DNA from: an uncultured Alphaproteobacteria bacterium | GTDB taxonomy: Bacteria; Pseudomonadota; Alphaproteobacteria; SHVP01 | Reading direction: 5' to 3' | DNA: 64,000 nt | Assembly: GCA_964350495.1 (NCBI GenBank) | Contig: CAYGKG010000005.1 | Coordinates: 25 to 64,024, forward strand | In this document: positions 1-64,000 of the stretch, one piece after another | Layout of the letters: each line of letters starts with the position of its first letter | How positions within the stretch are numbered: the stretch's first letter is position 1 | Position numbers and translations under genes: made by a program | Notes under the pieces: generated by a model | Databases searched by the model: none | What the model saw: the letters and a program-made list of their open reading frames with translations, nothing else | Told to the model about the DNA's origin: nothing

Positions 1-864
1 CAGCGAGAGGTGTCGATCTCGTTCGAAGGTACGCTGAACGCTAGGGACGGCACATCCCGACGATTCCATTGGATCGCCGTCGCCTCACCCGACGACGCCG
101 CGATCTTTGTAACCGCACGAGACATCTCGGAACGAGAGAAAGTCGAGGAAATGAAAGATCGACTCGTCTCAGCCGTGAGCGAGGACCTGCTGCTCCCGCT
201 TACGGCGCTACGCGGGTTGATAATCGCGCTCGGTAAGGAAGACGATCAGCTCGTCAATCGGCAAAAAGTCATTGAGCTCGCGACCCACAACACCGACAGC
301 GCCCTTCGCACAATAAACGACATCCTTGAATTGAAACGTATCGGGGACGGCACAGTAGAGAGCACGCTCCTTCCAGTGAACATTGGCAAGATCGTTAGGG
401 AAATGATCGACAGCTCCGAAAAGCGGGCACGTGAGGCCAATGTCATTGTGACGTTGACCGACCGCGCACGTGATGTACGGGTTCTCGGCGATCCTCATCA
501 AATAGGCCGCGTCATCGCAAATCTCTTAACGAACGCAATCGGGACTGCGCCGCCTGGAACCAACGTTACCGTGACCCTCGACAGGGATGGCCCCAGTGCG
601 CTGATCTCGGTTCGAGACGAAGGCAACGGAATCCCGGCGCACCTTAGGAATCAGGTTTTTGAGCCTTTCGGCGGGTACAATGCCCGCAACTCAGAGAGGA
701 ATAACATCGGACTCTCTGTCGCCAGAAGTTTTGTGGACCGCCACAAAGGCACGATATCCTTCAAGACCGCAGAGGGGCTGGGGACGACGTTCTTTGTGAC
801 ACTCCCGTTATATTCTGCCGATGTCGTTTCGATCGTTCATCGCGAAGACAGCCCACTGCACTAG
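1..864 (+). CDS. Sensor histidine kinase C-terminal fragment (DHp + HATPase_c), 5' end outside window; canonical H-box His appears replaced by Glu (VSEDLLLPL vs SHELRTPL)
   Basis: N, G1 (DEGNGI) and G2 (GLGLSVAR-like) boxes of HATPase_c present; dimerisation helices present; His at the phospho-acceptor position not seen. Confidence 0.6.
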   Translation, partial: QREVSISFEGTLNARDGTSRRFHWIAVASPDDAAIFVTARDISEREKVEEMKDRLVSAVSEDLLLPLTALRGLIIALGKEDDQLVNRQKVIELATHNTDSALRTINDILELKRIGDGTVESTLLPVNIGKIVREMIDSSEKRAREANVIVTLTDRARDVRVLGDPHQIGRVIANLLTNAIGTAPPGTNVTVTLDRDGPSALISVRDEGNGIPAHLRNQVFEPFGGYNARNSERNNIGLSVARSFVDRHKGTISFKTAEGLGTTFFVTLPLYSADVVSIVHREDSPLH

Positions 865-933
865 GTACGCGCACTGGATATTCTTGGCGATAAGGAGCGC
901 CGCGCTTCGCGAATCGAGCCGGATTCCATCGAG

Positions 934-949
934 TTAACTTCCGGTTAAC
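934..949 (+). promoter_or_regulatory. CtrA box TTAA-N7-TTAAC (TTAACTTCCGGTTAAC) 36 nt upstream of the ATG at 985
   Basis: Exact match to the alphaproteobacterial CtrA consensus upstream of a class II flagellar export operon. Confidence 0.6.
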
Positions 950-984
950 CATAGTCGGGCTAGGTTTCCGTCATCGTTGACGGA

Positions 985-1302
985 ATGGCTTCCACAATGA
1001 CCGACGCACCGCCCTTACCTTCAAGGACACCCAAGGACGTTGCCGTCGCCCTCCGGGGCGAAGGCGCGCAGCTTGGCGAATCCGGTCACGTCGTCGCCTC
1101 CGGTCACGGCGCCGTAGCGCGCCAAATCATCGAGATCGCCGCCCAACACGGCATCGCGATTCGACAGGATGCGGATCTCGCGGAAGTCCTCGCCGTCCTG
1201 GAGACAGATAGTCCCATCCCGCCGGAAGTCATGGCGATCGTGGCGGAAATCTTGGGCTACGTGTACCGCGCAAACAGCGAAACATTAGCAGGTCAATCAT
1301 GA
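985..1302 (+). CDS. Free-standing homolog of the FlhB/YscU C-terminal cytoplasmic domain (COG2257-like), 105 aa
   Basis: QIIEIAAQHGIAIRQDADLAEVLAVLE...IPPEVMAIVAEILGYV resembles the post-NPTH FlhB C-domain (…EHGIPIVEDPPLARALY…EELYEAVAEVLAFV). Confidence 0.6.
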   Translation: MASTMTDAPPLPSRTPKDVAVALRGEGAQLGESGHVVASGHGAVARQIIEIAAQHGIAIRQDADLAEVLAVLETDSPIPPEVMAIVAEILGYVYRANSETLAGQS

Positions 1303-1598
1303 AACACCCTCTTCTCAATCCCGCCGCCGAACTCAAGCAACTAGGCACCCAGATCGACGACGCCCTCGGCGCCGCAAAGGACGGCTTGGCCGTGAACCTG
1401 AGCGATCTAGAGGAGCGGGCAAGCGCGTTGTGCGAGTACCTCTTGGCCCTTCCGGCGCTGGAGGCACGTCCCTATGCCGCGAAGCTGGAACACTTGATTG
1501 CCGGGCTAAACACCCTCGAGGAGGTCATCGCATCGAGCTTCGGCAATTTGGTGGCCAATGCTTCCTCCGCCGGCATCGACCTGCACCCCGGCAAATAG
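1299..1598 (+). CDS. Hypothetical 99-aa protein, start overlaps upstream stop (ATGA), inside flagellar export operon
   Basis: ORF with translational coupling to the FlhB-C-like gene; no recognisable family. Confidence 0.4.
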   Translation: MKHPLLNPAAELKQLGTQIDDALGAAKDGLAVNLSDLEERASALCEYLLALPALEARPYAAKLEHLIAGLNTLEEVIASSFGNLVANASSAGIDLHPGK

Positions 1599-1617
1599 AC
1601 TCCGGATCTGAACCGAC

Positions 1618-2007
1618 ATGGATCTGGATCAGGTCATGCGGGGCCTTCTGGCCCTGGTGTTCGTCCTTGGACTCATCGGCGGGATCGCCTTGTTGGCCAA
1701 ACGGTTTGGCTTCACGCCGCGGGTGACCCTGCCGCGCGGTAGCACCCCGGGAACCCGCAAAACCGCCAGAGGCCGCCGCCTCGGCATTGTCGAGGTCCTA
1801 CCCGTCGACGCGAAGCGGCGCCTGATCTTGATCCGACGCGACGACACCGAGCACCTCGTCCTACTCGGCGCCGACCGAGACATGGTCGTCGAAGCAGGCG
1901 TTCCGGCGCCCGATTCGCTGATCGAAGATGTAGGCGGAGAAACCCTAAGCATTCGCGACGCACTGCGGCGCGGAAATAGCCGGGGAGGCCAAAACGATGC
2001 GGGCTAG
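1618..2007 (+). CDS. fliO: Flagellar biosynthesis protein FliO
   Basis: Single N-terminal TM helix, ~129 aa, immediately upstream of and overlapping fliP. Confidence 0.7.
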
Positions 2008-2758
2008 TCGACTGAGTATGGGGGCCTGGCCGCACGCCATCGCTCTTGCGGCATTGCTCACCGTGCTTGTTGCCGCCGGCCCAGCAGCCGCCCAGGAATT
2101 CTCCCTCGACCTCGGCACCGAGGCCGGCCCACTTACCGGGCGGATCCTCCAGATCATCGCCTTGGTGACGGTCATTGCGCTCGCACCGTCACTGCTTGTC
2201 GTAATGACGTCGTTCACGCGAATCGTCGTGGTCCTGTCACTGCTCAGAAGCGCGATGGGGGTTCAGCAGACGCCGCCCAACGTGGTGATTATCGGCCTCG
2301 CGCTGTTCCTTACCGGCTACGTCATGGCGCCCACCTTCGAAGCTGCCTACCAAGAGGGCATCGTGCCGTTGATCAACGACGAGATCAGCGAAGTCGAGGC
2401 GTTCACGCGAGTCTCCGTGCCCATCCACACCTTCATGCTCGGGCAGGTTCGGGAAAAAGACCTGGGCCTCTTCCTCGATCTTTCCGGTTCGGAGTTGCCG
2501 AGCGAACCGTCGACGACGCCGTTCCGGGCCCTGATACCCGCGTTCTTGATCAGCGAGCTTCGCCGCGCCTTCGAGATCGGGTTCCTCCTCTTCATTCCCT
2601 TCATCATCATCGACATGGTGGTGGCATCGGTACTGATGTCGATGGGCATGATGATGCTGCCCCCAATCCTGATATCCCTTCCCTTCAAACTGGTCTTCTT
2701 CGTTCTTGTGGACGGGTGGAACCTCGTGGCCAATAGCTTGGTGCTTAGTTTCGGGTAG
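1997..2758 (+). CDS. fliP: Flagellar type III export apparatus protein FliP
   Basis: Signal peptide plus conserved FliP core ([24 protein letters not shown]..., MGMMMLPP). Confidence 0.9.
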
Positions 2759-2905
2759 CAGGACCGGCTTCTCTTTGGCTTGTCCACGTCGGCCACGCCC
2801 AATCGTGCACATCCTGGAATCGCCTGACCGCCTCGAGGTATCCCTTGCGTCTTCTACGACAACCGCGTCGAAAAGGACGATCGGTGAAATGACCGTGTGG
2901 GTTTG

Positions 2906-5900
2906 CTAGTTGATGGCGCCGACGCCGTCCTGTTGCAGACCGCTGCGGTAGCGCTCCATGAACGAATCGAGCGTGCTGATTTGCGCAATTCTACTGGAGA
3001 CCTCCCGGAAGCCGATGGAGGCCCGGTCGGGATTCGATGTCAGCACCTCGAAGGCACTGGCGTCCTCGGTCGAGGCCATCAAGGAACCGTAACGCTGCCG
3101 TACCCCGTCGATAGCAGCGCGGTCGTTTGCCAAGGCATAGGCAACCGTCATCTGCATCACCCGGTTGCGCTCGTCCCGGTCGAGGCCGGCACCATCTTGG
3201 TGCCGGCGGCCCAAGACCGCTTCGAACGCCTGGGCCGCCCGCGGCCAGTCGCTGGTGCGCCAGAAAATATCGGCCCGTAGCGTCGCCGCTTCGCTGGAAT
3301 CGTCTTGGGCCAACAGGCGTTGGGCGTCTTCAAATCGCTGCAACTCGATAAAGGCGCGCGCTTGCAAATAGCGCCGCTCCTGGAGCAAGGCACCGGGAAT
3401 TGCACGGAACCGGCTCTTATCGAGCGACTCAAGCGCCTTCTGGGGCTGACGATCGAGCAAATAGATTGCCGCAAGTTTGGCCGCGACCCGAGCCTTCTCG
3501 GCGCCGCGGAGTCGAAAATTCACTTGGAAGTCGATCAGTTCCGCCGCGCGGCCAAGCAGGTCGACCGAGACCAGGCGGTCGGCAAGATTTCGGACCATTT
3601 CGTCGCCATCGCTGCCGACCGGCGTGAGTTCGCGGAAATCGAAGTACAGACCAAGCGCCGCAACCGGCCCGAGTTTCTCCGATTCGCCGTCGAGGTAGAG
3701 ACGGCGGTAAATCGCCTCCATCTCATCGCTCGCTGCCCGCGCTTCGGGCCGGCCCTCAAAGGTGTTCGCAATCGCGCGAAGCGTTTCCAGCGCGGCGCGG
3801 TAGTTCCCGTTGTCCAAATGCAGTGTTTTGAGTCGGACGAGTAAGTCCAGCTCGAACTGGCCGCCACGCCAAACATGCGCCAGCCGCTCCAACTGGTCGA
3901 TGGCGGCGGTGCGGTCTATCTCGCCCTGTTCCAATCGGTAGCTGGCCATCGCGATCTCGGCTTCCGCCCACGTTGGCCGGAACTTCTCCGCGACGACCTG
4001 TTCGAGAAGTTCCAAACCGCCCTCGGCATCGCCCGCCAGTATTCGCGCTTGACCGAGAACCAGTTTGGCTTCGCTAACTTGGGCCTCCGACGCGCCAGGT
4101 TGTCGGTCGAATCCGGTGAGCTCGGCCTGGACGGTGTCGATGTCGTCGATGGCCAACCCGGCCTTCGCCGCCAAAAGCTTGAAGCGCGCTTGCAACGCCG
4201 GTGGGAAGGCCGAGACGGCAAACGAACCGATCGCGAATTCCTGTGCTGCCGCCTCCCATTCGCCGCGTTCTGCGAACAGCGCGCCGCGCCAGAGCGACGC
4301 GCCCGGGTCGGCGCTGAAGGCCGGATCGAGCAAATCCTCCGCAGCCAAGTCGGTCCGCCCCATCAGCAGCCGCGACGCCCCCCGTACCGCCTTGTAGGTC
4401 AGGTCCTGCTGGATCGCCGGATTCTCTCCCGCGAGAACACCGAGGACGCCAAGCGCCTCCGGCGCCATGTTGTGGGCGAAATAGAAACGCGCGAGATCCC
4501 ATTGTGCCTCAGCGCGGCGCGTTTCCGGCGCAGCGGCCAAGGCAAGATTAAGCTCCTGCAGATGTTCGGTATATTCGTCGTCGCTGCCACGGGACCACTC
4601 GGCGTAGCGCAACAGCGTGTCGACCGACGCCAGCACCCCCGCCTCGCCCGCCGCCTCAGGGTCGCCGGCGCCGTCCGCTGCGTGTGCGGATTCGCCATGA
4701 GTTGCCGCCTCTTCAGTGTGGCCGTCATCTGCAGCGGTATCGTCGGCGCCGGCTGTGGGGGCCTCCGCTCGGTGCGGCTGCGGTCCGGCTGCCGCGACTT
4801 GAAGCGGCTCTTGAAGCCCGTCTTCTGAGAGAAACAACCCTTCCGGACCGGTGATCCTTACCAAGCCACCACCAACTGCCAACGTGACGTCGTCGGACCA
4901 CGGCTCGACGGCCACACCCTGGGCGCTCGCGAGAATCCTGAATTGGGCGAACGCGCGCTCGGCCGCGACACCGGCACCCGCTCGGAGCGACGGCACCACG
5001 GCAACGAAATCGCCAACCTCGGGATCGTCGAGTTCGATCTGGCGCCCCGCCTCAGCCAGCGGCAGTGTGACCCGCGCCTGTCCGGCCGCGCCGGCTTCGC
5101 GCCGGATCTCGACCGGATGCGCCGGCGCGGTTGGCGACCGCCGAAAGGCGATGCGCCAGCTTCCACCGACCCGCGACGCCGAAGCAAGCATCAGATCCTG
5201 CTGCACCCGCATACGAACGGCAGTCGCGCCCTCGACCTCCGCGGCTGCGGCAAGAAAAACGATCTCCGCGAGGGACGCCGGGATCTCGGCCACGTCAACA
5301 GCGCCTTCGCTATCGAACACTGCCCACACGAATCCTGCGCGCTCAAAGAATGCCGCAGCAACCGGCCGCTCCCACTCGAACAGAGCGGAGACCACGCCCC
5401 CCTCTTGCACAAAACGAACGCTGAGGTCGCCGGCTCCTTCAGTGTCCGCGGCGTGGCCCGCCGCCGTCTCGCCGTGGGCAGGCGCCCGCGCCCGTTCGAC
5501 AGGGGCCACGGGGACTGCCGGCGGAGGCGCAGGCGCAGGCGCCGCGCCGCGCGCCGGAACGGATTCCGCCGTTGACTGGGTTCGCGCGCCACCTTCGCCC
5601 AGGATATCGACGACGATCGAACGGCCGTTCCGAAAATGACGCACTCGACTGCTGTCCGGCACTTTGAGGGTCGCGGTCGCAGTGTTCTGGGCGCTATCGC
5701 CCGAAGCGGACGCAATCCGCGATAGACGGCCCTCCGCTAACGCGTTCGACATCCCAAAACTGGCGGCGCGGTCGAAACGGATCGAAACCGTATCACCGGT
5801 TTTAACGACTTCGTATCCGACTTCGCCCGGCCAATCGAACACGACCCGGGTGTAGGTATCATGTACGCCGGCGCGAACGCGAACGCTCGGTGCGCTCGTT

Positions 5901-6418
5901 GCCGGCGGCTGAGTTGGTGCCGATTGTCGCGGCCGCGTGGTCTGTTGCGGGGGCGCGCGGCGCGCTGGCTGCGCACCGGGCGCCGGCGGCACTGCGGTCG
6001 TCGTCGATTGCGGCACAGCAAAATCGAAAATGATTGACGAGCCGTTTGCAGTGGTTTTGATCTGAAAGGCGTCGCTCAGGAGGAGCGTAACCGAGCGGCC
6101 GTCTTCCTCAATCCGCGCATCCAACACAATGTCGCCCAAGACCGTCGTGATCGCAGAGAGGTTTGCAACCAACGGTCGGCCGAACTCGATCACAAGCAAA
6201 TCGCCGCCGCCGCGGGCCTCGTAGGGCACCGGTGCCGGCCAGTCGAAAACGATCCGCGCAAAGGTCGGCCCTTGGAAGGCCCTGGCCCGGACGGTTTCCT
6301 GCGAGAGAGCGTCAAGGGGCGTAAGCCCCGCCCAAAGTCCAGCAGCAAGCGCCACGGCCTGCAATAGCCTCGTTACGACACGCATCAACCAGAAATGCTT
6401 TTTATTCGCGGTCGCCAC
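2906..6418 (-). CDS. Large secreted protein: signal peptide, two AMIN-like beta repeats (VFDWP..Y..), Pro/Ala-rich linkers, long C-terminal TPR array; last gene of fliL-fliM operon. True start probably the second Met (about 6385)
   Basis: Signal peptide-like N-terminus (…AVALAAGLWAGLTPLDA|LSQ); internal duplicated ~85-aa repeats; many TPR-like helical repeats. Confidence 0.6.
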   Translation of the reverse strand: MATANKKHFWLMRVVTRLLQAVALAAGLWAGLTPLDALSQETVRARAFQGPTFARIVFDWPAPVPYEARGGGDLLVIEFGRPLVANLSAITTVLGDIVLDARIEEDGRSVTLLLSDAFQIKTTANGSSIIFDFAVPQSTTTAVPPAPGAQPARRAPPQQTTRPRQSAPTQPPATSAPSVRVRAGVHDTYTRVVFDWPGEVGYEVVKTGDTVSIRFDRAASFGMSNALAEGRLSRIASASGDSAQNTATATLKVPDSSRVRHFRNGRSIVVDILGEGGARTQSTAESVPARGAAPAPAPPPAVPVAPVERARAPAHGETAAGHAADTEGAGDLSVRFVQEGGVVSALFEWERPVAAAFFERAGFVWAVFDSEGAVDVAEIPASLAEIVFLAAAAEVEGATAVRMRVQQDLMLASASRVGGSWRIAFRRSPTAPAHPVEIRREAGAAGQARVTLPLAEAGRQIELDDPEVGDFVAVVPSLRAGAGVAAERAFAQFRILASAQGVAVEPWSDDVTLAVGGGLVRITGPEGLFLSEDGLQEPLQVAAAGPQPHRAEAPTAGADDTAADDGHTEEAATHGESAHAADGAGDPEAAGEAGVLASVDTLLRYAEWSRGSDDEYTEHLQELNLALAAAPETRRAEAQWDLARFYFAHNMAPEALGVLGVLAGENPAIQQDLTYKAVRGASRLLMGRTDLAAEDLLDPAFSADPGASLWRGALFAERGEWEAAAQEFAIGSFAVSAFPPALQARFKLLAAKAGLAIDDIDTVQAELTGFDRQPGASEAQVSEAKLVLGQARILAGDAEGGLELLEQVVAEKFRPTWAEAEIAMASYRLEQGEIDRTAAIDQLERLAHVWRGGQFELDLLVRLKTLHLDNGNYRAALETLRAIANTFEGRPEARAASDEMEAIYRRLYLDGESEKLGPVAALGLYFDFRELTPVGSDGDEMVRNLADRLVSVDLLGRAAELIDFQVNFRLRGAEKARVAAKLAAIYLLDRQPQKALESLDKSRFRAIPGALLQERRYLQARAFIELQRFEDAQRLLAQDDSSEAATLRADIFWRTSDWPRAAQAFEAVLGRRHQDGAGLDRDERNRVMQMTVAYALANDRAAIDGVRQRYGSLMASTEDASAFEVLTSNPDRASIGFREVSSRIAQISTLDSFMERYRSGLQQDGVGAIN

Positions 6419-6519
6419 AAACCCCGACCGGTTGTCGACATTGACTAGACGAACAATATCAACAGTTTACGGCACACAGAAGCGATACCGCGCGATGAGG
6501 CAGCGGCAATCGAGCTTCC

Positions 6520-7281
6520 CTAACCGCCGTTGGTGTTCGCGGTAGCGTCCTGCGCTGCAGGCGCGGCGCCATTTTCGCCCGTTTCAAGCCGCTCCGGCAG
6601 CTGTTTGCGGGTCCTGATCTCAGTCGTCACCGTCGTCGCGCGTTGCGGTGTCATCGCCGCCAGAACCGGGGCCAACCGCCGTTCGTTCATCAGTTCGGCG
6701 ACATCAAGCAGGATATCAAGGTCGAGCTCGTTGAAGATTCGCGCGGCTTCCTTGGGCTTCATGGTTTCATAGACGCGAACCAGGCTGCGAAGCTTCCCCT
6801 CTTCCTGGGCATCGTGCTGCTGGATCAGGGAATCGATCTTGGCCTCAATTTGGCGCAACTCGGCGATCTTGTCTTCGATTCGCTTTTCCGCGGCTTCCAA
6901 GAGATTCTCGCGAATATCGAGTTCGCGAGACCGCAGATCCAGCTGTTCACGCCGCGCCGAGAGGTCTTGCAGAAGCTGGACCTCAGCCTCGGTAAAGATT
7001 TGACCGCCGGATTGATCGGCCGGACGGCCGGTATCGTCGGCGCTGGACTGGGTCAATGCATCGTCATCCGCCGACTCGCTGCCGGCCGCCGATTCGCCGG
7101 TCCCACCAGCATCGTCGGCAAAGGGGTCTTCTTCGGTGGCCGCTTCAGCGGCCTGCGCGGTCTGGACCGTCAGAGGAGATCCAAATCGCTCCACCTCCGA
7201 CCACATCCCCGTGACCTTGACGCCAAACGCGGCAAAGGCGAGGGCGATGACGACCGGCAGAAGGCGAACTCGACGGAGCAT
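6520..7281 (-). CDS. MotE-like flagellar protein (N-terminal TM/signal, acidic region, coiled coil, MgtE_N-like C-terminus)
   Basis: KPKEAARIFNELDLDILLDVAELMNERRLAPVLAAM resembles the MgtE intracellular N-domain found in MotE/FlbB-type proteins. Confidence 0.5.
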   Translation of the reverse strand: MLRRVRLLPVVIALAFAAFGVKVTGMWSEVERFGSPLTVQTAQAAEAATEEDPFADDAGGTGESAAGSESADDDALTQSSADDTGRPADQSGGQIFTEAEVQLLQDLSARREQLDLRSRELDIRENLLEAAEKRIEDKIAELRQIEAKIDSLIQQHDAQEEGKLRSLVRVYETMKPKEAARIFNELDLDILLDVAELMNERRLAPVLAAMTPQRATTVTTEIRTRKQLPERLETGENGAAPAAQDATANTNGG

Positions 7282-7290
7282 GAATATCCT

Positions 7291-7743
7291 CTAGCGCGCT
7301 TGCTGGAGCGCAACCATTAATTGGCGTTCGCTTTCGCTGGCAGTGCGGGCGATTGCCTTGCCGGCACCGGTCGCGCCTTTTCGTTTCGGGACCGATCGTT
7401 TCGGCGCGGGCTCAATCGGTCGAGCCTGCTCGTCGATCGACGCGTCGAGCCTCTCCGCGAGCGATTGCGCAGCCTGGGTCACGTAGACAAGGTCGCCCTT
7501 CAGGGCACGGGCTTCGTCGATCCGCTCGCCAAGGGCGTTGGAAAGTTCGCTTCCGGTCGCTTTGATCGACAGGAGTCCGGCCTGCGCTCGCTCGGTTGCC
7601 GAGGTGAACTCGGTCATCAGTTTCTTCATCGTCGCACTCGAACGACGAACTTCATTGAGACGCGCGTACAGAACGACGCAATATCCGATCGTAATCAACA
7701 AAAGAGTGGCGACGGCGCCATCCAGGAGAACCGGGAGATCCAT
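7291..7743 (-). CDS. Hypothetical membrane-anchored coiled-coil protein (150 aa) between fliM and the MotE-like gene
   Basis: N-terminal TM helix then helical region; start overlaps the fliM stop. Confidence 0.45.
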   Translation of the reverse strand: MDLPVLLDGAVATLLLITIGYCVVLYARLNEVRRSSATMKKLMTEFTSATERAQAGLLSIKATGSELSNALGERIDEARALKGDLVYVTQAAQSLAERLDASIDEQARPIEPAPKRSVPKRKGATGAGKAIARTASESERQLMVALQQAR

Positions 7744-8849
7744 CAGTTCCTATCCTCGTTCCTAATCTGATCCGTAACGCGAATTGCCATGGTGCTGCCG
7801 ACCCGACCCATGCGACCGACAAGAAGCGGCACGCCGCCGCACCGGAGTTCGACCTCTGATTCGCGCGTGCAGTTGAACATGACGGTGTCGCCGACCTCGA
7901 GATCCATGACCTTGCCCAACTTCATGACCATGTCATCCAACACGGCTTCGATTTGCACCTCGGTGTACCAAAGCTCGGTCGCCAAATGGCCTTCCCAGAT
8001 GGAATCGCGGCCGAACTTCTCGCCCATGAACATCTGCAGCAGAAGCTCGCGTACGGGCTCGAGTGTGGCGTAGGGCAACAACAGTTCAATGCGACCGCCG
8101 CGATCCTCCATATCGACCCGAAGGCGAATGAGAATGGCGGCGTTTGCGGGCCGGGCGATGGTGGCAAAACGCGGATTGGTTTCTAGGCGGTCGTAGACGA
8201 AGGTCACCGGGCTCAACGGCTCGAACGCGGCGCTTAGGTCGTGCAGGACGACCTCAACCATGGTCTCGACCAGGGAACGTTCGATGGTGGTATAGGGACG
8301 GCCTTCGATTCGCATCGCCGCCGTTCCCCGCCGACCGCCCAATAGGACATCGACGATCGAGTAGATCAGCGACGAATCGACGGTCAACAGGCCGTAGTTG
8401 TCCCACTCTTGGGCCCGGAACACGCCGAGGATCGCGGGCAGCGGAATCGAGTTCAAGTAGTCGCCGAAACGGATCGAGGTAATGTTGTCGAGCGACACCT
8501 CGACGTTGTCGGACGTGAAGTTGCGCAGCGACGTCGTCATCATGCGAACAAGGCGGTCAAAGACCACCTCGAGCATCGGCAGGCGTTCGTAAGAAACCAG
8601 CGCAGAGTTGACAATTGCCCGGATACCGGTGCGTTCGGAGTCGTCGCCAAAACCGGAATCGAACCCAAGAAGGTTGTCGATCTCGTCCTGATTGAGAACG
8701 CGGCCCGATGCGTCGTCGCCGCCGGCGAGCTCATCCCATTCCGATGCGACGTCGGCATCGGCGGTACCGCCACCCTCTTCCTCTTGGAGCGCTTTCTCCC
8801 ACTCGGCGGCAATATCGTCCGCTGGGGCATCGGTATCCGTGTTCGCCAT
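7743..8849 (-). CDS. fliM: Flagellar motor switch protein FliM
   Basis: N-terminal LNQDEIDNLLGF (CheY-P binding motif) and FliM middle domain. Confidence 0.85.
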   Translation of the reverse strand: MANTDTDAPADDIAAEWEKALQEEEGGGTADADVASEWDELAGGDDASGRVLNQDEIDNLLGFDSGFGDDSERTGIRAIVNSALVSYERLPMLEVVFDRLVRMMTTSLRNFTSDNVEVSLDNITSIRFGDYLNSIPLPAILGVFRAQEWDNYGLLTVDSSLIYSIVDVLLGGRRGTAAMRIEGRPYTTIERSLVETMVEVVLHDLSAAFEPLSPVTFVYDRLETNPRFATIARPANAAILIRLRVDMEDRGGRIELLLPYATLEPVRELLLQMFMGEKFGRDSIWEGHLATELWYTEVQIEAVLDDMVMKLGKVMDLEVGDTVMFNCTRESEVELRCGGVPLLVGRMGRVGSTMAIRVTDQIRNEDRN

Positions 8850-8860
8850 TTCGCCGCCGC

Positions 8861-9457
8861 CTATTGGACCAGCAATTCGCTGAACAACACGTCGCTCACT
8901 TTAACCGGATCGACCGCTCGGTTGGTGCGCGATAACAATTCCTGCTTCAAGCGAAACAGGCCCGCCGAACCGCTGAGATCGTCGAGCCGCAATTCGCGCA
9001 TGTAGACCTGAAAGTTGTCGATGACCCGCGGCAACATCGCGTCAAGCTGGGCACGCGTTTCCGGCGTGTCGTTGGCGAGCTCAAGCGAGACCGTCAGGCG
9101 CAAGAACGACGTTGTTCCGTCGGTAGTATTCAAATTGACGGTCATTTGTGGGAGCTCATAGAAACCCACATGACCGGCGCTATGTTCACCCTCGGCGCCG
9201 TGCTCGCCACCGCCTTCACCGCCCTCACCGCCGTGGGATTCCTCAGCTGCGGCCGCTTCTTCGTCGGCGCCACCGCCAAAAGGTCCAATACCCATGACCA
9301 CAGCGCCAACGACAAGAAGGATAATGACGAGGAGCGGCGCCGCGATAAGAATGATGAGGCGTTTGCGCCCCTTCTTCTTTGGCCGACCTTCACCGTCATC
9401 ATCGCCATCGTCATCCGGAGGAACATCGTCGATATCTTCGTCGTCGGTATCGCTCAT
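8861..9457 (-). CDS. fliL: Flagellar basal body-associated protein FliL
   Basis: Acidic N-terminus, single TM, FliL C-terminal domain (FYELPQMTVNLN...). Confidence 0.8.
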   Translation of the reverse strand: MSDTDDEDIDDVPPDDDGDDDGEGRPKKKGRKRLIILIAAPLLVIILLVVGAVVMGIGPFGGGADEEAAAAEESHGGEGGEGGGEHGAEGEHSAGHVGFYELPQMTVNLNTTDGTTSFLRLTVSLELANDTPETRAQLDAMLPRVIDNFQVYMRELRLDDLSGSAGLFRLKQELLSRTNRAVDPVKVSDVLFSELLVQ

Positions 9458-9535
9458 GTATTCGTTTCCAGTTCGCTGATGGGAACGCTTTGCGCGACCG
9501 CCGCTTTGTTGTTCCGAGAGCCTAGGCGCATATCG

Positions 9536-9550
9536 TTAACAACTCGTTGA
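9536..9550 (-). promoter_or_regulatory. CtrA-like site TTAA-N7-TTGA (one mismatch) about 80 nt upstream of fliL
   Basis: TTAACAACTCGTTGA in the fliL/flgF divergent intergenic region. Confidence 0.3.
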
Positions 9551-9712
9551 AATCGGACGGCGACGCCCGCGCCAAAGATAGCAGAATCGGTCGATGCCGA
9601 CACCGGAGCGGCAAGTTTCTCCCGGCAAGCCGTGCCGGAACAGGCGCCCATCGCCGACCTTCCAGCCCGGCCCTAAAGAGCTAAGCCTCTGAAAAAAATC
9701 ATACTTTTCGAT

Positions 9713-9727
9713 TGGCACAGCCGATGC
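9713..9727 (+). promoter_or_regulatory. sigma54-type promoter TGGCAC-N5-ATGC about 80 nt upstream of the flgF ATG
   Basis: GG/GC spacing of the -24/-12 consensus. Confidence 0.5.
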
Positions 9728-9807
9728 AGAGTGTCGGCTGCCTCAGGTGGGCGCCTTCAATCGTTAGAGCGGATCCAAAACGGATCGGCTGGCAAGGGAA
9801 GAAGGGT

Positions 9808-10533
9808 ATGGAAAACACCTCGTACATTGGCCTGTCGCGCCAAATCGCGCTAGGCCGCCAACTCGATCTGATCGCGAACAACGTCGCGAATATGAACTCT
9901 GCGGGGTTCAAGGGCGAACGTGCGATCTTCGAAGAGTTTCTCGTCAAGACGAGCGACCGCAAGAAGCTGTCCTACGTACAGGACCGCGGTATTTGGCGGG
10001 ACACGAAGGAAGGTCCAATGCAACGGACCGGCAACCCCTTCGATGTCGCGTTAAAGGGCGAAGCCTTCTTCGTCGTCGGCACGACCGACGGCCCCCGCTA
10101 CACCCAGAACGGACGGTTCCAGCTCGACGGCGACGGCACGCTTGTTACCCAGTCCGGTTTCCCGGTCCTGGACGAACGCGGCGATCCGGTCGTGATCGAC
10201 CCGCTCGATGGCGCGATCACGTTCTCAGCGGAGGGCGCTGTCATCGGAGACCTCGGGGAAATCGCGAGACTCCAACTGGTCAGCTTCGAAAACCTGCAGG
10301 GCATGCTCAAGATCGGCGACAGTCTCTATAACACCGAGCAAGAGCCTCAGGAACCGCAAGGCGTCCAAGTTCTCCAAGGGATGTTCGAGGGTTCGAACAT
10401 CCAGGGCATCGTCGAAATGACGCGCATGATGGATGTCGTGCGTGCCTACACCTCGACCGCCAGCATGATGCAAACCAACCACGACCTCCAGCGTCGCGCC
10501 GTCGAAAAGCTGGGCGAAGTGGTCTCCGCGTAA
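9808..10533 (+). CDS. flgF: Flagellar basal-body rod protein FlgF
   Basis: MENTSYIGLSRQIALGRQLDLIANNVANMNSAGFK rod N-terminal motif; RBS GGGAAGAAGGG. Confidence 0.85.
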   Translation: MENTSYIGLSRQIALGRQLDLIANNVANMNSAGFKGERAIFEEFLVKTSDRKKLSYVQDRGIWRDTKEGPMQRTGNPFDVALKGEAFFVVGTTDGPRYTQNGRFQLDGDGTLVTQSGFPVLDERGDPVVIDPLDGAITFSAEGAVIGDLGEIARLQLVSFENLQGMLKIGDSLYNTEQEPQEPQGVQVLQGMFEGSNIQGIVEMTRMMDVVRAYTSTASMMQTNHDLQRRAVEKLGEVVSA

Positions 10534-10557
10534 CAACACTAAACAGAGGATAACGCC

Positions 10558-11346
10558 ATGACGAGGTCCCTTAGCATCGCTGCCACAGGCATGCTGGCCC
10601 AACAACTCAACGTCGAGGTGATTTCTAACAACATCGCCAACTTGAACACGACTGGCTTCAAGCGCCAGCGGGCGGAGTTTCAGGATCTGATCTACCAGAA
10701 CCAGCTGCGTGTCGGATCGACCTCGACCGACGGCGGCTCGATCGTGCCGGCGGGCATCCAGCTTGGCACCGGCGTCAACGCCGGCGCGGTTTATCGCATC
10801 ACCGAGCAGGGTTCGGTGGTTCAGACCGGCAACACCTACGACCTCGCAGTCCAGGGCAAAGGTTACTTCCGCGTCGTCCTTCCGGACGGCCAGGAAACCT
10901 ACTCCCGAGCCGGTTCGTTCCAGCTATCGCCCACCGGCGAGATCGTAACCCAGGACGGGTTTCAGGTTTCACCGGGTGTAACGGTGCCGGCCGACGCTGT
11001 CGGCGTCACCATCAACCAGTCGGGCGAAGTCCTGGTCTCCATCGACGGACAGGTCGATCCCACAAACGTCGGGCAGCTTGAACTTGTCACCTTCCCGAAC
11101 GAGGCCGGACTAGAGGCGGTTGGCGACAACCTCTTCCTCGAAACCCCAGCGTCCGGCGCTGCAACCGTCGGCACGCCCGGAACCGGCGGCGTGGGCACCG
11201 TGCTTCAGGGATTTCTCGAAACCGCCAACGTCAACCCGGTCTCGGAAATCACCAATCTGATCACCGCCCAGCGCGCTTACGAAATGAACTCCAAGGTCAT
11301 TACCGCATCCGACGAAATGCTGCGGACAATCAGCAACCTTAGATAG
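10558..11346 (+). CDS. flgG: Flagellar basal-body rod protein FlgG
   Basis: MTRSLSIAATGMLAQQLNVEVISNNIANLNTTGFKRQRAEFQDL. Confidence 0.9.
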   Translation: MTRSLSIAATGMLAQQLNVEVISNNIANLNTTGFKRQRAEFQDLIYQNQLRVGSTSTDGGSIVPAGIQLGTGVNAGAVYRITEQGSVVQTGNTYDLAVQGKGYFRVVLPDGQETYSRAGSFQLSPTGEIVTQDGFQVSPGVTVPADAVGVTINQSGEVLVSIDGQVDPTNVGQLELVTFPNEAGLEAVGDNLFLETPASGAATVGTPGTGGVGTVLQGFLETANVNPVSEITNLITAQRAYEMNSKVITASDEMLRTISNLR

Positions 11347-11373
11347 CGAGGCGCCCGAAACGGCGATAGCTCC

Positions 11374-12339
11374 ATGAATATGAAACGCCCCCTCTTCCTC
11401 TTTGTTTGCGCGACGCTGGTCGCGGGCTGGCCGCTGTTCGCCGGCGCCGCACCGCAGCTCCGTTCGCCGATTGTTGTCGAGGGGCCGAATCTGACACTCG
11501 GCGACATCTTCGAAGATGCCGGTGGCGCGGCAAACGTGCGAGTCGGTCCGTCGCCGCAACCGGGCGAACGCACGGTGATTCGCCCCGGAACGCTTGCGCG
11601 TTTTGCCAAGCAACACGGCTTGGCGTGGACACCGGGACCGGCCGTTACCGCGGTCATCGTTCGGCGATCGAGCACAACCCTGGCCGAAGACGACGTTCGT
11701 ATCGTGTTGCGCCAGGCTCTGCGCGATCAGGGTATCCGCGGCCAATTCGATATCGACCTAAGGACGCGGGGATTCGACGTCGCGTTGCCGGCCGACAGCC
11801 TCATCGACCTGGAGGTCGATCGGCTGTCCTACGACCCTTCGAGCGGGCGCTTCACCGCCTTGCTCCGGGTTAGCGGCGAGGACTTCGCGACCCAAGAAAT
11901 CGCGCTCGACGGCACCGCGCATTCGATTGTGGAAATTCCAGTGACGACCCGCGGCGTTGCGAAGGGTGAAATCATCTCGGAGTCGGATGTCGCCTGGGTG
12001 GAAATCCGCGCCGACGGTATTCGCCGGCAAACCGCGACCGAGCTCGACCAAATCGTCGGGCAGGAAGCAAAGCGGCAAATCCGAGCGGATACGCCAATAC
12101 GCGTCGGCGATGTCTGGGCCCCGCGGCTCGTCCGCAAGGGCGATCTCGTCACCCTCTCGGTCCACACCCGATTCATGCTGCTCCAAACCAACGGTCAGGC
12201 GCTGGAGGACGGCGCCCTCAACGAGGTCGTCAGGATCTTGAACCTCAAAAGCAAGAAGACCGTCCAGGGCGTCGTCAGCGGCGAGGGTGAAATTCGGATC
12301 CCGCACAACACCGCCAATCAGCTCATCGCGACCAACTAG
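11374..12339 (+). CDS. flgA: Flagellar P-ring formation chaperone FlgA
   Basis: Signal peptide, SAF-type C-terminal domain, position between flgG and flgH. Confidence 0.7.
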   Translation: MNMKRPLFLFVCATLVAGWPLFAGAAPQLRSPIVVEGPNLTLGDIFEDAGGAANVRVGPSPQPGERTVIRPGTLARFAKQHGLAWTPGPAVTAVIVRRSSTTLAEDDVRIVLRQALRDQGIRGQFDIDLRTRGFDVALPADSLIDLEVDRLSYDPSSGRFTALLRVSGEDFATQEIALDGTAHSIVEIPVTTRGVAKGEIISESDVAWVEIRADGIRRQTATELDQIVGQEAKRQIRADTPIRVGDVWAPRLVRKGDLVTLSVHTRFMLLQTNGQALEDGALNEVVRILNLKSKKTVQGVVSGEGEIRIPHNTANQLIATN

Positions 12340-12360
12340 CGTCGGAAAAGGAATATTCCC

Positions 12361-13125
12361 ATGCCCCTCCCCTCCACCCGCCACATTCGCAACGTTTCGC
12401 TGGCGCTGGCGTTGGCGACGACCCTCAGCGCCTGCAACGCGGTCAATCGAATGGCCCAAATCGGCACGGTGCCCCCGATCACACCGATCGAAAACCCGAC
12501 CCAAGCACCCGGTTACCGCGTCGTGAGCCTGCCGATGCCCGATCCGACCAACGACAGCTTTATGTCCAATTCGCTGTGGCGGCAGGGCGCCCGCGCGTTC
12601 TTCAAGGATCAGCGCGCGTCCCGCGTCGGCGACATTCTGACGGTGGTCATCAACATCAACGATCAAGCCTCGTTCGACAACGAAACCGAAAGAACCCGCG
12701 AGAACACCGAGGACTCGGACGTCACAAACCTTTTCGGTCTTGAGTCCCAACTCGAGAAGCGGCTCCTGCCGGAAGCTTTCAACCCGGCCAGCGCCTTGAG
12801 CCTTGGCAGCACCTCCAAGTCGAAGGGTGCCGGTAAAGTCGATCGCTCGGAAGCGCTTAGCATCACAGTGGCCGCAATCGTTACCCAGGTCCTTCCCAAC
12901 GGTAATCTGGTGATTCAGGGCCGCCAGGAGGTTCGCGTCAATTTCGAGGTCCGCGAATTGCTGGTCGCCGGTGTCGTCAGACCCGAAGACATCACCGCCA
13001 TCAACCAGATCCAACACACGCAGATTGCTGAAGCACGTATTTCCTACGGCGGACGCGGGCAACTAACGGATGTGCAGCAGCCTCGCTACGGTCAGCAGGT
13101 TCTGGATATTCTGTTCCCGTTCTAG
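12361..13125 (+). CDS. flgH: Flagellar L-ring lipoprotein FlgH
   Basis: Lipoprotein signal (LSAC), conserved FlgH core (ITVAAIVTQVLPNGNLVIQGRQEVRVNFE). Confidence 0.85.
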   Translation: MPLPSTRHIRNVSLALALATTLSACNAVNRMAQIGTVPPITPIENPTQAPGYRVVSLPMPDPTNDSFMSNSLWRQGARAFFKDQRASRVGDILTVVININDQASFDNETERTRENTEDSDVTNLFGLESQLEKRLLPEAFNPASALSLGSTSKSKGAGKVDRSEALSITVAAIVTQVLPNGNLVIQGRQEVRVNFEVRELLVAGVVRPEDITAINQIQHTQIAEARISYGGRGQLTDVQQPRYGQQVLDILFPF

Positions 13126-13143
13126 CAAGTCCGTCCTTGCCAG

Positions 13144-13180
13144 AGAAAAGGCCGGTCCAGAATGGACCGGCCTTTTCATT
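13144..13180. terminator. Bidirectional intrinsic terminator: AAAA-GGCCGGTCCA-gaa-TGGACCGGCC-TTTT between convergent flgH and the dksA-like gene
   Basis: Perfect 10-bp GC-rich stem, 3-nt loop, A-tract and T-tract on either side. Confidence 0.7.
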
Positions 13181-13210
13181 TTGCCTGTGTCAGGCGGCTA
13201 GTCTCTGGAC

Positions 13211-14152
13211 CTACTCGTCGCGGTAGACGCGCTCCCGGCGCTCGTGCCGCTCTTGCGCTTCGATGCTCAGCGTTGCGATCGGACGCGCTTCAAGGCGTTT
13301 TAGGCCGATTGGCTCGTCGGTTTCCTCGCAATAGCCATAGGTCCCATCGACGATTCGGCCAAGCGCGGCATCGATCTTCGAAATCAGTTTTCGCTCGCGA
13401 TCGCGGGTGCGCAGTTCGAGGGAGCGATCGGACTCGGCGGACGCGCGGTCCGCTAGGTCGGGCTCCGACAGACTCGTCTCCTGGAGGTGCGCGAGGGTCT
13501 GGGTCGATTCCCGCAATAACTCGGCGCGCCAGTCGAGCAACTTGTTCTTGAAGTACGCCAATTGCTTGGGATTCATGAACGGCTCTTTTTCAGTCGGCTC
13601 ATAGTTTTTGGGAACGCGTGCGCGGGTATGCAACTGCGCCCGTTTACGCCGTTCCTCATCGGCCAATCGAGCCCGTTCGGCTGCAGCGACCTTAGAATCC
13701 TTGACGCGATCGAGCTCGTCTTGTTCGCGTTTCGCACTCGTCGCGCGCTTGGCCCTAGCGGTCCGAGGTTTATCGGACGCGCTCTTGCTCGGTACCGCGG
13801 CCTTGCGCTCCTTTGGCGCACTTGATCGCGCCGCAGCTTTTTTGACGGCTGCCTTGAGCGATTTGACCGCAGCTTTTGGCGCCTTCGGTTTAGCAGCAAC
13901 GCGTTTGCTCGGCGCCGGTTTGGCTTTCCGCGCTGGCGCCGCCTTTTTTACGGGGGCCGCTTTTTTTGCGGAAACTGACGCCTTCTTCGCCGGCGCTTTC
14001 TTCGGCGCCGGCGTCTTCCGCGTCGGCGCCTTTTTGGCAGACCGTTTCGGCTTGGGCGCGACCTTCTTGGAGGCTGCGCGGGCCGGCTTTTTCTTGGCCG
14101 GCTTCCCCTTGGTCTTTGAGACTGACTTTCGCGCCATCGTTCTGCTTGCCAT
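13211..14152 (-). CDS. dksA: DksA/TraR-family RNA polymerase-binding factor with a ~180-aa Lys/Ala/Pro-rich histone-H1-like N-terminal extension (start placed at the RBS-supported ATG, 14152)
   Basis: C-terminal 130 aa align to DksA (NPKQLAYFKNKLLDWRAELL...ELRTRDRERKLISKIDAALGRI...GYCEE...GLKRLEARPIATLSIE); N-terminal AKKAAPAKK repeats; only one Cys, so no C4 zinc finger. Confidence 0.75.
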   Translation of the reverse strand: MASRTMARKSVSKTKGKPAKKKPARAASKKVAPKPKRSAKKAPTRKTPAPKKAPAKKASVSAKKAAPVKKAAPARKAKPAPSKRVAAKPKAPKAAVKSLKAAVKKAAARSSAPKERKAAVPSKSASDKPRTARAKRATSAKREQDELDRVKDSKVAAAERARLADEERRKRAQLHTRARVPKNYEPTEKEPFMNPKQLAYFKNKLLDWRAELLRESTQTLAHLQETSLSEPDLADRASAESDRSLELRTRDRERKLISKIDAALGRIVDGTYGYCEETDEPIGLKRLEARPIATLSIEAQERHERRERVYRDE

Positions 14153-14285
14153 CAGTTCCCCGAAGCCTAGTGATACCGAAAAGACACACTTCGCCAAAAG
14201 GCGCCGCAGTATAAGGACGGGACCGCCGCCCCACAAGGGATGCCAGGAGGGTGCCTAAAGCTTTGTATTTGGCGGAAATATGCCT

Positions 14286-14711
14286 CTACAGGCGGTCGTA
14301 CTTGGCCAACTCCACCGCGGCGCGCAGTTCGATCTCATCGAGAATCTGTTGCAGCCGCGGATCGTCGATCACCTGTCGCTCCGCCTTCACCGCCTGGACC
14401 AGCGCACCGAGTTTGGCTCGGGGAATACCGCCGACCAATAGGCCAAGACGAACCTGGTCAAGAAGATCGAGCATTTCCCGTCCCCGGCCCATCGCCCGTT
14501 TTCGCCCGGTCAACGCGTCGCCAACCTCCTGAAGCGCGATCAGCGCATCGACCGGCGTCAAAGAGTTGGGGCCACGGACTTGCCCAGCCGCCGCCGGTTC
14601 AGCGTCGTTCGCCGAAATTTGATCGGAAAAGCCTGTCCCGCCGCCGCCACCGCTTTTGCGGGAGCGGCGGATCGCGTTGGCCTGTACCGGACCGGGCCCG
14701 TTAACTTTCAT
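14286..14711 (-). CDS. fliX: Flagellar assembly regulator FliX (start at the internal MKVNGPGP with SD AAGGAAGA)
   Basis: MKV.GPG start, Gly-rich segment, C-terminal ELRAAVELAK signature; divergent from flgI as in Caulobacter. Confidence 0.6.
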   Translation of the reverse strand: MKVNGPGPVQANAIRRSRKSGGGGGTGFSDQISANDAEPAAAGQVRGPNSLTPVDALIALQEVGDALTGRKRAMGRGREMLDLLDQVRLGLLVGGIPRAKLGALVQAVKAERQVIDDPRLQQILDEIELRAAVELAKYDRL

Positions 14712-14760
14712 CGACAGAGTCTTCCTTGCTGAAGCATGGTCGCGACTATCGCAGCCCATG

Positions 14761-14776
14761 GTTAACGGGTGGTTAA
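14761..14776 (-). promoter_or_regulatory. CtrA box TTAA-N7-TTAAC (reads TTAACCACCCGTTAAC on the minus strand) 50 nt upstream of fliX
   Basis: Exact consensus match, correctly oriented for fliX. Confidence 0.55.
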
Positions 14777-14899
14777 GAGCGACCGCCAATGCGGCAGCAT
14801 TTGCCGCCTGCCCCACTCCAACGGGCAGCGTTTGCCGTTCCGGACCCGGCGTTCCCCAACAATGCTATTTTGAATCAATAGGTTATGTCGATTTCGGGA

Positions 14900-14914
14900 T
14901 GGCACGGCCTTCGC
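14900..14914 (+). promoter_or_regulatory. sigma54-type promoter TGGCAC-N5-TCGC upstream of flgI
   Basis: -24 TGGCAC exact, -12 GC conserved, 40 nt upstream of the ATG. Confidence 0.5.
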
Positions 14915-14954
14915 AGTAGAAGAGCCAGGAAGAATTCCCGGTGGTAGTCAATCA

Positions 14955-16103
14955 ATGATCCCGCGCCCGAATAGCCTTCGTTTCATCCCGCTGCTGCGCC
15001 GTGCCGCATTGGCGATCGGCGGTAGCGTCTTGATTGCTTCTCTCGCCGCGCCTGCCGGCGCGGCCTCGCGGATCAAGGATATCGTCAATATCGAGGGCGT
15101 CCGCGACAACCTTCTGGTCGGTTACGGCTTGGTCGTCGGTTTGAACGGCACCGGCGACTCCCTCAGGAATTCGCCTTTCACCCGGCAAAGCCTTCAGGCC
15201 ATGCTGGAGCGCCTGGGCGTCAACGTGCGCAACGTCGATCTGAACACCGACAACGTTGCGGCCGTGATGGTCTCGGCCAATCTGCCGCCGTTCTCGCGTC
15301 AGGGGAGCCGGATCGACGTAACGGTCAGTACGCTGGGCGACGCGGAAAACTTGTTGGGCGGAACCCTTCTCGTGACACCGCTGCTCGGCGCCGACGGGCA
15401 AGTCTACTCCGTCGCCCAAGGGCCCGTTGTCGTTGGCGGCTTCTCGGTCCAAGGCGACGCGGCAACGTTCGTCAAAGGCGTCCCGACCTCAGGCAGGGTG
15501 CCCAATGGTGGCATTATCGAACAGGAGATCCCGTTCGAAATGGCCGATCTCGCCCGGATGCGGCTCGCACTCAAGAATCCGGACCTGACGACCGCACGTC
15601 GCGTTGCCGACGCGATCAACGCTTTTCTTGGCATCGAAGCCGCCGTGATGTCCGACCCCGGAACCGTCGTCCTCACGGCGCCGGCGGCCTACGCAAACGA
15701 TATGACGGCGCTCCTTGCCGACATCGAACAGCTCCGCGTCGAACCCGATCAGCCCGCGCGGGTCGTCATCGACGAAACGACCGGGGTCATCGTGCTGGGC
15801 AACGACGTCCGTGTGAACACCGTTGCGATTGCCCAGGGCAACCTAACCATTCGGGTGACCGAAACGCCGCAGGTTTCGCAGCCCGCGCCATTCGCTCAGG
15901 CCGGCGATACGGTCGTCGTGCCGCGCACCCAGATCGATGTCGTCGAGAGCAACTCGAAGCTGGCCGTGGTCGAATCCGGCGTCAACCTTCAGGAACTTGT
16001 CGACGGATTGAATTCGCTCGGTATCAGCCCGCGCGACATGATCTCCATTCTGCAAGCGCTGAAGACCGCCGGCGCACTGCAAGCAGAAATCGTGTTGATG
16101 TAA
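14955..16103 (+). CDS. flgI: Flagellar P-ring protein FlgI
   Basis: Signal peptide plus IKDIVNIEGVRDNLLVGYGLVVGLNGTGD. Confidence 0.9.
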   Translation: MIPRPNSLRFIPLLRRAALAIGGSVLIASLAAPAGAASRIKDIVNIEGVRDNLLVGYGLVVGLNGTGDSLRNSPFTRQSLQAMLERLGVNVRNVDLNTDNVAAVMVSANLPPFSRQGSRIDVTVSTLGDAENLLGGTLLVTPLLGADGQVYSVAQGPVVVGGFSVQGDAATFVKGVPTSGRVPNGGIIEQEIPFEMADLARMRLALKNPDLTTARRVADAINAFLGIEAAVMSDPGTVVLTAPAAYANDMTALLADIEQLRVEPDQPARVVIDETTGVIVLGNDVRVNTVAIAQGNLTIRVTETPQVSQPAPFAQAGDTVVVPRTQIDVVESNSKLAVVESGVNLQELVDGLNSLGISPRDMISILQALKTAGALQAEIVLM

Positions 16104-16426
16104 TGGACCGCCTCAACGCCCTGCCCTCGCCTTTGCTGGACGTGCAGTCCACGGCGATCGCCCAGAGCGCGACCGCGGCCAAACGTCTAAACCGGACCGA
16201 AGTTCAGGCGCGCGACACCGCTCAGTCCTTCGAATCGGTCTTCCTGTTTGAAGTCCTTCAGTCCATGTATTCCGGCATGAAACCCGGCGCGTTCGGCGGC
16301 GGTAACGAGGAAACGCTGTTTCGTTCCATGATGAACGAAGAGGTTGCCAAGTCGATTAGTCGACAAGGCGGCATTGGCATCGCCGACTCGGTTTACCGGG
16401 AAATCATGCGCCAGCAGGAGGTGTAG
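16103..16426 (+). CDS. Flagellar rod-binding protein (FlgJ N-domain / CheL-like), 107 aa
   Basis: FESVFLFEVLQSMYSGMKP...LFRSMMNEEVAKSIS matches the rod-binding domain; ATG overlaps the flgI stop. Confidence 0.65.
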   Translation: MDRLNALPSPLLDVQSTAIAQSATAAKRLNRTEVQARDTAQSFESVFLFEVLQSMYSGMKPGAFGGGNEETLFRSMMNEEVAKSISRQGGIGIADSVYREIMRQQEV

Positions 16427-16428
16427 CA

Positions 16429-16869
16429 ATGCCCGCAGCTGCAGAACGAATCGCCGGACTAATCGACATCACTGAGCGGCTCGGCGAAGTTGTTGAACAG
16501 GAAACCACGCTCCTCAAACAACGCCGGCCCGACCAGATCGGAAACTTGCTTCCCAGGAAGACCCAACTCGGTGCGGCCTACGAAGAGGAACTCACCATCA
16601 TCGGGCGCAACCGCGATTTTCTGATGAAAGAAGCGCCGCACGAAATGGGACAGCTCCAGTCCGTCGTTGCGCGGTTCCGCAAAACTCTCGACGAGCACGG
16701 CCGTGTACTGGCGGCCGCCAAAGTTGTTACGGAACGAATGGTTCGAAATATCAGCGACGAAGTCGCGCGGCGCGACCGTCCCGATGCCGGGTATTCACGC
16801 TATGCCCGCCAGGCGCGACCGAACCGGACCTCGCGACCGGTATCCCTGGCCGTCAACCAGGTCGTCTAA
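16429..16869 (+). CDS. Hypothetical helical protein of the flgI operon (FlgN/FlbY-like chaperone candidate)
   Basis: Position after flgI-cheL as in Caulobacter; helical, 146 aa; no confident family assignment. Confidence 0.35.
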   Translation: MPAAAERIAGLIDITERLGEVVEQETTLLKQRRPDQIGNLLPRKTQLGAAYEEELTIIGRNRDFLMKEAPHEMGQLQSVVARFRKTLDEHGRVLAAAKVVTERMVRNISDEVARRDRPDAGYSRYARQARPNRTSRPVSLAVNQVV

Positions 16870-16956
16870 CCCACCGGCCACCAGACAAAGAAAATCGCCC
16901 CGGGCGACTGACTTTCGTCACTCGCCCGCCGACGACCAAATTCTACCGGCTCGTAA

Positions 16957-17373
16957 TCAGGTCTGTTCGTCGACGAAACTTCCCTTGATCTCCCGTAGGA
17001 ACGCCGACCGCGCAAGATCCGCCTCTGACGGAAACTGACGCTCGACCTCCTTGGTGACCGAGTTCAAGCCACGATAAACAAACCGTTCTGTTGTCGAATC
17101 CTGCAGGATCGACAGACGAGTACCGCCGAGATCGGCTAGCGAAGATCCGACCGACTTCCGACGAGGCTCCTCTTTAGGCTCTTCCTGAGCCTCTTCTTCA
17201 TTCGCATTCTGCGGTGATGGAGCCGTCGCAGTGACCGCGCGCTCTTGCTGTGGACGAACCACAGGTGTCGCGGCACTGCTTGGCGTCGAAGTCGTTTCGG
17301 TCCTGGCCGGCGCGTTCTTCTGCGCTACTGAGCCTAAGGGAGCAATTTCCACGACCATTTGCTTCATCCGCAC
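16957..17373 (-). CDS. flaG: FlaG-family flagellar protein
   Basis: C-terminal RFVYRGLNSVTKEVERQFPSEADL resembles the FlaG signature. Confidence 0.55.
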   Translation of the reverse strand: MRMKQMVVEIAPLGSVAQKNAPARTETTSTPSSAATPVVRPQQERAVTATAPSPQNANEEEAQEEPKEEPRRKSVGSSLADLGGTRLSILQDSTTERFVYRGLNSVTKEVERQFPSEADLARSAFLREIKGSFVDEQT

Positions 17374-17487
17374 CGGTCCTTTTGGGACCGTTTCCTAAGA
17401 GGTTCTCTCCTGAATCAAATATAAACCAAGCATTTACCAGTTCAACCTTTCATCCGTCGCAACAATCCCCCGTTTGCGTCCGTTTAG

Positions 17488-17943
17488 TCAGCTCGCAAGT
17501 GCTGCGCGCTGTAGTATGGGAGGACTTTCCCTGTCTTGTTCGTCTTCTTGCGGTACGTAGTTGAGCCTCGCCTCCTCAAACGGGAACAACTTCTTGCACG
17601 TACTCAGAGCGCGGTAATAGCTTCCCTTCTGGACGTCAGCCAGAATGTTGGCGCATTGTGCCCGTGCTTCCCGGTCCTTGATCGCCCCTAGAAACTCGTC
17701 CAGGCGTCGCTCGAAGAGCTGGAGGTAAGCACCGCTGTTGGAATCGTCCAGATACAACATTTGGATGGCGAAGTAGATCCGGCGCACCGGCGTACTCGCA
17801 TCGCCCTCCTGCATCACGTCCTTCTCGCGAAGGATCGAGACGTTGTTCTGAATGAGTAGGTGAGAGCGGCGTTCACCGTTGACGACAACTGCGCCATTGA
17901 TGACAAACCGTTCCCGCGGCTTAAGAGTGAGCTTTAGAGCCAT
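17488..17943 (-). CDS. flbT: Flagellin synthesis regulator FlbT (copy 1)
   Basis: MALKLTLKPRERFVINGAVVVNG N-terminus typical of FlbT. Confidence 0.8.
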   Translation of the reverse strand: MALKLTLKPRERFVINGAVVVNGERRSHLLIQNNVSILREKDVMQEGDASTPVRRIYFAIQMLYLDDSNSGAYLQLFERRLDEFLGAIKDREARAQCANILADVQKGSYYRALSTCKKLFPFEEARLNYVPQEDEQDRESPPILQRAALAS

Positions 17944-18094
17944 AGGAACCTCCTAGGGCTTCCGCCACCCAACCGGCCGCAGCGTCGCGCGCTTTTTGTC
18001 GCACGGCCCCTCGCGTTATTGGCCTTGTTATACATGTGTCTCCTCATTCTAAGTCGACCAGTGAACTCTCGTTTTCGTCTCGTTGGGCGCTTCG

Positions 18095-18125
18095 AGCGGG
18101 GGCCGGCCGGCGATGACCGGCCCCA
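18095..18125 (-). terminator. GC-rich hairpin (GGGGCCGG...CCGGCCCC) just downstream of flagellin 1; possible terminator/attenuator
   Basis: Inverted repeat seen in sequence; no clear U-tract. Confidence 0.25.
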
Positions 18126-18144
18126 CTTCGAAACCCCTAGTCCT

Positions 18145-18966
18145 TTACTGGAAGAGGCCCAGGATGGTCTGCGGACCCGCATTGGCAATGGCGAGCGACT
18201 GCACGCCGAGCTGCTGCTGGATCTGCAACGCCTGCAAAGTGGCCGATTCTTGGGCAAGGTCAGCGTCGACCAAGTTACCCAGACCTTCGGTCAAGATGTT
18301 GACGAGAGAAGTGGTAAAGTCGGTTTGAACCTCGATCCGCTTCGCGGCGGCACCGAGGGCAGCAAGCTTATCCGCGACAGAAGTGATCGCGGAGTCGATT
18401 GCCGTAAGCGCGGTAGAAGCGCCAGCACTGGTGGAAAGATCCGTTGAAGCGATCCCAAGCGACGACGACGCCATTGCTTGAGCGCTCACGGTGATCGTGC
18501 TGCCTTCGGCCGTGCTAAGGACCGACGTGTTCGTCGCCCCAGAGCTGATCAGGTTGACCGAGTTGAACTCGGCCGTCGCAACGATCGTGTCGAGCTGATC
18601 GCGCAACGCCTTGAAATCGTTCTGCAACGCGGTGCGCGATGCAGAATCAAGACCTGCCTGATTTGCCTGAACGACCTTCGCCTTCATCTCGACCAGCAGG
18701 TCGGCAATCGCTTTGCCACCCGAGATCGCAACGTTGGTCACGGCTTCACCATTCGCCAAGGCGATTTTCACCGCGTTGGTGCCGGCGATGTCGCCCCGAA
18801 GCCGCGTCGCAATCTGAAAGGTTGCGGCATCGTCTTTGGGGCCGTTCACTTTCAGACCCGTGGTAATCCGGAGCTGAGTCCTTTGCAGCCTCTTCTGTGT
18901 TAGAGAAAGCTGCTCCAACGCGACCATAGCGCCGGAATTGGTGTTGATAGACAGTCCTTGAACCAT
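18145..18966 (-). CDS. Flagellin (273 aa, short Caulobacter-type, Ser/Thr-rich central region)
   Basis: Conserved flagellin N- and C-terminal helices (LSINTN..., ...LQIQQQLGVQSLAIANAGPQTILGLFQ). Confidence 0.9.
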   Translation of the reverse strand: MVQGLSINTNSGAMVALEQLSLTQKRLQRTQLRITTGLKVNGPKDDAATFQIATRLRGDIAGTNAVKIALANGEAVTNVAISGGKAIADLLVEMKAKVVQANQAGLDSASRTALQNDFKALRDQLDTIVATAEFNSVNLISSGATNTSVLSTAEGSTITVSAQAMASSSLGIASTDLSTSAGASTALTAIDSAITSVADKLAALGAAAKRIEVQTDFTTSLVNILTEGLGNLVDADLAQESATLQALQIQQQLGVQSLAIANAGPQTILGLFQ

Positions 18967-19070
18967 CGAAAACCTTCTTTCTAAGTTTGCTACCCCACTT
19001 TCTGCGGGGTTTGTGTGCGGTCCGGTGTTCAGGGCACCGCAGCAACTGCGGCGCCCTGCTTACCGAGCAG

Positions 19071-19892
19071 TTACTGGAAGAGAGCCAGAATGGTCTGCGG
19101 ACCAGCGTTCGCGATGGAGAGCGACTGCACCCCAAGCTGCTGCTGAATCTGCAAGGCCTGCAATCTTGCACTCTCTTCGGCGAGATCGGCGTCGACCAGG
19201 TTTCCGAGGCCTTCGGTCAAGATATTGACCAAGGACACCGTGAAGTCTGTCTGCACTTCGATCCGCTTCGCAGCGGAACCAAGAGCGGCCAGCTTGTCGG
19301 CAACCAACGTAATCGCCGTTTCGATCGACGTTAGAGCCGAGGAAGCACCAGAGCTTGTCGCCAAGGTCGCCGCGTTGATCGTCAGCGTGGTGGTGTCCAT
19401 CTTTTGGGCGCTCACCGAAATGACCGAGCCATCGACGGTGCTGAGAACCTTGAGTTCGCTCGCGCTCTGAAAGATCAGATTGGTCGAGTTGAACTCAGCG
19501 GTGGCAACGATGGTTTCCAACTGATCGCGCAATGCCGTGAAGTCGTTCTGCAAGGCAGTACGTGACGCAGTATCGAGACCGGCCTGGTTGGCCTGCACGA
19601 TTTTCGCCTTCATTTCGATAAGCAGGTCGGCGATAGCCTTTCCGCCCGAAATAGCGACGTTAACGGTGGAATCACCGTTCGCGAGAGCGCCACCGACGGC
19701 CTTTGTGCCGGCAATATCGCCCCGCAGACGAGTCGCGATTTGGAAGGTCGCAGCGTCGTCTTTCGGGCCGTTAACTTTCAAGCCCGTCGTAATGCGAAGC
19801 TGCGTGTTCTGCAGCCTCTTGTTCGTCATGCTGAGTTGTTCCAACGCGACCATCGCGCCGACGTTGGTTTTAATAGAAAGACCTTGAACCAT
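19071..19892 (-). CDS. Flagellin (273 aa), close paralog of flagellin 1
   Basis: About 85% identical to the neighbouring copy at N and C termini; divergent centre. Confidence 0.9.
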   Translation of the reverse strand: MVQGLSIKTNVGAMVALEQLSMTNKRLQNTQLRITTGLKVNGPKDDAATFQIATRLRGDIAGTKAVGGALANGDSTVNVAISGGKAIADLLIEMKAKIVQANQAGLDTASRTALQNDFTALRDQLETIVATAEFNSTNLIFQSASELKVLSTVDGSVISVSAQKMDTTTLTINAATLATSSGASSALTSIETAITLVADKLAALGSAAKRIEVQTDFTVSLVNILTEGLGNLVDADLAEESARLQALQIQQQLGVQSLSIANAGPQTILALFQ

Positions 19893-19985
19893 TTTGTTAC
19901 GTCCTCGTTCTAAGCATCTGGGTCCAGCGTTTTGCTGGCGCCGACGTTTTGCCGGTGGATGGACAATCGTCCGACAACTAGGAAA

Positions 19986-20000
19986 GCAATGCCTATGCCA
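19986..20000 (-). promoter_or_regulatory. sigma54 promoter (minus strand TGGCAT-N5-TTGC) about 90 nt upstream of flagellin 2
   Basis: GG-N10-GC spacing exact. Confidence 0.55.
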
Positions 20001-20245
20001 GGGAACTTCTGACCGGGCTGCATTCCCTCGAAGAAATCGCTAACGTTTTGTTAAGAAAGAGGATTTGCCGGCGGGGAGATCGCTGAAGGGTCGCCGGCGG
20101 TCCCCGATTCAGCGACCCAGATGACCCTTAAGGAAGAATTAACAGGGCAAATATTTCCGACCCGGCAAATCGTGCCGGTAGCAATTGCCTACCGACCGCG
20201 ACATCGCGGGTCGTCAAAGACCGCAGAAGCGTTGATTGGGGCCGG

Positions 20246-20668
20246 TTAGGCCGAGGTGCCAAGACTGCCGATGGCCGAGGCGGCCTGGCTAGGAATGGTC
20301 TGTTGCGTCGGTGCCGACGACAGACCTTCCATAATGGTGCGATTCACCGAAATGAGCGGCTCGAGGTTGGCCTCGCCGCGCAGCACCGTCCGGGAGTGTT
20401 TATCGACCCAAATGGCGATCGAGATAATGTTGGCCTTCAAGCTGTCTGGGAACCGGTTCTCGTTGGATGCGAGATCCATTTGCAGGGTCAGCCAAAGCCG
20501 CCTGTTCCAGTCTACTGCCTTGTAAAAGTCCTGAGATCTCAACCCCTTAGTGGTTGCTGCCTCACGAACGGACATGAGCGCTTTGGTCACCTCGGCGAAC
20601 AAACGGTATTCCGTCTGCCGGGGATTCTCGGTCGAGGCTTGTGTAGCCTTGTATTTATTGACCGACAT
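20246..20668 (-). CDS. flaF: Flagellar biosynthesis regulator FlaF (copy 1)
   Basis: TEYRLFAEVT...NRRLWLTL...ISIAIWVDKHS FlaF signature. Confidence 0.75.
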   Translation of the reverse strand: MSVNKYKATQASTENPRQTEYRLFAEVTKALMSVREAATTKGLRSQDFYKAVDWNRRLWLTLQMDLASNENRFPDSLKANIISIAIWVDKHSRTVLRGEANLEPLISVNRTIMEGLSSAPTQQTIPSQAASAIGSLGTSA

Positions 20669-20862
20669 TCGCGCTCCTTGGGAGGGCCCGCGTCACGCGC
20701 ACCGACAACACGTTTGCGCCGCTGCGTTTGCAGCGTAACCCATCCGCCGGCCGGAATGATAGCGTTGCGAAATAGCCCACGGGGTCGCCCGCGACCCTAT
20801 CGGCCCGCGCCCGGATGATCGTCACATTCTGTGCCCGATGTCGTTTCACGCGAATTTATCAC

Positions 20863-20877
20863 GCAAACGGTGTGCCA
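20863..20877 (-). promoter_or_regulatory. sigma54 promoter (minus strand TGGCAC-N5-TTGC, perfect) in the flaF2/flaF1 intergenic region
   Basis: Exact match to TGGCAC-N5-TTGC. Confidence 0.55.
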
Positions 20878-20935
20878 GTTCCGGCCTTCGATCTGCAGGC
20901 AAACCGGCTTCTGCCAGTCGGCCGCGGCGCGACAG

Positions 20936-21298
20936 CTACGCCGCCAGCCCCTTCATGATCGACTCGTTCACTTGAATAAGGGCGTCGATCGTCACTTCAC
21001 CCTGTTCGGCGAGTTTGGAATGACGCTCCACCCAAATGGCGACCGAGATGATTTGGGCCTTGAGCGGGTCGGGCAACTGGTTCTGCGGTCGCGCCAGGTC
21101 TTCTTCCAACGCGTGCCATAGCCGACGGTTATCGTCCAGGGCCCGCAAGAACTCCGAGTCCTCTTTCACCTTTGCTTTGCTTGCTTCGAGGTCGCGCGTG
21201 ACCTGCTCGAAAAGACGGTACTCGGTCTTGCGCGCATCGAGTTCCGGCGGCGGCGCTAGGATCTCCGCCGCTGCTCCGGTTTGTTGGTTACTGTACAT
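20936..21298 (-). CDS. flaF: Flagellar biosynthesis regulator FlaF (copy 2)
   Basis: TEYRLFEQVT...NRRLWHAL...ISVAIWVERHS. Confidence 0.75.
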   Translation of the reverse strand: MYSNQQTGAAAEILAPPPELDARKTEYRLFEQVTRDLEASKAKVKEDSEFLRALDDNRRLWHALEEDLARPQNQLPDPLKAQIISVAIWVERHSKLAEQGEVTIDALIQVNESIMKGLAA

Positions 21299-21683
21299 AG
21301 TTCAACCTTTCTTTCTCGAAGGGTAGAAGCGACTTGCACGTCATCATCGCGGAATAGAACCGCTGCTCATGCACGTCATCGAGGATGCGATGGCATTTCT
21401 CCAGCACCCCTTTGGTTGAGATGGCGCACATAAAGTCGGTTACGAGATTGGTAAACTCCTCGTAGTAGTGACTCTCGAGTCCACCATCCAGGTACATCAT
21501 CATGATGGTGAAATAGATGCGCTTCACCGGTGTATTCGCTTCGTCCGGTTGGAGGACATCGCGCTCGCGAAGCAACGACACTTGGTTCTCGATAATGAGA
21601 TCCGACCTGCGGTCGCCGTTGATAAGAACACCACCGTTGAGAACGAACTTCTCGCCGGGCTTTAGCGTCAGTTTTAGCGGCAT
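21288..21683 (-). CDS. flbT: Flagellin synthesis regulator FlbT (copy 2); overlaps flaF2 by 11 nt
   Basis: MPLKLTLKPGEKFVLNGGVLINGDRRSDL. Confidence 0.8.
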   Translation of the reverse strand: MPLKLTLKPGEKFVLNGGVLINGDRRSDLIIENQVSLLRERDVLQPDEANTPVKRIYFTIMMMYLDGGLESHYYEEFTNLVTDFMCAISTKGVLEKCHRILDDVHEQRFYSAMMTCKSLLPFEKERLNYVQ

Positions 21684-21725
21684 ATTGTCTAAGGGCCTTT
21701 CGCTGACCCCTCCCTTATCGAGATG

Positions 21726-22541
21726 TTATTGGAACAGCGACAGAATGATCTGCGGGGTCGCATTGGCGATCGATAGCGCCTGTACGCCCAGCTGCTGCTT
21801 GACCTGGAGTGCCGTCAGATTGGCGCTCTCCCGGGCCATGTCGGCATCCACGAGGTTGCCCACACCATCTGTAAGGATGTCCACCAGCTTGACCGTGAAC
21901 TCGGTCTGAACCTCCAGCCGCTTGGCCGAGGCACCGAGCGCCGCGAGGCGATCGGAGACCGACACGATAGCCGAGTTGACCGCTGTCAACGCCGCGCTGG
22001 CACCGGAACTGGTGAGCAGGGTGGTTGTATTGATCGCGAGACTCGTCGTGTCCATCTTCTGCGCGCTGACATTGATGATACTGCCGTCGACAGTACTCAA
22101 CACTTGGAACGTCACCGCGCTTTGGTTGATGATGTTGACGCCGTTGAATTCGGCCGTAGCGACGATCGTTTCAATTTGATCGCGCAACGCCGCGAAGTCG
22201 TTATGCAGCGCCGTTCGTGATGCCGCGTCGAGCTGGGATTGATTCGCCTGCACGACTTTGGCCTTCATTTCGATCATCAACTCGGAGATTGCCTTGCCGG
22301 CGTCGATTGCGACGTTAACAGTGGATTCTCCGCCTGCCAGTGCTGTGCCGACCGCTCGATAGCCGGCAATGTCACCGCGTTGGTTTTGGGCGATCGCATA
22401 AGTCGCTGCGTCGTCCTTCGGTCCGTTCACGCGCAGACCGGTCGTAATGTTCAGCTGGGTCTTCTCCAGCCTATTGTTTGTCGCGTTTAGATTCTGGAGA
22501 GCAATCGCCGCTCCCAGATTGGTATTTACCGACAAGACCAT
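21726..22541 (-). CDS. Flagellin (271 aa), more divergent third paralog
   Basis: Flagellin N/C helices (...LQVKQQLGVQALSIANATPQIILSLFQ). Confidence 0.9.
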   Translation of the reverse strand: MVLSVNTNLGAAIALQNLNATNNRLEKTQLNITTGLRVNGPKDDAATYAIAQNQRGDIAGYRAVGTALAGGESTVNVAIDAGKAISELMIEMKAKVVQANQSQLDAASRTALHNDFAALRDQIETIVATAEFNGVNIINQSAVTFQVLSTVDGSIINVSAQKMDTTSLAINTTTLLTSSGASAALTAVNSAIVSVSDRLAALGASAKRLEVQTEFTVKLVDILTDGVGNLVDADMARESANLTALQVKQQLGVQALSIANATPQIILSLFQ

Positions 22542-22613
22542 CGTTTCTGTCTCCTCTTCCGAGGCGGCTCAAAGCCTAGGGGTTTCAAATGGCATACAGC
22601 CGAGTCCCTAAGC

Positions 22614-22628
22614 GCAATGGACGTGCCA
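22614..22628 (-). promoter_or_regulatory. sigma54 promoter (minus strand TGGCAC-N5-TTGC, perfect) about 73 nt upstream of flagellin 3
   Basis: Exact consensus. Confidence 0.6.
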
Positions 22629-22744
22629 CCTCGGCGTCAGCGACCGAAACCGCCTCGCAGTACGTTGTTTTTACTGAATAAATGCCGATCTCTGTCGACG
22701 CCTCGTGATCGACACGCACGGCCAACCTCGCGCGCGCGCTAGCG

Positions 22745-22795
22745 AATAATTGCCAGATCACGAATCTTTTGCCGCGCGCCGTAGCAATAATTGCC
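22745..22795. promoter_or_regulatory. Two copies of G(C/A)AATAATTGCC spaced 41 nt apart (22745-22754, 22786-22795) in the flagellin3 / GT41 divergent region; candidate enhancer or regulator sites
   Basis: Direct repeat seen in sequence, about 120-170 nt upstream of the sigma54 promoter. Confidence 0.25.
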
Positions 22796-22891
22796 TTCGA
22801 TCCGCAGCGATGGGTTGAAGCCGTCATGCCGGTTACGTTGCAGCGGCCTTCACTAAGGATTTGTTAATCGTAACGGGCCTAGAAATGCGTC

Positions 22892-25852
22892 ATGAACGCG
22901 CCCGCTCAGGAGTTCTTCGCCGCTGGCCTGTCGCACCACCGCGCCGGCCGTATCGAGGAAGCCGACAAATACTATCTACAAGCGATCGAGGCCGATCCTG
23001 CCTGTTGCGATGCTTTGCTCAACCTCGCGGGCATTCGTATTTCGGCGAATCGTCTCGACGAAGCCGAAGCCCTGCTGACGACGGCACAGGCGGTCAGACC
23101 GGTCGACACCAAGATCCTCACAGCGCTCGCGAACGTTTACCAGGCGAAGGGCGACTACGCCCAATCTGAGTCATACTACCGCGACGCGATCGCGCGCAGC
23201 CCCGATCTCGCCCTTGCGCACGCGAACCTGGGGCGTCTCCTCTATCGAACCGGTCGGTCGGCAGAAGCAATCGCGAGTTATCTTGCCGCGCTCGATCTCG
23301 ACCCGACGTTGGCGACGGCCCACGCCAACCTCGGCGCCGCCCTCGTCGCCAACCAGCGCTTCGACGAAGCCGAAATGTCCTTAGGCCTCGCACTGAAGCT
23401 CGCCCCCCGAGACCCCGATATCCATCTCAACGTCGGTCACCTGCGGTTCGCCCGAGAGGATTACGCCGGTGCGCTCGAACACTTCACCCGCGCCTCAGAG
23501 TTACGGATGGGGTGGGCCACCGCCCATCTCAATATCGGCGCCGCGCTCCACCGTTTAGGCAAGTACGAAGCAGCCGAGCGGGAATTCAACCGTGCCGTCG
23601 CGCTGGACCCGAACAACGCGGAAGCGCTTCGAGGGCTCGGTACAGCATTGATTTCATTGGATAAAATTGAAGCCGCCGAGAAGGTCCTGGTGAAATCGGA
23701 TGCGCTTGCTCCCGATCATCCACAAACCCAATTTCTTCTCGGTCAGGTCTTCGTTGCGACCAAGGACTTCGAACGCGCAGTCCGGCACAATACCGGTGTC
23801 GTTCAGCGCCTACCTAATCTCCTCGAAGGTCGGCTGAACCTCGGCCACGCGCTTCAAGCCTTGCACCGTCATGCCGAAGCGATCGAGCAATTCCAGGCAG
23901 CGATCGCCATCGACGCGACTTCGGCTCAAGCCTTCAACAATCTCGGCAATTCGTTGGGCGCCGTCGGCCGGAACGACGATGCGCTCGATGCCTACCGAAA
24001 GGCGATTGAGATCGACGCCACGCTGGCCGTCGCCCATATCAACTTCGGCAATACCTTGCGGCAAATGGGCCGTCATGGAGAGGCATTCGAGGAATTTCAG
24101 CTAGCGATCGAGATCGACCCCGACGATCCCCGCGCGCTGAACGGCATGGGACTAGCTTACCAAGCGTTCAACCGGCAAGCGGAGGCAATCGAAACGTTCA
24201 AGCGCGCCATCGCCGTCGACGACTCCTACCCGGAGGCGATGAACAACTTAGCGATCGCCTACCAGCAACTCGGCCGCTATCACGATGCGATATCGACCTA
24301 CAACGACCTGACCAAGAAGCACCCGGAGCTGTCGCAGGCCTATTTCAACCTAGGCAGCCTTCTCCAGCTCCTGAGCCGCCACGACGAAGCAGTAACCGCG
24401 TTTCGCGAAGCGTTGAACCGGAACGTAGGCAATAACGTCGTCTACCCCTACCTGGCCCACGGCTTGATGCAGCAGTGCAGCTGGGACAACCTCGAAGCAA
24501 TCATTTCCCGCGTGATCGAGAACACCGAACACGAAATAGCCCGCGGCCAAGGCGTCTCGATTTCGCCCTTCGGTTTGCAAAGCATGCCGGCCAGTCCGGA
24601 TCTTCGTTTTCGGACCGCGCAGCACGTCGCGCGACGCGCCGAACGCGAGGTTCAGGACAGCCGTAAGCGGCTGGGCCCCCTCACCTACAAACACCCAACG
24701 GACGGCAAACTGAAGATCGGCTTTCTATCGCCGGATTTCCGCTTCCATAGCGTCGCCGTCGCCTTCCAAGGTGTCCTCGAACATCGCGACCCCGAGCGAT
24801 TTCACTATGCCGCCTATGCCGTCACGACGTTCGGCAAGGACGATTTGACCCGGCACTTTTCGGAAACATTCGACAGTTGGACCGATATCACGCCGATGTC
24901 CTATGTCGATGTCGCAAGAAAGATGGTCGATGACGGTGTCAACGTGCTGATCGATCTAGCCGGTCACACCCGCGGCGGCAGCCCCGAGGTCCTCGCCCTT
25001 CGTCCCGCGCCCGTTCAAGCCCACTGGCTGGGGTTTTCGTCGACCACCGGCGCCGCGTATATCGACTATCTGATCACCGATCGGATCCAGCTTCCGCCGG
25101 AAGACCAACAGTACTGTAGCGAAAAACTGGTCTATCTCCCCCACACCTTCATGGCCGCATCGCGGCCCCCCGTGGCGGTGGAAACGTTTACGCGCGCAGA
25201 CTTCGGCTTGCCGGACGACGGGTTCGTTTTCGCCAACTTCAATTCGCACTACAAGTTCTACCCGACGCTCTTTGCGATTTGGATGAGGCTGCTGCGCCAG
25301 ATTCCAGGGAGCGTGATGTGGTTCATGTCAGGAACGAAAACCAGTCGAAGAAACCTCAAGCGAGAGGCGCAGGCCCGTGGAATCGATCCCGGCCGTCTCG
25401 TGTTCTCCGACACGATCGCCCATCCTCGCCATCTTGCCCGCTTGCCCTTGGCCGATCTCGCCCTCGATAACCTGCACCACGGCGGCGGCGTAACGACCAC
25501 GGACTCGCTTTGGGCTGGGGTGCCGGTTCTGACGCTCTACGGCGACACACCGCCGGCACGAAACGGCGCCACGTTGGTTAGCGCCGTCGGCGCCCCGGAA
25601 CTGATCGCCTACTCGCTCGACGAGTACGAAAAGAAGGCAACGATGTATGCGCGCGAACCGGATCGACTCGCCGCGCTACGGGCGAAATTGCGCGCCAATC
25701 GGGACACCGAGCCACTGTTCGATATCGACCGGCTGACGCGCCACTTTGAGAGCGCCTGCGAGATGATGTGGCAGAACTATCTTGCCGGGAACGAACCTCG
25801 CCCCTTCGATGTCCCGGCCCAACCGGCCACGTCGAGAAAACGCGCTGGCTAG
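22892..25852 (+). CDS. TPR-repeat protein fused to a GT41 (O-GlcNAc transferase/SPINDLY-like) glycosyltransferase domain; putative flagellin glycosyltransferase of the FlmG type
   Basis: N-terminal ~500 aa of TPR repeats; C-terminal KIGFLSPDFRFHSV...LIDLAGHT...FANFNSHYKFYPTLFAIWMRLL...HGGGVTTTDSLWAGVPVLT is OGT-like GT-B; adjacent to three Ser/Thr-rich flagellins. Confidence 0.7.
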   Translation: MNAPAQEFFAAGLSHHRAGRIEEADKYYLQAIEADPACCDALLNLAGIRISANRLDEAEALLTTAQAVRPVDTKILTALANVYQAKGDYAQSESYYRDAIARSPDLALAHANLGRLLYRTGRSAEAIASYLAALDLDPTLATAHANLGAALVANQRFDEAEMSLGLALKLAPRDPDIHLNVGHLRFAREDYAGALEHFTRASELRMGWATAHLNIGAALHRLGKYEAAEREFNRAVALDPNNAEALRGLGTALISLDKIEAAEKVLVKSDALAPDHPQTQFLLGQVFVATKDFERAVRHNTGVVQRLPNLLEGRLNLGHALQALHRHAEAIEQFQAAIAIDATSAQAFNNLGNSLGAVGRNDDALDAYRKAIEIDATLAVAHINFGNTLRQMGRHGEAFEEFQLAIEIDPDDPRALNGMGLAYQAFNRQAEAIETFKRAIAVDDSYPEAMNNLAIAYQQLGRYHDAISTYNDLTKKHPELSQAYFNLGSLLQLLSRHDEAVTAFREALNRNVGNNVVYPYLAHGLMQQCSWDNLEAIISRVIENTEHEIARGQGVSISPFGLQSMPASPDLRFRTAQHVARRAEREVQDSRKRLGPLTYKHPTDGKLKIGFLSPDFRFHSVAVAFQGVLEHRDPERFHYAAYAVTTFGKDDLTRHFSETFDSWTDITPMSYVDVARKMVDDGVNVLIDLAGHTRGGSPEVLALRPAPVQAHWLGFSSTTGAAYIDYLITDRIQLPPEDQQYCSEKLVYLPHTFMAASRPPVAVETFTRADFGLPDDGFVFANFNSHYKFYPTLFAIWMRLLRQIPGSVMWFMSGTKTSRRNLKREAQARGIDPGRLVFSDTIAHPRHLARLPLADLALDNLHHGGGVTTTDSLWAGVPVLTLYGDTPPARNGATLVSAVGAPELIAYSLDEYEKKATMYAREPDRLAALRAKLRANRDTEPLFDIDRLTRHFESACEMMWQNYLAGNEPRPFDVPAQPATSRKRAG

Positions 25853-25883
25853 CCCTGCACGGGCTTGTACCCGCGCCTGCGCA

Positions 25884-27590
25884 CTAGGGCCTTGGATCGG
25901 TGTCAGCGATCGCGCCTGCCAGGTGCCAGGGACGCCCATCCACTAAGTCCGTCGCGAAGAAGCAGAACCGGTTAGCAGACGCCATCGGATAAATTGGCGC
26001 GGTCATCACCGGCGCATCGCGATCCGCGTATGCGGCGATCGGCCAGCTTAGGGTCCGCGCACGACGTTGCCCGTCGGCCCGTTGGGTGCCCTGGGTGAAG
26101 TCCTTGTCCAGCGTGACGATCAAGCTGGTTCCCGCGCGCGATGGCTCGGTCGCGACCACGAGGTTGAGCCGGTTTTCCGCTGCACGTTCCAGCAGACCGG
26201 TATCGATTTCCCAACGTTCTAGAACGCGCGTCGGCACACCGACAATTGCGGCATCCTTCAAGGCGAGCAGCCTGAACGATTCGACAATCGCCGCGTCGCC
26301 GCCGACCACGAGACCGACCCGGCCCTGCGGCAGATCGATCGTGCCGAAGCCATCGGCATAGGCCGTAACCCAAGGATGACGCGCACAGGTATGCACGGCG
26401 TCTTGATGGAACACGACCCCATCACGCCCGATCAAGACACCCCGGTGCATGAACTTGCCGCCATCCTCATGCACCACCGATGCGGCCACAAGGCAATCCC
26501 GCTGAACTGCGGACAGTGCCGCGCGCACCGCCGCGACGCCGTCGCGACAGATTGCCGCCGCCTTCGGCGCGTCGCTGACTTTGTCGCTAGGAAGAAAGGC
26601 GAGCTCCGGCAACGTCAGAAATTCGACACCGCGCCCAATCGCATCGGCCACGGCGGCGAGAAGGTCGCCCCGCGCCCCGTTCACAACCCCGGCCAGCAAC
26701 CTCTCCGCACCGGCGATGTCGCGGTGGGGAGTCGGTGCCGCCGCGATCGCCCCATAGAGTTCCGGCCGCCGGTCGGCAAAGAGATCCGAGCCGTCCGGAC
26801 GCCCTTTCTTCGTCGCCTCCTCCAGGTCGATATCGGCCCAGACCACGGCCTCGGTCTCGACCGGCGCGCGGGCCAGCACGGTGCCGTCGGGCGCCACAAT
26901 CTGACTGGCGCCGCCGCCCATCATCTCGCGCGCATCCTGCGGATCGCGGTCGCCGGCAAGGGCCGGCACGAGCGCTTCGGGAACCAGCCGCCCGACCTTG
27001 TTGGCAGCGGCGACGAAGACCTTGTTTTCGGCTGCGCGCACCGGTAGGTGCAGCCAGTCCTCGTCGGGCGCAAAGGAACACAAGCTGTTGGACAAAAGCT
27101 GCGCGCCGCGCAGCGACAGGCCGCGCGCGACCTCCATCGACACACCGTCCATGCAGGAATACATACCGATCTTGCCGAACGGGGTCGCCATGATGTCGGC
27201 CGGCCGATCAGGCTTTTCGAAGAAGAAATTTTCGCCCGCAATGAGAAAGCTCTTGCTCGATTCGCCCAGCATGTCGCCTTGCGGCCCGAACATGTGGTTG
27301 GTATTGCGAACGGCATTATTGCGATGGCGCACGGTAACGTTGACCTGGATCATGCATTGCAGTTCCTTCGCCTTGTCGGCGATCGCCTTAAGGAAGGCAC
27401 CGTCGGTCTGCTCGGCGACATCGTAGCAATGCTCGGAATCGCGGTAGAGTGGCGGGTGATTGCAGTATTCCGGCAAGACGATCAGGTCCGGATCGCAATC
27501 GGCCTGCGCCTTGTCGATCATCCGGAGGCAGGTTTGTAGGTTCGCCTCGACGTCGTCCGTCACCTCGAACTGAGCAACCGCTACGCGCAT
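25884..27590 (-). CDS. Tandem double carbon-nitrogen hydrolase (two nitrilase-superfamily domains in one ~569-aa protein)
   Basis: Two successive CN-hydrolase-like segments (VAVAQFEV...LPEY... and a second ...LTLPELAF...); RBS GGGAAGGAAG before the ATG at 27590. Confidence 0.6.
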   Translation of the reverse strand: MRVAVAQFEVTDDVEANLQTCLRMIDKAQADCDPDLIVLPEYCNHPPLYRDSEHCYDVAEQTDGAFLKAIADKAKELQCMIQVNVTVRHRNNAVRNTNHMFGPQGDMLGESSKSFLIAGENFFFEKPDRPADIMATPFGKIGMYSCMDGVSMEVARGLSLRGAQLLSNSLCSFAPDEDWLHLPVRAAENKVFVAAANKVGRLVPEALVPALAGDRDPQDAREMMGGGASQIVAPDGTVLARAPVETEAVVWADIDLEEATKKGRPDGSDLFADRRPELYGAIAAAPTPHRDIAGAERLLAGVVNGARGDLLAAVADAIGRGVEFLTLPELAFLPSDKVSDAPKAAAICRDGVAAVRAALSAVQRDCLVAASVVHEDGGKFMHRGVLIGRDGVVFHQDAVHTCARHPWVTAYADGFGTIDLPQGRVGLVVGGDAAIVESFRLLALKDAAIVGVPTRVLERWEIDTGLLERAAENRLNLVVATEPSRAGTSLIVTLDKDFTQGTQRADGQRRARTLSWPIAAYADRDAPVMTAPIYPMASANRFCFFATDLVDGRPWHLAGAIADTDPRP

Positions 27591-27625
27591 GACGCTTCCT
27601 TCCCGTTCCATTTGGTCCTCGGCGT

Positions 27626-28321
27626 TCAGGACGCCGCAACAACCGTTTTCCTAAGCTCGGCCAGATCATAGTAGGTTCCGTCGCGATCCGGACTCCCCTC
27701 GACCTCGACACGGGTCAGAATCATGTCCGGGCCCGTCGTCCAGATCCGCAGGCCAAAACCGAATTGGGTGTGCCAAATAAACTCCGAACTCGGGAAATCG
27801 CCCGCGCGGGTCGTGCGCACCTCGTCCTTCACGTATTCGGCGGTATTTTCGGTATGCCCGCCGTGGTCCAGGGACTTGCCGTTCCAGGTGTGCGACACCG
27901 TGTGGATGTAAATCGGCTGGGGTTCGCGGTGGGTACGGTCCATGAAACACATCTTCCACGCTTCGTGCATGACTGGATGGAAGCCAAGGGTCATATGCGG
28001 CGGCGCCGGAAATGCGGCGTGATCCATCTCGCCTGTGTGGTTCCACACCCACGACAGCAGTTTATCGCCAACCACACGGCGCAACACGGTGCCCTGGGCT
28101 TCGCCTTTGAAAAAGAGGCGCCCCATCGCCTCAATGGGACGCCAGTCGGCGCCTACCATCTGGTTCACGTCGCGCAGCAGGTCCCCTTTGGGCGACTTGG
28201 TAACGGTCCGCATCGTGCGGCTGCCATCGGGGTTTCGAGTGATGAGGAAGCGCTCGTAATCGTGCCGGCTACCGTCCGGTAGAACGATGTCGAGCTGCCC
28301 CTGATAAATCACGATGCTCAT
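27626..28321 (-). CDS. Hypothetical 231-aa protein (no family recognised) inside the sugar-modification operon
   Basis: ORF with strong SD (GGGGGAG) at the ATG 28321; His/Trp-rich. Confidence 0.45.
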   Translation of the reverse strand: MSIVIYQGQLDIVLPDGSRHDYERFLITRNPDGSRTMRTVTKSPKGDLLRDVNQMVGADWRPIEAMGRLFFKGEAQGTVLRRVVGDKLLSWVWNHTGEMDHAAFPAPPHMTLGFHPVMHEAWKMCFMDRTHREPQPIYIHTVSHTWNGKSLDHGGHTENTAEYVKDEVRTTRAGDFPSSEFIWHTQFGFGLRIWTTGPDMILTRVEVEGSPDRDGTYYDLAELRKTVVAAS

Positions 28322-28384
28322 CTCGCGCACTCCCCCGCCAAACGAGAAGACTAGCATTCGGCGGGAAAAGCGAAAAACGCCGGC

Positions 28385-29248
28385 CTAGGCCGCCAAGACG
28401 CTCCGGAAGACGTCCTTGGCACTTGGCGGCTGAAGATCGAATTCATCCACCTCGACCTGCATGTCGAGACTGGAGAACCGCGGCAGGGCGTCGAAGCCAA
28501 TGGAACCGGGGATTGCTTCGACCGGACTAATCAGTCGCGGGTCGGCGCCTTCAATTTCCGCAACAACGTGCGCTAGGGACAAATAGCTCGAGTCTTCCTG
28601 CGAAGAGGCATGGAATACCCCTGACAGCCGGTCAGAAAGAACCATCTCGATCGTTTCGAGTGCAAAATTCATGGAAATCGGCGCCAGTGGGAGATTGCTG
28701 AACGGCCCGATCCGCCTACCGGCTTTTAGATCGCGGCGCCAGTTTTGCACAATTGCGGCGCCCGGCGTCATGACCTTGGTGAGCCGCACAACGGCGCCGG
28801 TGCCGCGGTCGATAAGGTGGCGCATCCCCGCCTCCGCCAACGCCTTGTGTCGCCCGTATTCCGAGACCGGACACGGACTGCTGTCGCGGTCCCGCCGCGC
28901 GATAGCGCCGTCGAACACTTGATTGCTCGATAGATAAAGAACATAGGCGCCCTGCGCCGCCATCTTCCACGCGAGCCCGACGGTGCCACGGACATTGACC
29001 TGCATCGCGCGGGCCGGGTCCTGAGCGCAGTCGAGGATCGACGTCACACCGGCACAGATCAGGACCGCGTCAACCTCGGGCAGGACTTCCCAACTGGCCG
29101 GGATCGATAGGTCGAGGAAGTGGAGATTGCTGTCCCGCCGTCGGCTGGTTCCGACGACCGTCACGCCCTGCGCCGCGAAATGGGCACAGGCCGCTCGACC
29201 CAGCGCCCCATCGGCGCCGACGACAAGCAGCCTGTTGGGCCACATCAT
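28385..29248 (-). CDS. NAD(P)-dependent sugar epimerase/reductase (short-chain dehydrogenase/RmlD-like Rossmann protein)
   Basis: LLVVGADGALGRA...GVTVVGTSRR Rossmann motif; start overlaps the upstream methyltransferase stop (ATGA). Confidence 0.6.
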   Translation of the reverse strand: MMWPNRLLVVGADGALGRAACAHFAAQGVTVVGTSRRRDSNLHFLDLSIPASWEVLPEVDAVLICAGVTSILDCAQDPARAMQVNVRGTVGLAWKMAAQGAYVLYLSSNQVFDGAIARRDRDSSPCPVSEYGRHKALAEAGMRHLIDRGTGAVVRLTKVMTPGAAIVQNWRRDLKAGRRIGPFSNLPLAPISMNFALETIEMVLSDRLSGVFHASSQEDSSYLSLAHVVAEIEGADPRLISPVEAIPGSIGFDALPRFSSLDMQVEVDEFDLQPPSAKDVFRSVLAA

Positions 29249-29934
29249 CTCTTGGGACCGCAGCACAGCGCGAAATAGTAGTGCGCCATTTGGTAGAAAC
29301 CGGTGTGCACGACCTCGTCGTTCATCGAGAACACGAACACATTCCCGAAATACCTGGCGAGCAGGTCTTTGAGTTCGGTCGCAGTCTTACAATTGATGTG
29401 CCCGGCTTTGCTGGCCGGACTGGCATAGGCTTGCGAGGCCAGGCTAGGTGAACCGACAATCAAAACGCCGGAGTCGGTCAGCGACCCGGCGAGGTTCGCC
29501 ACAAAGGCTTCCTCGTTCGCAGGATCGATATGTTCGATCACGTCCAACGTGTAGGCGCCGTCAAACCGATGGGGCTGCGCCGGCGGATAGGGTCCGGTCA
29601 GCATGTCGTGGATTGCCGTCGACATCGGCCAAGCCGGCGCCATGCGCTCTTCGGCATCGGCAACGAACACCGGATCGAAGTCCAGCGCGGTCACCCACTC
29701 CACTTCCTGTTGCACAAGGCGCGTCCCGAAGGCATCGGCGCAACCGACCTCCAGCACATTCTGGGCACCGCTCAACATCTTAGCCACGAACTTGTAACGC
29801 GCCAGGAGAATAGCCAAGCGGCGCGGATCGTCGTGCCAGACTTGGTTGGTCATCAGACCGAGCCGGGTAACGCCGTCGTCGTTCGCGATATCCAATGCGG
29901 CCTGGTATTGCGGTTCGCGGGTTTTGGCGGTCAT
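29245..29934 (-). CDS. Class I SAM-dependent methyltransferase
   Basis: VLEVGCADAFGTRLV (motif I) and a typical MTase fold. Confidence 0.6.
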   Translation of the reverse strand: MTAKTREPQYQAALDIANDDGVTRLGLMTNQVWHDDPRRLAILLARYKFVAKMLSGAQNVLEVGCADAFGTRLVQQEVEWVTALDFDPVFVADAEERMAPAWPMSTAIHDMLTGPYPPAQPHRFDGAYTLDVIEHIDPANEEAFVANLAGSLTDSGVLIVGSPSLASQAYASPASKAGHINCKTATELKDLLARYFGNVFVFSMNDEVVHTGFYQMAHYYFALCCGPKR

Positions 29935-29953
29935 GGCGCAGTCTTTCCAGATG

Positions 29954-30619
29954 CTAGGAGAAGTAGATGCAACCGTAGTCGCCGGTGTACCCGGCCTGGG
30001 CGAACGCCCATTCCCACTCGGCCGGTTTCATGAAGGCGCGGCAGGTCAACTGCCAGTAGAGAAGGTTCGCCTTCTCTATCTCATCGCGGTAGGACTCGAT
30101 GGTCACGTGCGCAGCCCGGCGGGAGACTCGATCGATCTCCTTTAGCGCCGCATGCAATTCATAATTATATAGATTATGCAGTGTGTTAATGGAGTAAACG
30201 AAATCAAAAGATGAGGTATCATAGGGCAGCCGGTCGGCCACCGAACCAACGGTCAGCCCGTCGCGCACTTCTTCCTTTGCGTGTGCGATGGCGTAGTCCG
30301 AGATGTCTATTCCCGCGACCGTCGCCTGCGGCAGAACCTGGGTGAATTCGTAGAGAAGAAACCCCTTGCCGCAACCGATGTCGAGTATCCGCGCGTCAGG
30401 TTTGAGACCGTAATGCCCAACCATCGCTTCGGCAACGGGTCGCCAGCGCCCGTCATAGCGATACCCGCCGAAGCCGTAGCGACGGTCACCATCCCAATAG
30501 TCTTCGCCATAGCGGCAAGCCACCTCGGCGCAGGCAGCTTTGTCGTGCTCGACGACGCGCTGAATGTAGTCGCGCTTGGTCGCGGTGTGCAAACGCCCGA
30601 CGAAGTCGACGTAGGCCAT
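29954..30619 (-). CDS. Class I SAM-dependent methyltransferase (the 389-aa ORF in the track is over-extended; true start is the ATG at 30619 overlapping the upstream stop)
   Basis: ARILDIGCGKGFLLYEF motif I; ATGA overlap with the upstream gene. Confidence 0.65.
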   Translation of the reverse strand: MAYVDFVGRLHTATKRDYIQRVVEHDKAACAEVACRYGEDYWDGDRRYGFGGYRYDGRWRPVAEAMVGHYGLKPDARILDIGCGKGFLLYEFTQVLPQATVAGIDISDYAIAHAKEEVRDGLTVGSVADRLPYDTSSFDFVYSINTLHNLYNYELHAALKEIDRVSRRAAHVTIESYRDEIEKANLLYWQLTCRAFMKPAEWEWAFAQAGYTGDYGCIYFS

Positions 30620-31029
30620 CAGACCGCACGCGCCATTTCGGTGGGGGCGAACGCGTTCACCCGCAAGATATCCTCGAAGCGGCCGATATCGACCGCCGAC
30701 CGCAACGTCAGATTCTCTAGCGCGGCATGGAGTTCGCGGCCCTGCTCCAGAATCTGAGTGTAGATACGCCGCCGTTTGGACTCGTCGTTTGGCAGCATGA
30801 ACATCGAGAACAGAATGACCCCATCCAAGGTTGGAAGCTCTTCCATCACGGCATTCAGCATCATGTAACAGCCCGGCATCGCGTATTCCGTGGCGGACAG
30901 TTTGAACGCGATGCCGTTGCGTTGGGCGTAGTCGCGGATTACCAAGTTCTGGACTTGCTGAGGCGTACGTTCGCCCCGCACCGGCCGCGACCCGATATAG
31001 CCGCGGTAACCGCCCTGCATCGCGGTCAT
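30619..31029 (-). CDS. Small (136 aa) sporadic-carbohydrate-cluster protein (LIC12192-family-like), translationally coupled to the oxygenase and methyltransferase
   Basis: Gene trio oxygenase / small protein / MTase with overlapping stop-start codons; family assignment from memory, unverified. Confidence 0.4.
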   Translation of the reverse strand: MTAMQGGYRGYIGSRPVRGERTPQQVQNLVIRDYAQRNGIAFKLSATEYAMPGCYMMLNAVMEELPTLDGVILFSMFMLPNDESKRRRIYTQILEQGRELHAALENLTLRSAVDIGRFEDILRVNAFAPTEMARAV

Positions 31030-31892
31030 GCGAACCCTCCGGGCAATTGGTATTCCATACCGATCCGCGTCGCGGGCCGCAGCGTGATCGGTTCGAAGAA
31101 CTCGCCCAGACGTTTGTCCGCATAGGGCGAAAACAAACTCTTGAAGCGGCAGTTCATCGACCAGCGGGATTCGGACTCCACGTTGATGCGGTTGCCGTGC
31201 ATCAGCGATTGGGCGAACAGCAGAACCTCACCGAACCGTATATCGATCCATTCGACATCGGGTTCGATGGCGCGAAACAGATCCTCTGCGCTGCGGTCGG
31301 CGAATTCGTGCAGCCGCGCGCTCATCGCCCGGTCCGGTTCGGGGGGCAAGAGATACATGGATTTGGTCCTGTAGCAGTCGACGAGTGGCAGCCAGACGAC
31401 GATTTCAAACGGCGAATCGCCGCTCCAGACGTCGGCATGGACCGGTAACAGCGAGGAATCGTCTGAGGGTAGCTGGATCGACAGGTTGACCCGGCGCTGC
31501 ATCGCCAGTTCGTTGCCGACCAATGCCTCGATACTGCGTCGCGCCAGGCTGAAATAGGCCTCGCGCAGCCACGGGCTGGCGTTTACCGCATTGTGGACCG
31601 CAAGACGCAGCGCGTTGAGGTCGCTGACGCTGACCTTGGTATGAATGCCGTTGAGAAACGCCGCCGCAGGGCCCGCATCGGTGAGGCCAAGGTGCCGAGC
31701 GGCTTGCATGGTGACGGCGGCCTGGATGCGCTCCAACTGCGCAGGATCCTCGACCGGCTGAATGACGTAGCCGTCGCGGAGAAACCGAGCACCGAGCGCC
31801 GCGTCGGCGAGAGAGAGAAAATCGCCGGATTGCGTGTCCTGCGGTAGTTTGTCAGGGGCGCGTGGGGTGGCTTGGGCAGCCTGAACACTCAT
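31026..31892 (-). CDS. 2OG-Fe(II) oxygenase (PhyH-like; sporadic carbohydrate cluster type)
   Basis: HADVWSGDSPFEIVVWLPLVDC with an HxD iron-binding motif; ~288 aa. Confidence 0.55.
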   Translation of the reverse strand: MSVQAAQATPRAPDKLPQDTQSGDFLSLADAALGARFLRDGYVIQPVEDPAQLERIQAAVTMQAARHLGLTDAGPAAAFLNGIHTKVSVSDLNALRLAVHNAVNASPWLREAYFSLARRSIEALVGNELAMQRRVNLSIQLPSDDSSLLPVHADVWSGDSPFEIVVWLPLVDCYRTKSMYLLPPEPDRAMSARLHEFADRSAEDLFRAIEPDVEWIDIRFGEVLLFAQSLMHGNRINVESESRWSMNCRFKSLFSPYADKRLGEFFEPITLRPATRIGMEYQLPGGFA

Positions 31893-32016
31893 CGTCGATC
31901 AACCTATTGCACATTTTCGCGTGCAACTATCGGCCAACATGATTAACGGTCGCTTAACGGGCCTTAGCCGCGCCCGACCGGTCGGGGCCGTTTCTCAGGC
32001 CAATTGTAGGCGCCGC

Positions 32017-32937
32017 CTAGTCTTCCTCGCGCCCCTTGGCCGCAACCATCAACGTATCGAAGGGTGCATCCTCGGTGGCCGCGGGCGGGCGGAATTGGTC
32101 CTCCCCCTCCTCGGCCTCGTCGTCGGCGGCCGTCCGAGCGTTCGCTTTGGTTTGGCGGGTTTCCAGCGGTTCTTCAACCGAGATCCCTGCGGCTTGCGCC
32201 GGCTCCTCGTCAACCGCTTCGAGGGTTTCCGCCGCCGCGTCGGTGGCTTCGGCTTCGGCTTCGGCTTCGGCTTCGGCTTCGGCTTCGGCTTCGGCTTCGA
32301 CCTCAGCGTCCGGATCGTATTCTTCCTCCTCGTCGCCGTCGGTGTTGGGCTTCTCGCCTCGACTTGCAGCGGCCTGCGCTTCGGCATCGCGTACGAGGTC
32401 CGCTGGCGGTTCCGCGCTCAAAAGCCCAGCGGCCTTCAATTCGTCGATACCCGGCAAGTCTTGGACGTCCTGGAGGCCGAAGTGTTCGAGGAAGTCCTGG
32501 GTCGTGCCATAGGTCAGCGGCCGACCCGGCGTTTGCTTGCGCCCGCGTAGCCGCACCCAGCCCGACTCCATCAAGACATCCAACGTGCCTTTGCTGAGGG
32601 ACACCCCGCGCACCTCTTCGATTTCGGCGCGCGTGATCGGTTGGTGGTAAGCAATAATCGACAGCGTTTCGACGGCGGCGCGGCTCAATCGGCGCTGCAC
32701 GGTCTTTTCCCGCTCCATCAGGAAGGCTAGATCGGGCGCCGTTCTAAACGCCCAACCGCCGGCAACCTGCAGCAGGACGATCCCGCGTTCGGCGTAAAGC
32801 GCCGTCAAATCCGCCATGAGTGCCGGCACGTCGGTCTCGTCGGGCAACCGGGCCGCTAGGCTCGCTTCATCCAACGGCTCGACCGCCGCGAACAACAAAG
32901 CCTCGGCCATGCGGATCAACTGGGCGTCGTCACTCAT
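32017..32937 (-). CDS. scpB: Segregation and condensation protein ScpB with acidic C-terminal tail containing (EA)10
   Basis: ALLFAAVEPLDEASLA..., winged-helix ScpB core. Confidence 0.85.
   Translation of the reverse strand: MSDDAQLIRMAEALLFAAVEPLDEASLAARLPDETDVPALMADLTALYAERGIVLLQVAGGWAFRTAPDLAFLMEREKTVQRRLSRAAVETLSIIAYHQPITRAEIEEVRGVSLSKGTLDVLMESGWVRLRGRKQTPGRPLTYGTTQDFLEHFGLQDVQDLPGIDELKAAGLLSAEPPADLVRDAEAQAAASRGEKPNTDGDEEEEYDPDAEVEAEAEAEAEAEAEAEAEATDAAAETLEAVDEEPAQAAGISVEEPLETRQTKANARTAADDEAEEGEDQFRPPAATEDAPFDTLMVAAKGREED
32245..32300. repeat. Perfect hexanucleotide tandem repeat (GGCTTC)x9-10 inside scpB, encoding (EA)n on the minus strand
   Basis: Seen directly in sequence. Confidence 0.95.
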
Positions 32938-32946
32938 ACTCTCACC

Positions 32947-33804
32947 TTACTCACTGGGACTGGCGTTCTGTGCGGGCTGGGCATTGCCCATCAAGTAGAT
33001 CGTGCCGAAGGCCTCGCCTTGGCGAAGCCGCAACTCGCCGCGCTTTACGAGTTCCAACGTCGCTGCAAAGGTGGACGCCACCGCCGAGCGACGCTCCGCC
33101 GGCGACCGCAGCGACGGCGGCAGGAAGGTTTCGAGCCGCGTCCAGTTCGGCATTTTACCCAAGACCCGCTCCAGGCGCCGGACCGCATCTTCGATGCTAT
33201 GCAGCACTGCGGTACGCATGGTGAGCGGGTTGGATTTGCCGCGCAGTTTGAAATCGCCGTAGGCCTTCAGCAATTCGAACAGCGAGACTTGGTATACGGA
33301 CTTGCGAATCACGCGGATGCCCTCGGGGGCACCCCGTGCAAAGACGTCGCGACCCAAGCGGTCGCGCGCCATCAATTTCGCCGATACGTCGCGCATCGCT
33401 TGCAGACGCTGGAGCTGAAAAGCGAGCCGGGCGGCCATTTCTGGCCCCGACATCTCTTCATCGCCGTTCTCCTCCGGCGGCAGCAACAACCGCGACTTGA
33501 GATAGGCGAGCCACGCGGCCATGACCAAATAGTCCGCCGCGACTTCAAGCTTCACGCCGCGAATATGCTCGATGAAGGCAAGGTACTGTTCGGCCAATTG
33601 CAGGATCGATATCCGGGCGAGATCGACTTTTTGGCCACGGGCCATCACGAGGAGCACGTCCAGCGGCCCCTCATAGCCATCGAGATCGACCACCAGGGGT
33701 TGGCGTTCGTCGGCGGCGGCAACAGCCTCGTCGAGGCCCTGATCGAATGCGTCAGCGGGGTGCAAGGGTAGCCTATCTATGTCCTGTAACGATGAAGACC
33801 ACAT
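32947..33804 (-). CDS. scpA: Segregation and condensation protein ScpA
   Basis: DGYEGPLDVLLVMARGQKVDLARISILQLAEQYLAFIE. Confidence 0.85.
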   Translation of the reverse strand: MWSSSLQDIDRLPLHPADAFDQGLDEAVAAADERQPLVVDLDGYEGPLDVLLVMARGQKVDLARISILQLAEQYLAFIEHIRGVKLEVAADYLVMAAWLAYLKSRLLLPPEENGDEEMSGPEMAARLAFQLQRLQAMRDVSAKLMARDRLGRDVFARGAPEGIRVIRKSVYQVSLFELLKAYGDFKLRGKSNPLTMRTAVLHSIEDAVRRLERVLGKMPNWTRLETFLPPSLRSPAERRSAVASTFAATLELVKRGELRLRQGEAFGTIYLMGNAQPAQNASPSE

Positions 33805-34459
33805 TATATAGTGTGTCGGTAACGGGCAAAATAATACTTCGGAACAGACTAAAGTCCCGCCCCATCGCCTCGAACAGGGGCGGCAACCCCAGCAAAACCG
33901 CCAAAAGAATCAGGAACCCGTAGCGCTCTAACCGGGCCAGGGGACGGGCCAGGGCGTTCGGCAGCAAGCCAACCGCAACGCGGCCGCCGTCCAGCGGGGG
34001 CACCGGCAGCATGTTGAAGACCGCCAGAAGAACATTGACGAGAACCCCGTTCCGCAAGGTCCGGTCGATCCATTCCTCGGCAGAAGGCGGAAAGAACGCC
34101 GTTAGGTGCAGCAGAATCCCCGCGCCAAGGGCGAGGAGAACGTTCGCGAACGGGCCTGCCGCGGCCACCAACACCATGTCGCGCCGCGGATTATGCAAGT
34201 TGCGAAAATGCACCGGCACCGGCTTGGCCCACCCGAAAATGAACGGCGCTCGGGCAAACACCAGCATCGCCGGCAACACCACGGTGCCGAAAAGATCGAT
34301 ATGGCGGAACGGGTTGAAGGACACCCGGCCTTTGTCATAGGCCGTGTTGTCGCCCAACTTCCATGCGACCCAGCCGTGTGCCGCTTCGTGGAGCGTAATG
34401 CCCAGCAGCACCGGCAGCACAAAGGTCGAAACCAGCCAATAATTGATGTCGCCGAACAT
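33773..34459 (-). CDS. Site-2 protease family (peptidase M50) membrane metalloprotease
   Basis: HEAAHGW zinc motif within TM helices. Confidence 0.75.
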   Translation of the reverse strand: MFGDINYWLVSTFVLPVLLGITLHEAAHGWVAWKLGDNTAYDKGRVSFNPFRHIDLFGTVVLPAMLVFARAPFIFGWAKPVPVHFRNLHNPRRDMVLVAAAGPFANVLLALGAGILLHLTAFFPPSAEEWIDRTLRNGVLVNVLLAVFNMLPVPPLDGGRVAVGLLPNALARPLARLERYGFLILLAVLLGLPPLFEAMGRDFSLFRSIILPVTDTLYNVVFIVTGHR

Positions 34460-34623
34460 GCGCTCGGCTTAGCACGGGGAATTGAGCCGGGCGAATCGAT
34501 CCAGAGCCTCCCCGCAAAACGCCAGCATCTTATCCCCAGAAAAATACACCGCGGGGGTCACTTCATTTCCCCGCGCGGGGGCATCCGTGCCCTATATTGG
34601 CCAGTTGCCCTATGTCCGAGTGA

Positions 34624-37600
34624 GTGCCTGTGTCCACGCCAAGAAGCGCCAAAACCAGCCAAAAACGCCCCGGCCCCGATCCGCTGAAGACGATTTCGAT
34701 CCGCGGCGCGCGGGAGCACAATCTGAAGGGCGTCGATGTCGATATTCCGCGCGACAAGCTTGTGGTGATGACCGGGCTGTCGGGGTCGGGCAAGTCCTCG
34801 CTGGCGTTCGACACGATCTATGCCGAGGGGCAGCGGCGCTACGTCGAGAGTCTGTCGGCTTACGCCCGGCAGTTCCTCGAATTGATGCAAAAGCCCGACG
34901 TCGATCATATCGAAGGGCTGTCGCCGGCGATCTCGATCGAGCAGAAAACGACGTCGCGCAACCCGCGCTCGACCGTCGGCACCGTGACCGAAATTTACGA
35001 CTACATGCGTCTGCTCTACGCGCGGGTCGGCATCCCCTACTCGCCCACAACGGGCTTGCCGATCGAAAGCCAAACCGTCAGCCAAATGTCGGACCGCATC
35101 GCGGCAATGCCCGAGGGGACGCGGCTGTTCCTGCTGGCGCCGATTGTGCGCGGGCGCAAGGGCGAGTATCGCAAGGAATTCGCCGATTTGATGAAGCGCG
35201 GTTTCACCCGCGTGAAGGTCGACGGCGAGGTCTACGAGATCGACGAGGTACCTGCCCTCAACAAGAAGCTCAAGCACGACATCGAGGTTGTGGTCGACCG
35301 CGTGGTCGTGAAGCCCGACCTCGGCAACCGGCTCGCCGATTCGATCGAGACCTGCTTGCGCGAGGCCGACGGCCTCGCGATCGCCGAAAACGCCGACACC
35401 GGCGAACGCACGATGTTTTCGTCGAAGTTCGCCTGCCCGGTATCGGGCTTCACGATCGAAGAGATCGAGCCCCGGCTGTTCTCCTTCAACAATCCGTTCG
35501 GGGCATGCCCGTCGTGCGACGGACTAGGCACCCAAACCTTTTTCGATCCCGGTCTGGTCGTGCCCGACGTCACCAAGTCCCTCAAGGACGGGGCCGTTGC
35601 ACCGTGGTCGCGCTCCTCGACGCCGTCGCCCTACTACGCCCAAACGCTGCAATCGATCGCGCGGCACTACAAGTTCTCGTTCAACGATGCCTGGCAGGAC
35701 ATTCCCGAGGAGGTGCAGAAGGTCATTCTGTACGGCTCGGGCGAAGACGCCGTGCGCATGACCTACGACGACGGCACCCGTAACTACCAGACATCAAAAC
35801 CGTTCGAGGGCGTCATCCCGAATTTGGAACGGCGTTGGCGCGAGACCGACTCGAGCTGGATCCGCGACGACATGGCGCGCTTCCAAAACGAAACCCTGTG
35901 CGATGCCTGCGACGGCTGGCGGCTCAAACCCGAAGCGCTCGCGGTCAAAATCGCCGGTCACCACGTCGGCGAAATCTCGCAGATGTCGATCGCCCAGGCC
36001 GACGCGTGGTTTCGCCGCCTCACCAGCGAGCTTACGTCCAAGCAAAACGAAATCGCCGAACGCATCCTGCGCGAAATTAACGAACGCCTCGGATTCCTCG
36101 TCAATGTCGGTCTGGAGTATCTGACGCTAAGCCGGAACTCCGGCACGCTGTCGGGCGGCGAAAGCCAGCGCATCCGGCTCGCTTCGCAAATCGGTTCCGG
36201 CCTTACGGGGGTTCTGTACGTGTTGGACGAGCCCTCCATCGGCCTGCACCAGCGCGACAACCGGCGGCTCCTCGACACACTGGAGAACCTGCGCGACCTC
36301 GGCACCACCGTCATCGTCGTCGAGCACGACGAGGAGGCGATTCGCGCCGCCGATTATGTGATCGATATGGGGCCGGGGGCCGGGATCCACGGCGGCCGCA
36401 TCATCGCCGAGGGCACGCCCGATCAAATCATGGCCAACGCCGAGAGCATCACCGGCCAGTATTTGACCGGCAAGCGCGAAATCGCCGTACCTGAAGTACG
36501 GCGCGCCGGTAAACCCGGCCAAACGATCAAGGTGCGCGGCGCCCGCGGCAACAACCTGAACAACGTCGACATCGACATCCCCCTAGGCGCCTTCGTTTGC
36601 GTCACAGGCGTATCGGGCGGCGGCAAGTCGACCCTGATCATCGAAACGCTGTACCGCGCCGTCGCGCGCACCCTCAACAATGCGCGCACCGCACCGGCCG
36701 AACACGACAAGATCGAAGGGCTGGAGTTCCTCGACAAGATCGTCGACATCGACCAGTCGCCGATCGGGCGCACGCCGCGGTCGAACCCCGCCACCTATAC
36801 CGGCGCCTTCACCCCGATCCGCGATTGGTTTGCCGGTCTGCCCGAGTCCGGTGCGCGCGGCTACAAACCCGGACGCTTCTCCTTCAACGTCAAGGGCGGC
36901 CGGTGCGAGGCCTGCCAGGGCGACGGCGTCATCAAGATCGAGATGCATTTTCTGCCCGACGTCTACGTCCAGTGCGACGTCTGCCACGGCCGGCGCTACA
37001 ACCGCGAAACGCTAGAGATCAAATTCAAGGAAAAATCGATCGCCGACGTCCTCGACATGACGGTCGACGAAGCCGCCGATTTCTTCTCGGCGGTGCCGGT
37101 GATCCGCGAAAAAATGGTCACGCTGCAACGCGTCGGGCTGGGTTACATCCACGTCGGCCAACAGGCGACGACGCTGTCCGGCGGCGAAGCCCAGCGCGTC
37201 AAACTCGCCAAGGAACTGTCGCGCCGCGCCACCGGCCAAACGCTGTACATCCTCGACGAACCGACGACCGGTTTGCATTTCGAGGATGTGCGCAAGCTGT
37301 TGGAGGTGCTGCACGCGCTGGTCGATCAGGGCAACGCGGTTCTCGTCATCGAGCACAACCTGGAAGTCATCAAGACCGCCGACTGGGTGATCGACCTGGG
37401 CCCGGAGGGCGGCGACAAAGGCGGCCGGATCGTCGCCGTCGGCACCCCCGAAACGGTGGCCCAAACCAAGGGCAGCTATACCGGCGCCTACCTCGCCGAC
37501 ATCTTCAAACGCAGCCGTCCCGCGCGCCAGCCCGGCGAAGATAGCGACCTATTCGGCGATGCCGATGCACCCGAAACGGTGCGCGCCAAGAAACCACGGG

Positions 37601-37740
37601 TGCGTCGCGCCGCCGCCAAGGCAGCGACCGGTACGGCAAAAAAATCACCGAAGAAGTCTCGTAGCGCTGCGAGTAAACGCGCGTCGGCGCCACGCGGCTC
37701 ACCCAAAGCCGGTAAGGCCCGGCGTAAATCAGTCCAGTAG
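34624..37740 (+). CDS. uvrA: Excinuclease ABC subunit UvrA (with basic Lys/Ala-rich C-terminal tail)
   Basis: Two ABC ATPase modules ([14 protein letters not shown]..., [10 protein letters not shown]...) and zinc-finger motifs. Confidence 0.95.
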
Positions 37741-37750
37741 CGGTCGCGCG

Positions 37751-38773
37751 TTAGGGGCGTTCTTCGACCGTGCCGTCGGCGTGGCGGGCAAAGCGGGCCT
37801 GCTCGCGCGGGTGAACGGGATCGTCGCTCGGCCAGGTCCAGCCCCCGAATTGGTCGCGGCGATAGTCGGCGAAGGCCTGATGGATTTCCTGCTCGGTGTT
37901 CATCACGAAGGGCCCGTACTGGGCGACGGACTCCTTGATGGGCCGCCCTTCGAGCAACAGAAGCTCGCTCTCGGCCGCCCCGTTCATCAACGTGACGGCG
38001 GCCCCCGCATCGAGCGTGACGGCATGGCGGACGCGCACCTCGGTCCCGCCCACCTGCATCGTTTGCCCGCTGAAGAAGTAGAGGCGGCGCGAGCGCTCGC
38101 CGACGGCGCCCGGCAGAGTCCAGCGCCCACCCGCCGGGATTTTGACAGTCCACACGGTGACACCGTTGGCCGGGTCGGCGGCCCAGGAATCCGGCGGCGG
38201 CGCCGGCGGCGTGGCCCCGCCCGGCAGGGCGCCGGCATAGCTCGTCACCAGAGTCTCGTTGCCGTGATCGTCGGCGAACGTCTCGGTGGGCACGGTGTCG
38301 CCCCAGATCATCTTGAAATGCGGTTCGACCATCTTCTTGCTGGCCGGCAGGTTCAGCCAGATCTGGAACAGTTCCGTATGATTGTCCTTGTCCCGATGGC
38401 GCAGCGGAAACATCTCGGAATGGACGATCCCTTTCCCTGCCGTCATCCATTGCAAATCGCCTTCGCCGAAGCGGGCAGCGGCGCCGACCGAATCGGCGTG
38501 ATCGATAAACCCACGCCGCGCCACGGTGACGGTCTCAAAACCGCGGTGCGGATGCTGCGGAAACCCTGGCACGGTCGCGCCGTGGTACATGCTCCAGCCG
38601 TCCTTACCGCTGAAGTCCTGCCCGATCATCCGGCCGTTGAGCGGCGCGGCGGGGCCCATGTCGGCATCGCCCGCCGGATAGGCATCGTCGTGATGCATGC
38701 AAAACAGAAACGGATCGAGCGTTTGCCACGGCGTGGCCAGGGGGCTGACGTCAAGAACAGGCTTGGTGCTCAC
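37751..38773 (-). CDS. Pirin-family protein
   Basis: HPHRGFETVTV...GxxQWMTAGxGIVHSE cupin motifs. Confidence 0.8.
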   Translation of the reverse strand: MSTKPVLDVSPLATPWQTLDPFLFCMHHDDAYPAGDADMGPAAPLNGRMIGQDFSGKDGWSMYHGATVPGFPQHPHRGFETVTVARRGFIDHADSVGAAARFGEGDLQWMTAGKGIVHSEMFPLRHRDKDNHTELFQIWLNLPASKKMVEPHFKMIWGDTVPTETFADDHGNETLVTSYAGALPGGATPPAPPPDSWAADPANGVTVWTVKIPAGGRWTLPGAVGERSRRLYFFSGQTMQVGGTEVRVRHAVTLDAGAAVTLMNGAAESELLLLEGRPIKESVAQYGPFVMNTEQEIHQAFADYRRDQFGGWTWPSDDPVHPREQARFARHADGTVEERP

Positions 38774-38839
38774 GGCGGACCTCGTCGGGCTTTCTTCGAA
38801 GGGAAGTAGATATGGGGCCCGCAGCGTCGGCGCACAACC

Positions 38840-39679
38840 CTACCCGGCCTGGGCCGATTCGTCCGCCCGGACGGTCTCGGCGACCAGACGGTACTGGACG
38901 CGCATCTGCGAATATTGTCGGTAAAGGTTGAGCAGGTCGCGCGCCGGCCCCATTAGACGTTCATAGCCCGAGACGAACGCGACGATCGTCCCGACTTCGG
39001 TGCGTCCCTGGATCACCAACCAGCCGCCCAGCACTAGAACGCTGAGGGGCCCGAGGTGACCCAGCGCATTGTTGGCAATCTTGAGCGCGTGCTTAATCAC
39101 AACGATGCGCACCCGCAGGGCGTGGACCTTCTCGATCATCGGGTCGTAGTGCGCGGTCAACGCTTCTTCGTCCAAGCCGTCGAAATCGTCGTGGGTCATG
39201 TCGCGCGATAATGTGCGCACCTGCTGAATGCGTTCCGCCGACAGCCGGTTGATCACGTTCTGGAGGACGGGCGTCAGCACCAAGGATGGGATGAAGAACG
39301 CGAAGGCGACCAAGGCCACCAGTGGTTCGACCACGAGCATGTAGCCAAAGACGCTGAGGAAGACACCGGCCTGCAACAACGGATCGGCAACGGCCTGGGC
39401 GACGAAACCACCGATCTTTTCGACCTCGGCCACGACCATCGACACCTTGGCCCCTTCCTCCGACTCGTCGTTGCCGTCCAGCGTGCGGACGACGCGAAAC
39501 CGCAAGCGGCGGATGACGCCCTCGGCGACCCGTCCGAGGTACACGCCGCGCACCCATTTGAGGCCGCCGTTGACGACGATGAAACCCAGGTAAGCCGCAC
39601 CCAGGCCCGACACGATGTCAAAGTCTTCCAGTGAGACGGCGGCATTGACGATTCGGCGCTGTAGTTCGAGCGGCACCAT
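38840..39679 (-). CDS. Stand-alone ABC-exporter-type transmembrane domain protein with no fused ATPase domain
   Basis: Six-TM ABC_membrane-like topology ending with ...QMRVQYRLVAE where an NBD would normally follow; the next gene is pirin. Confidence 0.5.
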   Translation of the reverse strand: MVPLELQRRIVNAAVSLEDFDIVSGLGAAYLGFIVVNGGLKWVRGVYLGRVAEGVIRRLRFRVVRTLDGNDESEEGAKVSMVVAEVEKIGGFVAQAVADPLLQAGVFLSVFGYMLVVEPLVALVAFAFFIPSLVLTPVLQNVINRLSAERIQQVRTLSRDMTHDDFDGLDEEALTAHYDPMIEKVHALRVRIVVIKHALKIANNALGHLGPLSVLVLGGWLVIQGRTEVGTIVAFVSGYERLMGPARDLLNLYRQYSQMRVQYRLVAETVRADESAQAG

Positions 39680-39849
39680 GGAAAGCGGGAATACAACCAG
39701 GGTGAGCAAGACCAACCGTACCTGCTGCGGTCTACTGACCCGCCAGATATAGGTGTAGAGGCCGTGCGGTAGCTTTCGCAGCGGCTACCGCGGGACCGGC
39801 GGCAACAGGGCGGCAAACAGATTCTGCGCCGGCGGCGACTCCGTCACGC

Positions 39850-40116
39850 CTACTCGCGTCGCCACTGGAAGGCGCGGACGACTGTCCCGCCGAGGTAAAG
39901 CGCCATGCCGACCATCCCGATCACCGGGCCGGCCAAACGGACGGTCGGGCTGTCGCTGAACTGCCCGGACAAAACCGCGATGACGAGCCCGAGCGCAAAC
40001 AGTCCAAGCCCCCACCAGCGCATTTGGCGCACGAGTCTTGAGGGCCCCGCGACGGGAGGCGGCGCGGGTTTCGGTGGCAGTCCATCCGAAGACGGCGAAG
40101 GCGGCACATCGATCAC
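39850..40116 (-). CDS. Small membrane protein (2 TM), hypothetical
   Basis: ORF with hydrophobic helices. Confidence 0.35.
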   Translation of the reverse strand: MIDVPPSPSSDGLPPKPAPPPVAGPSRLVRQMRWWGLGLFALGLVIAVLSGQFSDSPTVRLAGPVIGMVGMALYLGGTVVRAFQWRRE

Positions 40117-40174
40117 GTCACAACTGTATCAAAGACCCGGCGCGCCGAAGAGTCTCAAGTGGCTCAAACGCGCG

Positions 40175-40561
40175 CTAGACCCCCTCAAGGCCGATCGTAT
40201 AGTCCCAGGCTCCTCGGAACAGGAGATACCAATAGCCTAGAAACGCTAGATCCGGCCCCAGCCACCACAGGCCTGCACCCCGGTCCACGCCAATCATTCC
40301 TGCGACCCCCACGACGATGCCGGCGATGGCAGCGATCTGTTTCGCGTCGTAGACCACCTTGTACGACAGTTTGTGCGCCAAGCGATTCGCCTCTATGCGT
40401 CCCCAAACGAACAGGGCGACGCCGGGCAAGAAAACGCCCCACATCCAGATCGGCGCCTCCGATCCGCCGCCCAAGTTCGCAATTATCAGCGGTGCTCCGA
40501 TGAGGACCAGAGGCAACGCGACGATAAGCTTTTTCTGAGCGGGAGAAATTTTTTGCCACAT
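40175..40561 (-). CDS. Membrane protein (about 128 aa, 3-4 TM), hypothetical
   Basis: Start at MWQKISPAQKK; hydrophobic. Confidence 0.4.
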   Translation of the reverse strand: MWQKISPAQKKLIVALPLVLIGAPLIIANLGGGSEAPIWMWGVFLPGVALFVWGRIEANRLAHKLSYKVVYDAKQIAAIAGIVVGVAGMIGVDRGAGLWWLGPDLAFLGYWYLLFRGAWDYTIGLEGV

Positions 40562-40775
40562 GCGTGCCTCCTTTTTGGCAGTATCCAACCTCGTTCGCGC
40601 GAGATCGAGGAGACCACAGGTCGCCAATCACGGGCAAAGTCTATCGGACCGGCCAACACCTTGGATAGGCGCATTGGCCACCACTGGTCTCGCAAAACCG
40701 TAGCAGCCCCCAATCGACAAGCGCGCGGCGCAACGCTACGCTCCGCGCCGTTTCCCGTGCGGGAGAAATGTTGTC

Positions 40776-41609
40776 ATGTGCCGCTGGCTTGCCTACTCCG
40801 GTCCCCGACTGTCCCTGAACATGCTGTTGTTCGAGCCGGAGAACTCTTTGATCCGACAGTCGATGGCGGCCCGGCGCTCGGTGGTGCCGACCAACGGCGA
40901 CGGTTTCGGCCTGGGCTGGTACGACGAATACCCCGAACCCGGCTTGTTCCGCGATACGCTGCCGGCCTGGAACGACTCGAATTTGAAGAATATTGCGCGC
41001 CACGTTCGCTCGAGTCTGTTCTTTGCCCATGTTCGTGCCTCGACCGGCACATCGACCAGCCGCGACAATTGCCATCCCTTCGTCCACGGCCGCGCCATGT
41101 TCATGCACAACGGCGCAATCGGCGGCTATGCCAAGATTCGCCGCGACCTTGAACACCTCATCCCGACCAATCTGTACGGCTCCCGCCTTGGCACAACCGA
41201 CACCGAAGCGTTCTTCCTCTTGGCCCTGGGCCAAGGACTGCTGGAGGAACCGGGCCCGGCACTCGCCCGGACCACAGCGTTGATCGAAGACGTCATGGCC
41301 GCCCAAGGCGTGGCCGAACCGCTGCGCGCCGCCATCGCGTTTTCCGACGGCAAGACCATCGTCGCCCTGCGCTACTCAAGCGATCGCAACTCGCCGAGCC
41401 TCTACTACTTGGCTGGCGGCGATCTTTACATGCGCGACGGACGGATCAGCCTGGCCGACGGCGAGGACACGCTGCTGGTCCTGTCCGAGCCGCTCGACGG
41501 CGCCGACGACCTGTGGACCGAAGTGCCCGAAAGCACGTTGATCGTCGCCCAGGGCAGCGCGCTCAGCGTGACACCGTTTGCTTCGGTGCATTCGTCGGCG
41601 GCCACCTAG
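40776..41609 (+). CDS. Class II glutamine amidotransferase domain protein (EgtC/GATase_6-like)
   Basis: MCRWLAYSG N-terminal catalytic Cys and Ntn-hydrolase fold motifs. Confidence 0.7.
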   Translation: MCRWLAYSGPRLSLNMLLFEPENSLIRQSMAARRSVVPTNGDGFGLGWYDEYPEPGLFRDTLPAWNDSNLKNIARHVRSSLFFAHVRASTGTSTSRDNCHPFVHGRAMFMHNGAIGGYAKIRRDLEHLIPTNLYGSRLGTTDTEAFFLLALGQGLLEEPGPALARTTALIEDVMAAQGVAEPLRAAIAFSDGKTIVALRYSSDRNSPSLYYLAGGDLYMRDGRISLADGEDTLLVLSEPLDGADDLWTEVPESTLIVAQGSALSVTPFASVHSSAAT

Positions 41610-41708
41610 CAAAGTGGGCTGGGCGCTCCCCGTCCTCGTGGGGCATACGACTAGTTGACCGGGCTTCCCTTCTCTTGCCCATCCCCAATACGCTATTGAT
41701 AGCCCGCA

Positions 41709-43067
41709 ATGGCAACAACTCTCCCCATCCATGTCATCGGCGGCGGCCTCGCGGGCAGCGAGGCCGCGTGGCAAATCGCCCAGGCCGGCGTGCCGGTCGT
41801 GATCCACGAAATGCGCCCGGTCCGCGGGACCGAAGCGCACCTCACCGAGTCGCTGGCCGAACTGGTGTGTTCGAATTCGTTTCGCTCGGACGATCCCGAG
41901 AAGAACGCGGTCGGGTTGCTACACGAGGAAATGCGGCGCTGCGGCTCGCTGATCCTATCGGCAGGCGACGCCCACCGCGTGCCGGCCGGCAGCGCGCTGG
42001 CGGTCGACCGCCACGGATTCTCGGCAGCCGTGCAGACGGCGCTAGAAGCCCACCCCTTGGTCGAGGTCGAGCGCGGCGAGATTGCGGTCCTGCCGCCCGC
42101 CGATTGGGACAACGTCATCGTCGCCACCGGCCCCCTCACCTCGCCGGCTTTGGCGGATGCGATCCGTGGCTTGACCGGCGAGGACTCGCTCGCCTTCTTC
42201 GACGCCATCGCCCCGATCGTCGCCAAGGACTCCGTCGACATGGGCGTGGCGTGGTTCCAGTCGCGCTACGATAAGTCGGCGCCCGGCGGCGACGGCAAGG
42301 ATTACCTCAACTGCCCGATGACCCAGGACCAGTACCTTGCGTTCATCGACGCGCTGGTGACGGGCGACAAAACAGAATTCAAGGATTGGGAAAGAGACAC
42401 GCCCTACTTCGAAGGCTGCCTGCCCATCGAAGTGATGGCCGAACGCGGACCCGAGACCCTGCGCTTCGGGCCGATGAAACCGGTGGGTCTAACCAACCCG
42501 CACCAACCCGACGTTAAAGCCTATGCCGTGGTCCAACTCCGCCAGGACAACGCGCTGGGCACGCTCTACAACATGGTCGGCTTCCAGACCAAGCTGAAGC
42601 ATGGCGAGCAAAAGCGAATCTTCGCGACCATCCCGGGACTGGAGAACGCGACCTTCGTGCGGCTGGGCGGCATCCATCGCAACACGTTCCTCAATTCGCC
42701 GCGCCTGCTGGACGGACATCTACGCTTGAACGCAATGTCACGCCTGCGCTTTGCCGGCCAAGTCACCGGCGTCGAGGGGTACATCGAGAGTGCCGCCATC
42801 GGTTTGCTGGCGGGACGGTTTGCGGCGGCGGAACGACTTGGTGTCGTTGCGGACGCACCGCCGGAGACGACTGCGCTCGGTGCCCTGCTCAACCACATCA
42901 CCCAAGGCGCTGACGCCGCGACGTTCCAACCGATGAATGTCAATTTCGGCCTGTTCCCGCCACTCACCGGGCGAACCAAGCGCAAGGACCGCAAGCCGGC
43001 CTACGCGCAACGGGCGCTGGCCGATCTCGCTGCGTGGCTTGGGGGTGTGCAGGAGGCGGCTGAATGA
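41709..43067 (+). CDS. trmFO: Methylenetetrahydrofolate--tRNA-(uracil54-C5)-methyltransferase TrmFO
   Basis: [21 protein letters not shown] motif and TrmFO/Gid core. Confidence 0.9.
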
Positions 43068-43447
43068 GTGGGCCGACTGTCGTCGGACAACACTACGTCC
43101 TGGCCGTCCCCGATATCGAGGCGGCCGCCACGTGGTGGACCGAGATCATGGGCTTCGCCGTCTGGATGAAACCCGAGGGTTGGGTTTACGTCCGACGCGG
43201 CGCCTGTTCGGTGATGATGGGCGAGTGCCCAGACGCGATCCCGCCCAAGAACTTGGGCGATCACTCCTATTTCGCCTACATCGAAATGGACGACGTAACC
43301 GCCTACCACGCGGAAGTGACCGCGCGCGGTCTCGCAGTGGCGCCGCCGACGGACAAACCTTGGGGCATGCGGGAAATGATTGTGCATACCCCGGACGGCC
43401 ACCGGATCATGTTCGGCCAAGACTTACAAAAGGCGGCGGACGTATGA
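43064..43447 (+). CDS. VOC (glyoxalase/bleomycin-resistance) family protein
   Basis: Typical VOC fold motifs; 127 aa. Confidence 0.6.
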
Positions 43448-43902
43448 TCCGAGACGCGACCGTCGCCGACCTCGCGCCGTTGAGCGCGCTGGCCCGGCGA
43501 TCCAAAGCCCATTGGGGGTATGACGACGCCTTCATGGCGGCCTGCGCCGATGAACTGACGGTAACGCCAGACATGCTGGACAACCAGACCGTTCGCCTCT
43601 TTGAAGATTCTGGTACTCGGCGCGGGTTCTACGCGGTATCGGTGAAAAACCGAGAAGCCGGTGTTGAACTGTTCTTTGTCGACCCGCTGGCGATCGGGCG
43701 CGGCGTCGGCGCGGCGCTATGGCACGACCTTGTCCTTCGAGCGCAGGCCGGAGCAACGGGCGTAAGGATCGAGTCCGACCCGGAGGCCGAAGGCTTCTAT
43801 CTTCGCATGGGCGCGGTGCGGACCGGACTTTGCCCCTCCGGCAGCATCCCCGGCCGTCAGCTTCCCCTGCTCCACTACGACCTGAACCGAGAGGCCACAT
43901 GA
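43444..43902 (+). CDS. GNAT-family N-acetyltransferase
   Basis: FFVDPLAIGRGVGAAL acetyl-CoA binding motif; ATGA overlap with the VOC gene. Confidence 0.65.
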   Translation: MIRDATVADLAPLSALARRSKAHWGYDDAFMAACADELTVTPDMLDNQTVRLFEDSGTRRGFYAVSVKNREAGVELFFVDPLAIGRGVGAALWHDLVLRAQAGATGVRIESDPEAEGFYLRMGAVRTGLCPSGSIPGRQLPLLHYDLNREAT

Positions 43903-44501
43903 CTTTGACCTTCTGGGACGAACGCTTCGCCGGTGATGGTTATCGCTACGGCGAGGTGCCCAACCCCTTCGTCGCAAGCCAGATCGGTCGCCTGCCCACC
44001 GGCGGTACCGTCTTGTCGGTCGGCGACGGCGAGGGGCGCAACGGCGTTTGGCTGGCCGAACAAGGTTTTGCCACGACCTCGCAGGACGGATCCGAAGTCG
44101 CCCAGGGCAAAGCCAAGCGCATGGCGACCCAACGCGGCGTCGCGTTGACGACCGTGCTCTCCGACCTCACGACATGGGACTGGCCGCAGGCCGCCTACGA
44201 CGGTCTCGTCTGCGTTTTCGTGCACTTCCGCCCCGCGCAACGCGCCGCCGTCCACCGCGCCATGCTGGCCGCGTTGAAACCCGGCGGCCTCGTCATCATG
44301 GAGGTGTTCCACACCGACCAACTGGAGCTCAAGACCGGCGGACCGCCCGACCTGGAAATGCTGTATTCCGCCGCAATGCTACGGGCGGACTTTGCCGCCG
44401 CCGACATCCTCCTACTAGAGGAGGCCCGTTCGTTCGTACCGCAGGATTCGTTCCAACGGGGCGAGGCGGCGCTGGTCCGCCTCATCGCCCGGCGGCGATG
44501 A
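43899..44501 (+). CDS. Class I SAM-dependent methyltransferase
   Basis: VLSVGDGEGRNGVWLA motif I; ATGA overlap. Confidence 0.65.
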   Translation: MTLTFWDERFAGDGYRYGEVPNPFVASQIGRLPTGGTVLSVGDGEGRNGVWLAEQGFATTSQDGSEVAQGKAKRMATQRGVALTTVLSDLTTWDWPQAAYDGLVCVFVHFRPAQRAAVHRAMLAALKPGGLVIMEVFHTDQLELKTGGPPDLEMLYSAAMLRADFAAADILLLEEARSFVPQDSFQRGEAALVRLIARRR

Positions 44502-44854
44502 ACCGCCGCAGGGCGTTCGCCGCTGCTGTAGCCCTTGGGATCGGCTTGTCCACGGCACCGGTAATAGCCGACGAACGCCCGCTCCGTGCAGGCATCCTGC
44601 TGAGCCAGTGCACCCACCCCGCCCTGGCGCCGCGCGAGGCCTGTGCCGCCTTTATCCTGCAATCGGTCGACCGCAACCACAGCGCGCCCGAACCCGCCTA
44701 TTGCCTGCCGCCCAGCGCCATCCTGGGGGATATTCGGGCACGGTTTATCGCCTGGGGCGGCAGCGAACGCGCGAACCTCGACCTGACCGCCGATGCCGGG
44801 CTGGCGGCGGCCCTCGCGGAGGCCTTCCCCTGCCCGCTGACGCAATCCGGATAA
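44498..44854 (+). CDS. Small secreted protein (signal peptide, about 118 aa), hypothetical
   Basis: N-terminal signal peptide AAVALGIGLSTAPVIA; overlapping start. Confidence 0.4.
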   Translation: MNRRRAFAAAVALGIGLSTAPVIADERPLRAGILLSQCTHPALAPREACAAFILQSVDRNHSAPEPAYCLPPSAILGDIRARFIAWGGSERANLDLTADAGLAAALAEAFPCPLTQSG

Positions 44855-44934
44855 TTTTTTTCGCAGCGTGTCGATCTGCCGCCCGCCCGTTCGTCCTAGG
44901 GGTGTCACAGAAACGCAACGCAAGGGAGACCACC

Positions 44935-45291
44935 ATGAAATACATTTTGTTGATCTACGCGGCCGAGTCCGACCAAGCCAACGTCGACCCCAAGGAGCAA
45001 GCCGCCTATATGCAGCGCTACTTCACCTTTACCGAGGATCTGGTGAAAAGCGGCAAAATGGTCGCGGGCGATCCGCTCCAGGGCGTCGCGACCGCAACCT
45101 CGGTCAAAGTGCGGAACGGGAAGACCATGACAACCGACGGTCCGTTCGCCGAAACCAAAGAACAGCTCGGCGGATTCTATATCGTTGACGCCGACGACCT
45201 CGACGATGCCATCGCTTGGGCGGCCAAGTTGCCGACCGCCGAGCACGGTACGATCGAGGTCCGACCGTTGATGAACATCCCGGATATGTAA
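44935..45291 (+). CDS. YciI-like (YCII/DGPF domain) protein
   Basis: MKYILLIYA...DGPF motif. Confidence 0.7.
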   Translation: MKYILLIYAAESDQANVDPKEQAAYMQRYFTFTEDLVKSGKMVAGDPLQGVATATSVKVRNGKTMTTDGPFAETKEQLGGFYIVDADDLDDAIAWAAKLPTAEHGTIEVRPLMNIPDM

Positions 45292-45301
45292 GATCGACGC
45301 G

Positions 45302-46693
45302 ATGCGCGGGGGAACGGCGCAACGGCCAGACCCCGCGTGTTACGCTGTCCCGGTCATGACCGGGATCGCACCAGCCCACCGCGCCATCGAAACCTTGATC
45401 CGCGACGAGTGGGGCCGCGTCCTCGCTGCTTTGGTGGCGATGGTTCGCGACTTCGCCCTAGCCGAGGATGCGTTGCAGGACGCGGTTATCGTGGCGATGG
45501 ACCGTTGGGCCACGGACGGTATTCCCGACAACCCACGCGCTTGGTTGATTCGCGCGGCCCGCAACAAGGCCGTCGACCGCCTGCGCCGCGCGGCCCGTTT
45601 CGAGACCAAACGCGGTGAAATGAAGGTTTTGGCCGACCTCGACGCCGCGACCGTCGATCCGGAAACCGACGAGGACATCCCCGACGAACGGCTGCGGTTG
45701 ATCTTTACCTGCTGCCACCCCGCCTTGCCGGAGGAAGCCCGCGTCGCCCTGACCCTGCGCACACTGGGCGGGCTGTCGACCGGCGAGATCGCCCGCGCCT
45801 TTCTCGTTCCGGAGGCGACGATGGCCCAACGCCTAGTGCGCGCCCAAAGGAAGATCAAGGCAGCGGGCATTCCCTACCGAATCCCGCCACGCGAAACCTG
45901 GCCGGAACGTTTGGCCTCGGTCCTAGCCGTGCTCTACCTCGTGTTCAACGAAGGGTACGCCGCGACCGCCGGTGAAACGCCCTTCCGTGCCGACCTCTGC
46001 CGCGAGGCGCTCAGGCTGTGCGAAACCTTGAGCGCACTCATCCCCGAGGAACCGGAGGTCGCTGGATTGCTCGCCTTGATGCTGTTCCACGAATCGCGCC
46101 GCAACGCGCGGCGCGGACCGGACGGCGCGTTGATGCCATTGGAAGAGCAAGACCGCACCCTGTGGGACCAGCCCGCCATTGCGCGCGCCGATACGCTCTT
46201 GCTTGCAGCCCTGCGCCGGGGCGCACCCTACCCCGGTCCCTACCAGTTGCAGGCTGCCATCAGCGGCGTCCACGCGACCGCCGCCACGTTCGGCGACACC
46301 GACTGGGCCGAGATCGTGTTGCTGTACGAACGCCTCGAAGCGCTGGTGCCCTCCCCGGTGGTGCACCTCAACGCGATTGCGGCCCTTTCGTTCCGCGACG
46401 GTGCCGCAGCCGGTTTGGTAAAACTGGCGGCGCTCGATGCTGGCGAAGACCTTAGCGCGTACCAGCCCTACCACGCGGTGCGCGCCGATCTGTTGCGCCG
46501 CGCCGGCCGTGCGCAGGAAGCCGCCGACGCCTACGAGGCCGCGATCGCCGCCACGCAAAATGCCGCCGAACGAAGGTTTCTCGCGCGGCGGCGCGCGGCG
46601 ATCGACCTCCATCCCGCCGGCGACCTTGCGACGTCGAAGCCGACGCGGGAGACTGGACAACAGGAACCCGAGGACCGCGATGAGCGATATTGA
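45302..46693 (+). CDS. ECF-type sigma-70 family factor with long C-terminal extension (~440 aa); start uncertain (possibly the ATG near 45356)
   Basis: Sigma region 2 (DAVIVAMDRW...PRAWLIRAARNKAVDRLRR) and region 4 (LTLRTLGGLSTGEIARAF); paired with the YciI-like gene. Confidence 0.7.
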   Translation: MRGGTAQRPDPACYAVPVMTGIAPAHRAIETLIRDEWGRVLAALVAMVRDFALAEDALQDAVIVAMDRWATDGIPDNPRAWLIRAARNKAVDRLRRAARFETKRGEMKVLADLDAATVDPETDEDIPDERLRLIFTCCHPALPEEARVALTLRTLGGLSTGEIARAFLVPEATMAQRLVRAQRKIKAAGIPYRIPPRETWPERLASVLAVLYLVFNEGYAATAGETPFRADLCREALRLCETLSALIPEEPEVAGLLALMLFHESRRNARRGPDGALMPLEEQDRTLWDQPAIARADTLLLAALRRGAPYPGPYQLQAAISGVHATAATFGDTDWAEIVLLYERLEALVPSPVVHLNAIAALSFRDGAAAGLVKLAALDAGEDLSAYQPYHAVRADLLRRAGRAQEAADAYEAAIAATQNAAERRFLARRRAAIDLHPAGDLATSKPTRETGQQEPEDRDERY

Positions 46694-47159
46694 CGAAAGC
46701 GATGACACCGTTGCCGTGCAGATTGCCGTCCCGCTGGCGCCCGCGGCGGCTTGGGACCTCTTCGTGACACGGTTCGACGCTTGGTGGCCCCAGGAGTACA
46801 CGTTCTGTGGCGAGGCGCTCGCCAAAATCGGAATCGATGCGCAGGCGGACGGGCACTGCTATGAGCTTGCCCAATCGGGCGAACGGATCGTCTGGGGGAC
46901 GGTCATCGAGACCGCCGCGCCCCAGGGCCTCATGTTCCACTGGCACATCGCGCCGGACCGAAAGATCGACACCAAGCCGGAACGCTCCAGCACGGTGACG
47001 GTTCATTTTGCACCGAGCGACCACGGCACCACGGTGACGCTGGTGCATAGCGACCTCGCGCACCACGGCGACGACTGGACGCACTACCGCGCCGCGATGG
47101 CCTCCGAGCAGGGATGGCCCTATTGCCTCGATCACTTCCGCGCCGCCGCGGGCGGTTAA
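46680..47159 (+). CDS. SRPBCC (Aha1/START-like) domain protein
   Basis: Size and hydrophobic beta-grip pattern. Confidence 0.45.
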   Translation: MSDIDESDDTVAVQIAVPLAPAAAWDLFVTRFDAWWPQEYTFCGEALAKIGIDAQADGHCYELAQSGERIVWGTVIETAAPQGLMFHWHIAPDRKIDTKPERSSTVTVHFAPSDHGTTVTLVHSDLAHHGDDWTHYRAAMASEQGWPYCLDHFRAAAGG

Positions 47160-48196
47160 CCCGGCAAAGACGGCGGCAAGAGCGCCTCGAGTTCTTGGCT
47201 GACGGCGGCCACGTCAATCGCCGTCGTGCCGGCAACGAGAAACGATGCCTGGGCCCATCGCACGGCGGCCTGATCGCTCAGCGACGGCACCGCATCGGCA
47301 ACCTCCTGCATAGCCGCCAGATCGCCGTCACAATGAAGAACCACATCACACCCGGCGGCAAGGCTGTCGCGCGCCCGCTCCGCGTAGGTGCCAGACAACG
47401 CTTTCATGTTGGACGAAATATCGTCGCTCATCAGCAGGCCTTGGAAGTCGATCTTCCCACGGATCACCGCCGCTATCACCCGGGCCGAGGTGGTTGTCGG
47501 GCGTTTCGGATCGACGCAACTGAATAAGACATGCGCCGTCATCGCCAAAGGCAAATCGTGCAACGCGGCAAAGGGCGCGAAATCCTGGTCGAGCGCTTCC
47601 AGCGCGGCGGTGACGACTGGCAGGTCCGCGTGACTATCGGCCGTCGCGCGTCCGTGGCCGGGGATGTGCTTGACCACCGGCAGAACCCCTGCGGCGATGA
47701 GGCCGTCGGCGAAGGCCCGCGCCAACGCGACAATCGCGGCAACGTCGGTGTGGAAAGCGCGGTCGCCGATGATGTCATGGCTGCCCGGCACCGGAACGTC
47801 CAGAACCGGCGCGCAGTCGACATTGATTCCGCTAGCCGCGAGCTCGGCGCCGATAAGTTGACCGTTGAGGTAGGACGCCTGGGTCGCCGCCGCCCGGTCG
47901 CGGTCCCACAGATCGCCGAACACGCGGGCGGGCGGCGGGTGACGCCAGTGCGGCGGCTTAAGCCGGGCAACGCGCCCGCCCTCTTGGTCGATCAAGATCG
48001 GCGCGTCGGGCTGCCCGACAACCGCGCGAAGATCGGCGCATAGCGCGGCAACTTGATCCGGTGCCGCGCAATTGCGGGAAAACAGAATGAAACCGAGCGG
48101 CTTCGTTTCGGTAAAGAAGGCGCGCTCGCCGGCGGTCAGTGCGGGCCCGGCGAGGCCGAAGATTGTGGGCTGGGTCATTGCCCGGCGTTTTAGCAT
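47156..48196 (-). CDS. nagZ: Beta-N-acetylhexosaminidase NagZ (GH3)
   Basis: ILIDQEGGRVARL...KHIPGHGRATADSH motifs. Confidence 0.85.
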   Translation of the reverse strand: MLKRRAMTQPTIFGLAGPALTAGERAFFTETKPLGFILFSRNCAAPDQVAALCADLRAVVGQPDAPILIDQEGGRVARLKPPHWRHPPPARVFGDLWDRDRAAATQASYLNGQLIGAELAASGINVDCAPVLDVPVPGSHDIIGDRAFHTDVAAIVALARAFADGLIAAGVLPVVKHIPGHGRATADSHADLPVVTAALEALDQDFAPFAALHDLPLAMTAHVLFSCVDPKRPTTTSARVIAAVIRGKIDFQGLLMSDDISSNMKALSGTYAERARDSLAAGCDVVLHCDGDLAAMQEVADAVPSLSDQAAVRWAQASFLVAGTTAIDVAAVSQELEALLPPSLPG

Positions 48197-48267
48197 GGAT
48201 TTTAACGGCCCGGGCGGAGCGCCTTCGTCGGCCTAGGTAAACCATAAGAACATGGTAGTTTGCCTCG

Positions 48268-48993
48268 ATGAGGCAAAAGCGCACCTTCCTCACCGGCCGC
48301 ATCGACTACCTGTACGACACCCCCGAGCAACGCGGCACCAAACTCGGATATGAGCGCTTCTCCGTCACGCGCTTGGCCGACGGGCGCCTGATCCAGCGGG
48401 CATTCTGCCGCATCGCGCGTCCCGGTCTGGATGTCGAGCGCGACTCGGTCATGGCTGTCGACGCCGACTGGCGGCCGACCGATGCCTTCGTCCGCATCGA
48501 GACCGACGGCAAACGCACCGGCAGCGCTTGGTATGCCTTCTCGGCAAGCGATGCCGAATGTACCGCCGACACCCGCGGCGAAGGACGCGTCACCTACCGT
48601 CGCCCGCTCCCGGGCCGGTTCACGTTTTGCTGTCACGCCCTGGTCGGCGATGCCTGGATGATTGCAGCCGGCGACCCCGGTACGGACGGTGCGCGCGGCC
48701 ATTGGGATTTGCTGACCTCGACCCTGAACAAGTCCGGCGCCAGCGGCCCCGCGCTCGCCTATATCCCCTACGGCATCGAGCGGGTCGGACGCGAGACCAT
48801 CACCGTGGCCGCAGGTACCTTTGAGACCGTTCACTTTCGGTGCGGGCGCACCGACGGCGTCGCGGACATCGCCGATGCACCGTTCGGCTATCACATGTGG
48901 GTGTCAGACGACCCATATCGGTTGTGCGTCCGATCGGCTTACCCCGGCGCGAGCGTTTACGAACTGGCCGAACTTACGGTCGACGACGCCTAG
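48268..48993 (+). CDS. Hypothetical protein (241 aa)
   Basis: ORF only. Confidence 0.35.
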   Translation: MRQKRTFLTGRIDYLYDTPEQRGTKLGYERFSVTRLADGRLIQRAFCRIARPGLDVERDSVMAVDADWRPTDAFVRIETDGKRTGSAWYAFSASDAECTADTRGEGRVTYRRPLPGRFTFCCHALVGDAWMIAAGDPGTDGARGHWDLLTSTLNKSGASGPALAYIPYGIERVGRETITVAAGTFETVHFRCGRTDGVADIADAPFGYHMWVSDDPYRLCVRSAYPGASVYELAELTVDDA

Positions 48994-49033
48994 ATCCAGG
49001 CGTCGCGCATCGGTTCCGGCGCGACGGTATTGC

Positions 49034-49999
49034 CTAAGGCCGCACCACAATACAGGCCTGATTGCGCGTCCTGAGCGTCGTGCACGCGGCCTCTGCGGCG
49101 TCGCCATTGGTGTAGGGCCCCGCTTGGAGCCGGTGAAACACGCCTCTGTCGCCGAGATCGACACGGACCACCGTGGGCTCAAGCGCGCCGAGCAGATCCT
49201 CATACCGGGTTTTGAGTGCCTGCCAGCCGGTTTGTGCAGCTTCCGGCGAGCGGTAGGCCGCAAGCTGGACGCGGAACGCCCCGGTAGCAGCGACCGGTGC
49301 CGGGGCGGCGACAGGGGCCGCGGCTTGCGGCGCGGCGGTGACTGGCGCGGGGATTTCCGCGGGTTGGCTCTGCACGATGGGCGCCGTTTCAGCCGCCGGG
49401 AGCGGCGGTGGCGGCGGCGATGCAGCGACAATTGGCGGCACCGTCGGAAGCTGACGCGGCGCTGCGACCGGCGCCGCTTCGCGAATCACGGGCGGCGGCG
49501 GCAATTGGACGGTTTCGACCGCCCGTCCCGTCGGCGTATCGGTCTCGACGATTCGCGGCGGCGGCGCGGGTTGTTCGGGCGCCGGCGCAAGGGTCACCGG
49601 CGCACCCACCCCGTTGTCGTCTTGAACGTCTTGCAAGACGAGCTTGTCCTGATGGGGCACCTGCAAACCGCCCGGCTCGGTCGGCGCTTCTTTGATCGGC
49701 GACGGATCGGCGCGGACAACCGGCGGGATCTGTTCCAGCGCGTTCTGCTTGCCGACCTCGAAGCCCCACCAGAAGGCGCCGCCCATTAGGACAGCAGCCA
49801 TCGCAGCGGCAGCAAAGAAACTGCCGAACCGCGAGCGCGAATTGGCGCGCCGGTTCTCGTCTTCTTCGGCGGTCTCGCGCAACGGCGGGATGTGGATGCC
49901 GTCCTCGTTGGCGGCGGTTTTTGGACTGGCAAACGGCGGCGGTCCTGGCGTCCGCCGTGGGGGCAATTCGAATGTGTCGTCGTCATCGGCCATCATCAA
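49034..49999 (-). CDS. SPOR-domain protein with N-terminal TM and Pro-rich linker (FtsN/DedD-like cell-division peptidoglycan-binding protein)
   Basis: C-terminal [21 protein letters not shown]...[12 protein letters not shown] domain. Confidence 0.7.
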
Positions 50000-51747
50000 C
50001 GCATCTCCTCAACCGGCTCCACCCCGAGTACCCCGAGGCCGGAAGCAATTACGGCGGCGACGCCCTGAAGCAGGGCGAGCCGCGCGCGCGTCAATTCTGG
50101 GTTTTCCTCTATCAGGAATCGAAGTTCTGGTGCTTCGGTGCCCTGATTCCACAGCGTATGAAACGCCGATGCCAAATCATACAGGAAATAAGCGACTCTG
50201 TGTGGTTCATGTGCACGCGCCGCGTTTTCGACGATACCCGGCCACAACGCCATCTGCCGGACCAACGCTAACTCCGCGGCGTGACTCAATTTTTCGAGGT
50301 CGGCGCCAATTAGGGAGGACGGCGACGTATCGACCGCAGACGCCTCGTCGGCGGCCCGGCGCATCACCGACCGGATCCGAGCGTGCGCGTACTGCACATA
50401 GAAGACCGGGTTGTCCTTGGATTGCTCGGTGACCTTTTGGAAATCGAAGTCGAGCGACGATTCCGGTTTTTGGGTCAGCATCATGAACCGCACGACGTCG
50501 CGGCCGACCTCGTCGACAACCTCGCGCAACGTAACGAAATCGCCCGAACGCTTCGACATCTTGACCGGCTCGCCCGCCCGCATCAGCTTGACTAGGTTGG
50601 TGATGCGCACGTCGAGCTCCGCCCGCCGGTCCGACAACGCGGCGACAGCGGCCTTCATCCGTTTGATATAACCGCCGTGGTCGGCGCCCCAAACGTCCAC
50701 CATATGAGTGAAGCCGCGCGCGATCTTGTCGCGGTGATAGGCAATATCGGCGGCAAAATAGGTCCACGATCCGTCGGACTTTTGCAGCGGTCGATCGGTA
50801 TCGTCGCCGAAATCCGACGCGCGGAACAGCGTTTGCTCGCGTGCCTCCCAGTCCTCGGGCTCCTTGCCCTTGGGCGGCTCAAGCACTCCCCTATAGATGA
50901 GACCCTTAGCGTCCATTTCGGCCAACGACTCCGCGATCTTGCCCGATTCGTGGAGCGTTTTTTCCGAAAAGAAAACATCGTGAACGATGCCCAGCGCCGC
51001 GAGGTCGTCGCGGATCATGTCCATCATCGCGTCGACGGCAATGGCGCGAAACGGTTCGAACCACGTCCCTTCGTCGGAGTCCTTCCACCGGTCGCCGTCG
51101 CGCCGGACGATGCCCTGCGCAACCGGGATCAAGTAATCGCCAGGATACCAACCGTCAGGGATATCGATCGCCTCGCCCAGCGCCTCGCGATAACGCAAAT
51201 GCAAAGACCGGGCGAGCGTCTGAACCTGGGCCCCGGCATCGTTGATGTAGTACTCGCGGCTTACGTCGTACCCGGCCTTGGCCAGTAGATTGGCAAGCGC
51301 ATCGCCGACCACGGCGCCGCGGCAATGGCCGACATGCATCGGCCCCGTGGGGTTGGCCGAGACATATTCGACATTGACCTTGCCGCCGCCGCCCGCGTCC
51401 GAAGTGCCGTAGTCTGCGCCAGCGTCAAGAATCGCGCGTAACTCGCCCTGCCATGCAACGGGCGCGAGGCGCAAATTGATGAAACCGGGGCCGGCAACCT
51501 CCGCCGTGGCAACGCCGTTTAGGGCTTCGATATGAGGCACAATGAGGTCGGCGACGTCGCGCGGTTTCATACCAGCCGGTTTCGCCAGAACCATCGCCAC
51601 GTTGGTCGCGAGATCGCCGTGCTCGGGGTTCCGCGGCAGTTCGACAACGACCGCTCCCGTGTCCAGCCCGGCGGGCAGCGCTCCGTCGCGCCCGAGGCGG
51701 ACGACAATCGCATCAATCTGTTGCTTGAGTTGGGCTAAGAGGGTCAT
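49996..51747 (-). CDS. argS: Arginine--tRNA ligase
   Basis: Class I aaRS HVGH-type motif ([14 protein letters not shown]) and ArgS anticodon-binding domain. Confidence 0.95.
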
Positions 51748-51856
51748 TTTTTCCAGGCGCCTGGTCGCCGCGGGTTCTAGCGTGTCCGAGTCGCGTTGGC
51801 CAGTTTCAAGCGGCCCGAACGGTCGGTTTTATCGCCGCGCGTCGCACGCCGACCCA

Positions 51857-52486
51857 TCATCCGGCCAGCTTCGCCGTCAGAACCTTGAGGCTTGCCGCGC
51901 CGAAGGCGAACGCAAACGCCCCCTCAAACCACCGCCGGAGGCGAGCGTATCTCCGCACCACGGGAGCGGCCGTGAACAGCAGCGCGTAGCCGTGAAAGAG
52001 CAGAAAGCTCTGAAATCCGACCGCGCCAATCACCACCGCGACGGCCGCCGGGTCGGCAGCGGCGGGAACCCCGATCGAATAGAGCGACCCAAAGAAAAGG
52101 ACCGCCTTCGGGTTGGTCAGGTGCAACGCCAATCCCTTGGAATAAGCCTTACGCATGGACTGCACCGCGACCGCAGGGGTCTTCGCGACGGCAGGCCCAA
52201 ATGCCGCGCGCGCCGATTTGAGCGCGAGCCACATCAGGTACGCCGCCCCGGCGTAGCGCATCGCCTCGAACAGCCAGGCATTGGCGAACATCAGCGCACC
52301 CAGCCCCAGGGCGGCCGCAATCGACCAGGCCAGCGACCCCGTCGTCACGCCGGACGCGATCGCCAATCCGTGCCGGCGCCCAAGGGCCAACGAGGTTCCT
52401 GCAATTGCCATCGTCGCGGGGCCGGGACTGACGGTCGCGATGAAAGCGGCGCCAAGGATCAGTGGAAGGTTGATAACGTCCATCAC
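51857..52486 (-). CDS. LysE/RhtB-family amino-acid exporter
   Basis: Six-TM LysE-type sequence (ATVSPGPATMA...). Confidence 0.7.
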   Translation of the reverse strand: MMDVINLPLILGAAFIATVSPGPATMAIAGTSLALGRRHGLAIASGVTTGSLAWSIAAALGLGALMFANAWLFEAMRYAGAAYLMWLALKSARAAFGPAVAKTPAVAVQSMRKAYSKGLALHLTNPKAVLFFGSLYSIGVPAAADPAAVAVVIGAVGFQSFLLFHGYALLFTAAPVVRRYARLRRWFEGAFAFAFGAASLKVLTAKLAG

Positions 52487-52546
52487 GCACCCTTGGTAGC
52501 ACGGCCAGCGTGGGGAGAGAATCGAATCGCCGGGTGCAGACGCGCC

Positions 52547-53719
52547 TTACGCCACGATCTTGGCGTGTTCTTGCAGCGCGTAGCGGTCCGTCATCCCTGC
52601 GATGTAGTCGGCAACCACCCGAGCGCGCCCTGCATCGCCTTCGATGACAGCGAGGCGGGCCTGCCATTCGCCCGGCAACCGATCTTGATGGACAAAGAAG
52701 TACTCAAAGAGACGCGCAACAACCGCGCGCGCATTCGCCGTCATCTCGTTGACCCGCGCATGGCGGTACATATTGTCGAACAAAAACGCCTTGAGGGCGC
52801 GATCCGCCTCCGCTAGGCCTTGGGAAAACGCCACCACGGGCCGGCTGAGTCGGCGAATGTCGTCGGCCGAGCCGGGCTTTGCCGCCGTGAGCCGGCGCCG
52901 CGTCTCATCCAGCAAGTCCACGACCATCGCGTCGATGACGCGGCGCGTGACTTCGTTGACCAGGCGCGATTGCTCGAGGTCGGGATAGCGGCTGAGGACA
53001 TCTTCGACCGCCGTCGTACCGAGCGGAACACCGTGCAAGTCTTCGAGCTTGAACAACCCTGCGCGCACGCCGTCGTCGATGTCATGGGCATTGTAGGCGA
53101 TATCATCGGCCATCGCCGCGACCTGCGCCTCGATCCCGGCAAAGGTGTCCAGGCCGAGATCGAATTCGGCGTTGTAGGTCAGGATCGTGCCGTCGACCGG
53201 TTCTTTCTTTGGCGCATAGGGCCCGATCAACGGGCCGTTGTGCTTGACCACGCCCTCCAGGGTCTCCCAGGTGAGGTTGAGCCCGTCGAACTCGGCGTAG
53301 CGATGCTCCAAGTCGGTCAGCACGCGCAAGGTTTGGGCGTTGTGGTCGAAGCCGCCGTAGGGCGCCATCGCCGCGTCGAGCGCGTCCTCGCCGGCATGAC
53401 CGAACGGCGTGTGACCCAGGTCGTGGGCAAGCGCCAGCGCTTCGGCCAAATCCTCATCGAGCCCGAGCGCCCGTGCGATCGTGCGGGCCACCTGGGCGAC
53501 CTCGATCGAATGCGTCAGGCGGGTGCGGTAGTAATCGCCCTCGTGATAGACGAAAACCTGCGTTTTGTGCTTCAGGCGGCGGAACGCCCCGGAATGGATG
53601 ACCCGGTCGCGATCGCGCTGGAACGGCGAGCGCATGGCGCTTTCGGGTTCGGGATGCCGCCGGCCCCGGCTGCGGGCCGGATCGCAGGCGTAGGGCGCGA
53701 GGGCGAGGCGTTCGGTCAT
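52547..53719 (-). CDS. dgt: dGTP triphosphohydrolase-like HD-domain protein
   Basis: RLTHSIEVAQVAR...HDLGHTPFGH HD motif. Confidence 0.85.
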   Translation of the reverse strand: MTERLALAPYACDPARSRGRRHPEPESAMRSPFQRDRDRVIHSGAFRRLKHKTQVFVYHEGDYYRTRLTHSIEVAQVARTIARALGLDEDLAEALALAHDLGHTPFGHAGEDALDAAMAPYGGFDHNAQTLRVLTDLEHRYAEFDGLNLTWETLEGVVKHNGPLIGPYAPKKEPVDGTILTYNAEFDLGLDTFAGIEAQVAAMADDIAYNAHDIDDGVRAGLFKLEDLHGVPLGTTAVEDVLSRYPDLEQSRLVNEVTRRVIDAMVVDLLDETRRRLTAAKPGSADDIRRLSRPVVAFSQGLAEADRALKAFLFDNMYRHARVNEMTANARAVVARLFEYFFVHQDRLPGEWQARLAVIEGDAGRARVVADYIAGMTDRYALQEHAKIVA

Positions 53720-53871
53720 GGCCGGACCCTAGCTGCCGCCCCCGAACCCCGCAACGGGGTTGGAATCCCGGAAAACCGCCCTGCCCGGCCCGGTCAATCG
53801 GTCTCGGAACACGCTTGCGATTGACTCGCAGTCTATTTGTCCTACATATCAGACCACGACGAAGGAGCGAT

Positions 53872-54216
53872 ATGACCAACGCCGCTACCATGCTTTCGCT
53901 GTCGGACAGCGCCGTTAAGCGAGTTTCCTTCCTGATGAGCCAGGAGGAGAACCCCGACGTCATGCTCCGCGTCGTGGTCAACGGCGGCGGGTGCGCCGGT
54001 TTTCAGTACGGGTTTTCCTTCGACGACAGCAAGACCGACGACGACGTCGTGATCGAACAAGCCGGCGTCAAACTGGTGACCGACAACATGTCGCTGATGT
54101 ACCTCGCCGGGGCCCAGATCGATTTCGTCGAGGACATGATCGGCGCCGCGTTTTCGATTAAGAACCCAAACGCCGCGTCCACCTGTTCCTGCGGGACCAG
54201 TTTCGCGGTCGCCTGA
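53872..54216 (+). CDS. erpA: Iron-sulfur cluster insertion protein ErpA/IscA (HesB family)
   Basis: C-terminal CSCGTSF motif; RBS GAAGGAG. Confidence 0.85.
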   Translation: MTNAATMLSLSDSAVKRVSFLMSQEENPDVMLRVVVNGGGCAGFQYGFSFDDSKTDDDVVIEQAGVKLVTDNMSLMYLAGAQIDFVEDMIGAAFSIKNPNAASTCSCGTSFAVA

Positions 54217-54226
54217 CCGCTTCGGT

Positions 54227-54910
54227 CTAAGCCGTTTCGGGCACCGGGCGCTCGTACTGCGCCGGCTTCAAATCGCGATCGACGGTGAAGCGCATCGACG
54301 GGCGATTCAGCAACTTTTCATACCATGCCGCGAGTTTGGGCCGCGTATCGCGCCATTCGAACGTGGGATCGATTCCGTCGAGGAGGCGGCCGAACTCGGG
54401 TACCCGGTAGTCGAGGCGCGATAGACCGCCGGCAATGCAGATGTGCCCGATGTGGAAACCGATCTGGTCGCCGGCGTCTTCTTCCATGTCGTCTAAGGCG
54501 CGCACGATCTTGAGCCAGTGGCGTTCGACCTCGTCGGCCCGCCGCGTTGCGGCATCGCGCCAACTCTCGCGGTCGAGCGCGACGGCGGCCTCGAAGACCC
54601 CCTCGCCCAGCGTCATCTGCGTCAGCGCCGTGAACCGGGTGCGGCCCCAGGGCGGAAACATCTTCGGCCCGTCGTGGAGCGAATCGAAATACTCGCAAAT
54701 GACCGGCCCGCCATAGAGCGCTTCCCCGTCGTCCAGTACCAGCGTCGGCACTTTGTTCAGCGGGTTGTCGCGCCACAGGTCCGTGTCGGCATCGAACGGG
54801 CCGGTGCGGACGTAGATCAACCGGTCGGTGACCCCCGCCTCAGCAGCCGCGACCAGCACCTTGTGGATGTAATTCGGGTTCGGCGTAAACCGAAGTTTCA
54901 TTTCTGACAT
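54227..54910 (-). CDS. Glutathione S-transferase family protein
   Basis: GST N-terminal thioredoxin-like motifs (NKVPTLVLDDGEALYGGPVICEY). Confidence 0.7.
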   Translation of the reverse strand: MSEMKLRFTPNPNYIHKVLVAAAEAGVTDRLIYVRTGPFDADTDLWRDNPLNKVPTLVLDDGEALYGGPVICEYFDSLHDGPKMFPPWGRTRFTALTQMTLGEGVFEAAVALDRESWRDAATRRADEVERHWLKIVRALDDMEEDAGDQIGFHIGHICIAGGLSRLDYRVPEFGRLLDGIDPTFEWRDTRPKLAAWYEKLLNRPSMRFTVDRDLKPAQYERPVPETA

Positions 54911-55023
54911 CGGCGATCTCCTTGTACCCCTTGATGTAGCATACCGATCCGCCTTTGCCCGCGTGACCGGACGTGCTATCCGGTGACCCGCTCCGAACCT
55001 GCGATCTTTGCCCCAACGGTCCC

Positions 55024-55797
55024 ATGAAAATCGTCACCTGGAACGTCAATTCGATCAAAGTGCGCGTCCCCCACGTGTGCGACTACCTGCGCGCGACCTC
55101 GCCCGATGTCCTATTGCTGCAAGAAACCAAGGTCGCGGACGACAAGTTTCCCGCACTCGAGATCGAAGACCTCGGCTATTCCATCGCGATCCACGGACAA
55201 CGCACATACAACGGCGTTGCGATCCTCTCCAAGCACCCGATGGAGGACGTGATTCGCGGATTGCCCGGAAACACCGACGACGATCAGTCGCGCTACATCG
55301 AGGTCACCATCGAGGGACTGCGCATCGGTTCCCTCTACTTGCCCAACGGCAACCCGCTCGACACCGAAAAGTTCGACTACAAGCTGCGTTGGATGGGGCA
55401 CCTGCGCGACCACGCCCGGACCCTGCTGAAGGACGATGTGGATTTCGTTTTGGGCGGCGACTGGAACATCGCGCCGGAGGCGGAGGATCTCTATGACCCC
55501 GGCGCCTTCCTGGACGACGCCATCGCCCACGCCGACTCGCGCGCCCTGTGGCGCGAGATCAACTACCTCGGACTGACCGAGTCCTTCCGCGCCCTCCACC
55601 CCGAACTCGCCCAGGCCTGGAGCTACTTCGACTATCAGCGCGGCGCCTGGGAAAAAAATCACGGCATCCGCATCGATCATGTTCTGCTGTCGCCGCGGGT
55701 CGCAGACCGCCTAGAAGCGTCCGGCATCGACCGCGACGAACGCGGCCGCACTCAACCCTCGGATCACGTCCCGGTGTGGTGCGTGTTGGCGGAATAG
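55024..55797 (+). CDS. xthA: Exodeoxyribonuclease III
   Basis: MKIVTWNVNS...LLQETK...DHVLLS EEP-nuclease motifs. Confidence 0.9.
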   Translation: MKIVTWNVNSIKVRVPHVCDYLRATSPDVLLLQETKVADDKFPALEIEDLGYSIAIHGQRTYNGVAILSKHPMEDVIRGLPGNTDDDQSRYIEVTIEGLRIGSLYLPNGNPLDTEKFDYKLRWMGHLRDHARTLLKDDVDFVLGGDWNIAPEAEDLYDPGAFLDDAIAHADSRALWREINYLGLTESFRALHPELAQAWSYFDYQRGAWEKNHGIRIDHVLLSPRVADRLEASGIDRDERGRTQPSDHVPVWCVLAE

Positions 55798-56042
55798 CGC
55801 CTCGGTCGGTGTGCGAGCCAGCCAACGATCGCGCCGGCGCAAAACACCGCGAATAGGAGCAAGACGCGTGGGGCCGAAAACGTCCAAACCAAGAATCGGA
55901 CATCGGCGGTCTCGACGTTCTGCACCGCGACGATAATAACTAGGCCCATCAGGACCAGAGCGGCAATATGTCTAGCTTGTTGCATAGGCTCATTGTGCCG
56001 TGCTTCTGACGCCGCCGCCATTTGTTCCTCGAGAATTTCCAT
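55764..56042 (-). CDS. Small membrane protein (LapA/DUF1049-like); start uncertain
   Basis: Single/double TM small ORF convergent with xth. Confidence 0.35.
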   Translation of the reverse strand: MEILEEQMAAASEARHNEPMQQARHIAALVLMGLVIIVAVQNVETADVRFLVWTFSAPRVLLLFAVFCAGAIVGWLAHRPRRYSANTHHTGT

Positions 56043-56247
56043 CTAGGCGCGGCGGGCGACGATGCTATCGTCAAACTGGCCGCACAGGAACGGCAACAAT
56101 CACAGTCCTCACGGGCCCGAGGAACCGACAAAGCATATCCCGGCGGGCTCGGCGCTCGCCTTGCCTATCGGGTCTTTCTAGACTTAGTTTGGGCGCGCAT
56201 CCGATGGAGCACGCGATATAGTCACCGTCAATTGGATCGAAACGGCG

Positions 56248-56862
56248 TTGGTCGCCCTGAGCGTTGCGCTCTTTTCGGGCTATCACCTCCTGCTCGTCCG
56301 CGAGGTGCGGCGCGCACCCGAGCGTACCGCGTCGGGTCTCGCCCATATCCTGCGCCACGCCTGGGTCGACAGCGTTATCGAAGACAAGCGAGACGTCATT
56401 GTCGTTCAGACTCTGCGCAATTGGATCACCGCCACGTCGATGCTGGCATCCTCATCGATCATCGTGGCAATCGGACTCCTAAGCTTCCTGATTTCATCGA
56501 ATGGCGTGCCTTCATTCCTGCACCGGCTCAATCTCCTGGGCAGCGCCAGCGACGCCGTGTTCCTGTCAAAGGTCCTGCTGCTCACCATCACCTTTTTCGC
56601 GAACTTCATGAATTTCTCGTGGGCGTTGCGCTACTACAATCACCTCACCCTTGAACTCAACGTTCCGCCCGCGCGGGCACCGGCAAGCCAGCTTAGGGTT
56701 TGCAAGGAAATGATCGACCGGGGGGCGCTGCACTACACGCTCGGCATGCGCGGGTTCTATGCCGCGATCCTCGTCACCCTGTGGTTCTTCGGTCCTGTAT
56801 GGATGCTGGGCGGAACGTTGTTGATGTTAGGGGTGCTGCGCTGGTTGGATCACGTACGCTAA
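56248..56862 (+). CDS. DUF599-like integral membrane protein
   Basis: Hydrophobic 204-aa ORF with a DUF599-like pattern. Confidence 0.45.
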   Translation: MVALSVALFSGYHLLLVREVRRAPERTASGLAHILRHAWVDSVIEDKRDVIVVQTLRNWITATSMLASSSIIVAIGLLSFLISSNGVPSFLHRLNLLGSASDAVFLSKVLLLTITFFANFMNFSWALRYYNHLTLELNVPPARAPASQLRVCKEMIDRGALHYTLGMRGFYAAILVTLWFFGPVWMLGGTLLMLGVLRWLDHVR

Positions 56863-56878
56863 CCGCAAGAGCCAGCCC

Positions 56879-57463
56879 CTACTCCGCCGTGCGCTCCTTT
56901 GGGTCGGCCGGGGCCGCTTCGACGGTTGCGATCAGGTTGGGCAGTTCCGGCAGCGCGGTGAGATCCCAGATGCCGCCGTTCATTTGTTCGACGAAACGCC
57001 TGCACTGCAAGGTTTCGCGGCCCTCCCATTGGCGCAAACGGGTCTCCACCAGCCGCAGCGAATCGTTCCGCATGCTGTCCCGGCCGCGGGCGCCGCTCAG
57101 ACCGGTTTCCTGGGAAATCCTTAGCACCTTGGCCATCAACGCATCGTGTCGATCGTTCCAGGCCACCACGGCGGTTTGCCAAACGCTGTCGTCGTCGAAC
57201 GCGTTGAATTTCTGCTGGCAGGCGGCGGGCGTCGTCACGATGGCGAACCCGGCCGTCATCAGCAGCTTGGCCGCGTCGAACTCGTCACGCGAGTAGTTGC
57301 GCAGGTCGGGCGCAACGTCGAAGGACGTGCCGCCGCCCCGATACTGCCACACGGCAAGCGCCGCAATGATGATTACCACAACGACCCAGTTGCGGCGCGG
57401 CATACCGAACTCGCGCCGGCGGCGTTCGCCGGGCTTTAACGGACGCTGCCAAGGGTCGCTCAT
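56879..57463 (-). CDS. Hypothetical membrane-anchored protein (about 195 aa; start at MSDPWQRPL)
   Basis: ORF with one TM helix. Confidence 0.35.
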   Translation of the reverse strand: MSDPWQRPLKPGERRRREFGMPRRNWVVVVIIIAALAVWQYRGGGTSFDVAPDLRNYSRDEFDAAKLLMTAGFAIVTTPAACQQKFNAFDDDSVWQTAVVAWNDRHDALMAKVLRISQETGLSGARGRDSMRNDSLRLVETRLRQWEGRETLQCRRFVEQMNGGIWDLTALPELPNLIATVEAAPADPKERTAE

Positions 57464-57467
57464 GACG

Positions 57468-57980
57468 CTATCCCAATGATTCCGGCGGCGCCGCGAGGCG
57501 GCGGATTGCCGCGTATTCGGCATATTCGCGAACGAAGAAATGCAACGCCGGGCTGCTCGCGGTGAACATCCGCCCGTCTTCGTCGGCAACGAACGCACGT
57601 CGAACTTGCGGCAATACCGGGTGCCGTTTGATGTTGGAGGCAAAATAGGCCACCACCGACTCGCCCGGTTGCAGGCACCTCGGCCACGCCCTCGAATCGT
57701 GAAGCAACGGCTCCCGCATCGTGACCCGCGGCCGGCCGAGTCGGCCCATTAAGCCAATCTCCGATACGATGACCGGCTCCACCCCTGCGTTGACAATCAA
57801 AAGGCAAAGGCCCGAACGGTCCAAAGCATGCCCCGGAATATGGCGCATTTCGTTCGGTCCGTCGCCCAAGGCAATCGCTTCGCGACCAACCGGCGTCGCT
57901 AGTTTCGGAACGACGTGAAGGCGCGCGCCGTGGGTGATCCGCGGCAGCGCATTCAAGATCGCCCGAGCGATACCGACCAT
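57468..57980 (-). CDS. Hypothetical protein (170 aa)
   Basis: ORF only. Confidence 0.3.
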   Translation of the reverse strand: MVGIARAILNALPRITHGARLHVVPKLATPVGREAIALGDGPNEMRHIPGHALDRSGLCLLIVNAGVEPVIVSEIGLMGRLGRPRVTMREPLLHDSRAWPRCLQPGESVVAYFASNIKRHPVLPQVRRAFVADEDGRMFTASSPALHFFVREYAEYAAIRRLAAPPESLG

Positions 57981-57997
57981 ACCGAAAGCCTTTCGAC

Positions 57998-59722
57998 CTA
58001 AAGGTCCGCGTAGACGTGCGTTTCAGCGGCCGCGCCCGGGTGTGTCACCGCACCCTTCTCGGCCGTGCCGACGAGTTGCGCGTACTTCCACAACGCCCCG
58101 GACTGGTAGTTGGTCTTGCGCGGTTTCCAGGCTTTGCGCCGGGACTCAAACTCTTCGGCGCTTAGGTCGACATCGAGCGTTCCGTTCACCGCATCGATGG
58201 TGATGGTGTCGCCGTCCTTGAGCAGGCCGATCGGTCCGCCGACCGCAGCCTCGGGGCCGACATGACCGACGCAGAAGCCGCGCGTCCCGCCAGAGAAGCG
58301 GCCATCGGTAATCAACGCAACCTCGTCGCCAACGCCCTGACCGTAGAGTGCGGCCGTGGTTGCCAGCATTTCCCGCATGCCCGGACCGCCGCGCGGTCCC
58401 TCATAGCGGATCACCAGCACGTCGCCTTCTTCGTATTGCTTCAACTGGACCGCGGCAAAGCAGGCATCCTCCGAGTCGAAGACCCGTGCCTTGCCGGTGA
58501 ACTGAAGGCGTTTCATTCCCGCCACTTTGACGATCGCTCCTTCTGGAGCAAGGTTGCCGCGCAAGCCCACGACGCCGCCCGTCGGCGACAGCGCCTTGGA
58601 GACCGGATAGATGACGTCTTGGTCTTCCGGAAACACGACGTCTTTCAGATTCTCGGCAATGGTCTTGCCCGTGACCGTGATGCAATCGCCGTGCAAAAAG
58701 CCGCCATCCAGCAATGCCTTCATCAAGACAGGCACGCCGCCGACTTCGAACATATCCTTGGCCACGTATTTACCGCCCGGCTTCATATCGGCGATGTACG
58801 GGGTGCGTTTGAATATTTCGGCAACGTCGTGGAGGTCAAACTCGATGCCGCACTCGTGGGCAATCGCCGGTAGATGCAACGCCGCGTTCGTCGAACCGCC
58901 CGAAGCGGCAACGATCGTGGCGGCATTCTCGAGGGCTTTGCGGGTCACGATGTCGCGCGGTCGCAGGTTAGATGCGATGAGATCCATGACCTGGCGGCCC
59001 GAGGCGACGGCGTATTCGTCGCGCGTCTCGTAGGGTGCGGGCGCGCCGGCGGAACCCGGTAGCGCCAGCCCGATCGCTTCGGACACGCAGGCCATCGTGT
59101 TGGCCGTAAACTGCCCGCCGCAGGAACCCGCCGAAGGGCACGCCACGCATTCAAGCTCGTGCAGGTATTCGTCGTCGACCTTGCCGGCCTGGTGCATACC
59201 GACAGCCTCGAACACGTCCACGACCGTAACGTCCTTGCCGCGGAAGCGGCCCGGCAGAATGGACCCGCCGTACATGAAGACGCTGGGCACGTTGAGGCGC
59301 ACCATCGCCATCATCAACCCAGGCAGCGATTTATCGCATCCCGCAAGCCCAACGATTGCGTCGTAGCAATGGCCTCTGACCGTCAGTTCCGTCGAATCCG
59401 CGATTGCCTCCCGGCTGACCAGGGACGACCGCATGCCTTCGTGTCCCATCGCAATCCCGTCGGTGACGGTAATTGTGGTGAACTCGCGCGGCGTGCCGCC
59501 GGCCTCGTTGACCCCCTTCTTCACAGCCTGCGCTTGGCGAGACAGTGAAATATTGCACGGTGCCGCTTCGTTCCACGTCGTCACGACCCCGACAAACGGC
59601 TTGTCGATATCCTCCTGGGTCATCCCCATCGCGTAGTAGTACGAACGGTGCGGCGCGCGGGACGCGCCAACGGTCACATGCCGACTCGGCAACCTGCTCT
59701 TATCGAAGACCCGCGCGTCCAT
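57998..59722 (-). CDS. ilvD: Dihydroxy-acid dehydratase
   Basis: IlvD/EDD family motifs (CDKSLPG, ...GGPI...). Confidence 0.95.
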   Translation of the reverse strand: MDARVFDKSRLPSRHVTVGASRAPHRSYYYAMGMTQEDIDKPFVGVVTTWNEAAPCNISLSRQAQAVKKGVNEAGGTPREFTTITVTDGIAMGHEGMRSSLVSREAIADSTELTVRGHCYDAIVGLAGCDKSLPGLMMAMVRLNVPSVFMYGGSILPGRFRGKDVTVVDVFEAVGMHQAGKVDDEYLHELECVACPSAGSCGGQFTANTMACVSEAIGLALPGSAGAPAPYETRDEYAVASGRQVMDLIASNLRPRDIVTRKALENAATIVAASGGSTNAALHLPAIAHECGIEFDLHDVAEIFKRTPYIADMKPGGKYVAKDMFEVGGVPVLMKALLDGGFLHGDCITVTGKTIAENLKDVVFPEDQDVIYPVSKALSPTGGVVGLRGNLAPEGAIVKVAGMKRLQFTGKARVFDSEDACFAAVQLKQYEEGDVLVIRYEGPRGGPGMREMLATTAALYGQGVGDEVALITDGRFSGGTRGFCVGHVGPEAAVGGPIGLLKDGDTITIDAVNGTLDVDLSAEEFESRRKAWKPRKTNYQSGALWKYAQLVGTAEKGAVTHPGAAAETHVYADL

Positions 59723-59831
59723 GTATTCTCTCCTCGCTCACAAAATCCGTTTGCCCTCGACAGCGCTGCCGCACTTGAGGGCCGGCGCTGCCGTAGCCCC
59801 TAGTTAGCACGGCCTGTGGACAAATTCCCAG

Positions 59832-62273
59832 TCATCCCATAGCCCCCCGATCCATGATCGGCAGGCGGAGGCAAAACCGTGCGCCCCCTTGGCTACGCGC
59901 CTCGTAACCCAAGACCCCGCCGTGATGTTCGACCAACGAGCGACAGATGCTGAGCCCCAAACCGGTCCCGCCGCGCGGCCGCGAATCGGAGGCCTCGACC
60001 TGAACGAATTTTTCAAAGATCTTATCGCGGAATTCCGGCGGAACCCCCGGCCCTTCATCGGAGACGGTGATCACGACGGACCCGCCGTCGCGCGTGTAGG
60101 CCATCTCGACCCGGCCGTTCCGCGGCGAAAACTTGATCGCGTTGGACAAGAGATTGGTCATGACCTGCATCAACTGATCGGGATCGCCCTCGACCGAAAG
60201 CGGGAGACCGTCACCGATCACCCCGATCGCGACCCCGCTTTTCTCGGCCACACCTTGATTCGCACTCGATGCGGTCGTCAGCAAGGTGTGGACGTCAACC
60301 TCGACACGCCGTCCGCCCAACCGCCCCGATTCGATCTTCTGAATATCCAGGATGTCGCCGATCAACCGAACCAGTCGCTCCGCATTGTTGTTGGCAATGT
60401 CGATCAGTTCCCGGATCTTCGGCGGGACGTGCCCCGCCATGCCCGACGCGATAAGACCGAGTGCGCCGCTGATCGACGTAAGGGGCGTTCGTAGCTCATG
60501 GCTCACGGTCGACACGAACTCGTCCTTAAGCCGCGTCATCGTTTCGCGCTCGGTGACATCGATCACCGAGACCTGAAGCGCCGGGGCCCCATCCCATTCA
60601 ATAACGCCAATACGACTCTCAACAAAAAAGTGCTCGCCGTCGCGCCGCAGCGCCGATTGTACTTTCGTTACCGGCGGAAGCGCTCGATCTACATGCTCTC
60701 GCGCTCGCTGGGCGATATCTTGCCATTGATCTTCAGGAAACAGACGCAGCAACGAATCCAGCGCCAAGACCGCATCGACATCCTCAAATCCGTAGATGTC
60801 GGCAAAGGCCTGGTTCGCGAAAACCGGTCTCAGGTCTCGTTGGATGCAGACGCCTTGCAGCGACCCTTCGACCAAACTACGAAATTTGGCTTCGCTCTCG
60901 CGCAGCGCCGCCTCGGCCCGCTTGATATCAGTGATATCGGTGAACACGACCATCGTATGGCCGTTTTGCAAGCGCGTCTCGCGCACGGCCATCCATCTGC
61001 CCGCGCGACGGTATTCGAACGGTTCGCCGGGGTTGCGATGCCGCTCAAGACGGTCGCGAATGAATTCTTCTTCGCGCCCGATCGCGTCTGGAAACAAGCC
61101 GACGGCGACGCTTTCGCGTAGCAAGTCTTCAAACCGCGCGCCGGGTTTAGCAAGGTGCGACAACGAGCCGAAATCGCGCGCTAGGTTGTTGCGGGTGATC
61201 AGGCGGTCATTCTCGTCGTAGAGCGCGAGGCCAACCGCAACGTGCTCGATCGCTTCGTAGAGCTGCGTTTGCCGGAGGTGCAGCAGCTTCTCCCGTTCCA
61301 CCGAGGCGGTTTCGACTGTGGTCGTCCCGCGATAACCGGCGAACGTGCCATCTTCATCAAATACCGGCCGACCGTTCAGTCGGTAGTGCTGGACCTGCGT
61401 ATCGCCGCCGCCCATCGTGTAGCGAAAATCGCGGAACGGTCGTCTTGCCTTGAGGGTCGCAATGTGGTCGGCCCAAAGGGGATCGGCCTCGGGGTTTTCG
61501 ACGCCCGCGATTTCCCACCGCGTCTTACCGATGGGCGAGATGAAGGAGTCGATGTGGGGGCGGTCGACCTGGTCGAGGGCGCCGTGATAGGTGCAGAGGA
61601 AATTCTCATCGGTCTCCCACAGCCAGTCCGACGCAGACTCCGCATAGTCCCGGAAACGTTGCTCGCTGTGCTCCAAAGCCGACTGAACGCGCTTTTGGTC
61701 CGTGATGTCGGTGTAGAAAATAACGGTGCCGACGCCTTCGACGACGTGTTCGGCGACCTGGACCCAGTGTTGCCCGGCCTTGAACTCGAAGGGGGGCCCT
61801 GGGTTGCGGTGCCGCGCGACCCGTTGCGCAACATATTCCTCTTCCCGATCGGGTTCGACCGGCAATATGCCCGCGCGTGCGGCACTACGCACGATGTCTT
61901 CAAATTTGGTGCCTAGGACATAGGCCGACGCATTGTTCTCGGCAATCTCCAATGTCTTTCGATTGAACCGGACCAATCGGTCGTCCAGATCGAAGAGCGA
62001 AACGCCAACTGGCATATCTTCGAGGAAATCGAATGCCTGCTCGCCTGAAATCGTCTGGAGCAGATGCAACGCGACGCTGGTTGGTCCAACGCTCTCTGCG
62101 GCCATATCGCGCCGCTGCGAAGGTCTCTTCCCGGCCGATCTTGTCGACGTCATCGCTAATTCCCTGCCGAACGCCCATTCCCCTACGTAGAAGCGGCGAT
62201 CCAAGCCCCTGACCGGATATTCGCCGCGGTCGATGAAGGGCTCCCACCCGAAAATACTTAGGGGGGTCAACAC
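59832..62273 (-). CDS. Multi-PAS sensor histidine kinase (canonical SHELRTPL H-box, HATPase_c)
   Basis: Several PAS modules, HisKA and CA domains. Confidence 0.85.
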   Translation of the reverse strand: MLTPLSIFGWEPFIDRGEYPVRGLDRRFYVGEWAFGRELAMTSTRSAGKRPSQRRDMAAESVGPTSVALHLLQTISGEQAFDFLEDMPVGVSLFDLDDRLVRFNRKTLEIAENNASAYVLGTKFEDIVRSAARAGILPVEPDREEEYVAQRVARHRNPGPPFEFKAGQHWVQVAEHVVEGVGTVIFYTDITDQKRVQSALEHSEQRFRDYAESASDWLWETDENFLCTYHGALDQVDRPHIDSFISPIGKTRWEIAGVENPEADPLWADHIATLKARRPFRDFRYTMGGGDTQVQHYRLNGRPVFDEDGTFAGYRGTTTVETASVEREKLLHLRQTQLYEAIEHVAVGLALYDENDRLITRNNLARDFGSLSHLAKPGARFEDLLRESVAVGLFPDAIGREEEFIRDRLERHRNPGEPFEYRRAGRWMAVRETRLQNGHTMVVFTDITDIKRAEAALRESEAKFRSLVEGSLQGVCIQRDLRPVFANQAFADIYGFEDVDAVLALDSLLRLFPEDQWQDIAQRAREHVDRALPPVTKVQSALRRDGEHFFVESRIGVIEWDGAPALQVSVIDVTERETMTRLKDEFVSTVSHELRTPLTSISGALGLIASGMAGHVPPKIRELIDIANNNAERLVRLIGDILDIQKIESGRLGGRRVEVDVHTLLTTASSANQGVAEKSGVAIGVIGDGLPLSVEGDPDQLMQVMTNLLSNAIKFSPRNGRVEMAYTRDGGSVVITVSDEGPGVPPEFRDKIFEKFVQVEASDSRPRGGTGLGLSICRSLVEHHGGVLGYEARSQGGARFCLRLPIMDRGAMG

Positions 62274-62480
62274 GTTGTAGGTTTATTCTAACATTGTCTG
62301 TAGGGTCGTGGATAGCCTTCGCCGGTGGTTGGCCGGTCCGCCCAACAACCGTGATCGCGCAATCTATCCCGGCATTCCTCGGTGCAATGCGCTACGAGAA
62401 CGGGCGACGGGGAGTTCACCGCGGCAGGTCAGTGCGGACCGCGTCGACGACCACCGGTCAGCGAAAAAGGGAAGAGAGTT

Positions 62481-62879
62481 ATGGCCGAGTTCAAAAAAAC
62501 CAAACTAGCCAAGGGGACCGTGTTGTTCCGCGAAGGGGACAAGGGCGAGGAGGCATATTTGATCATTTCAGGACAGATTCAGTTGCGAAAGAACGTTCTG
62601 TCCGAATACCCCCAAACGGTCGCGACCGTTGGGTCGGGCGATGTCGTTGGCGAGATGGCGTTGTTCGACAATCGGCCACGCCTCGCTGAGGCCATGGTCT
62701 CGGAGGATGTCGAGGTCTTTGTCATCCCGCGCGATCAGTTCAGCGAGCGGCTCGCGGGCATGAACCCGGTGATGCGCCGCATTCTCCAAATCATGGTGCA
62801 GCGGGTGCGTAAGATGACGGACGAGTTCTTGCAACGCAAACAAACCGCCAAATGGGGCGAGAACTGGAAAAAGAAGTGA
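62481..62879 (+). CDS. Cyclic-nucleotide-binding domain protein (stand-alone cNMP-binding, about 132 aa)
   Basis: GDVVGEMALF...RLA cNMP phosphate-binding cassette. Confidence 0.7.
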   Translation: MAEFKKTKLAKGTVLFREGDKGEEAYLIISGQIQLRKNVLSEYPQTVATVGSGDVVGEMALFDNRPRLAEAMVSEDVEVFVIPRDQFSERLAGMNPVMRRILQIMVQRVRKMTDEFLQRKQTAKWGENWKKK

Positions 62880-63844
62880 CCCCATCCCGTTGGCGCCGGG
62901 CCGCGATCGTTTCCCTCGCGATCGCCTTCATGGCGATGGCGCCACGCGCCGAAGCGCAGGAGACGACACGCCCGCCCCCCTTGGTCGATGAAATGTGGTT
63001 GGCCAAGAGCGCCAGAAACCCCGATGTGCTCCTCCTCGACCTACGCCCCCAAACCGCCTACGACCGTGGCCGCCTGACCGGCGCGGTCTTTGCCAACTAT
63101 CCCGAGCGCTGGCGCCCGGTTGGGTCCAATGGCCGTCGCGGATTTCTGCGCCGCGAGGCGTTCGCTGGATTGGCCAGCGAGTTGGGTATTGCCAACACAA
63201 CTCATGTCATCCTAATCCACGCAGGTAGGACCGCCTTCGACGCAGCCGGAGCGACCGATCTCTTCTTGAGTTTTCAGTTGAACGGACATCGCCGCGTATC
63301 GATTCTCAATGCCCCCTTGAATGCCGCGGCCGGCGCAGGTCTCGCCATCGACCAAGGACCGGCCGCCGCGCGCCCTCGGCAATCGTTCGACGCGGTCGCG
63401 ACGACCGGATTCCTGGCGGGCGGCCGCAAGGCCGTCCGCGACGCCATCGGGAAAACCCCCCTCGTCGATATGCGACGCGATACGCAGTACCTAGGTCTGG
63501 ATCGGCCCGAGGACATCGGCGCGCCCGGTACGATTCCGACGGCGAGGAACCTACCGGGCCGCTGGGTTTTCGACGAAACGACGGGACGCTTCCGCGACCT
63601 CGAGACCCTTCGCCAAGTGTTCGCCTTTTCCCGCATTCCCCTGGAGACGCGGGTGATTTTCTTCGGCAACAACAGCGCCCTCGGCGCCCTCGGCTGGTTC
63701 GCCGCGCGCGAACTGCTGGGCAACCAAGAGGCGCGGGTCTATGCCGGCGGCATGGGCGACTGGATGCTCGGAACCCCGGAGGAAAATCCGCGCATCGTAC
63801 GCTACCTCCAGACGCTCGACGTTGCTCCGGTGCGTCGGCCCTAG
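62852..63844 (+). CDS. Secreted tandem-rhodanese sulfurtransferase
   Basis: Signal peptide; two rhodanese-like modules. Confidence 0.6.
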   Translation: MGRELEKEVTPSRWRRAAIVSLAIAFMAMAPRAEAQETTRPPPLVDEMWLAKSARNPDVLLLDLRPQTAYDRGRLTGAVFANYPERWRPVGSNGRRGFLRREAFAGLASELGIANTTHVILIHAGRTAFDAAGATDLFLSFQLNGHRRVSILNAPLNAAAGAGLAIDQGPAAARPRQSFDAVATTGFLAGGRKAVRDAIGKTPLVDMRRDTQYLGLDRPEDIGAPGTIPTARNLPGRWVFDETTGRFRDLETLRQVFAFSRIPLETRVIFFGNNSALGALGWFAARELLGNQEARVYAGGMGDWMLGTPEENPRIVRYLQTLDVAPVRRP

Positions 63845-64000
63845 CCCAGCGACCCGACCGCTTCGCCCTTCAAGAACCCGATTACGGCGGCGCAGTTCTC
63901 CTCGGGGGCTTCCAACAAGGTGCTATGCGCCGCCCCCTTGATGACGTAACGCCGCGCGCCTGCCACCGCGCGGGCGAGATGATCTTGGCCAGCCCCGTCC
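63841..64000 (-). CDS. C-terminal fragment of an alpha/beta-hydrolase-like protein (continues beyond window)
   Basis: Minus-strand frame gives ...IKGAAHSTLLEAPEENCAAVIGFLKGEAVGSLG*. Confidence 0.4.
   Translation of the reverse strand, partial: DGAGQDHLARAVAGARRYVIKGAAHSTLLEAPEENCAAVIGFLKGEAVGSLG

Follow-up and report, generated by a model that had tools for sequence, protein, structure and literature searches.

A fliL-fliM gene run in an uncultured alphaproteobacterium encodes a PflI-like protein, a MotE-like protein and a large AMIN-like/TPR protein of probable PflA/MotK class

We analysed a stretch of 64,000 nucleotides from an uncultured Alphaproteobacteria bacterium of the GTDB lineage SHVP01 (contig CAYGKG010000005.1 of assembly GCA_964350495.1), here called the window. 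Five minus-strand open reading frames follow one another head-to-tail within a flagellar gene cluster and encode FliL, FliM, a DUF6468 protein, an MgtE_N protein and a very large protein, referred to as the giant protein (Table 1). Flagellar genes flank the run on both sides: FlhB-C-like, FliO and FliP genes on one, flgF, flgG, flgA and flgH on the other. The genes are tightly packed, with 11 nt between fliL and fliM, an overlap of fliM with the DUF6468 gene and 9 nt between the latter and the MgtE_N gene; the exception is a gap of 101-134 nt upstream of the giant gene. A first-pass annotation had read the region as a fliL-fliM run extended by three envelope genes, and all five reading frames agree with this, as do their Pfam matches. 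Employing Thalassospira MotB-like queries, we did not find motA or motB within the 64-kb window.

Table 1 Features of the gene run and of the giant protein. Coordinates are window positions.
Feature	Coordinates	Strand	Details
fliL, 198 aa	8861..9457	-	PF03748, E 7.5e-19
fliM, 368 aa	7743..8849	-	PF02154, E 1.4e-67, and FliMN_C
PflI-like bitopic membrane protein, 150 aa	7291..7743	-	PF20072 (DUF6468), E 2.2e-15
MotE/FlgY-like protein, 253 aa	6520..7281	-	PF03448 (MgtE_N), 26.9 bits (gathering score 25.9)
Conserved intergenic block, motE-like gene to giant gene	6440..6495	-	core GGTATCGCTTCT...CTNTTGATATTGTT
Giant AMIN x3 + beta-sandwich + TPR protein, most likely 1159 aa from M12	2906..6385	-	predicted periplasmic
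Signal peptide, aa 12-37	6308..6385	-	MRVVTR / LLQAVALAAGLWAGL / TPLDALS-QE, by inspection of the sequence
AMIN-like domain 1, aa 40-135	6014..6301	-	eight beta-strands, pLDDT > 90
AMIN-like domain 2, aa 178-273	5600..5887	-	weak PF24837 match at aa 179-206
Pro/Ala-rich disordered linker, aa 276-326	5441..5593	-	pLDDT < 50; GC-rich DNA
AMIN-like domain 3, diverged, aa 330-428	5135..5431	-	matches domains 1 and 2
Fourth beta-sandwich, aa 436-528	4835..5113	-	packs on domain 3; invariant DPEVGD motif
Acidic/Ala/His-rich disordered linker, aa 533-598	4625..4822	-	pLDDT < 50
C-terminal TPR-like alpha-solenoid, aa 600-1165 (~565 aa)	2924..4621	-	all-helical, pLDDT ~90 or higher

FliM also exceeds the cutoff of TIGR01397 (316.6 bits vs 219.6), while the NCBIfam FliL models score below cutoff for FliL. 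The DUF6468 protein is composed of an N-terminal transmembrane helix, the DUF6468 coiled-coil region and a Pro/Lys-rich tail. PflI has been described with an N-terminal transmembrane segment, a coiled coil and a Pro-rich C-terminus (PMC3792480), and pflI of Cereibacter sphaeroides is located between fliL2 and motE (PMC10954123); related loci likewise have the DUF6468 gene between fliM and motE. By architecture and gene slot, its product matches a PflI-like inner-membrane protein, likened to PflI of Caulobacter. The fourth protein starts with MLRRVR and a hydrophobic stretch, and an N-terminal hydrophobic helix, an acidic low-complexity region, a heptad-rich coiled coil (~aa 97-160, with weak matches to the coiled-coil families RNase_Y_N and OVT1) and an MgtE_N/ARM-like domain (aa 168-222) follow in this order. 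A hydrophobic N-terminal helix, then a coiled coil, and a C-terminal MgtE_N domain are the features of the MotE/FlgY/FlbB class (COG3334). The NCBIfam model collar_FlbB (NF047368) was matched with E 2.2e-7, yet its 30.8 bits are far below the cutoff of 110, so that the protein is related to FlbB, the collar protein of spirochaetes, but is no equivalog of it.

The reading frame of the giant protein (2906-6418) extends to a GTG at 6418. Since M12 (position 6385) is nearly invariant among 39 homologs and a 99% identical database protein (P0001) has a length of 1159 aa, translation most likely starts at M12 rather than at the GTG; the secreted protein of 1170 aa proposed by the first-pass annotation thus stands as a reading frame, but most likely not in its length. 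The N-terminus is tripartite with a core of 15 hydrophobic residues, ending in ALS-QE, and in the structure prediction its helix (aa 11-31) is the only one before the beta-domains, with no membrane-spanning segment past the signal peptide. Judged from these features, the protein would be exported to the periplasm. The intergenic core upstream of the giant gene, which occurs once in the window, is near-identical in the window and three related loci (L001-L003), whereas their giant proteins are just 58-66% identical. Possibly, this block is a putative internal promoter or RNA element of the giant gene's own.

Structure prediction of the whole giant protein (mean pLDDT 82) yielded a signal peptide, three AMIN-like beta-domains, a further beta-sandwich and a TPR solenoid, in this order, plus three disordered linkers, the first of which (aa 138-173) joins those listed in Table 1. 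Two repeats carrying a VFDWP motif had been noticed before, and both are real: repeat 1 (aa 40-136) and repeat 2 (aa 176-275) share 32% identity (BLASTP, E 1e-13), and the respective domains align with E 5e-29 in a profile-profile comparison (hhalign). Their count needs correction, as a diverged third copy (aa 329-428; E 1e-10 to 1e-11 against the first two) had been overlooked. In Pfam, the giant protein reaches sub-threshold matches only, to AMIN-like (PF24837, 19.2 bits vs 27) and TPR_16; among the 39 homologs, 18 match AMIN-like and 4 match AMIN. The fourth beta-domain showed no profile similarity to domains 1-3 in profile-profile comparison. Modelled separately, aa 327-532 reached a pLDDT of 95.8 and a pTM of 0.92, and D465, G469 and G501 of the fourth domain are invariant in the 39 homologs. 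The Pro/Ala-rich, GC-rich stretch expected at about 5400-5600 was located within these bounds, with a GC content of up to 0.77 in 5400-5549 and a GGCGCA micro-repeat (x3.8) at 5520-5542. The solenoid holds an invariant WRG(D/G) motif (aa 850-852); its all-helical prediction, together with Foldseek matches to TPR proteins, bears out the TPR array of the first-pass annotation.

The top PDB match of the predicted model in Foldseek is PflA of Campylobacter jejuni in the in-situ motor scaffold (9hmf_K, E 1.3e-10; 773 residues, 916 aligned columns), although the PflA alignments have low TM-scores (0.13-0.18) and the matches close behind, at E 1e-8, are unrelated TPR proteins. A profile search of PDB sequences did not find PflA and returned generic TPR proteins and BamD only. 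Compared by hhalign, the solenoid matches flagellar-cluster proteins of Roseobacteraceae (Rhodobacterales) with a probability of 99.9% and E 1.6e-32; the genes of members of 823-842 aa are directly followed by motA-motB. The C-terminal domain family comprises 1991 representatives at E <= 0.001 (138 at E <= 1e-30). The number of N-terminal AMIN-like domains in its members varies from zero to three; TPR-only relatives such as the Salipiger type (618 aa) lack AMIN domains altogether.

Flagellar neighbours were found at 71 of 79 related loci. Where at least 4.5 kb of upstream DNA was available (56 loci), a MotE-like gene lies upstream of the giant gene at 52 and fliM at 49, while motB-like genes immediately precede it at 36; in many relatives, a MotB_plug-only protein and a MotB/OmpA protein are encoded right before the giant gene. 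Synteny of fliL, fliM, the DUF6468 gene and motE is kept in Rhodospirillales-type, Acetobacteraceae, Micavibrio-type and Bradyrhizobium genomes, and the order persists in distant homologs. Azospirillum, Thalassospira, Rhodospira and Bradyrhizobium as well as many uncultured alphaproteobacteria have members of the giant-protein family; a long form, which combines three AMIN-like domains and three long linkers with the conserved DPEVGD beta-sandwich, is present in Rhodospirillales-type genomes, in Bradyrhizobium and in the organism studied here. The searches reached Bradyrhizobium, Micavibrio and Acetobacteraceae, and no Caulobacter protein was among the homolog matches listed.

In C. sphaeroides, the operon fliL2-pflI-motE-motA2-motK encodes MotE and MotK, which are both required for rotation, bind MotB2 and sit at the flagellated pole (PMC10954123, 2024). 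MotK of the Fla2 system (RSWS8N_12065, Q3IY86) resembles the giant protein by description, as an alphaproteobacterial protein whose signal peptide is followed by an N-terminal AMIN-like domain, Pro-rich disordered linkers and a TPR-like helical C-terminus (PMC10954123), and motK, too, is located behind motE in an operon headed by fliL and containing a pflI homolog. However, MotK has 652 aa and one AMIN-like domain, compared to 1159 aa, three AMIN-like domains and an extra beta-sandwich in the giant protein; in C. sphaeroides, moreover, motA2 separates motE and motK, and fliM lies outside the operon. In the fliL operon of Caulobacter crescentus, motE (CC_2059) is reported to be followed by a large PflA-like gene (CC_2058), an order shared by the window, with PflI encoded by CC_2060; CC_2059 has been proposed to form the E-ring, and CC_2058 to be the PflA-like spoke that partners it (PMC11870540, 2025; PMC13023049, 2026). 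CC_2059 has 264 aa and a transmembrane motif, the MotE-like protein of the window 253 aa and an N-terminal hydrophobic helix, while the likeness of CC_2058 to the giant protein is by position and architecture only and the roles of both Caulobacter proteins are proposals. PflA of C. jejuni and Helicobacter pylori (9hmf chain K; PMC12222027, PMC12054838) consists of an N-terminal beta-sandwich, termed AMIN in PMC11870540, and a long superhelix of 16 TPR motifs behind an unstructured linker (PMC12222027), and scaffolds stators as partner of the MgtE_N protein FlgY (E-ring). FlgY/MotE has been equated with the E-ring, and PflA/MotK/CC_2058 with its TPR partners (PMC13023049, PMC12054838, PMC11870540). 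Among the features of the PflA/MotK class, the giant protein shows a predicted signal peptide with no further membrane segment, an N-terminal AMIN-type beta-sandwich, a disordered linker ahead of a long TPR superhelix, and a gene beside a motE/flgY homolog in a flagellar cluster.

Because the three envelope genes match the described accessory set (PflI-like protein, MotE and AMIN+TPR partner), we regard the locus as a larger member of a described type: the five genes probably constitute a flagellar motor-accessory module already described in other alphaproteobacteria, with the giant protein as PflA/MotK-class partner of MotE. A periplasmic, PflA-like scaffold tied to fliLM and a MotE-like protein, as suggested by the first-pass annotation, agrees with 9hmf_K as top structural match and with the conserved synteny; its supposed novelty for alphaproteobacteria does not hold in view of MotE/MotK in C. 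sphaeroides (PMC10954123) and CC_2059/CC_2058 in Caulobacter (PMC11870540, PMC13023049). The present analysis shows the domain architecture, the similarities in fold and the conservation of the gene neighbourhood; from published work on MotK, MotE, PflA and FlgY, we infer how such a module might act. FliL and FliM are core motor parts, and by analogy the MotE/FlgY homolog would dimerise and form a periplasmic E-ring around the MS-ring. Once exported via its signal peptide, the giant protein would grip the peptidoglycan with its three AMIN-like domains, its long flexible linkers would bridge part of the periplasm, and the TPR solenoids would form radial spokes contacting the MotE ring as well as the periplasmic portion of MotB. 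These contacts may recruit or hold stator units and thus allow the flagellum to rotate.

A soluble periplasmic stator regulator resembling MotC of Sinorhizobium meliloti appears unlikely to us. Here, the TPR region would bind periplasmic MotB and control stator activity or speed, MotE would mainly serve as chaperone and no fixed spoke would exist. MotC is a MotE-dependent periplasmic TPR protein acting with MotB (PMC13023049), it is stabilised by MotE and encoded after motB (PMC13023049, PMC10954123), and both the position of the giant gene directly behind motB-like genes at 36 of the 56 loci and the AMIN-less Salipiger-type relatives would fit. By description, MotC differs in being much shorter, in lacking an AMIN domain and in its gene following motB instead of motE. 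Three AMIN-like domains favour a protein anchored firmly to the cell wall over a diffusible one, and the PflA spoke is the best match in structure. A role of MotE as chaperone only is at odds with MotE-sfGFP, which does not need MotK to localise to the flagellum (PMC13023049).

Still less probable is a platform for flagellar placement or cell-wall remodelling, in which the AMIN-like domains would address a peptidoglycan site such as the pole and the TPR region would recruit assembly factors instead of stators, e.g. lytic enzymes for rod passage or positioning factors of the PflI/TipF type. The layout of acidic linker and TPR region is presumably similar to that of polar organisers, which we count in favour of such a platform. 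The adjacent gene is PflI-like, PflI being a positioning factor in Caulobacter (PMC3792480), and AMIN domains direct complexes of the periplasm to particular sites of the cell wall (cited in PMC10954123). However, in C. sphaeroides, mutants of MotK and of MotE have flagella but are paralysed, a defect in rotation and not in assembly or placement (PMC10954123), and without a membrane segment past the signal peptide the giant protein cannot directly reach cytoplasmic landmarks. As a last alternative, the giant protein could be an unrelated TPR protein of the envelope, for example of the CpoB/YbgF (Tol-Pal) or BamD type, whose gene neighbours flagellar genes by chance. This could account for a weak, sub-threshold tol_pal_ybgF match, the BamD match (E ~1e-4 in the PDB sequence profile search) and two homologs (L056 and L057) that lie next to mutY and have no flagellar genes around them, but is highly improbable given a gene order retained at 70 or more loci across several alphaproteobacterial orders and a C-terminal domain family that recurs in operons with motA/motB and flagellar genes.

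Within the favoured reading of a PflA/MotK-class partner of MotE, the long-form proteins may conceivably build a peptidoglycan-anchored periplasmic structure larger than that of MotK or PflA, which we consider doubtful; such a structure could, for example, be a wide cage holding extra or paralogous stator B subunits. If true, this would point to a distinct high-torque motor design in alphaproteobacteria, and the fourth domain would represent a novel module for binding stators or the P-ring. The locus opens no new class of system. Rather, it connects the E-ring/spoke model of complex flagellar motors with a large uncharacterised family whose annotations do not go beyond 'hypothetical' or 'tetratricopeptide repeat protein', and informative names are now possible for three genes: PflI-like, MotE and MotK/PflA-like. 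With its range from zero to three AMIN-like domains, the family would lend itself to tracing the growth of periplasmic motor scaffolds through added domains.

ORF calls and translations place five consecutive open reading frames on the minus strand between positions 2906 and 9457, and together with Pfam searches they bear out the gene run proposed in the first-pass annotation, in which fliL and fliM are followed by three further genes, the last encoding a giant protein. Spacing within the run is tight (an 11-nt gap, one overlap and a 9-nt gap), the exception being 101-134 nt 5' of the giant gene. The 253-aa MgtE_N protein encoded before it, here called MotE-like, gave no matches when searched against PDB sequences. 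Farther along the window lie flgI, flbT and three flagellin genes.

Positions in the window of the flagellar genes and predicted parts of the giant protein (aa, numbered from the GTG at 6418)
Feature	Position	Strand	Evidence or remark
FliL	8861-9457	-	PF03748, E 7.5e-19 (Pfam)
FliM	7743-8849	-	PF02154, E 1.4e-67, and FliMN_C (Pfam); NCBIfam TIGR01397 passed
DUF6468 protein, 150 aa	7291-7743	-	PF20072, E 2.2e-15
MgtE_N protein (MotE-like), 253 aa	6520-7281	-	PF03448, 26.9 bits, just above the gathering score of 25.9
Giant ORF, 1170 codons	2906-6418	-	AMIN-like and TPR matches, all sub-threshold (Pfam)
FlhB-C-like, FliO-like, fliP	985-2758	+	convergent with giant gene
flgF, flgG, flgA, flgH	9712-13125		divergent from fliL
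flbT	17488-17943
Flagellin genes	18145-18966, 19071-19892, 21726-22541
N-terminal helix	aa 11-31		AlphaFold2; reads as Sec signal peptide, end ALS/QE
Beta-domain 1	aa 40-135		AlphaFold2
Linker, disordered	aa 138-173		AlphaFold2
Beta-domain 2	aa 178-273		AlphaFold2
Pro/Ala linker	aa 276-326		AlphaFold2
Beta-domains 3 and 4	aa 330-528		AlphaFold2
Acidic linker	aa 533-598		AlphaFold2
All-helical solenoid	aa 600-1165		AlphaFold2

An ORF of 1170 codons, the length first assigned to the giant protein, does exist, but its real start is most likely the ATG at 6385, since M12 is near-invariant among 39 homologs and a 99%-identical database protein has 1159 aa. In an AlphaFold2 model built from the 39-sequence alignment, pLDDT averaged 82 and 745 residues scored above 90. 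Both VFDWP repeats of the first-pass annotation are real and correspond to beta-domains 1 and 2 (32% identity, E 1e-13; profile comparison E 5e-29); their count, however, has to be raised to three AMIN-like copies, as beta-domain 3 is a diverged third one (profile comparison, E 1.7e-10 and 1.2e-11 against domains 1/2). This third copy and a fourth beta-domain, which showed no relation to domains 1-3 in profile comparison, go beyond the earlier description. The GC-rich Pro-Ala segment noted there maps to the Pro/Ala linker, encoded at 5441-5593 with a GC content of up to 0.77.

Homologs of the giant protein form 123 clusters of about 1000-1290 aa, all annotated as hypothetical or TPR proteins, from sources including Azospirillum, Terasakiella, Thalassospiraceae and Roseococcus. 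Scanning one genome per species with a 12-sequence alignment yielded 79 loci (numbered with L below), the layout of which was read by tblastn with the proteins of the window. It is near-constant, with flgH-flgA-flgG-flgF on one strand, fliL-fliM-(DUF6468)-MotE-like-...-giant on the other and then convergent fliP-fliO; a flagellar neighbour of some kind was present in 71 of the 79. When counts were restricted to the 56 loci for which 4.5 kb or more of upstream sequence was available, the giant gene was preceded by a MotE-like gene in 52, by fliL in 50 and by fliM in 49, while cheY and/or cheZ lay between motE and the giant gene in 38 and a motB-like gene directly before it in 36. This insert occurs at L023 (7364-10016) and about 36 other loci (e.g. 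L006, L009, L031, L048); in Thalassospira it consists of cheY, cheZ and genes for a MotB_plug-only and a MotB_plug+OmpA protein. Of the two motB-like products of the insert, one (about 282 aa) matches MotB_plug alone, and the other (about 240 aa) matches both MotB_plug and OmpA. All four inserted genes are missing from the window and from its closest relatives, and a search of the full 64 kb with the Thalassospira MotB-like proteins detected no motB-like gene.

The same layout recurs in distant homologs from Sediminicoccus, Bradyrhizobium and one further genome, and a search started from the database homolog P0099 reached Micavibrio, Nitrospirillum and Bradyrhizobium. At the Bradyrhizobium locus (L087, 1-13051) the homolog has 1248 aa and its cluster reads fliM-DUF6468-253 aa ... 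giant-fliP; the cluster is broken by about 6 kb with genes for a cadherin-like protein of 1133 aa and a protein with a FecR domain. The homologs at L056 (8345-11353) and L057 (9533-12499), each about 1000 aa long, are exceptions: their neighbours are mutY, uvrC, murJ or ABC-transport genes, and the surrounding 9-10 kb contain no flagellar genes. As these two homologs match from about residue 281 onward, they are devoid of the first two AMIN-like domains; they could be a branch of the family without a flagellar role, or the gene could have moved.

Some flanking genes deserve mention in their own right. The region 5' of fliP (985-2007, plus strand) holds three ORFs, a trio kept in related loci: one of 105 aa whose match is confined to the C-terminal part of FlhB (PF01312), one of 99 aa that matches no family, and one with weak similarity to FliO. 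Adjoining the three flagellin genes and flbT, a 986-aa protein (22892-25852, plus strand) combines a long TPR array with a family-41 glycosyltransferase domain and could be a flagellin glycosyltransferase. The dksA-like ORF at 13211-14236 (minus strand) spans 341 aa from a TTG start; since DksA domains are confined to aa 225-333, the gene is probably much shorter, as is the case for DksA at L083 (145 aa).

The C-terminal TPR domain belongs to a wider family. By tblastn against plasmids, the TPR part alone was detected in flagellar clusters on replicons of Salipiger, Erythrobacter, Sphingobium and Azospirillum. Profile-profile comparison linked the giant family to a Salipiger-type family of about 620 aa without AMIN domain (probability 99.9%, E 1.6e-32, 483 columns), with a WRG(D/G) motif common to both. 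When the Salipiger-type alignment was used for an exhaustive profile search, 1991 representatives were retrieved at E ≤ 0.001, and 138 of them reached E ≤ 1e-30. Their lengths lie between about 550 and 1250 aa, with the conserved domain always at the C-terminus and an N-terminal extension of variable size. A search from the Salipiger relative returned Roseobacteraceae only, and among 20 representatives inspected by cluster name, Salipiger, Tabrizicola and Sulfitobacter were seen, with no Cereibacter or Caulobacter. The link to stator genes recurs across this wider family: in Rhodobacterales-like clusters (L086, 7001-11419; the JGI contig of database homolog P0218), genes for 823-842-aa members are directly followed by motA and motB and then by flgE, flgK and flagellin. 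We do not call the Tabrizicola and Salipiger proteins orthologs of MotK, a periplasmic motor protein of C. sphaeroides, because their cluster layout differs (flgF, the gene in question, flgE flgK).

The whole model matched chain K of the periplasmic motor scaffold of C. jejuni (9hmf) better than any other solved structure (E 1.3e-10 over 916 aligned columns); with 773 residues, the length of this chain fits PflA minus the signal peptide. In PflA, a beta-sandwich and a linker are combined with 16 TPR motifs (PMC12222027); the giant protein differs from PflA in size and in having a longer series of N-terminal domains. Given the low TM-scores to this chain, and with generic TPR proteins ranking close behind, we regard the match as an architectural resemblance and not as proof of homology. 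A profile search of PDB sequences with the giant protein gave generic TPR proteins and BamD only.

The giant gene may be co-transcribed with fliLM. A promoter/terminator scan of 2600-9800 found no promoter-like sites, and the terminator-like sites were all intragenic and no more frequent than in shuffled sequence, a result that fits a shared and a separate transcript equally well. A conserved block of about 45 nt (6440-6495, minus strand) lies between the motE-like and giant genes and recurs at L001 (about 9935-9970), L002 (about 9835-9868) and L003 (about 9935-9970), where it is near-identical to that of the window, though the proteins are only 58-66% identical. Its core, GGTATCGCTTCT ... CTNTTGATATTGTT, occurs once in the window and is absent from more distant loci. 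The 5' part of the block can fold into a short hairpin in which substitutions on the two arms go together from one sequence to another (CGGUA/UGCCG versus GUGGU/GCCAC), and the block may be a separate internal promoter or an RNA element. Read by eye, a sigma-54 promoter was rejected as the GG-N10-GC spacing is not matched; an Rfam scan of the whole window gave no matches. About 80 nt 5' of the fliL start, TCAACGAGTTGTTAAC (9535-9550, minus strand) differs at one position from the CtrA box TTAA-N7-TTAAC; the motif is found in L002, not in L001 or L003, and is too weak to support further conclusions.

The first-pass annotation regarded such a module as undescribed in alphaproteobacteria, a claim since overtaken by published work. 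In C. sphaeroides, MotE and MotK are periplasmic products of the Fla2 operon fliL2-pflI-motE-motA2-motK; flagella assemble without them but cannot rotate, and the two proteins interact with one another and with MotB2 and are found at the flagellated pole (PMC10954123, 2024). MotK (652 aa) carries a signal peptide and, at its N-terminus, an AMIN-like domain with eight strands; it also has disordered stretches rich in Pro, and the rest of it is TPR-like. Large genes of this kind follow motE in Caulobacteraceae (PMC10954123). CC_2059/CC_2058 of Caulobacter have been proposed as a further such pair, with MgtE_N proteins (FlgY, FlbB, MotE, CC_2059) as the E-ring and the TPR proteins PflA, FlcB, MotC, MotK and CC_2058 as their partners (PMC11870540, 2025; the review PMC13023049, 2026). 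The DUF6468 protein of the window agrees with the published description of PflI (PMC3792480). Set against the published description of MotK, the giant protein is larger, with more domains in its N-terminal part. A flagellar motor accessory set is the best-supported explanation of the module, in line with the original idea of a periplasmic stator scaffold acting with MotE, on the basis of analogy and gene context. On the same basis we consider it fairly probable that the giant protein is a TPR spoke of the PflA/MotK type, which would be anchored to peptidoglycan and, together with a MotE E-ring, would keep the stators in place.

Follow-up and report, generated by a model that had tools for sequence, protein, structure and literature searches.

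Introduction

The Caulobacter crescentus protein FlmG has 596 residues, with an N-terminal TPR domain that binds flagellin and a C-terminal GT-B domain for which Pse is the donor, and every paralogue of the Caulobacter-type flagellins is glycosylated (PMC7591256). Glycosyltransferases of family GT41 have also been connected with flagellin. GT41 genes are present in the flagellin glycosylation islands of enterobacteria, most of them as fusions with a methyltransferase domain (PMC4875605). The mass increase of FliC in Dickeya dadantii requires a gene for an 'O-linked GlcNAc transferase' that is located between fliA and fliC, and mutants of two glycosyltransferase genes lose this mass (PMC6637903).

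The catalytic Lys is essential in GT41 enzymes, and the position of C917 in human OGT is the GlcNAc gate; SPINDLY (SPY) uses GDP-fucose, with Tyr744 blocking GlcNAc, while the bacterial homologues XcOGT and TtOGT show little or no activity in vitro (PMC9715652). Burkholderia FlmQ/BCAL0111 is described only as a 'predicted flagellin glycosyltransferase'. Pseudomonas FgtA/PA1091 is not the closest characterised flagellin glycosyltransferase for our comparison, being a GT2 enzyme fused to a phosphotransferase (PMC11833859).

Here we analyse a GT41 gene in a 64-kb stretch of DNA from an uncultured alphaproteobacterium, referred to in its full length as the window. The gene is best explained as encoding a cytoplasmic glycosyltransferase of the GT41 (OGT) family dedicated to flagellin, a reading to which we give a probability of about 0.7. 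The features of the locus are collected in Table 1.

Table 1. Features of the GT41 locus, in coordinates of the window
Feature	Coordinates	Strand	Basis or remarks
Flagellin paralogue 3, 273 aa	18145..18966	-	Pfam match, paralogue comparison, Ser/Thr count
Flagellin paralogue 2, 273 aa	19071..19892	-	71% identity to flagellin 1; 23 Ser/Thr in central 60 residues
FlaF	20936-21298	-	PF07309
FlbT	21288-21683	-	PF07378
Flagellin 1, 271 aa, D0/D1-only, Caulobacter type; proposed acceptor	21726..22541	-	Flagellin_N and Flagellin_C
Divergent flagellin/GT41 control region, 350 nt	22542..22891	.	Sequence, motif scans
GT41 protein gene, 986 aa	22892..25852	+	ATG start
N-terminal TPR superhelix, residues 1-512, 15 TPRs; proposed flagellin-binding arm	22892..24427	+	Pfam TPR, AF2, Asn ladder
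GT41 catalytic domain: linker helices, N-cat and C-cat lobes, no intervening domain; with stop codon	24428..25852	+	PF13844, alignments, AF2 GT-B lobes, Foldseek
575-aa protein, two nitrilase-superfamily halves	25884-27611	-	PF00795, two stretches
243-aa protein of unknown function	27626-28357	-	No family or PDB match
RmlD/MAT2B-like NAD(P)-dependent SDR	28385..29266	-	PF04321, E = 3e-24; GxxGxxG and YxxxK motifs
Class I SAM methyltransferase, second, 229 aa	29245..29934	-	Pfam and NCBIfam; 60-84% identity across 14 loci
Class I SAM methyltransferase, about 222 aa	29954..30622	-	Methyltransf_11/25/31 on C-terminal 150 residues; NCBIfam; kept in orthologous loci
LIC12192-family sporadic carbohydrate cluster protein, 136 aa, function unknown	30619..31029	-	TIGR04323, 153 bits (cut-off 55)
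2OG-Fe(II) oxygenase of the 'sporadic carbohydrate cluster'	31026..31892	-	TIGR04324, 329 bits (cut-off 150); HxD...H motif

Domain architecture and fold

The first-pass annotation had given this ORF its exact limits and described it as TPR plus OGT-like; the Pfam match, the OGT alignment and the Foldseek result establish a bona fide GT41 protein. PF13844 (Glyco_transf_41) is matched at E = 2e-76 with 257.9 bits (Pfam cut-off 25), together with many TPR families. Among PDB sequences, phmmer aligned the protein end to end with human OGT (7yeh, E = 1e-116), the metazoan intervening domain being absent, and further matched SPY (1e-77), XcOGT (2e-62) and TtOGT. The AF2 model (mean pLDDT 89.3, pTM 0.74) contains 30 regular helices in residues 3–510, which make up 15 TPRs, followed by two Rossmann-like lobes. 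A Foldseek search with this model returned OGT, SPY and XcOGT as the top matches (TM 0.86–0.87 for XcOGT). The PF13844 score, the GT-B fold and the TPR superhelix place the protein in the CAZy GT41/OGT superfamily. Its sequence has no signal peptide or membrane segment, which fits action in the cytoplasm. NCBIfam applied to the catalytic domain alone gave a negligible NGT match and nothing else, and an exact-sequence look-up of the 986 residues matched no contig. A Maf-type identity was rejected, the MAF_flag10 (DUF115) domain being absent from the Pfam matches of the protein and its neighbours.

Asn residues recur along the TPR arm at a spacing of 34 residues (44, 81, 112, 146, 316, 350, 384, 417, 452 and 486) and are conserved in at least 15 of 17 orthologues. 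Five of these positions coincide in the alignment with Asn in the C-terminal TPRs of human OGT, residues that belong to the ladder which lines the TPR lumen there and binds the substrate peptide; the protein thus carries the Asn ladder of GT41.

A FlmG orthologue for comparison (L084:1692-3488, minus strand) was found through the published primer NK-74. It has the identical 20-nt start, 598 residues against 596, TPR content, and flanking cytidylyltransferase and GNAT genes; the primer-encoded FQIPGVR and SGQDLR appear in it as FHIPGTR and SDQDLK. The other published flmG primers did not match it with up to 3 mismatches, showing that it is a diverged orthologue, and an internal flmG primer gave no match when scanned against metagenomes. 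The TPRs of the window protein and of this orthologue display generic similarity only (25–30% identity, E = 2e-9). L084 has no PF13844 match, and its C-terminal domain shows no similarity to the window catalytic domain (best BLASTP E = 6.2). The window protein is therefore not of the FlmG type by its catalytic domain. The first-pass account of FlmG itself, with flagellin-binding TPRs, a GT-B domain and Pse, agrees with PMC7591256, and its view that the present protein follows the FlmG logic with a different, larger enzyme holds, as the two have only the TPR part in common.

Catalytic residues and donor pocket

The catalytic domain was aligned with Drosophila OGT, human OGT, XcOGT and SPY, and residue conservation was scored over the 17 orthologues, which range from 42 to 91% identity. 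Invariant among them are H619 (human OGT H558), Y787/K788 (Y841/K842), H847/R850 (H901/R904), T868 (T922) and D871 (D925). Both the essential Lys (K788, equivalent to K665 of SPY) and the N-cat His (H619) of GT41 are thereby present.

The GlcNAc and diphosphate contacts of a strict O-GlcNAc transferase are not kept. Of the UDP-GlcNAc-contact residues of human OGT, C917 is replaced by H863, H920 by G866, T921 by V867, Q839 by S785 and K898 by H844, and H498 is replaced by Phe. The H863-GGG-V stretch is invariant or nearly so among orthologues. Because of these differences the donor is not assigned to GlcNAc; since the uridine-contacting His and Arg are kept, the sequence favours a UDP-sugar, not necessarily GlcNAc, as the probable donor. 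No clade-specific signature for flagellin was found in the active site. The H-G-G-G-V-T-T loop is common to paralogues without flagellar linkage, so the catalytic domain itself gives no pointer to flagellin.

Flagellin genes and the control region

As the first-pass annotation had claimed, the gene adjoins flagellins: one is divergent across the 350-nt gap, and two more lie beyond it. The divergent flagellin matches the Caulobacter FljK/L/M/N filament structures over its full length (E about 1e-56). Its central 60 residues include 19 Ser/Thr, and the Ser/Thr share of the central segments of the flagellins is 32–42%. Upstream of the GT41 gene there are also two pairs of FlbT and FlaF genes, together with a large flagellar cluster. 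FlbT and FlaF, which are regulators of flagellin translation, accompany the flagellin/GT41 module.

The control region contains a perfect sigma54-type promoter motif, TGGCAC-N5-TTGC, at nt 22614–22628 of the minus strand, oriented to the flagellin gene, and its GG/GC core is invariant across nine orthologous intergenic regions. Two palindromes are present, CGAATAATTGCC at nt 22743–22754 and GCAATAATTGCC at nt 22784–22795. The motif scan of the 350 nt identified no sigma54 promoter toward the GT41 gene, and no promoter common to the two genes was found, the sigma54 motif being directed to flagellin only.

Conservation of the flagellin linkage

GT41 homologues were drawn from 80 MAG loci, the relatives all being from uncultured MAGs. 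In the catalytic-domain tree the proteins of about 980 residues form a single clade. Among the 27 clade members with upstream sequence, 26 have flagellar genes (flagellin, FlbT or FlaF) directly upstream within 3 kb, against 1 of 34 shorter GT41 paralogues (Fisher p = 5.8e-15). The linkage is not due to chance. In 25 orthologous loci the direct upstream neighbour of the GT41 gene encodes flagellin, and in 22 loci a divergent flagellin lies 220–395 nt away. One locus (L081) keeps the flagellin-FlbT-FlaF/GT41 module in an otherwise unrelated neighbourhood, without the rest of the flagellar cluster. The single clade member without flagellar neighbours is L008. A check around the gene of P0079, a 799-aa relative from Burkholderiales, revealed no flagellar context.

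This pattern bears on whether the protein is instead a general, multi-substrate OGT of the nucleocytoplasmic type, or a SPY-like regulator, for which the neighbouring flagellin would be incidental or would reflect mere shared regulation. In favour of this, the protein is built over its full length like eukaryotic OGT, an enzyme with thousands of substrates; paralogues without flagellar linkage have an identical catalytic signature, and L008 belongs to the clade. However, the linkage is specific to the clade and has persisted where orthologues have diverged to 42% identity and where the module has moved to another neighbourhood, and the same MAGs carry separate, shorter GT41 paralogues (L011/L051, L015/L044, L014/L045) that could fill general roles, which makes a general OGT improbable. 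The conserved synteny of the clade strongly supports the first-pass proposal of a likely flagellin O-glycosyltransferase; both the acceptor and the O-linkage are predicted from sequence and gene order.

The downstream gene block

Downstream of the GT41 gene is a convergent block of seven genes on the minus strand (nt 25884–31892). The pair nearest to the GT41 gene, encoding the 575-aa and 243-aa proteins, is present only in the closest relatives (L001–L004 and L009), and is a lineage-specific insertion that separates the GT41 gene from the other five genes. In 14 loci, the genes for the 2OG oxygenase (TIGR04324), the TIGR04323 protein, the two methyltransferases and the RmlD-like reductase have been conserved along with the GT41 gene. 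With TIGR04323 and TIGR04324 both over their curated cut-offs, a 'sporadic carbohydrate cluster' stands next to the GT41 gene. The SDR matches MAT2B and RmlD in the PDB (1e-12 to 1e-9); it is not an RmlD equivalog, scoring 92 bits with TIGR01214, under the cut-off of 224. The 389-aa ORF listed for the 222-residue methyltransferase was rejected as an over-extension on the GC3-based gene call and the reading of the ORF. PDB sequence searches with the TIGR04323, TIGR04324 and 243-aa proteins gave nothing useful, and a full-text search of the literature for the 'sporadic carbohydrate cluster' returned no paper.

The five co-conserved genes are probably a glycan-tailoring cassette. The sugar-modification operon proposed in the first-pass annotation is thus roughly right: the SDR, the methyltransferases and the TIGR04323/04324 proteins agree with it, but the block contains no nucleotidyltransferase, 4,6-dehydratase or nonulosonate synthase. 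Nor were Pse/Leg pathway genes (PseB/C/H/G/I/F, Leg) present among roughly 58 ORFs scanned in the window. We know of no characterised GT41 enzyme that uses a CMP-sugar. These observations fit the earlier suggestion that the sugar may differ from Pse. The lack of a nonulosonate or sugar-nucleotide pathway had also been held to refute the glycosyltransferase reading; it does not, because housekeeping UDP-sugars could serve a GT41 enzyme, and in some orthologous loci sugar genes are wholly lacking from the surroundings.

The protein might also be chiefly a flagellin-binding TPR regulator or chaperone, acting in FlbT/FlaF translational control or as a bifunctional protein like GmaR, with glycosyl transfer secondary or absent. 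In Listeria, GmaR combines flagellin glycosylation and anti-repressor activity in one protein. The GT41 gene is in the constant company of FlbT, FlaF and flagellin, and FlmG makes direct contact with flagellins through its TPRs (PMC7591256). Yet neither the catalytic Lys, His and Asp nor the residues that bind the nucleotide vary within the clade, indicating selection for enzymatic activity, and 14 loci have kept the probable glycan-tailoring cassette together with the GT41 gene. We give such a role little credence.

Discussion

A flagellin-dedicated GT41 glycosyltransferase would act, by analogy with human OGT, as follows. The inward-facing Asn ladder of the 15-TPR superhelix would bind an extended stretch of newly made flagellin, and the Ser/Thr-rich central segment would be fed into the cleft between N-cat and C-cat. 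The sugar would be moved from an NDP-sugar with inversion, with the invariant Lys788 stabilising the leaving diphosphate. The glycosylated flagellin would then be exported and polymerised, and in many lineages the adjacent oxygenase, methyltransferase and reductase cassette may tailor the transferred sugar.

A different flagellar or surface target (hook, FlaF, FlbT or pilin), or an N-linkage like that of HMW1C/NGT in GT41, is very unlikely, as the window protein scores 15 bits with the NGT equivalog model against a cut-off of 1000 and carries an OGT-style Asn ladder, and the flagellin gene itself is the immediately adjacent, always divergent partner. To our knowledge, NGT-type enzymes have no TPR arm. 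In favour of such a target or linkage, N-glycosyltransferases exist within GT41 (PMC3012730, PMC9715652), the centre of the flagellin contains the NxS/T sequons NQS, NVS and NTT, and pilin glycosylation needs the Ogt of Synechococcus (bioRxiv 2021.07.06.449578).

Returning to the flagellin glycosyltransferase, a more specific form of it can be proposed, in which a full-length OGT orthologue fills the place of Caulobacter FlmG in this lineage. It would thread unfolded flagellin along its Asn ladder and attach a methylated or oxidised sugar not described before, with the 'sporadic carbohydrate cluster' responsible for making or completing that sugar. This form is tentative, and we hold it to be possible rather than likely. 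If true, it would provide a defined physiological substrate for the bacterial OGT homologues and a first function for TIGR04323 and TIGR04324.

The crystallised bacterial OGT homologues, XcOGT and TtOGT, are still without known substrates or robust activity. In the present clade the very probable acceptor, flagellin, has its gene 350 nt from that of the enzyme. Two genes would thus make up a simple system, which could reveal how a protein is selected by a TPR arm of the OGT type and which sugar is used by a bacterial GT41 enzyme with a His/Gly-rich donor pocket. The Caulobacter-type flagellins would then be served by TPR-glycosyltransferases of at least two unrelated kinds, FlmG and GT41, and the uncharacterised 'sporadic carbohydrate cluster' families would be tied to flagellar glycans. 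The general idea of a fliC-adjacent GT41 protein glycosylating flagellin is already in the literature, as a prediction in Enterobacteriaceae and with mutant support in Dickeya, so the gain is incremental.

Comparison with known systems

FlmG of C. crescentus and the window protein are alike in having N-terminal TPRs and a C-terminal GT-B domain and in being cytoplasmic, and both go with 273-aa, multi-paralogue flagellins of the Caulobacter type (PMC7591256). They differ in size (596–598 against 986 residues), and FlmG uses CMP-Pse/Leg and adjoins Pse genes, which are absent from the window.

Human and Drosophila OGT are colinear with the window protein over the whole length, with the Asn-ladder TPR superhelix and the N-cat and C-cat lobes, and equivalents of human Lys842, Tyr841, His558 and Asp925 and of the uridine-contacting His901 and Arg904 are kept. 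The window protein has 15 TPRs and no intervening domain, whereas metazoan OGT has 13.5 TPRs. Metazoan OGT modifies thousands of substrates, whereas the window protein seems to be devoted to a single substrate, the product of a neighbouring gene.

Arabidopsis SPINDLY, a GT41 protein O-fucosyltransferase, resembles the window protein in combining TPRs with GT41 without an intervening domain. Its phosphate loop, GTTTT, is Thr-rich like the GVTTT of the window protein. The window protein is closer to OGT than to SPY by the E values given above, and has His863 at the gate.

XcOGT (Xanthomonas XCC0866, PDB 2jlb/2vsy) and TtOGT (5djs) are the closest structural match to the catalytic half (TM 0.86–0.87, rmsd 3.6 Å, 28% identity in Foldseek). 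Like the window protein, they have no intervening domain and a non-Cys residue at the 'GlcNAc gate' of human OGT C917 (PMC9715652). The gate residue of the window protein is His, not Tyr, and XcOGT has about 3.5 TPRs in place of a long arm. Neither has a known physiological substrate, whereas the window protein has an obvious candidate acceptor.

Dickeya Dda3937_03424 and the enterobacterial GT41 proteins, compared by description, are of the GT41/SPINDLY type and are encoded beside fliC with methyltransferase and oxidoreductase genes, as in the window locus. Those systems belong to Gammaproteobacteria and have a large FliC, whereas the window clade is alphaproteobacterial and combines a full OGT-like TPR arm with D0/D1-only flagellins.

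Architecture of the GT41 protein

The GT41 gene starts with ATG and encodes 986 residues. The first-pass annotation described the product as a TPR protein with an OGT-like GT41 domain, and the reading frame, Pfam, PDB alignment, AlphaFold2 and Foldseek all confirm this. Pfam assigns PF13844 (Glyco_transf_41; E = 2e-76) and a full complement of TPR families. In a PDB sequence search human OGT (hOGT, 7yeh) aligns end to end (E = 1e-116), through the TPR region and the N-cat and C-cat lobes; the metazoan intervening domain is missing, residue ~760 bridging OGT residues 712 and 823. Further matches are SPINDLY (SPY, 1e-77), Xanthomonas XcOGT (2e-62) and then Thermobaculum TtOGT. The AlphaFold2 model, built from 17 orthologues, has high confidence (mean pLDDT 89.3, pTM 0.74). 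Its 30 regular helices at residues 3–510 form 15 TPRs, two Rossmann-like lobes make up the rest, and with it Foldseek retrieves OGT, SPY and XcOGT from the PDB (XcOGT at TM 0.86–0.87, rmsd 3.6 Å). By sequence and predicted fold, then, this is a true member of GT41.

Features of the window around the GT41 gene
Feature	Position	Strand	Remark
1170-aa ORF	2906-6418	-	between fliP and MgtE_N-like gene
DksA-family gene, 341 aa	13211-14236	-	between flgH and fliX
Sigma54-type promoter	14900-14914	+	directly upstream of flgI
Third flagellin	18145-18966	-	
Second flagellin	19071-19892	-	
Sigma54-type promoter	19986-20000	-	directly upstream of second flagellin gene
Sigma54-type promoter	20863-20877	-	directly upstream of FlaF gene
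Nearest flagellin	21726-22541	-	divergent from GT41 gene
Sigma54-type promoter, perfect	22614-22628	-	facing GT41-adjacent flagellin gene
Two AATAATTGCC-containing palindromes	22743-22754, 22784-22795		between flagellin promoter and GT41 start
GT41 gene	22892-25852	+	
575-aa protein	25884-27611	-	two nitrilase-superfamily (CN_hydrolase) halves
243-aa protein, function unassigned	27626-28357	-	no family or PDB match
2OG-Fe(II) oxygenase	within 30619-31892	-	TIGR04324 329 bits, cut-off 150
LIC12192-family protein, 136 aa	within 30619-31892	-	TIGR04323 153 bits, cut-off 55
Two class I SAM methyltransferases	downstream block	-	
RmlD/MAT2B-like SDR	downstream block	-	under RmlD equivalog cut-off
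scpB	32017-32937	-	
(GGCTTC) x 9.2, perfect repeat	32245-32299		inside scpB

Flagellar neighbourhood and regulation

The annotated position next to flagellins holds: three flagellin genes lie upstream, the nearest divergent at 350 nt. Their products (271–273 aa each) are of the Caulobacter D0/D1-only type, matching the FljK/L/M/N filament structures at equal length with E about 1e-56. Ser and Thr make up 32–42% of the central 60 residues. Upstream there are also two FlbT/FlaF pairs (Pfam) and a large flagellar cluster encoding FliP, FliM, FlgF, FlgG, FlgA, FlgH, FliX, FlgI and a rod-binding protein. The 1170-aa ORF within this cluster has no match in Pfam or NCBIfam. It begins with a hydrophobic stretch, its linkers are rich in Pro and Ala, and its C-terminal half is helical and resembles TPRs; this may be a flagellar protein that has gone unrecognised. 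The DksA domains of the 341-aa ORF are confined to residues 225–333, and either its start is over-called or it has a long N-terminal extension.

A motif scan of the window for TGGCAC-N5-TTGC found two perfect sigma54-type promoters and two with one mismatch. The promoter core facing the nearest flagellin does not vary across nine orthologous intergenic regions. RpoN drives the late flagellar genes of Caulobacter. Since such motifs precede flagellin, FlaF and flgI genes, RpoN appears to be used for late flagellar genes in this lineage. In GCAATAATTGCC, GCAAT and ATTGC form a perfect inverted repeat. The AATAATTGCC palindromes are partly kept in orthologous intergenic regions and are candidate enhancer sites of the FlbD/NtrC type. 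The scan found no promoter for the GT41 gene itself in the 350-nt intergenic region.

Linkage to flagellins across relatives

When one genome per GTDB species was scanned with profile guidance, 80 loci came up, all from uncultured MAGs and mostly labelled Alphaproteobacteria, Rhodospirillaceae, Sneathiellales or Ferrovibrionaceae; the neighbour genes of the window were searched in them by tblastn. A divergent flagellin lies 220–395 nt upstream of the GT41 gene in 22 loci, with FlbT/FlaF alongside. In a neighbour-joining tree of the last 470 residues only, leaving out the TPRs, all GT41 proteins of ~910–1050 aa, the window protein included, form one clade. Paralogues of 670–890 aa fall outside, several from the same MAGs as clade members. 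Of the 27 clade members with upstream sequence, 26 have flagellar genes in the 3 kb before the GT41 gene; among 34 proteins outside the clade, 1 does (Fisher p = 5.8e-15). This linkage is strong comparative-genomic backing for the earlier proposal, and on such evidence the window protein is very likely a flagellin glycosyltransferase (probability roughly 0.7).

One MAG locus (L081) places the FlaF-FlbT-flagellin/GT41 module among proteases, a thioesterase, a ParA-like gene, a sulfotransferase and Fur. The surroundings being unrelated, the conserved unit is the four-gene module, not the flagellar supercluster. A check of a 799-aa Burkholderiales relative found no flagellar context. The sole non-clade GT41 with flagellar neighbours (818 aa) is from a Desulfobacterales MAG (L054, 10001–16400). 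Its weak FlbT-like (34–37% identity) and flagellin-like (27%) matches lie at least 1.2 kb downstream of the GT41 gene; the association may have arisen independently or be an artefact of binning.

Donor site and TPR arm

Residues H619, Y787/K788, H847/R850, T868 and D871 are invariant in the 17 orthologues (42–91% identity) and correspond to hOGT H558, Y841/K842, H901/R904, T922 and D925. The catalytic Lys is indispensable to both SPY and OGT (PMC9715652). Because the uridine-contacting His/Arg are kept, the donor is probably a UDP-sugar. Other residues contacting UDP-GlcNAc in hOGT are changed (C917 to H863, H920 to G866, T921 to V867, Q839 to S785, K898 to H844, and H498 to F). The C917 position is a gate at which Cys lets GlcNAc in; Tyr or Phe there (SPY, XcOGT, TtOGT, HMW1C) goes with other donors or no detectable O-GlcNAc activity (PMC9715652). 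His863 followed by Gly-Gly-Gly matches neither pattern, and therefore no sugar is assigned.

The H863-Gly-rich donor loop is identical in the unlinked paralogues. The flagellin-linked clade has a median length of 983 aa versus 740 aa for the other paralogues; it is set apart by its long TPR arm, which fits a role of the TPRs in choosing the acceptor. TPR Asn residues recur at a 34-residue period and are kept in at least 15 of 17 orthologues, and five of these ladder residues align with Asn in the C-terminal TPRs of hOGT. The Asn ladder of hOGT binds the backbone of extended substrate peptides.

Downstream genes

The minus-strand genes downstream are tightly packed and convergent with the GT41 gene. 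A '389-aa methyltransferase' in the mechanical ORF list is actually the TIGR04323 gene plus a ~222-aa methyltransferase. The oxygenase/TIGR04323/methyltransferase/methyltransferase/SDR block lies 3′ of the GT41 gene in 14 loci (L001, L002, L005–L007, L009, L017, L024, L027–L029, L033, L060, L068; GT41 identity 42–79%). Only the closest relatives (L001–L004, L009) carry the nitrilase-like and 243-aa genes, between the GT41 gene and the block. The repeated adjacency of the block to a flagellin-linked GT41 gene suggests that TIGR04323/TIGR04324, the two methyltransferases and the RmlD-like SDR have a role in flagellar glycan tailoring. TIGR04323/TIGR04324 are the uncharacterised pair named 'sporadic carbohydrate cluster', of which a full-text search of the available literature found no mention. 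Past the block come housekeeping genes, ScpB, ScpA, UvrA and others. The hexanucleotide repeat in scpB encodes (Glu-Ala)9 in the acidic C-terminal tail of ScpB and is a potential slippage-prone tract.

A marine 'Rhodospirillaceae' subclade is without the block; in its place, a sulfotransferase is often encoded a few genes downstream. This Sulfotransfer_1 gene (L081 14365–15195, minus strand; L010, L014–L016, L026, L031, L055) also adjoins Fur and an ABC transporter. Because it is conserved 3′ of the flagellin-linked GT41 gene, the flagellar glycan of this subclade may possibly be sulfated.

Proposed mechanism

The window protein has no signal peptide and is thus placed in the cytoplasm, where it would capture newly made flagellin in its Asn-ladder TPR tunnel. 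The central Ser/Thr-rich segment would be offered to the active site, and the sugar would move from an NDP-sugar with inversion, Lys788 steadying the diphosphate. Export of the flagellin would follow. The oxygenase, two methyltransferases and SDR would modify the sugar, as nucleotide sugar or once on the protein. Some lineages lack sugar genes near the module, so the core donor probably comes from the housekeeping pool of nucleotide sugars.

Comparison with known flagellin glycosyltransferases

FlmG (596 aa) joins a flagellin-binding TPR domain to a GT-B domain (PMC7591256) and uses CMP-Pse/Leg (PMC7591256; bioRxiv 2022.03.25.485807). The first-pass likeness to FlmG is correct as an analogy, the TPR plus GT-B plan being common to both. 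A profile comparison had been proposed; its GT41 side stood and FlmG homology did not. We found a FlmG orthologue through published primer NK-74 (L084:1692-3488(-), 598 aa); its first 20 nt are identical to the primer, the primer-encoded peptides are slightly diverged, and cytidylyltransferase and GNAT genes follow. It has no PF13844 match, its similarity to the window protein is generic TPR similarity only (E = 2e-9), and its C-terminal domain is unlike the window catalytic domain (E = 6.2). The window protein therefore falls outside the FlmG family, analogous and not homologous by these comparisons. The suggested look for pse/leg genes found no Pse/Leg/Neu synthase, nucleotidyltransferase or sugar 4,6-dehydratase among ~58 scanned window ORFs; the donor is probably not a nonulosonate. 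Pfam finds no Maf domain in the protein, and Pseudomonas FgtA, considered as a counterpart, was rejected as a GT2 enzyme (PMC11833859).

The real precedent for GT41 flagellin modification comes from Gammaproteobacteria. Of 42 enterobacterial flagellin glycosylation island types, 14 carry GT41/SPINDLY-type enzymes, mostly methyltransferase-fused (PMC4875605). Between fliA and fliC, Dickeya dadantii has two glycosyltransferase genes, one of them for an 'O-linked GlcNAc transferase'; mutants in these genes make a lighter FliC, of 31,034 and 28,890 Da against 32,170 Da (PMC6637903). XcOGT and TtOGT have no known substrate (PMC9715652), and Synechococcus Ogt is needed for pilin glycosylation (bioRxiv 2021.07.06.449578). 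A flagellin prediction for such a GT41 gene is no surprise to a specialist. With just two genes, the clade is a clean system in which to study how TPRs of the OGT type pick a substrate, and it gives the 'sporadic carbohydrate cluster' families their first link to a function. What is new beside these systems is that an uncultured clade of Alphaproteobacteria pairs the complete OGT architecture with flagellins of the Caulobacter type, to which it is very likely dedicated.

Follow-up and report, generated by a model that had tools for sequence, protein, structure and literature searches.

Maf-type flagellin glycosylation islands, such as those of Campylobacter, Aeromonas and Magnetospirillum, place sugar-biosynthesis and tailoring genes beside the flagellin genes, and Maf systems use nonulosonates. 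FlmG, a TPR plus GT-B enzyme, is required for flagellin modification and is sufficient for it in a pseudaminic-acid-producing host (PMC7591256), and flagellin glycosylation by FlmG in Caulobacter crescentus and Brevundimonas depends on Pse or Leg (PMC7591256; bioRxiv 10.1101/2022.03.25.485807). TIGR04323 and TIGR04324 are sporadic carbohydrate cluster families that have been named and whose function is not known; neither a paper on them nor a link from the cluster to a flagellin glycosyltransferase was found in the open-access PubMed Central and bioRxiv full text searched. ADP/GDP-heptose biosynthesis (GmhA, HldE) and the tailored heptoses of surface glycans follow a logic of ketose phosphate isomerisation, anomeric phosphorylation and nucleotidyl transfer, then tailoring. 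To our knowledge, flagellin heptosylation by a GT41 enzyme has not been reported.

The 64-kb stretch of DNA analysed here (the window) resembles the FlmG systems in several respects: it is a flagellar locus of an alphaproteobacterium, its flagellins are short (~273 aa), FlaF/FlbT regulators and sigma-54-type flagellin promoters are present, and a soluble bipartite TPR + GT enzyme is encoded beside the flagellin genes. The likeness between the two enzymes is one of architecture, FlmG having 596 aa and the window enzyme 986 aa with a GT domain that matches Pfam GT41. FlmG systems need Pse or Leg, whereas the window has no nonulosonate genes, and they lack counterparts of the 2OG oxygenase, TIGR04323 protein, two methyltransferases, RmlD-like reductase and amidase encoded here. 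Unlike the Maf-type islands, the window contains no Maf gene.

Seven minus-strand genes convergent on a glycosyltransferase gene

Three flagellin genes, all encoding proteins with Flagellin_N and Flagellin_C domains, lie on the minus strand of the window: flagellin 1 (18145..18966, 273 aa), flagellin 2 (19071..19892, 273 aa) and flagellin 3 (21726..22541, 271 aa), the last being a presumed glycan acceptor. All three are Ser/Thr-rich, in flagellin 3 in a central segment, and sigma-54-like sequences precede flagellin 3 (TGGCACGTCCATTGC at 22628-22614) and flagellin 2 (TGGCATAGGCATTGC at 20000-19986). The plus-strand gene at 22892..25852 encodes a 986-aa protein with many TPR repeats and a Glyco_transf_41 domain (258 bits, Pfam), for whose GT domain no NCBIfam equivalog was found. 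By analogy with the FlmG architecture, this TPR-GT41 protein is a putative flagellin O-glycosyltransferase.

Open reading frame listing and translation confirmed seven closely packed, co-oriented minus-strand genes at 25884-31892, as described in the initial annotation, which converge on the TPR-GT41 gene, itself preceded in the window by the three flagellin genes. In order of transcription these are oxy (31026-31892, 288 aa), SCC1 (30619-31029, 136 aa), MT1 (29954-30619, 221 aa), MT2 (29245-29934, 229 aa), SDR (28385-29248, 287 aa counted from the MMWPN start), unk (27626-28321, 231 aa) and CNH2 (25884-27611, 575 aa). Upstream of this unk start lies a GGGGGAG Shine-Dalgarno-like run, and homologues measure 230-232 aa. 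The first three genes had been described as all ATGA-coupled; this held for oxy/SCC1, but SCC1 and MT1 overlap by 1 nt in TGATG. The MT2/SDR coupling was correctly called and is an ATGA overlap. Gaps of 19 nt separate MT1 from MT2, 63 nt SDR from unk (27 nt if a longer start is used) and 14 nt unk from CNH2, and 31 nt lie between the CNH2 stop and that of the convergent TPR-GT41 gene. We infer from this packing that the seven genes are co-transcribed as one operon. The arrangement is not due to chance, since the same gene order was found on many independent contigs.

The upstream boundary is the minus-strand housekeeping gene scpB (32017..32937; SMC_ScpB, 166 bits). The operon sits at the border of the flagellar gene region, between flagellar genes and housekeeping genes. 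LPS and capsule linkage was looked for, and no LPS, capsule, polysaccharide assembly or export genes were found within the 64-kb window. The region upstream of the operon contained only a sigma-54 look-alike, and its spacing is wrong; compared with the sigma-54-like flagellin promoters, it lends no support to co-regulation.

The five core genes and their recurrence beside flagellin genes

The oxy product is a TIGR04324 2OG-Fe(II) oxygenase (329 bits, cut-off 150; NCBIfam). It had no Pfam match and no relative in the PDB by sequence or profile search, and more than 4108 homologues were found. H152, D154 and H232 were invariant in 16 of these and form a putative iron-binding triad. SCC1 belongs to TIGR04323, the LIC12192 family (153 bits, cut-off 55). 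Its predicted fold is that of the serine-recombinase (resolvase/invertase/integrase) catalytic domain, at 8-15% identity; SCC1 lacks the DNA-binding domain, and conservation of the putative nucleophile Ser is not strict. Given its genomic role in a sugar cluster, the likeness to recombinases would be a resemblance of fold only.

MT1 is a class-I SAM methyltransferase (Methyltransf_31/11/25 at 61-62 bits, Pfam). Among solved structures it comes nearest to generic methyltransferases, one of them a D-glucose O-methyltransferase (31 bits). Adjacent, translationally coupled oxy and SCC1 genes above their curated cut-offs, followed by a methyltransferase gene, are as in the sporadic carbohydrate cluster, the pair being coupled in this way in nearly all related loci too, and the initial annotation had equated the trio with TIGR04323/04324/04325. 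The first two assignments stand. MT1, however, is not TIGR04325, a family absent from the best 25 of its 47 NCBIfam matches, and those listed score far under their cut-offs. MT2 is a second class-I SAM methyltransferase (Methyltransf_25/23/11 at 29-32 bits, Pfam), for which a PDB search returned no relative. SDR matched RmlD_sub_bind at 86 bits and Epimerase at 72 bits (Pfam), and TIGR01214 at 92 bits, under the cut-off of 224. In the PDB it is related to MAT2B, dTDP-4-dehydrorhamnose reductases and GDP-6-deoxy-D-mannose reductase, and it carries GADGALG (residue 11) and YGRHK (residue 131). SDR is read as an RmlD-like reductase of nucleotide sugars that depends on NAD(P). The core enzymes retain their SAM and NAD motifs. 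Pfam and NCBIfam assignments agreed with the earlier statement that no gene of the operon is a canonical Pse/Leg core enzyme.

Nearly all of the 80 related genome loci contained the oxy/SCC1/MT1 trio, with MT1 homologues (200-440 bits) beside oxy and SCC1 and mostly directly downstream; MT2 and SDR co-occur with it in 22 of the 80, giving a five-gene module. Among the 18 informative five-gene loci, those with at least 3 kb of downstream flank, nine had a convergent GT41 gene within 2.6 kb of the module (L010, L013, L014, L016, L017, L022, L028, L056 and L086), and the other half had no nearby GT41 and flagellin genes. Flagellin, FlbT or FlaF genes lay beyond the convergent GT41 gene in seven loci, oxy in the syntenic loci was 58-78% identical to that of the window, and a convergent GT41 gene was also seen in metagenome loci L094 and L096-L098. 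Across all these genome and metagenome loci the GT41 homologues scored 680-1775 bits. Recurrence of this synteny in independent genomes supports the flagellin-glycan link and the earlier placement of the operon beside a flagellin-associated GT41 enzyme. Conservation of the neighbourhood, proposed as a check in the initial annotation, did not extend to the trio as such: flagellar genes were missing within 10 kb in most of the 80 loci, and the module is therefore not flagellar by nature.

Two inserted genes, unk and CNH2

The unk product is a 231-aa soluble beta-barrel protein with no Pfam or NCBIfam family, and the neighbourhoods of its homologues (46-80% identity) are varied, none of them sugar-related. 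CNH2 matched CN_hydrolase at 157 bits in two stretches (Pfam). A fused double CN-hydrolase had been annotated, and the two stretches bear this out, but only the N-terminal domain keeps the catalytic triad (E48, K120 and C153). This domain is akin to PH0642 and N-carbamoylputrescine amidase and shares its fold family and Glu-Lys-Cys triad with nitrilase-superfamily amidases, among them the glutaminase domain of NAD+ synthetase; equivalog scores were all far under the cut-offs. Unlike those amidases, CNH2 carries a fused second CN-hydrolase-like domain without a Cys nucleophile: C153 aligned with G437, at a position where the consensus across 24 family members is Gly/Asp. The N-terminal domain thus looks active and the C-terminal domain catalytically degenerate. 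The tandem arrangement, earlier counted among the least precedented parts, is not unprecedented, since the family comprises 140 representative clusters at E <= 1e-30, and many of these are full-length proteins of some 550-580 aa.

CNH2 was found within the sugar operon only in relatives of at least 72% identity. In contrast, 74 relatives at 49% identity or less lie in a conserved catabolic cluster with RCC-reductase-like, FAD monooxygenase, aldehyde dehydrogenase, MFS transporter, Amdase-like and alpha/beta hydrolase genes. L013 and L014 have CNH2 and no unk, and in L016, L017, L022 and L056 SDR adjoins the GT41 gene with neither. This distribution marks unk and CNH2 as recent lineage-specific insertions, present at this position only in close relatives of the window, and the seven genes are not, as originally viewed, a single conserved pathway.

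It is possible, although we consider it doubtful, that the operon is composite, only the five core genes being glycan-related and unk and CNH2 being read-through genes of unrelated small-molecule (amide) metabolism that became inserted between the end of the operon and the convergent GT41 gene. The foreign neighbourhoods of their homologues and the loci lacking one or both genes would fit such an arrangement, as would a weak terminator-like hairpin at the SDR stop, but the hairpin was not significant. Moreover, CNH2 has a composition like that of the neighbouring genes, and its position, strand and close spacing were kept among relatives at 72-84% identity. In two other lineages, too, this junction is taken by amidases, here non-homologous to CNH2: an AstE/AspA-type enzyme immediately after SDR (L021 and L174) and an Asparaginase_2 immediately after GT41 (L087). 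Their presence is a hint that an amide-cleaving step is genuine.

The donor sugar and the proposed pathway

In other genomes the core mostly makes up the distal half of a longer cluster, whose front half comprises HldE-like, GmhA-like and SDR genes, two unknowns and a split transketolase. As in ADP/GDP-heptose biosynthesis, the module in sister loci follows GmhA-like and HldE-like genes; unlike that pathway, these loci add the split transketolase and two unknown proteins. Front-half scores all fell far short of the equivalog cut-offs (HldE 171, cut-off 521; GmhA 105, cut-off 209), and the HldE-like protein has its domain order reversed. Other sugar-type neighbours in related loci were DegT, sugar C-methyltransferase, GFO/IDH/MocA, radical SAM and GLF genes. 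The window departs from the usual sporadic cluster in that no homologue of any front-half protein was found within its 64 kb, and scpB sits where other genomes have the split transketolase and heptose-type genes. Likewise, scpA-scpB lie upstream of oxy, and the front half is absent from the upstream flank, in L010, L011, L013-L015, L094, L096 and L097. The continuity of the core with GmhA-like, HldE-like and split-transketolase genes in sister lineages makes an NDP-heptose-type donor, possibly chain-extended or branched, most likely, rather than a CMP-nonulosonate.

The decorated nonulosonate proposed initially is accordingly not favoured. That the module decorates a Pse/Leg-type sugar made elsewhere in the genome, for transfer by an FlmG-type GT41 enzyme, seems improbable: no Pse/Leg core gene of the NeuB or CMP-transferase type was found in the window or in the Pfam/NCBIfam-annotated loci, and the core's usual partners point to a route from aldose 1-phosphate to NDP-sugar. 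The dependence of characterised FlmG enzymes on Pse or Leg would speak for it, as would a faint match of MT1 to the Pse-associated methylase TIGR03587 (25 bits, cut-off 112), and in the window's clade, whose locus has no heptose-type front half, the core could use another precursor.

Still less probable is that the module serves O-antigen, capsule or another glycoprotein and that its flagellar adjacency is incidental. The NCBIfam name links TIGR04323 to Leptospira LIC12192, which we take to be located in the O-antigen region, some related loci carry an ABC exporter, GT4 genes and many additional sugar-tailoring genes, and most of the 80 loci, as noted above, have no flagellar genes nearby. However, the convergent GT41-flagellin synteny, the Maf gene next to the L092 cluster, which represents another class of flagellin GT, and the lack of polysaccharide assembly or export genes in the window favour a flagellar role. 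A decaying remnant, in which a clade that lost the front half keeps a non-functional pathway tail, is very improbable, given that all seven genes are intact and, across several MAGs and metagenomes, conserved at 73-98% amino-acid identity, that catalytic motifs are kept, and that L035 and L037 retain the trio, an SDR, GT41 and flagellins likewise with no front half nearby.

The initial interpretation is thus partly supported, and we hold it somewhat probable that the region is a co-transcribed glycan-tailoring operon serving the adjacent flagellin glycosyltransferase. In the proposed pathway, the core would act on a nucleotide-activated sugar. Oxy would carry out an oxidation dependent on Fe(II) and 2-oxoglutarate, in the simplest case a hydroxylation, with SCC1 probably its partner subunit; MT1 and MT2 would perform two SAM-dependent methylations and the RmlD-like SDR an NAD(P)H-dependent keto-reduction. 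CNH2, gained in the window's clade, would most likely add one amide-hydrolysing step through its N-terminal domain, the C-terminal pseudo-domain being structural, and unk, perhaps a passenger, would be a more recent insertion. The TPR half of TPR-GT41 would bind the three short, Ser/Thr-rich flagellins, and the GT41 half would attach the finished sugar to them in the cytoplasm, prior to export. Beyond this locus, the comparisons indicate that the five-gene module is a widely conserved, uncharacterised sugar-tailoring unit that recurs beside flagellin genes.

Gene organization and genomic setting of the operon

ORF listing and translation of positions 25884-31892 placed seven genes on the minus strand, as the initial annotation had described. 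The first of these, the oxygenase gene oxy (31026-31892, 288 aa), overlaps SCC1 (30619-31029, 136 aa) in an ATGA motif, and SCC1 overlaps the methyltransferase gene MT1 (29954-30619, 221 aa) by one base in TGATG; the earlier reading of this trio as coupled throughout by ATGA holds for the first junction but not for the second. The second methyltransferase gene, MT2 (29245-29934, 229 aa), lies 19 nt beyond MT1 and is joined by an ATGA overlap to SDR (28385-29248, 287 aa). Spacers of 63 nt and 14 nt precede unk (27626-28321, 231 aa) and the double CN-hydrolase gene CNH2 (25884-27611, 575 aa), respectively. Convergent with CNH2, at a stop-to-stop distance of 31 nt, is the plus-strand gene for a protein with TPR and Glyco_transf_41 domains (22892-25852, 986 aa), designated GT41. 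From their spacing, the seven genes would be co-transcribed. GC and GC3 were uniform over the operon and no gene stood out, and there was therefore no compositional sign of very recent horizontal transfer. The GT41/CNH2 and SDR/unk spacers folded no better than shuffled sequences (z -0.62 and -1.25, respectively), the sigma-70 scan was at background level, terminator-like sites were no more numerous than expected, and no Rfam model reached its gathering score anywhere in the window.

Flagellar genes occupy positions 1-22.5 kb of the window and encode FliP, FliM, FliL, FlgF/G/A/H/I, DksA and three flagellins of 271-273 aa with Ser/Thr-rich central segments. Two copies each of FlbT (17488-17943 and 21288-21683) and FlaF (20246-20668 and 20936-21298) are interleaved with the flagellin genes, the whole group lying immediately upstream of GT41. 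The flagellar region also contains, in the window's highest-GC stretch (0.678), a minus-strand ORF (2906-6418) for an Ala/Pro-rich product of 1170 aa; its N-terminus is signal-peptide-like, and Pfam gave no match for it. On the other side, scpB, scpA, an M50 peptidase gene and uvrA are 5′ of oxy, and housekeeping genes fill the rest. No LPS or capsule genes were found in the window.

Canonical sigma-54-type boxes (TGGCAC-N5-TTGC) were found on the minus strand at 20000-19986, 22628-22614 and 20877-20863, about 75-95 nt 5′ of flagellins 2 and 3 and, for another, 5′ of the flaF region. The look-alike upstream of oxy (31936-31923) has a spacing one base too short, and sigma-54 co-regulation of the operon with the flagellins is therefore unsupported.

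Most of the annotations given in the initial reading were upheld by Pfam and NCBIfam family scans. The oxy product matched TIGR04324 with 329.2 bits (cut-off 150), residues 36-283 corresponding to model positions 3-247 of 248. Residues H152, D154 and H232 were invariant in 16 homologues and form a putative His-x-Asp...His iron-binding triad. More than 4000 oxy homologues were found, none of them by tblastn against the plasmid collection. SCC1 matched TIGR04323, the LIC12192 family, with 153.4 bits (cut-off 55). Both families are catalogued and functionally blank; no paper on TIGR04323, TIGR04324, LIC12192 or the "sporadic carbohydrate cluster" was found in the open-access literature searched. 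Sequence and profile searches returned no structure for oxy and no PDB relative for oxy, SCC1 or MT2. For MT1 and MT2, the scans identified class-I methyltransferase domains of a generic kind. The proposal that MT1 belongs to TIGR04325 (LIC12133-family methyltransferases), which would have completed the trio, failed: this model was not among the 25 best of 47 NCBIfam matches for MT1, and it was also missing from the matches of MT2, all listed matches of the two proteins scoring 45 bits or less. SDR matched Pfam RmlD_sub_bind (86 bits, cut-off 27) and Epimerase, and fell below the RmlD equivalog TIGR01214 (91.9 bits, cut-off 224).

SCC1 is predicted to have a fold like that of the serine-recombinase catalytic domain, standing alone without a DNA-binding domain, and showed no sequence-level match to serine recombinases. 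Its invariant residues were G7, R9, G10, Y11, Q24, Q27, N28, R32, E48, Y49, C54 and H101; Ser14, a possible counterpart of the nucleophile, was present in 30 of 34 homologues. That SCC1 is the recombinase of a mobile element was rejected, the DNA-binding domain being absent, the serine not invariant and the gene a constant companion of the oxygenase gene. This unbroken adjacency, with an overlap here, suggests that SCC1 may act as a partner of or accessory to oxy. As a lead, SCC1 would offer an example of a resolvase fold put to a use other than on DNA.

Conservation of the core and its linkage to flagellin genes

A scan with the oxy alignment, limited to one genome per species, gave 347 relatives, and the window proteins were searched against the ORFs of the best 80 loci. 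The oxy-SCC1 pair was present in essentially all 80, the TIGR04323 gene adjoining the TIGR04324 oxygenase gene in nearly all, and MT1 homologues (200-440 bits) were found in nearly all. The full five-gene arrangement oxy-SCC1-MT1-MT2-SDR was present in 22. The single seven-gene pathway originally envisaged is thus conserved in its five-gene core, but the two added genes, unk and CNH2, are lineage-specific.

Eighteen of the five-gene loci had at least 3 kb of downstream sequence, and in nine of these a convergent GT41 homologue lay within 2.6 kb, followed in seven by flagellin, FlbT or FlaF genes. The trio was likewise joined to GT41 and flagellins in three variant loci (L035, L037 and L087), and in L092 the cluster was beside a gene for a Maf-type flagellin glycosyltransferase (56-2044, minus strand) and a GT4 gene. 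These arrangements point to a recurrent, though not universal, linkage of the module to flagellin glycosylation through two classes of glycosyltransferase. Judged by the refuting condition set out in the initial annotation, the flagellar connection first proposed is partly supported by this synteny; many of the examined loci show no flagellar genes. The operon very likely tailors a flagellin glycan, its conserved core being five genes of a widespread, uncharacterised nucleotide-sugar cluster.

Several other genes accompany the module. The cluster of L092, a transketolase-oxygenase-TIGR04323 arrangement, also includes a sulfotransferase gene and DUF6016. In about 15 loci (among them L025, L031, L046, L078, L080, L085, L035, L037 and L048) the trio has a conserved radical-SAM gene with it, whose products score 425-907 bits against each other. 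This gene is often placed between SCC1 and MT1, so that the module has another common form.

Genes at the junction of SDR and GT41

The product of unk had no match in family scans. Its 85 homologues are 180-275 aa long, mostly about 230 aa, and all of those named in their sources are called hypothetical. The AF2 model (pLDDT 93.9) is a closed soluble beta-barrel most like the structures of DUF1849 and DUF1089, both of unknown function. At the SDR/GT41 junction unk was found only in L010-L012 and L095, SDR being followed directly by CNH2 in L013, L014, L094 and L096-L099, and the six Pfam-annotated neighbourhoods of unk homologues (46-80% identity) were unrelated to sugars or flagella. The gene is probably a passenger. 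In L008, an unk homologue (10001-10693, 58% identical) and another TPR-Glyco_transf_41 gene (19464-20693) are about 9 kb apart, which may be coincidence.

CNH2 matched Pfam CN_hydrolase (156.8 bits) over two stretches. The N-terminal domain keeps the Glu-Lys-Cys triad (E48, K120 and C153) at the conserved positions of the family. The C-terminal domain lacks this triad: G437 aligns with C153, the nucleophile position has a Gly/Asp consensus throughout the 24-sequence family alignment, and an invariant histidine (H407), judged by eye to replace lysine, is roughly at the place expected for the catalytic Lys. These substitutions mark the second domain as a predicted pseudo-enzyme. The fusion had been placed among the least precedented parts of the operon, but it is not unique: 140 representative clusters matched at E <= 1e-30, including many full-length proteins of about 550-580 aa. 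Double CN-hydrolases with one domain apparently dead thus make up a large, unstudied family.

In a metagenome scan, CNH2 was part of the sugar operon only for relatives of at least 72% identity. The relatives of 49% identity or less (n=74) belong to a strongly conserved, catabolic-looking cluster that encodes an RCC-reductase-like protein, an FAD monooxygenase, an aldehyde dehydrogenase, an MFS transporter, an Amdase/maleate-isomerase-like protein, an alpha/beta hydrolase, an SDR and an ACAD-like protein. These distant double CN-hydrolases head the cluster in L100-L173 (for example L102, 7971-17694, and L107, L115 and L117). From its gene content, the cluster has the look of a so far uncharacterised pathway that breaks down an amide or N-heterocycle. 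The occurrence of unk and CNH2 at the junction only in near relatives, and in other neighbourhoods elsewhere, argues that both are lineage-specific insertions. In a related MAG, the annotation of the three downstream genes goes no further than hypothetical, CN-hydrolase family and TPR protein.

Other amidase-type genes were found at the same place. An AstE/AspA-type deacylase gene directly follows SDR in L021 (10126-11481) and L174 (13571-14581); the two copies are 60% identical, so they probably reflect a single acquisition. An Asparaginase_2 gene directly follows GT41 in L087 (7027-7962). With CNH2, amidases of three unrelated folds thus share this position, in a sample of three lineages, which hints that the pathway may include a step that cleaves an amide or generates ammonia. 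It is also an argument for CNH2 being functional in this operon, although an insertion. The junction is a possible case of non-orthologous displacement among amidases.

Candidate sugar donor and comparison with FlmG

Where upstream sequence is available, most loci have a further group of genes ahead of oxy, the front half of the cluster. It includes an HldE-like protein whose nucleotidyltransferase and PfkB kinase domains stand in reversed order (171 bits, HldE cut-off 521), a GmhA-like SIS isomerase (105 bits, cut-off 209), an SDR epimerase/dehydratase, a split transketolase and two unknown proteins, one of which has an APH-kinase-like match in L092. Variable extras are DegT aminotransferases, NDP-sugar C-methyltransferases, GFO/IDH/MocA oxidoreductases, radical-SAM enzymes and UDP-galactopyranose mutase. 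Just 5′ of the full cluster in ten loci (L016, L017, L022, L027, L032, L040, L043, L072, L076 and L086) is a gene for a protein of about 940 aa with SBBP beta-propeller repeats (267-3080, minus strand, in L022).

The predicted chemistry of the cluster is that of a heptose-type nucleotide sugar, from ketose phosphate through aldose phosphate and aldose-1-phosphate to NDP-sugar. Extension or branching of the carbon chain could be the work of the thiamine-diphosphate enzyme. As a lead only, this logic is like that of the lincomycin octose route and of ThDP-dependent branched-sugar formation.

The front half is not in the window. In L016 and L017, the nearest outgroups of the window clade (65% oxy identity), front half, core, GT41 and flagellin form one block; in the window clade itself (L010-L015, L094, L096 and L097), scpA-scpB stands directly 5′ of oxy instead. 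The full sporadic carbohydrate cassette was accordingly not found here, no split transketolase, HldE-like or GmhA-like genes being directly 5′ of oxy, and none of seven L022 front-half proteins matched any ORF of the 64-kb window (phmmer, E <= 1e-3).

The initial annotation had suggested a decorated nonulosonate or other glycan while finding no canonical Pse/Leg core enzyme. The latter point was borne out, about 50 ORFs across the window giving no Pfam or NCBIfam match to PseB/C/H/G/I/F or LegB/C/H/G/I/F. The nonulosonate itself fared less well, as the linked genes of the sister loci point to a heptose-type donor, which is the more likely of the two. A fuller proposal can be made: that GT41 places on flagellin an undescribed NDP-activated higher-carbon sugar, derived from heptose, extended or branched by transketolase, then hydroxylated, doubly methylated and reduced, with an amide-linked group trimmed by interchangeable amidases (the CN-hydrolase here, AstE/AspA or Asparaginase_2 elsewhere), and with the 2OG oxygenase working together with a repurposed serine-recombinase-fold protein. 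In this full form we consider the proposal unlikely to be correct.

Among known systems, FlmG is the nearest functional analogue. This TPR and GT-B enzyme is essential for the modification of flagellin and suffices for it in a pseudaminic-acid-producing host (PMC7591256); a Leg-dependent FlmG has also been described. The GT41 protein of the window has the FlmG architecture, with TPR repeats and a Glyco_transf_41 match of 258 bits, and a matching genomic context; its GT domain matched no NCBIfam model. The systems would differ in the donor, which is Pse or Leg for FlmG, whereas the genes linked to the window's GT41 argue for a different sugar. No relevant open-access paper joining flagellin with transketolase, heptose or GT41 was found, nor anything relevant on the Azospirillum flagellin glycan.

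Flagellin glycosylation islands are well known, and the characterised alphaproteobacterial FlmG uses pseudaminic or legionaminic acid. Here an FlmG-like TPR-GT41 gene recurs in linkage with the common, uncharacterised "sporadic carbohydrate cluster". The role of the cluster in a flagellin glycan is proposed on genomic grounds, and the linkage gives it an assayable read-out in that glycan's mass and structure. The linkage further suggests that flagellin glycosyltransferases of the bipartite type may accept non-nonulosonate donors; if the higher-carbon-sugar reading were true, the donor range of FlmG-like flagellin glycosyltransferases would extend beyond nonulosonates.
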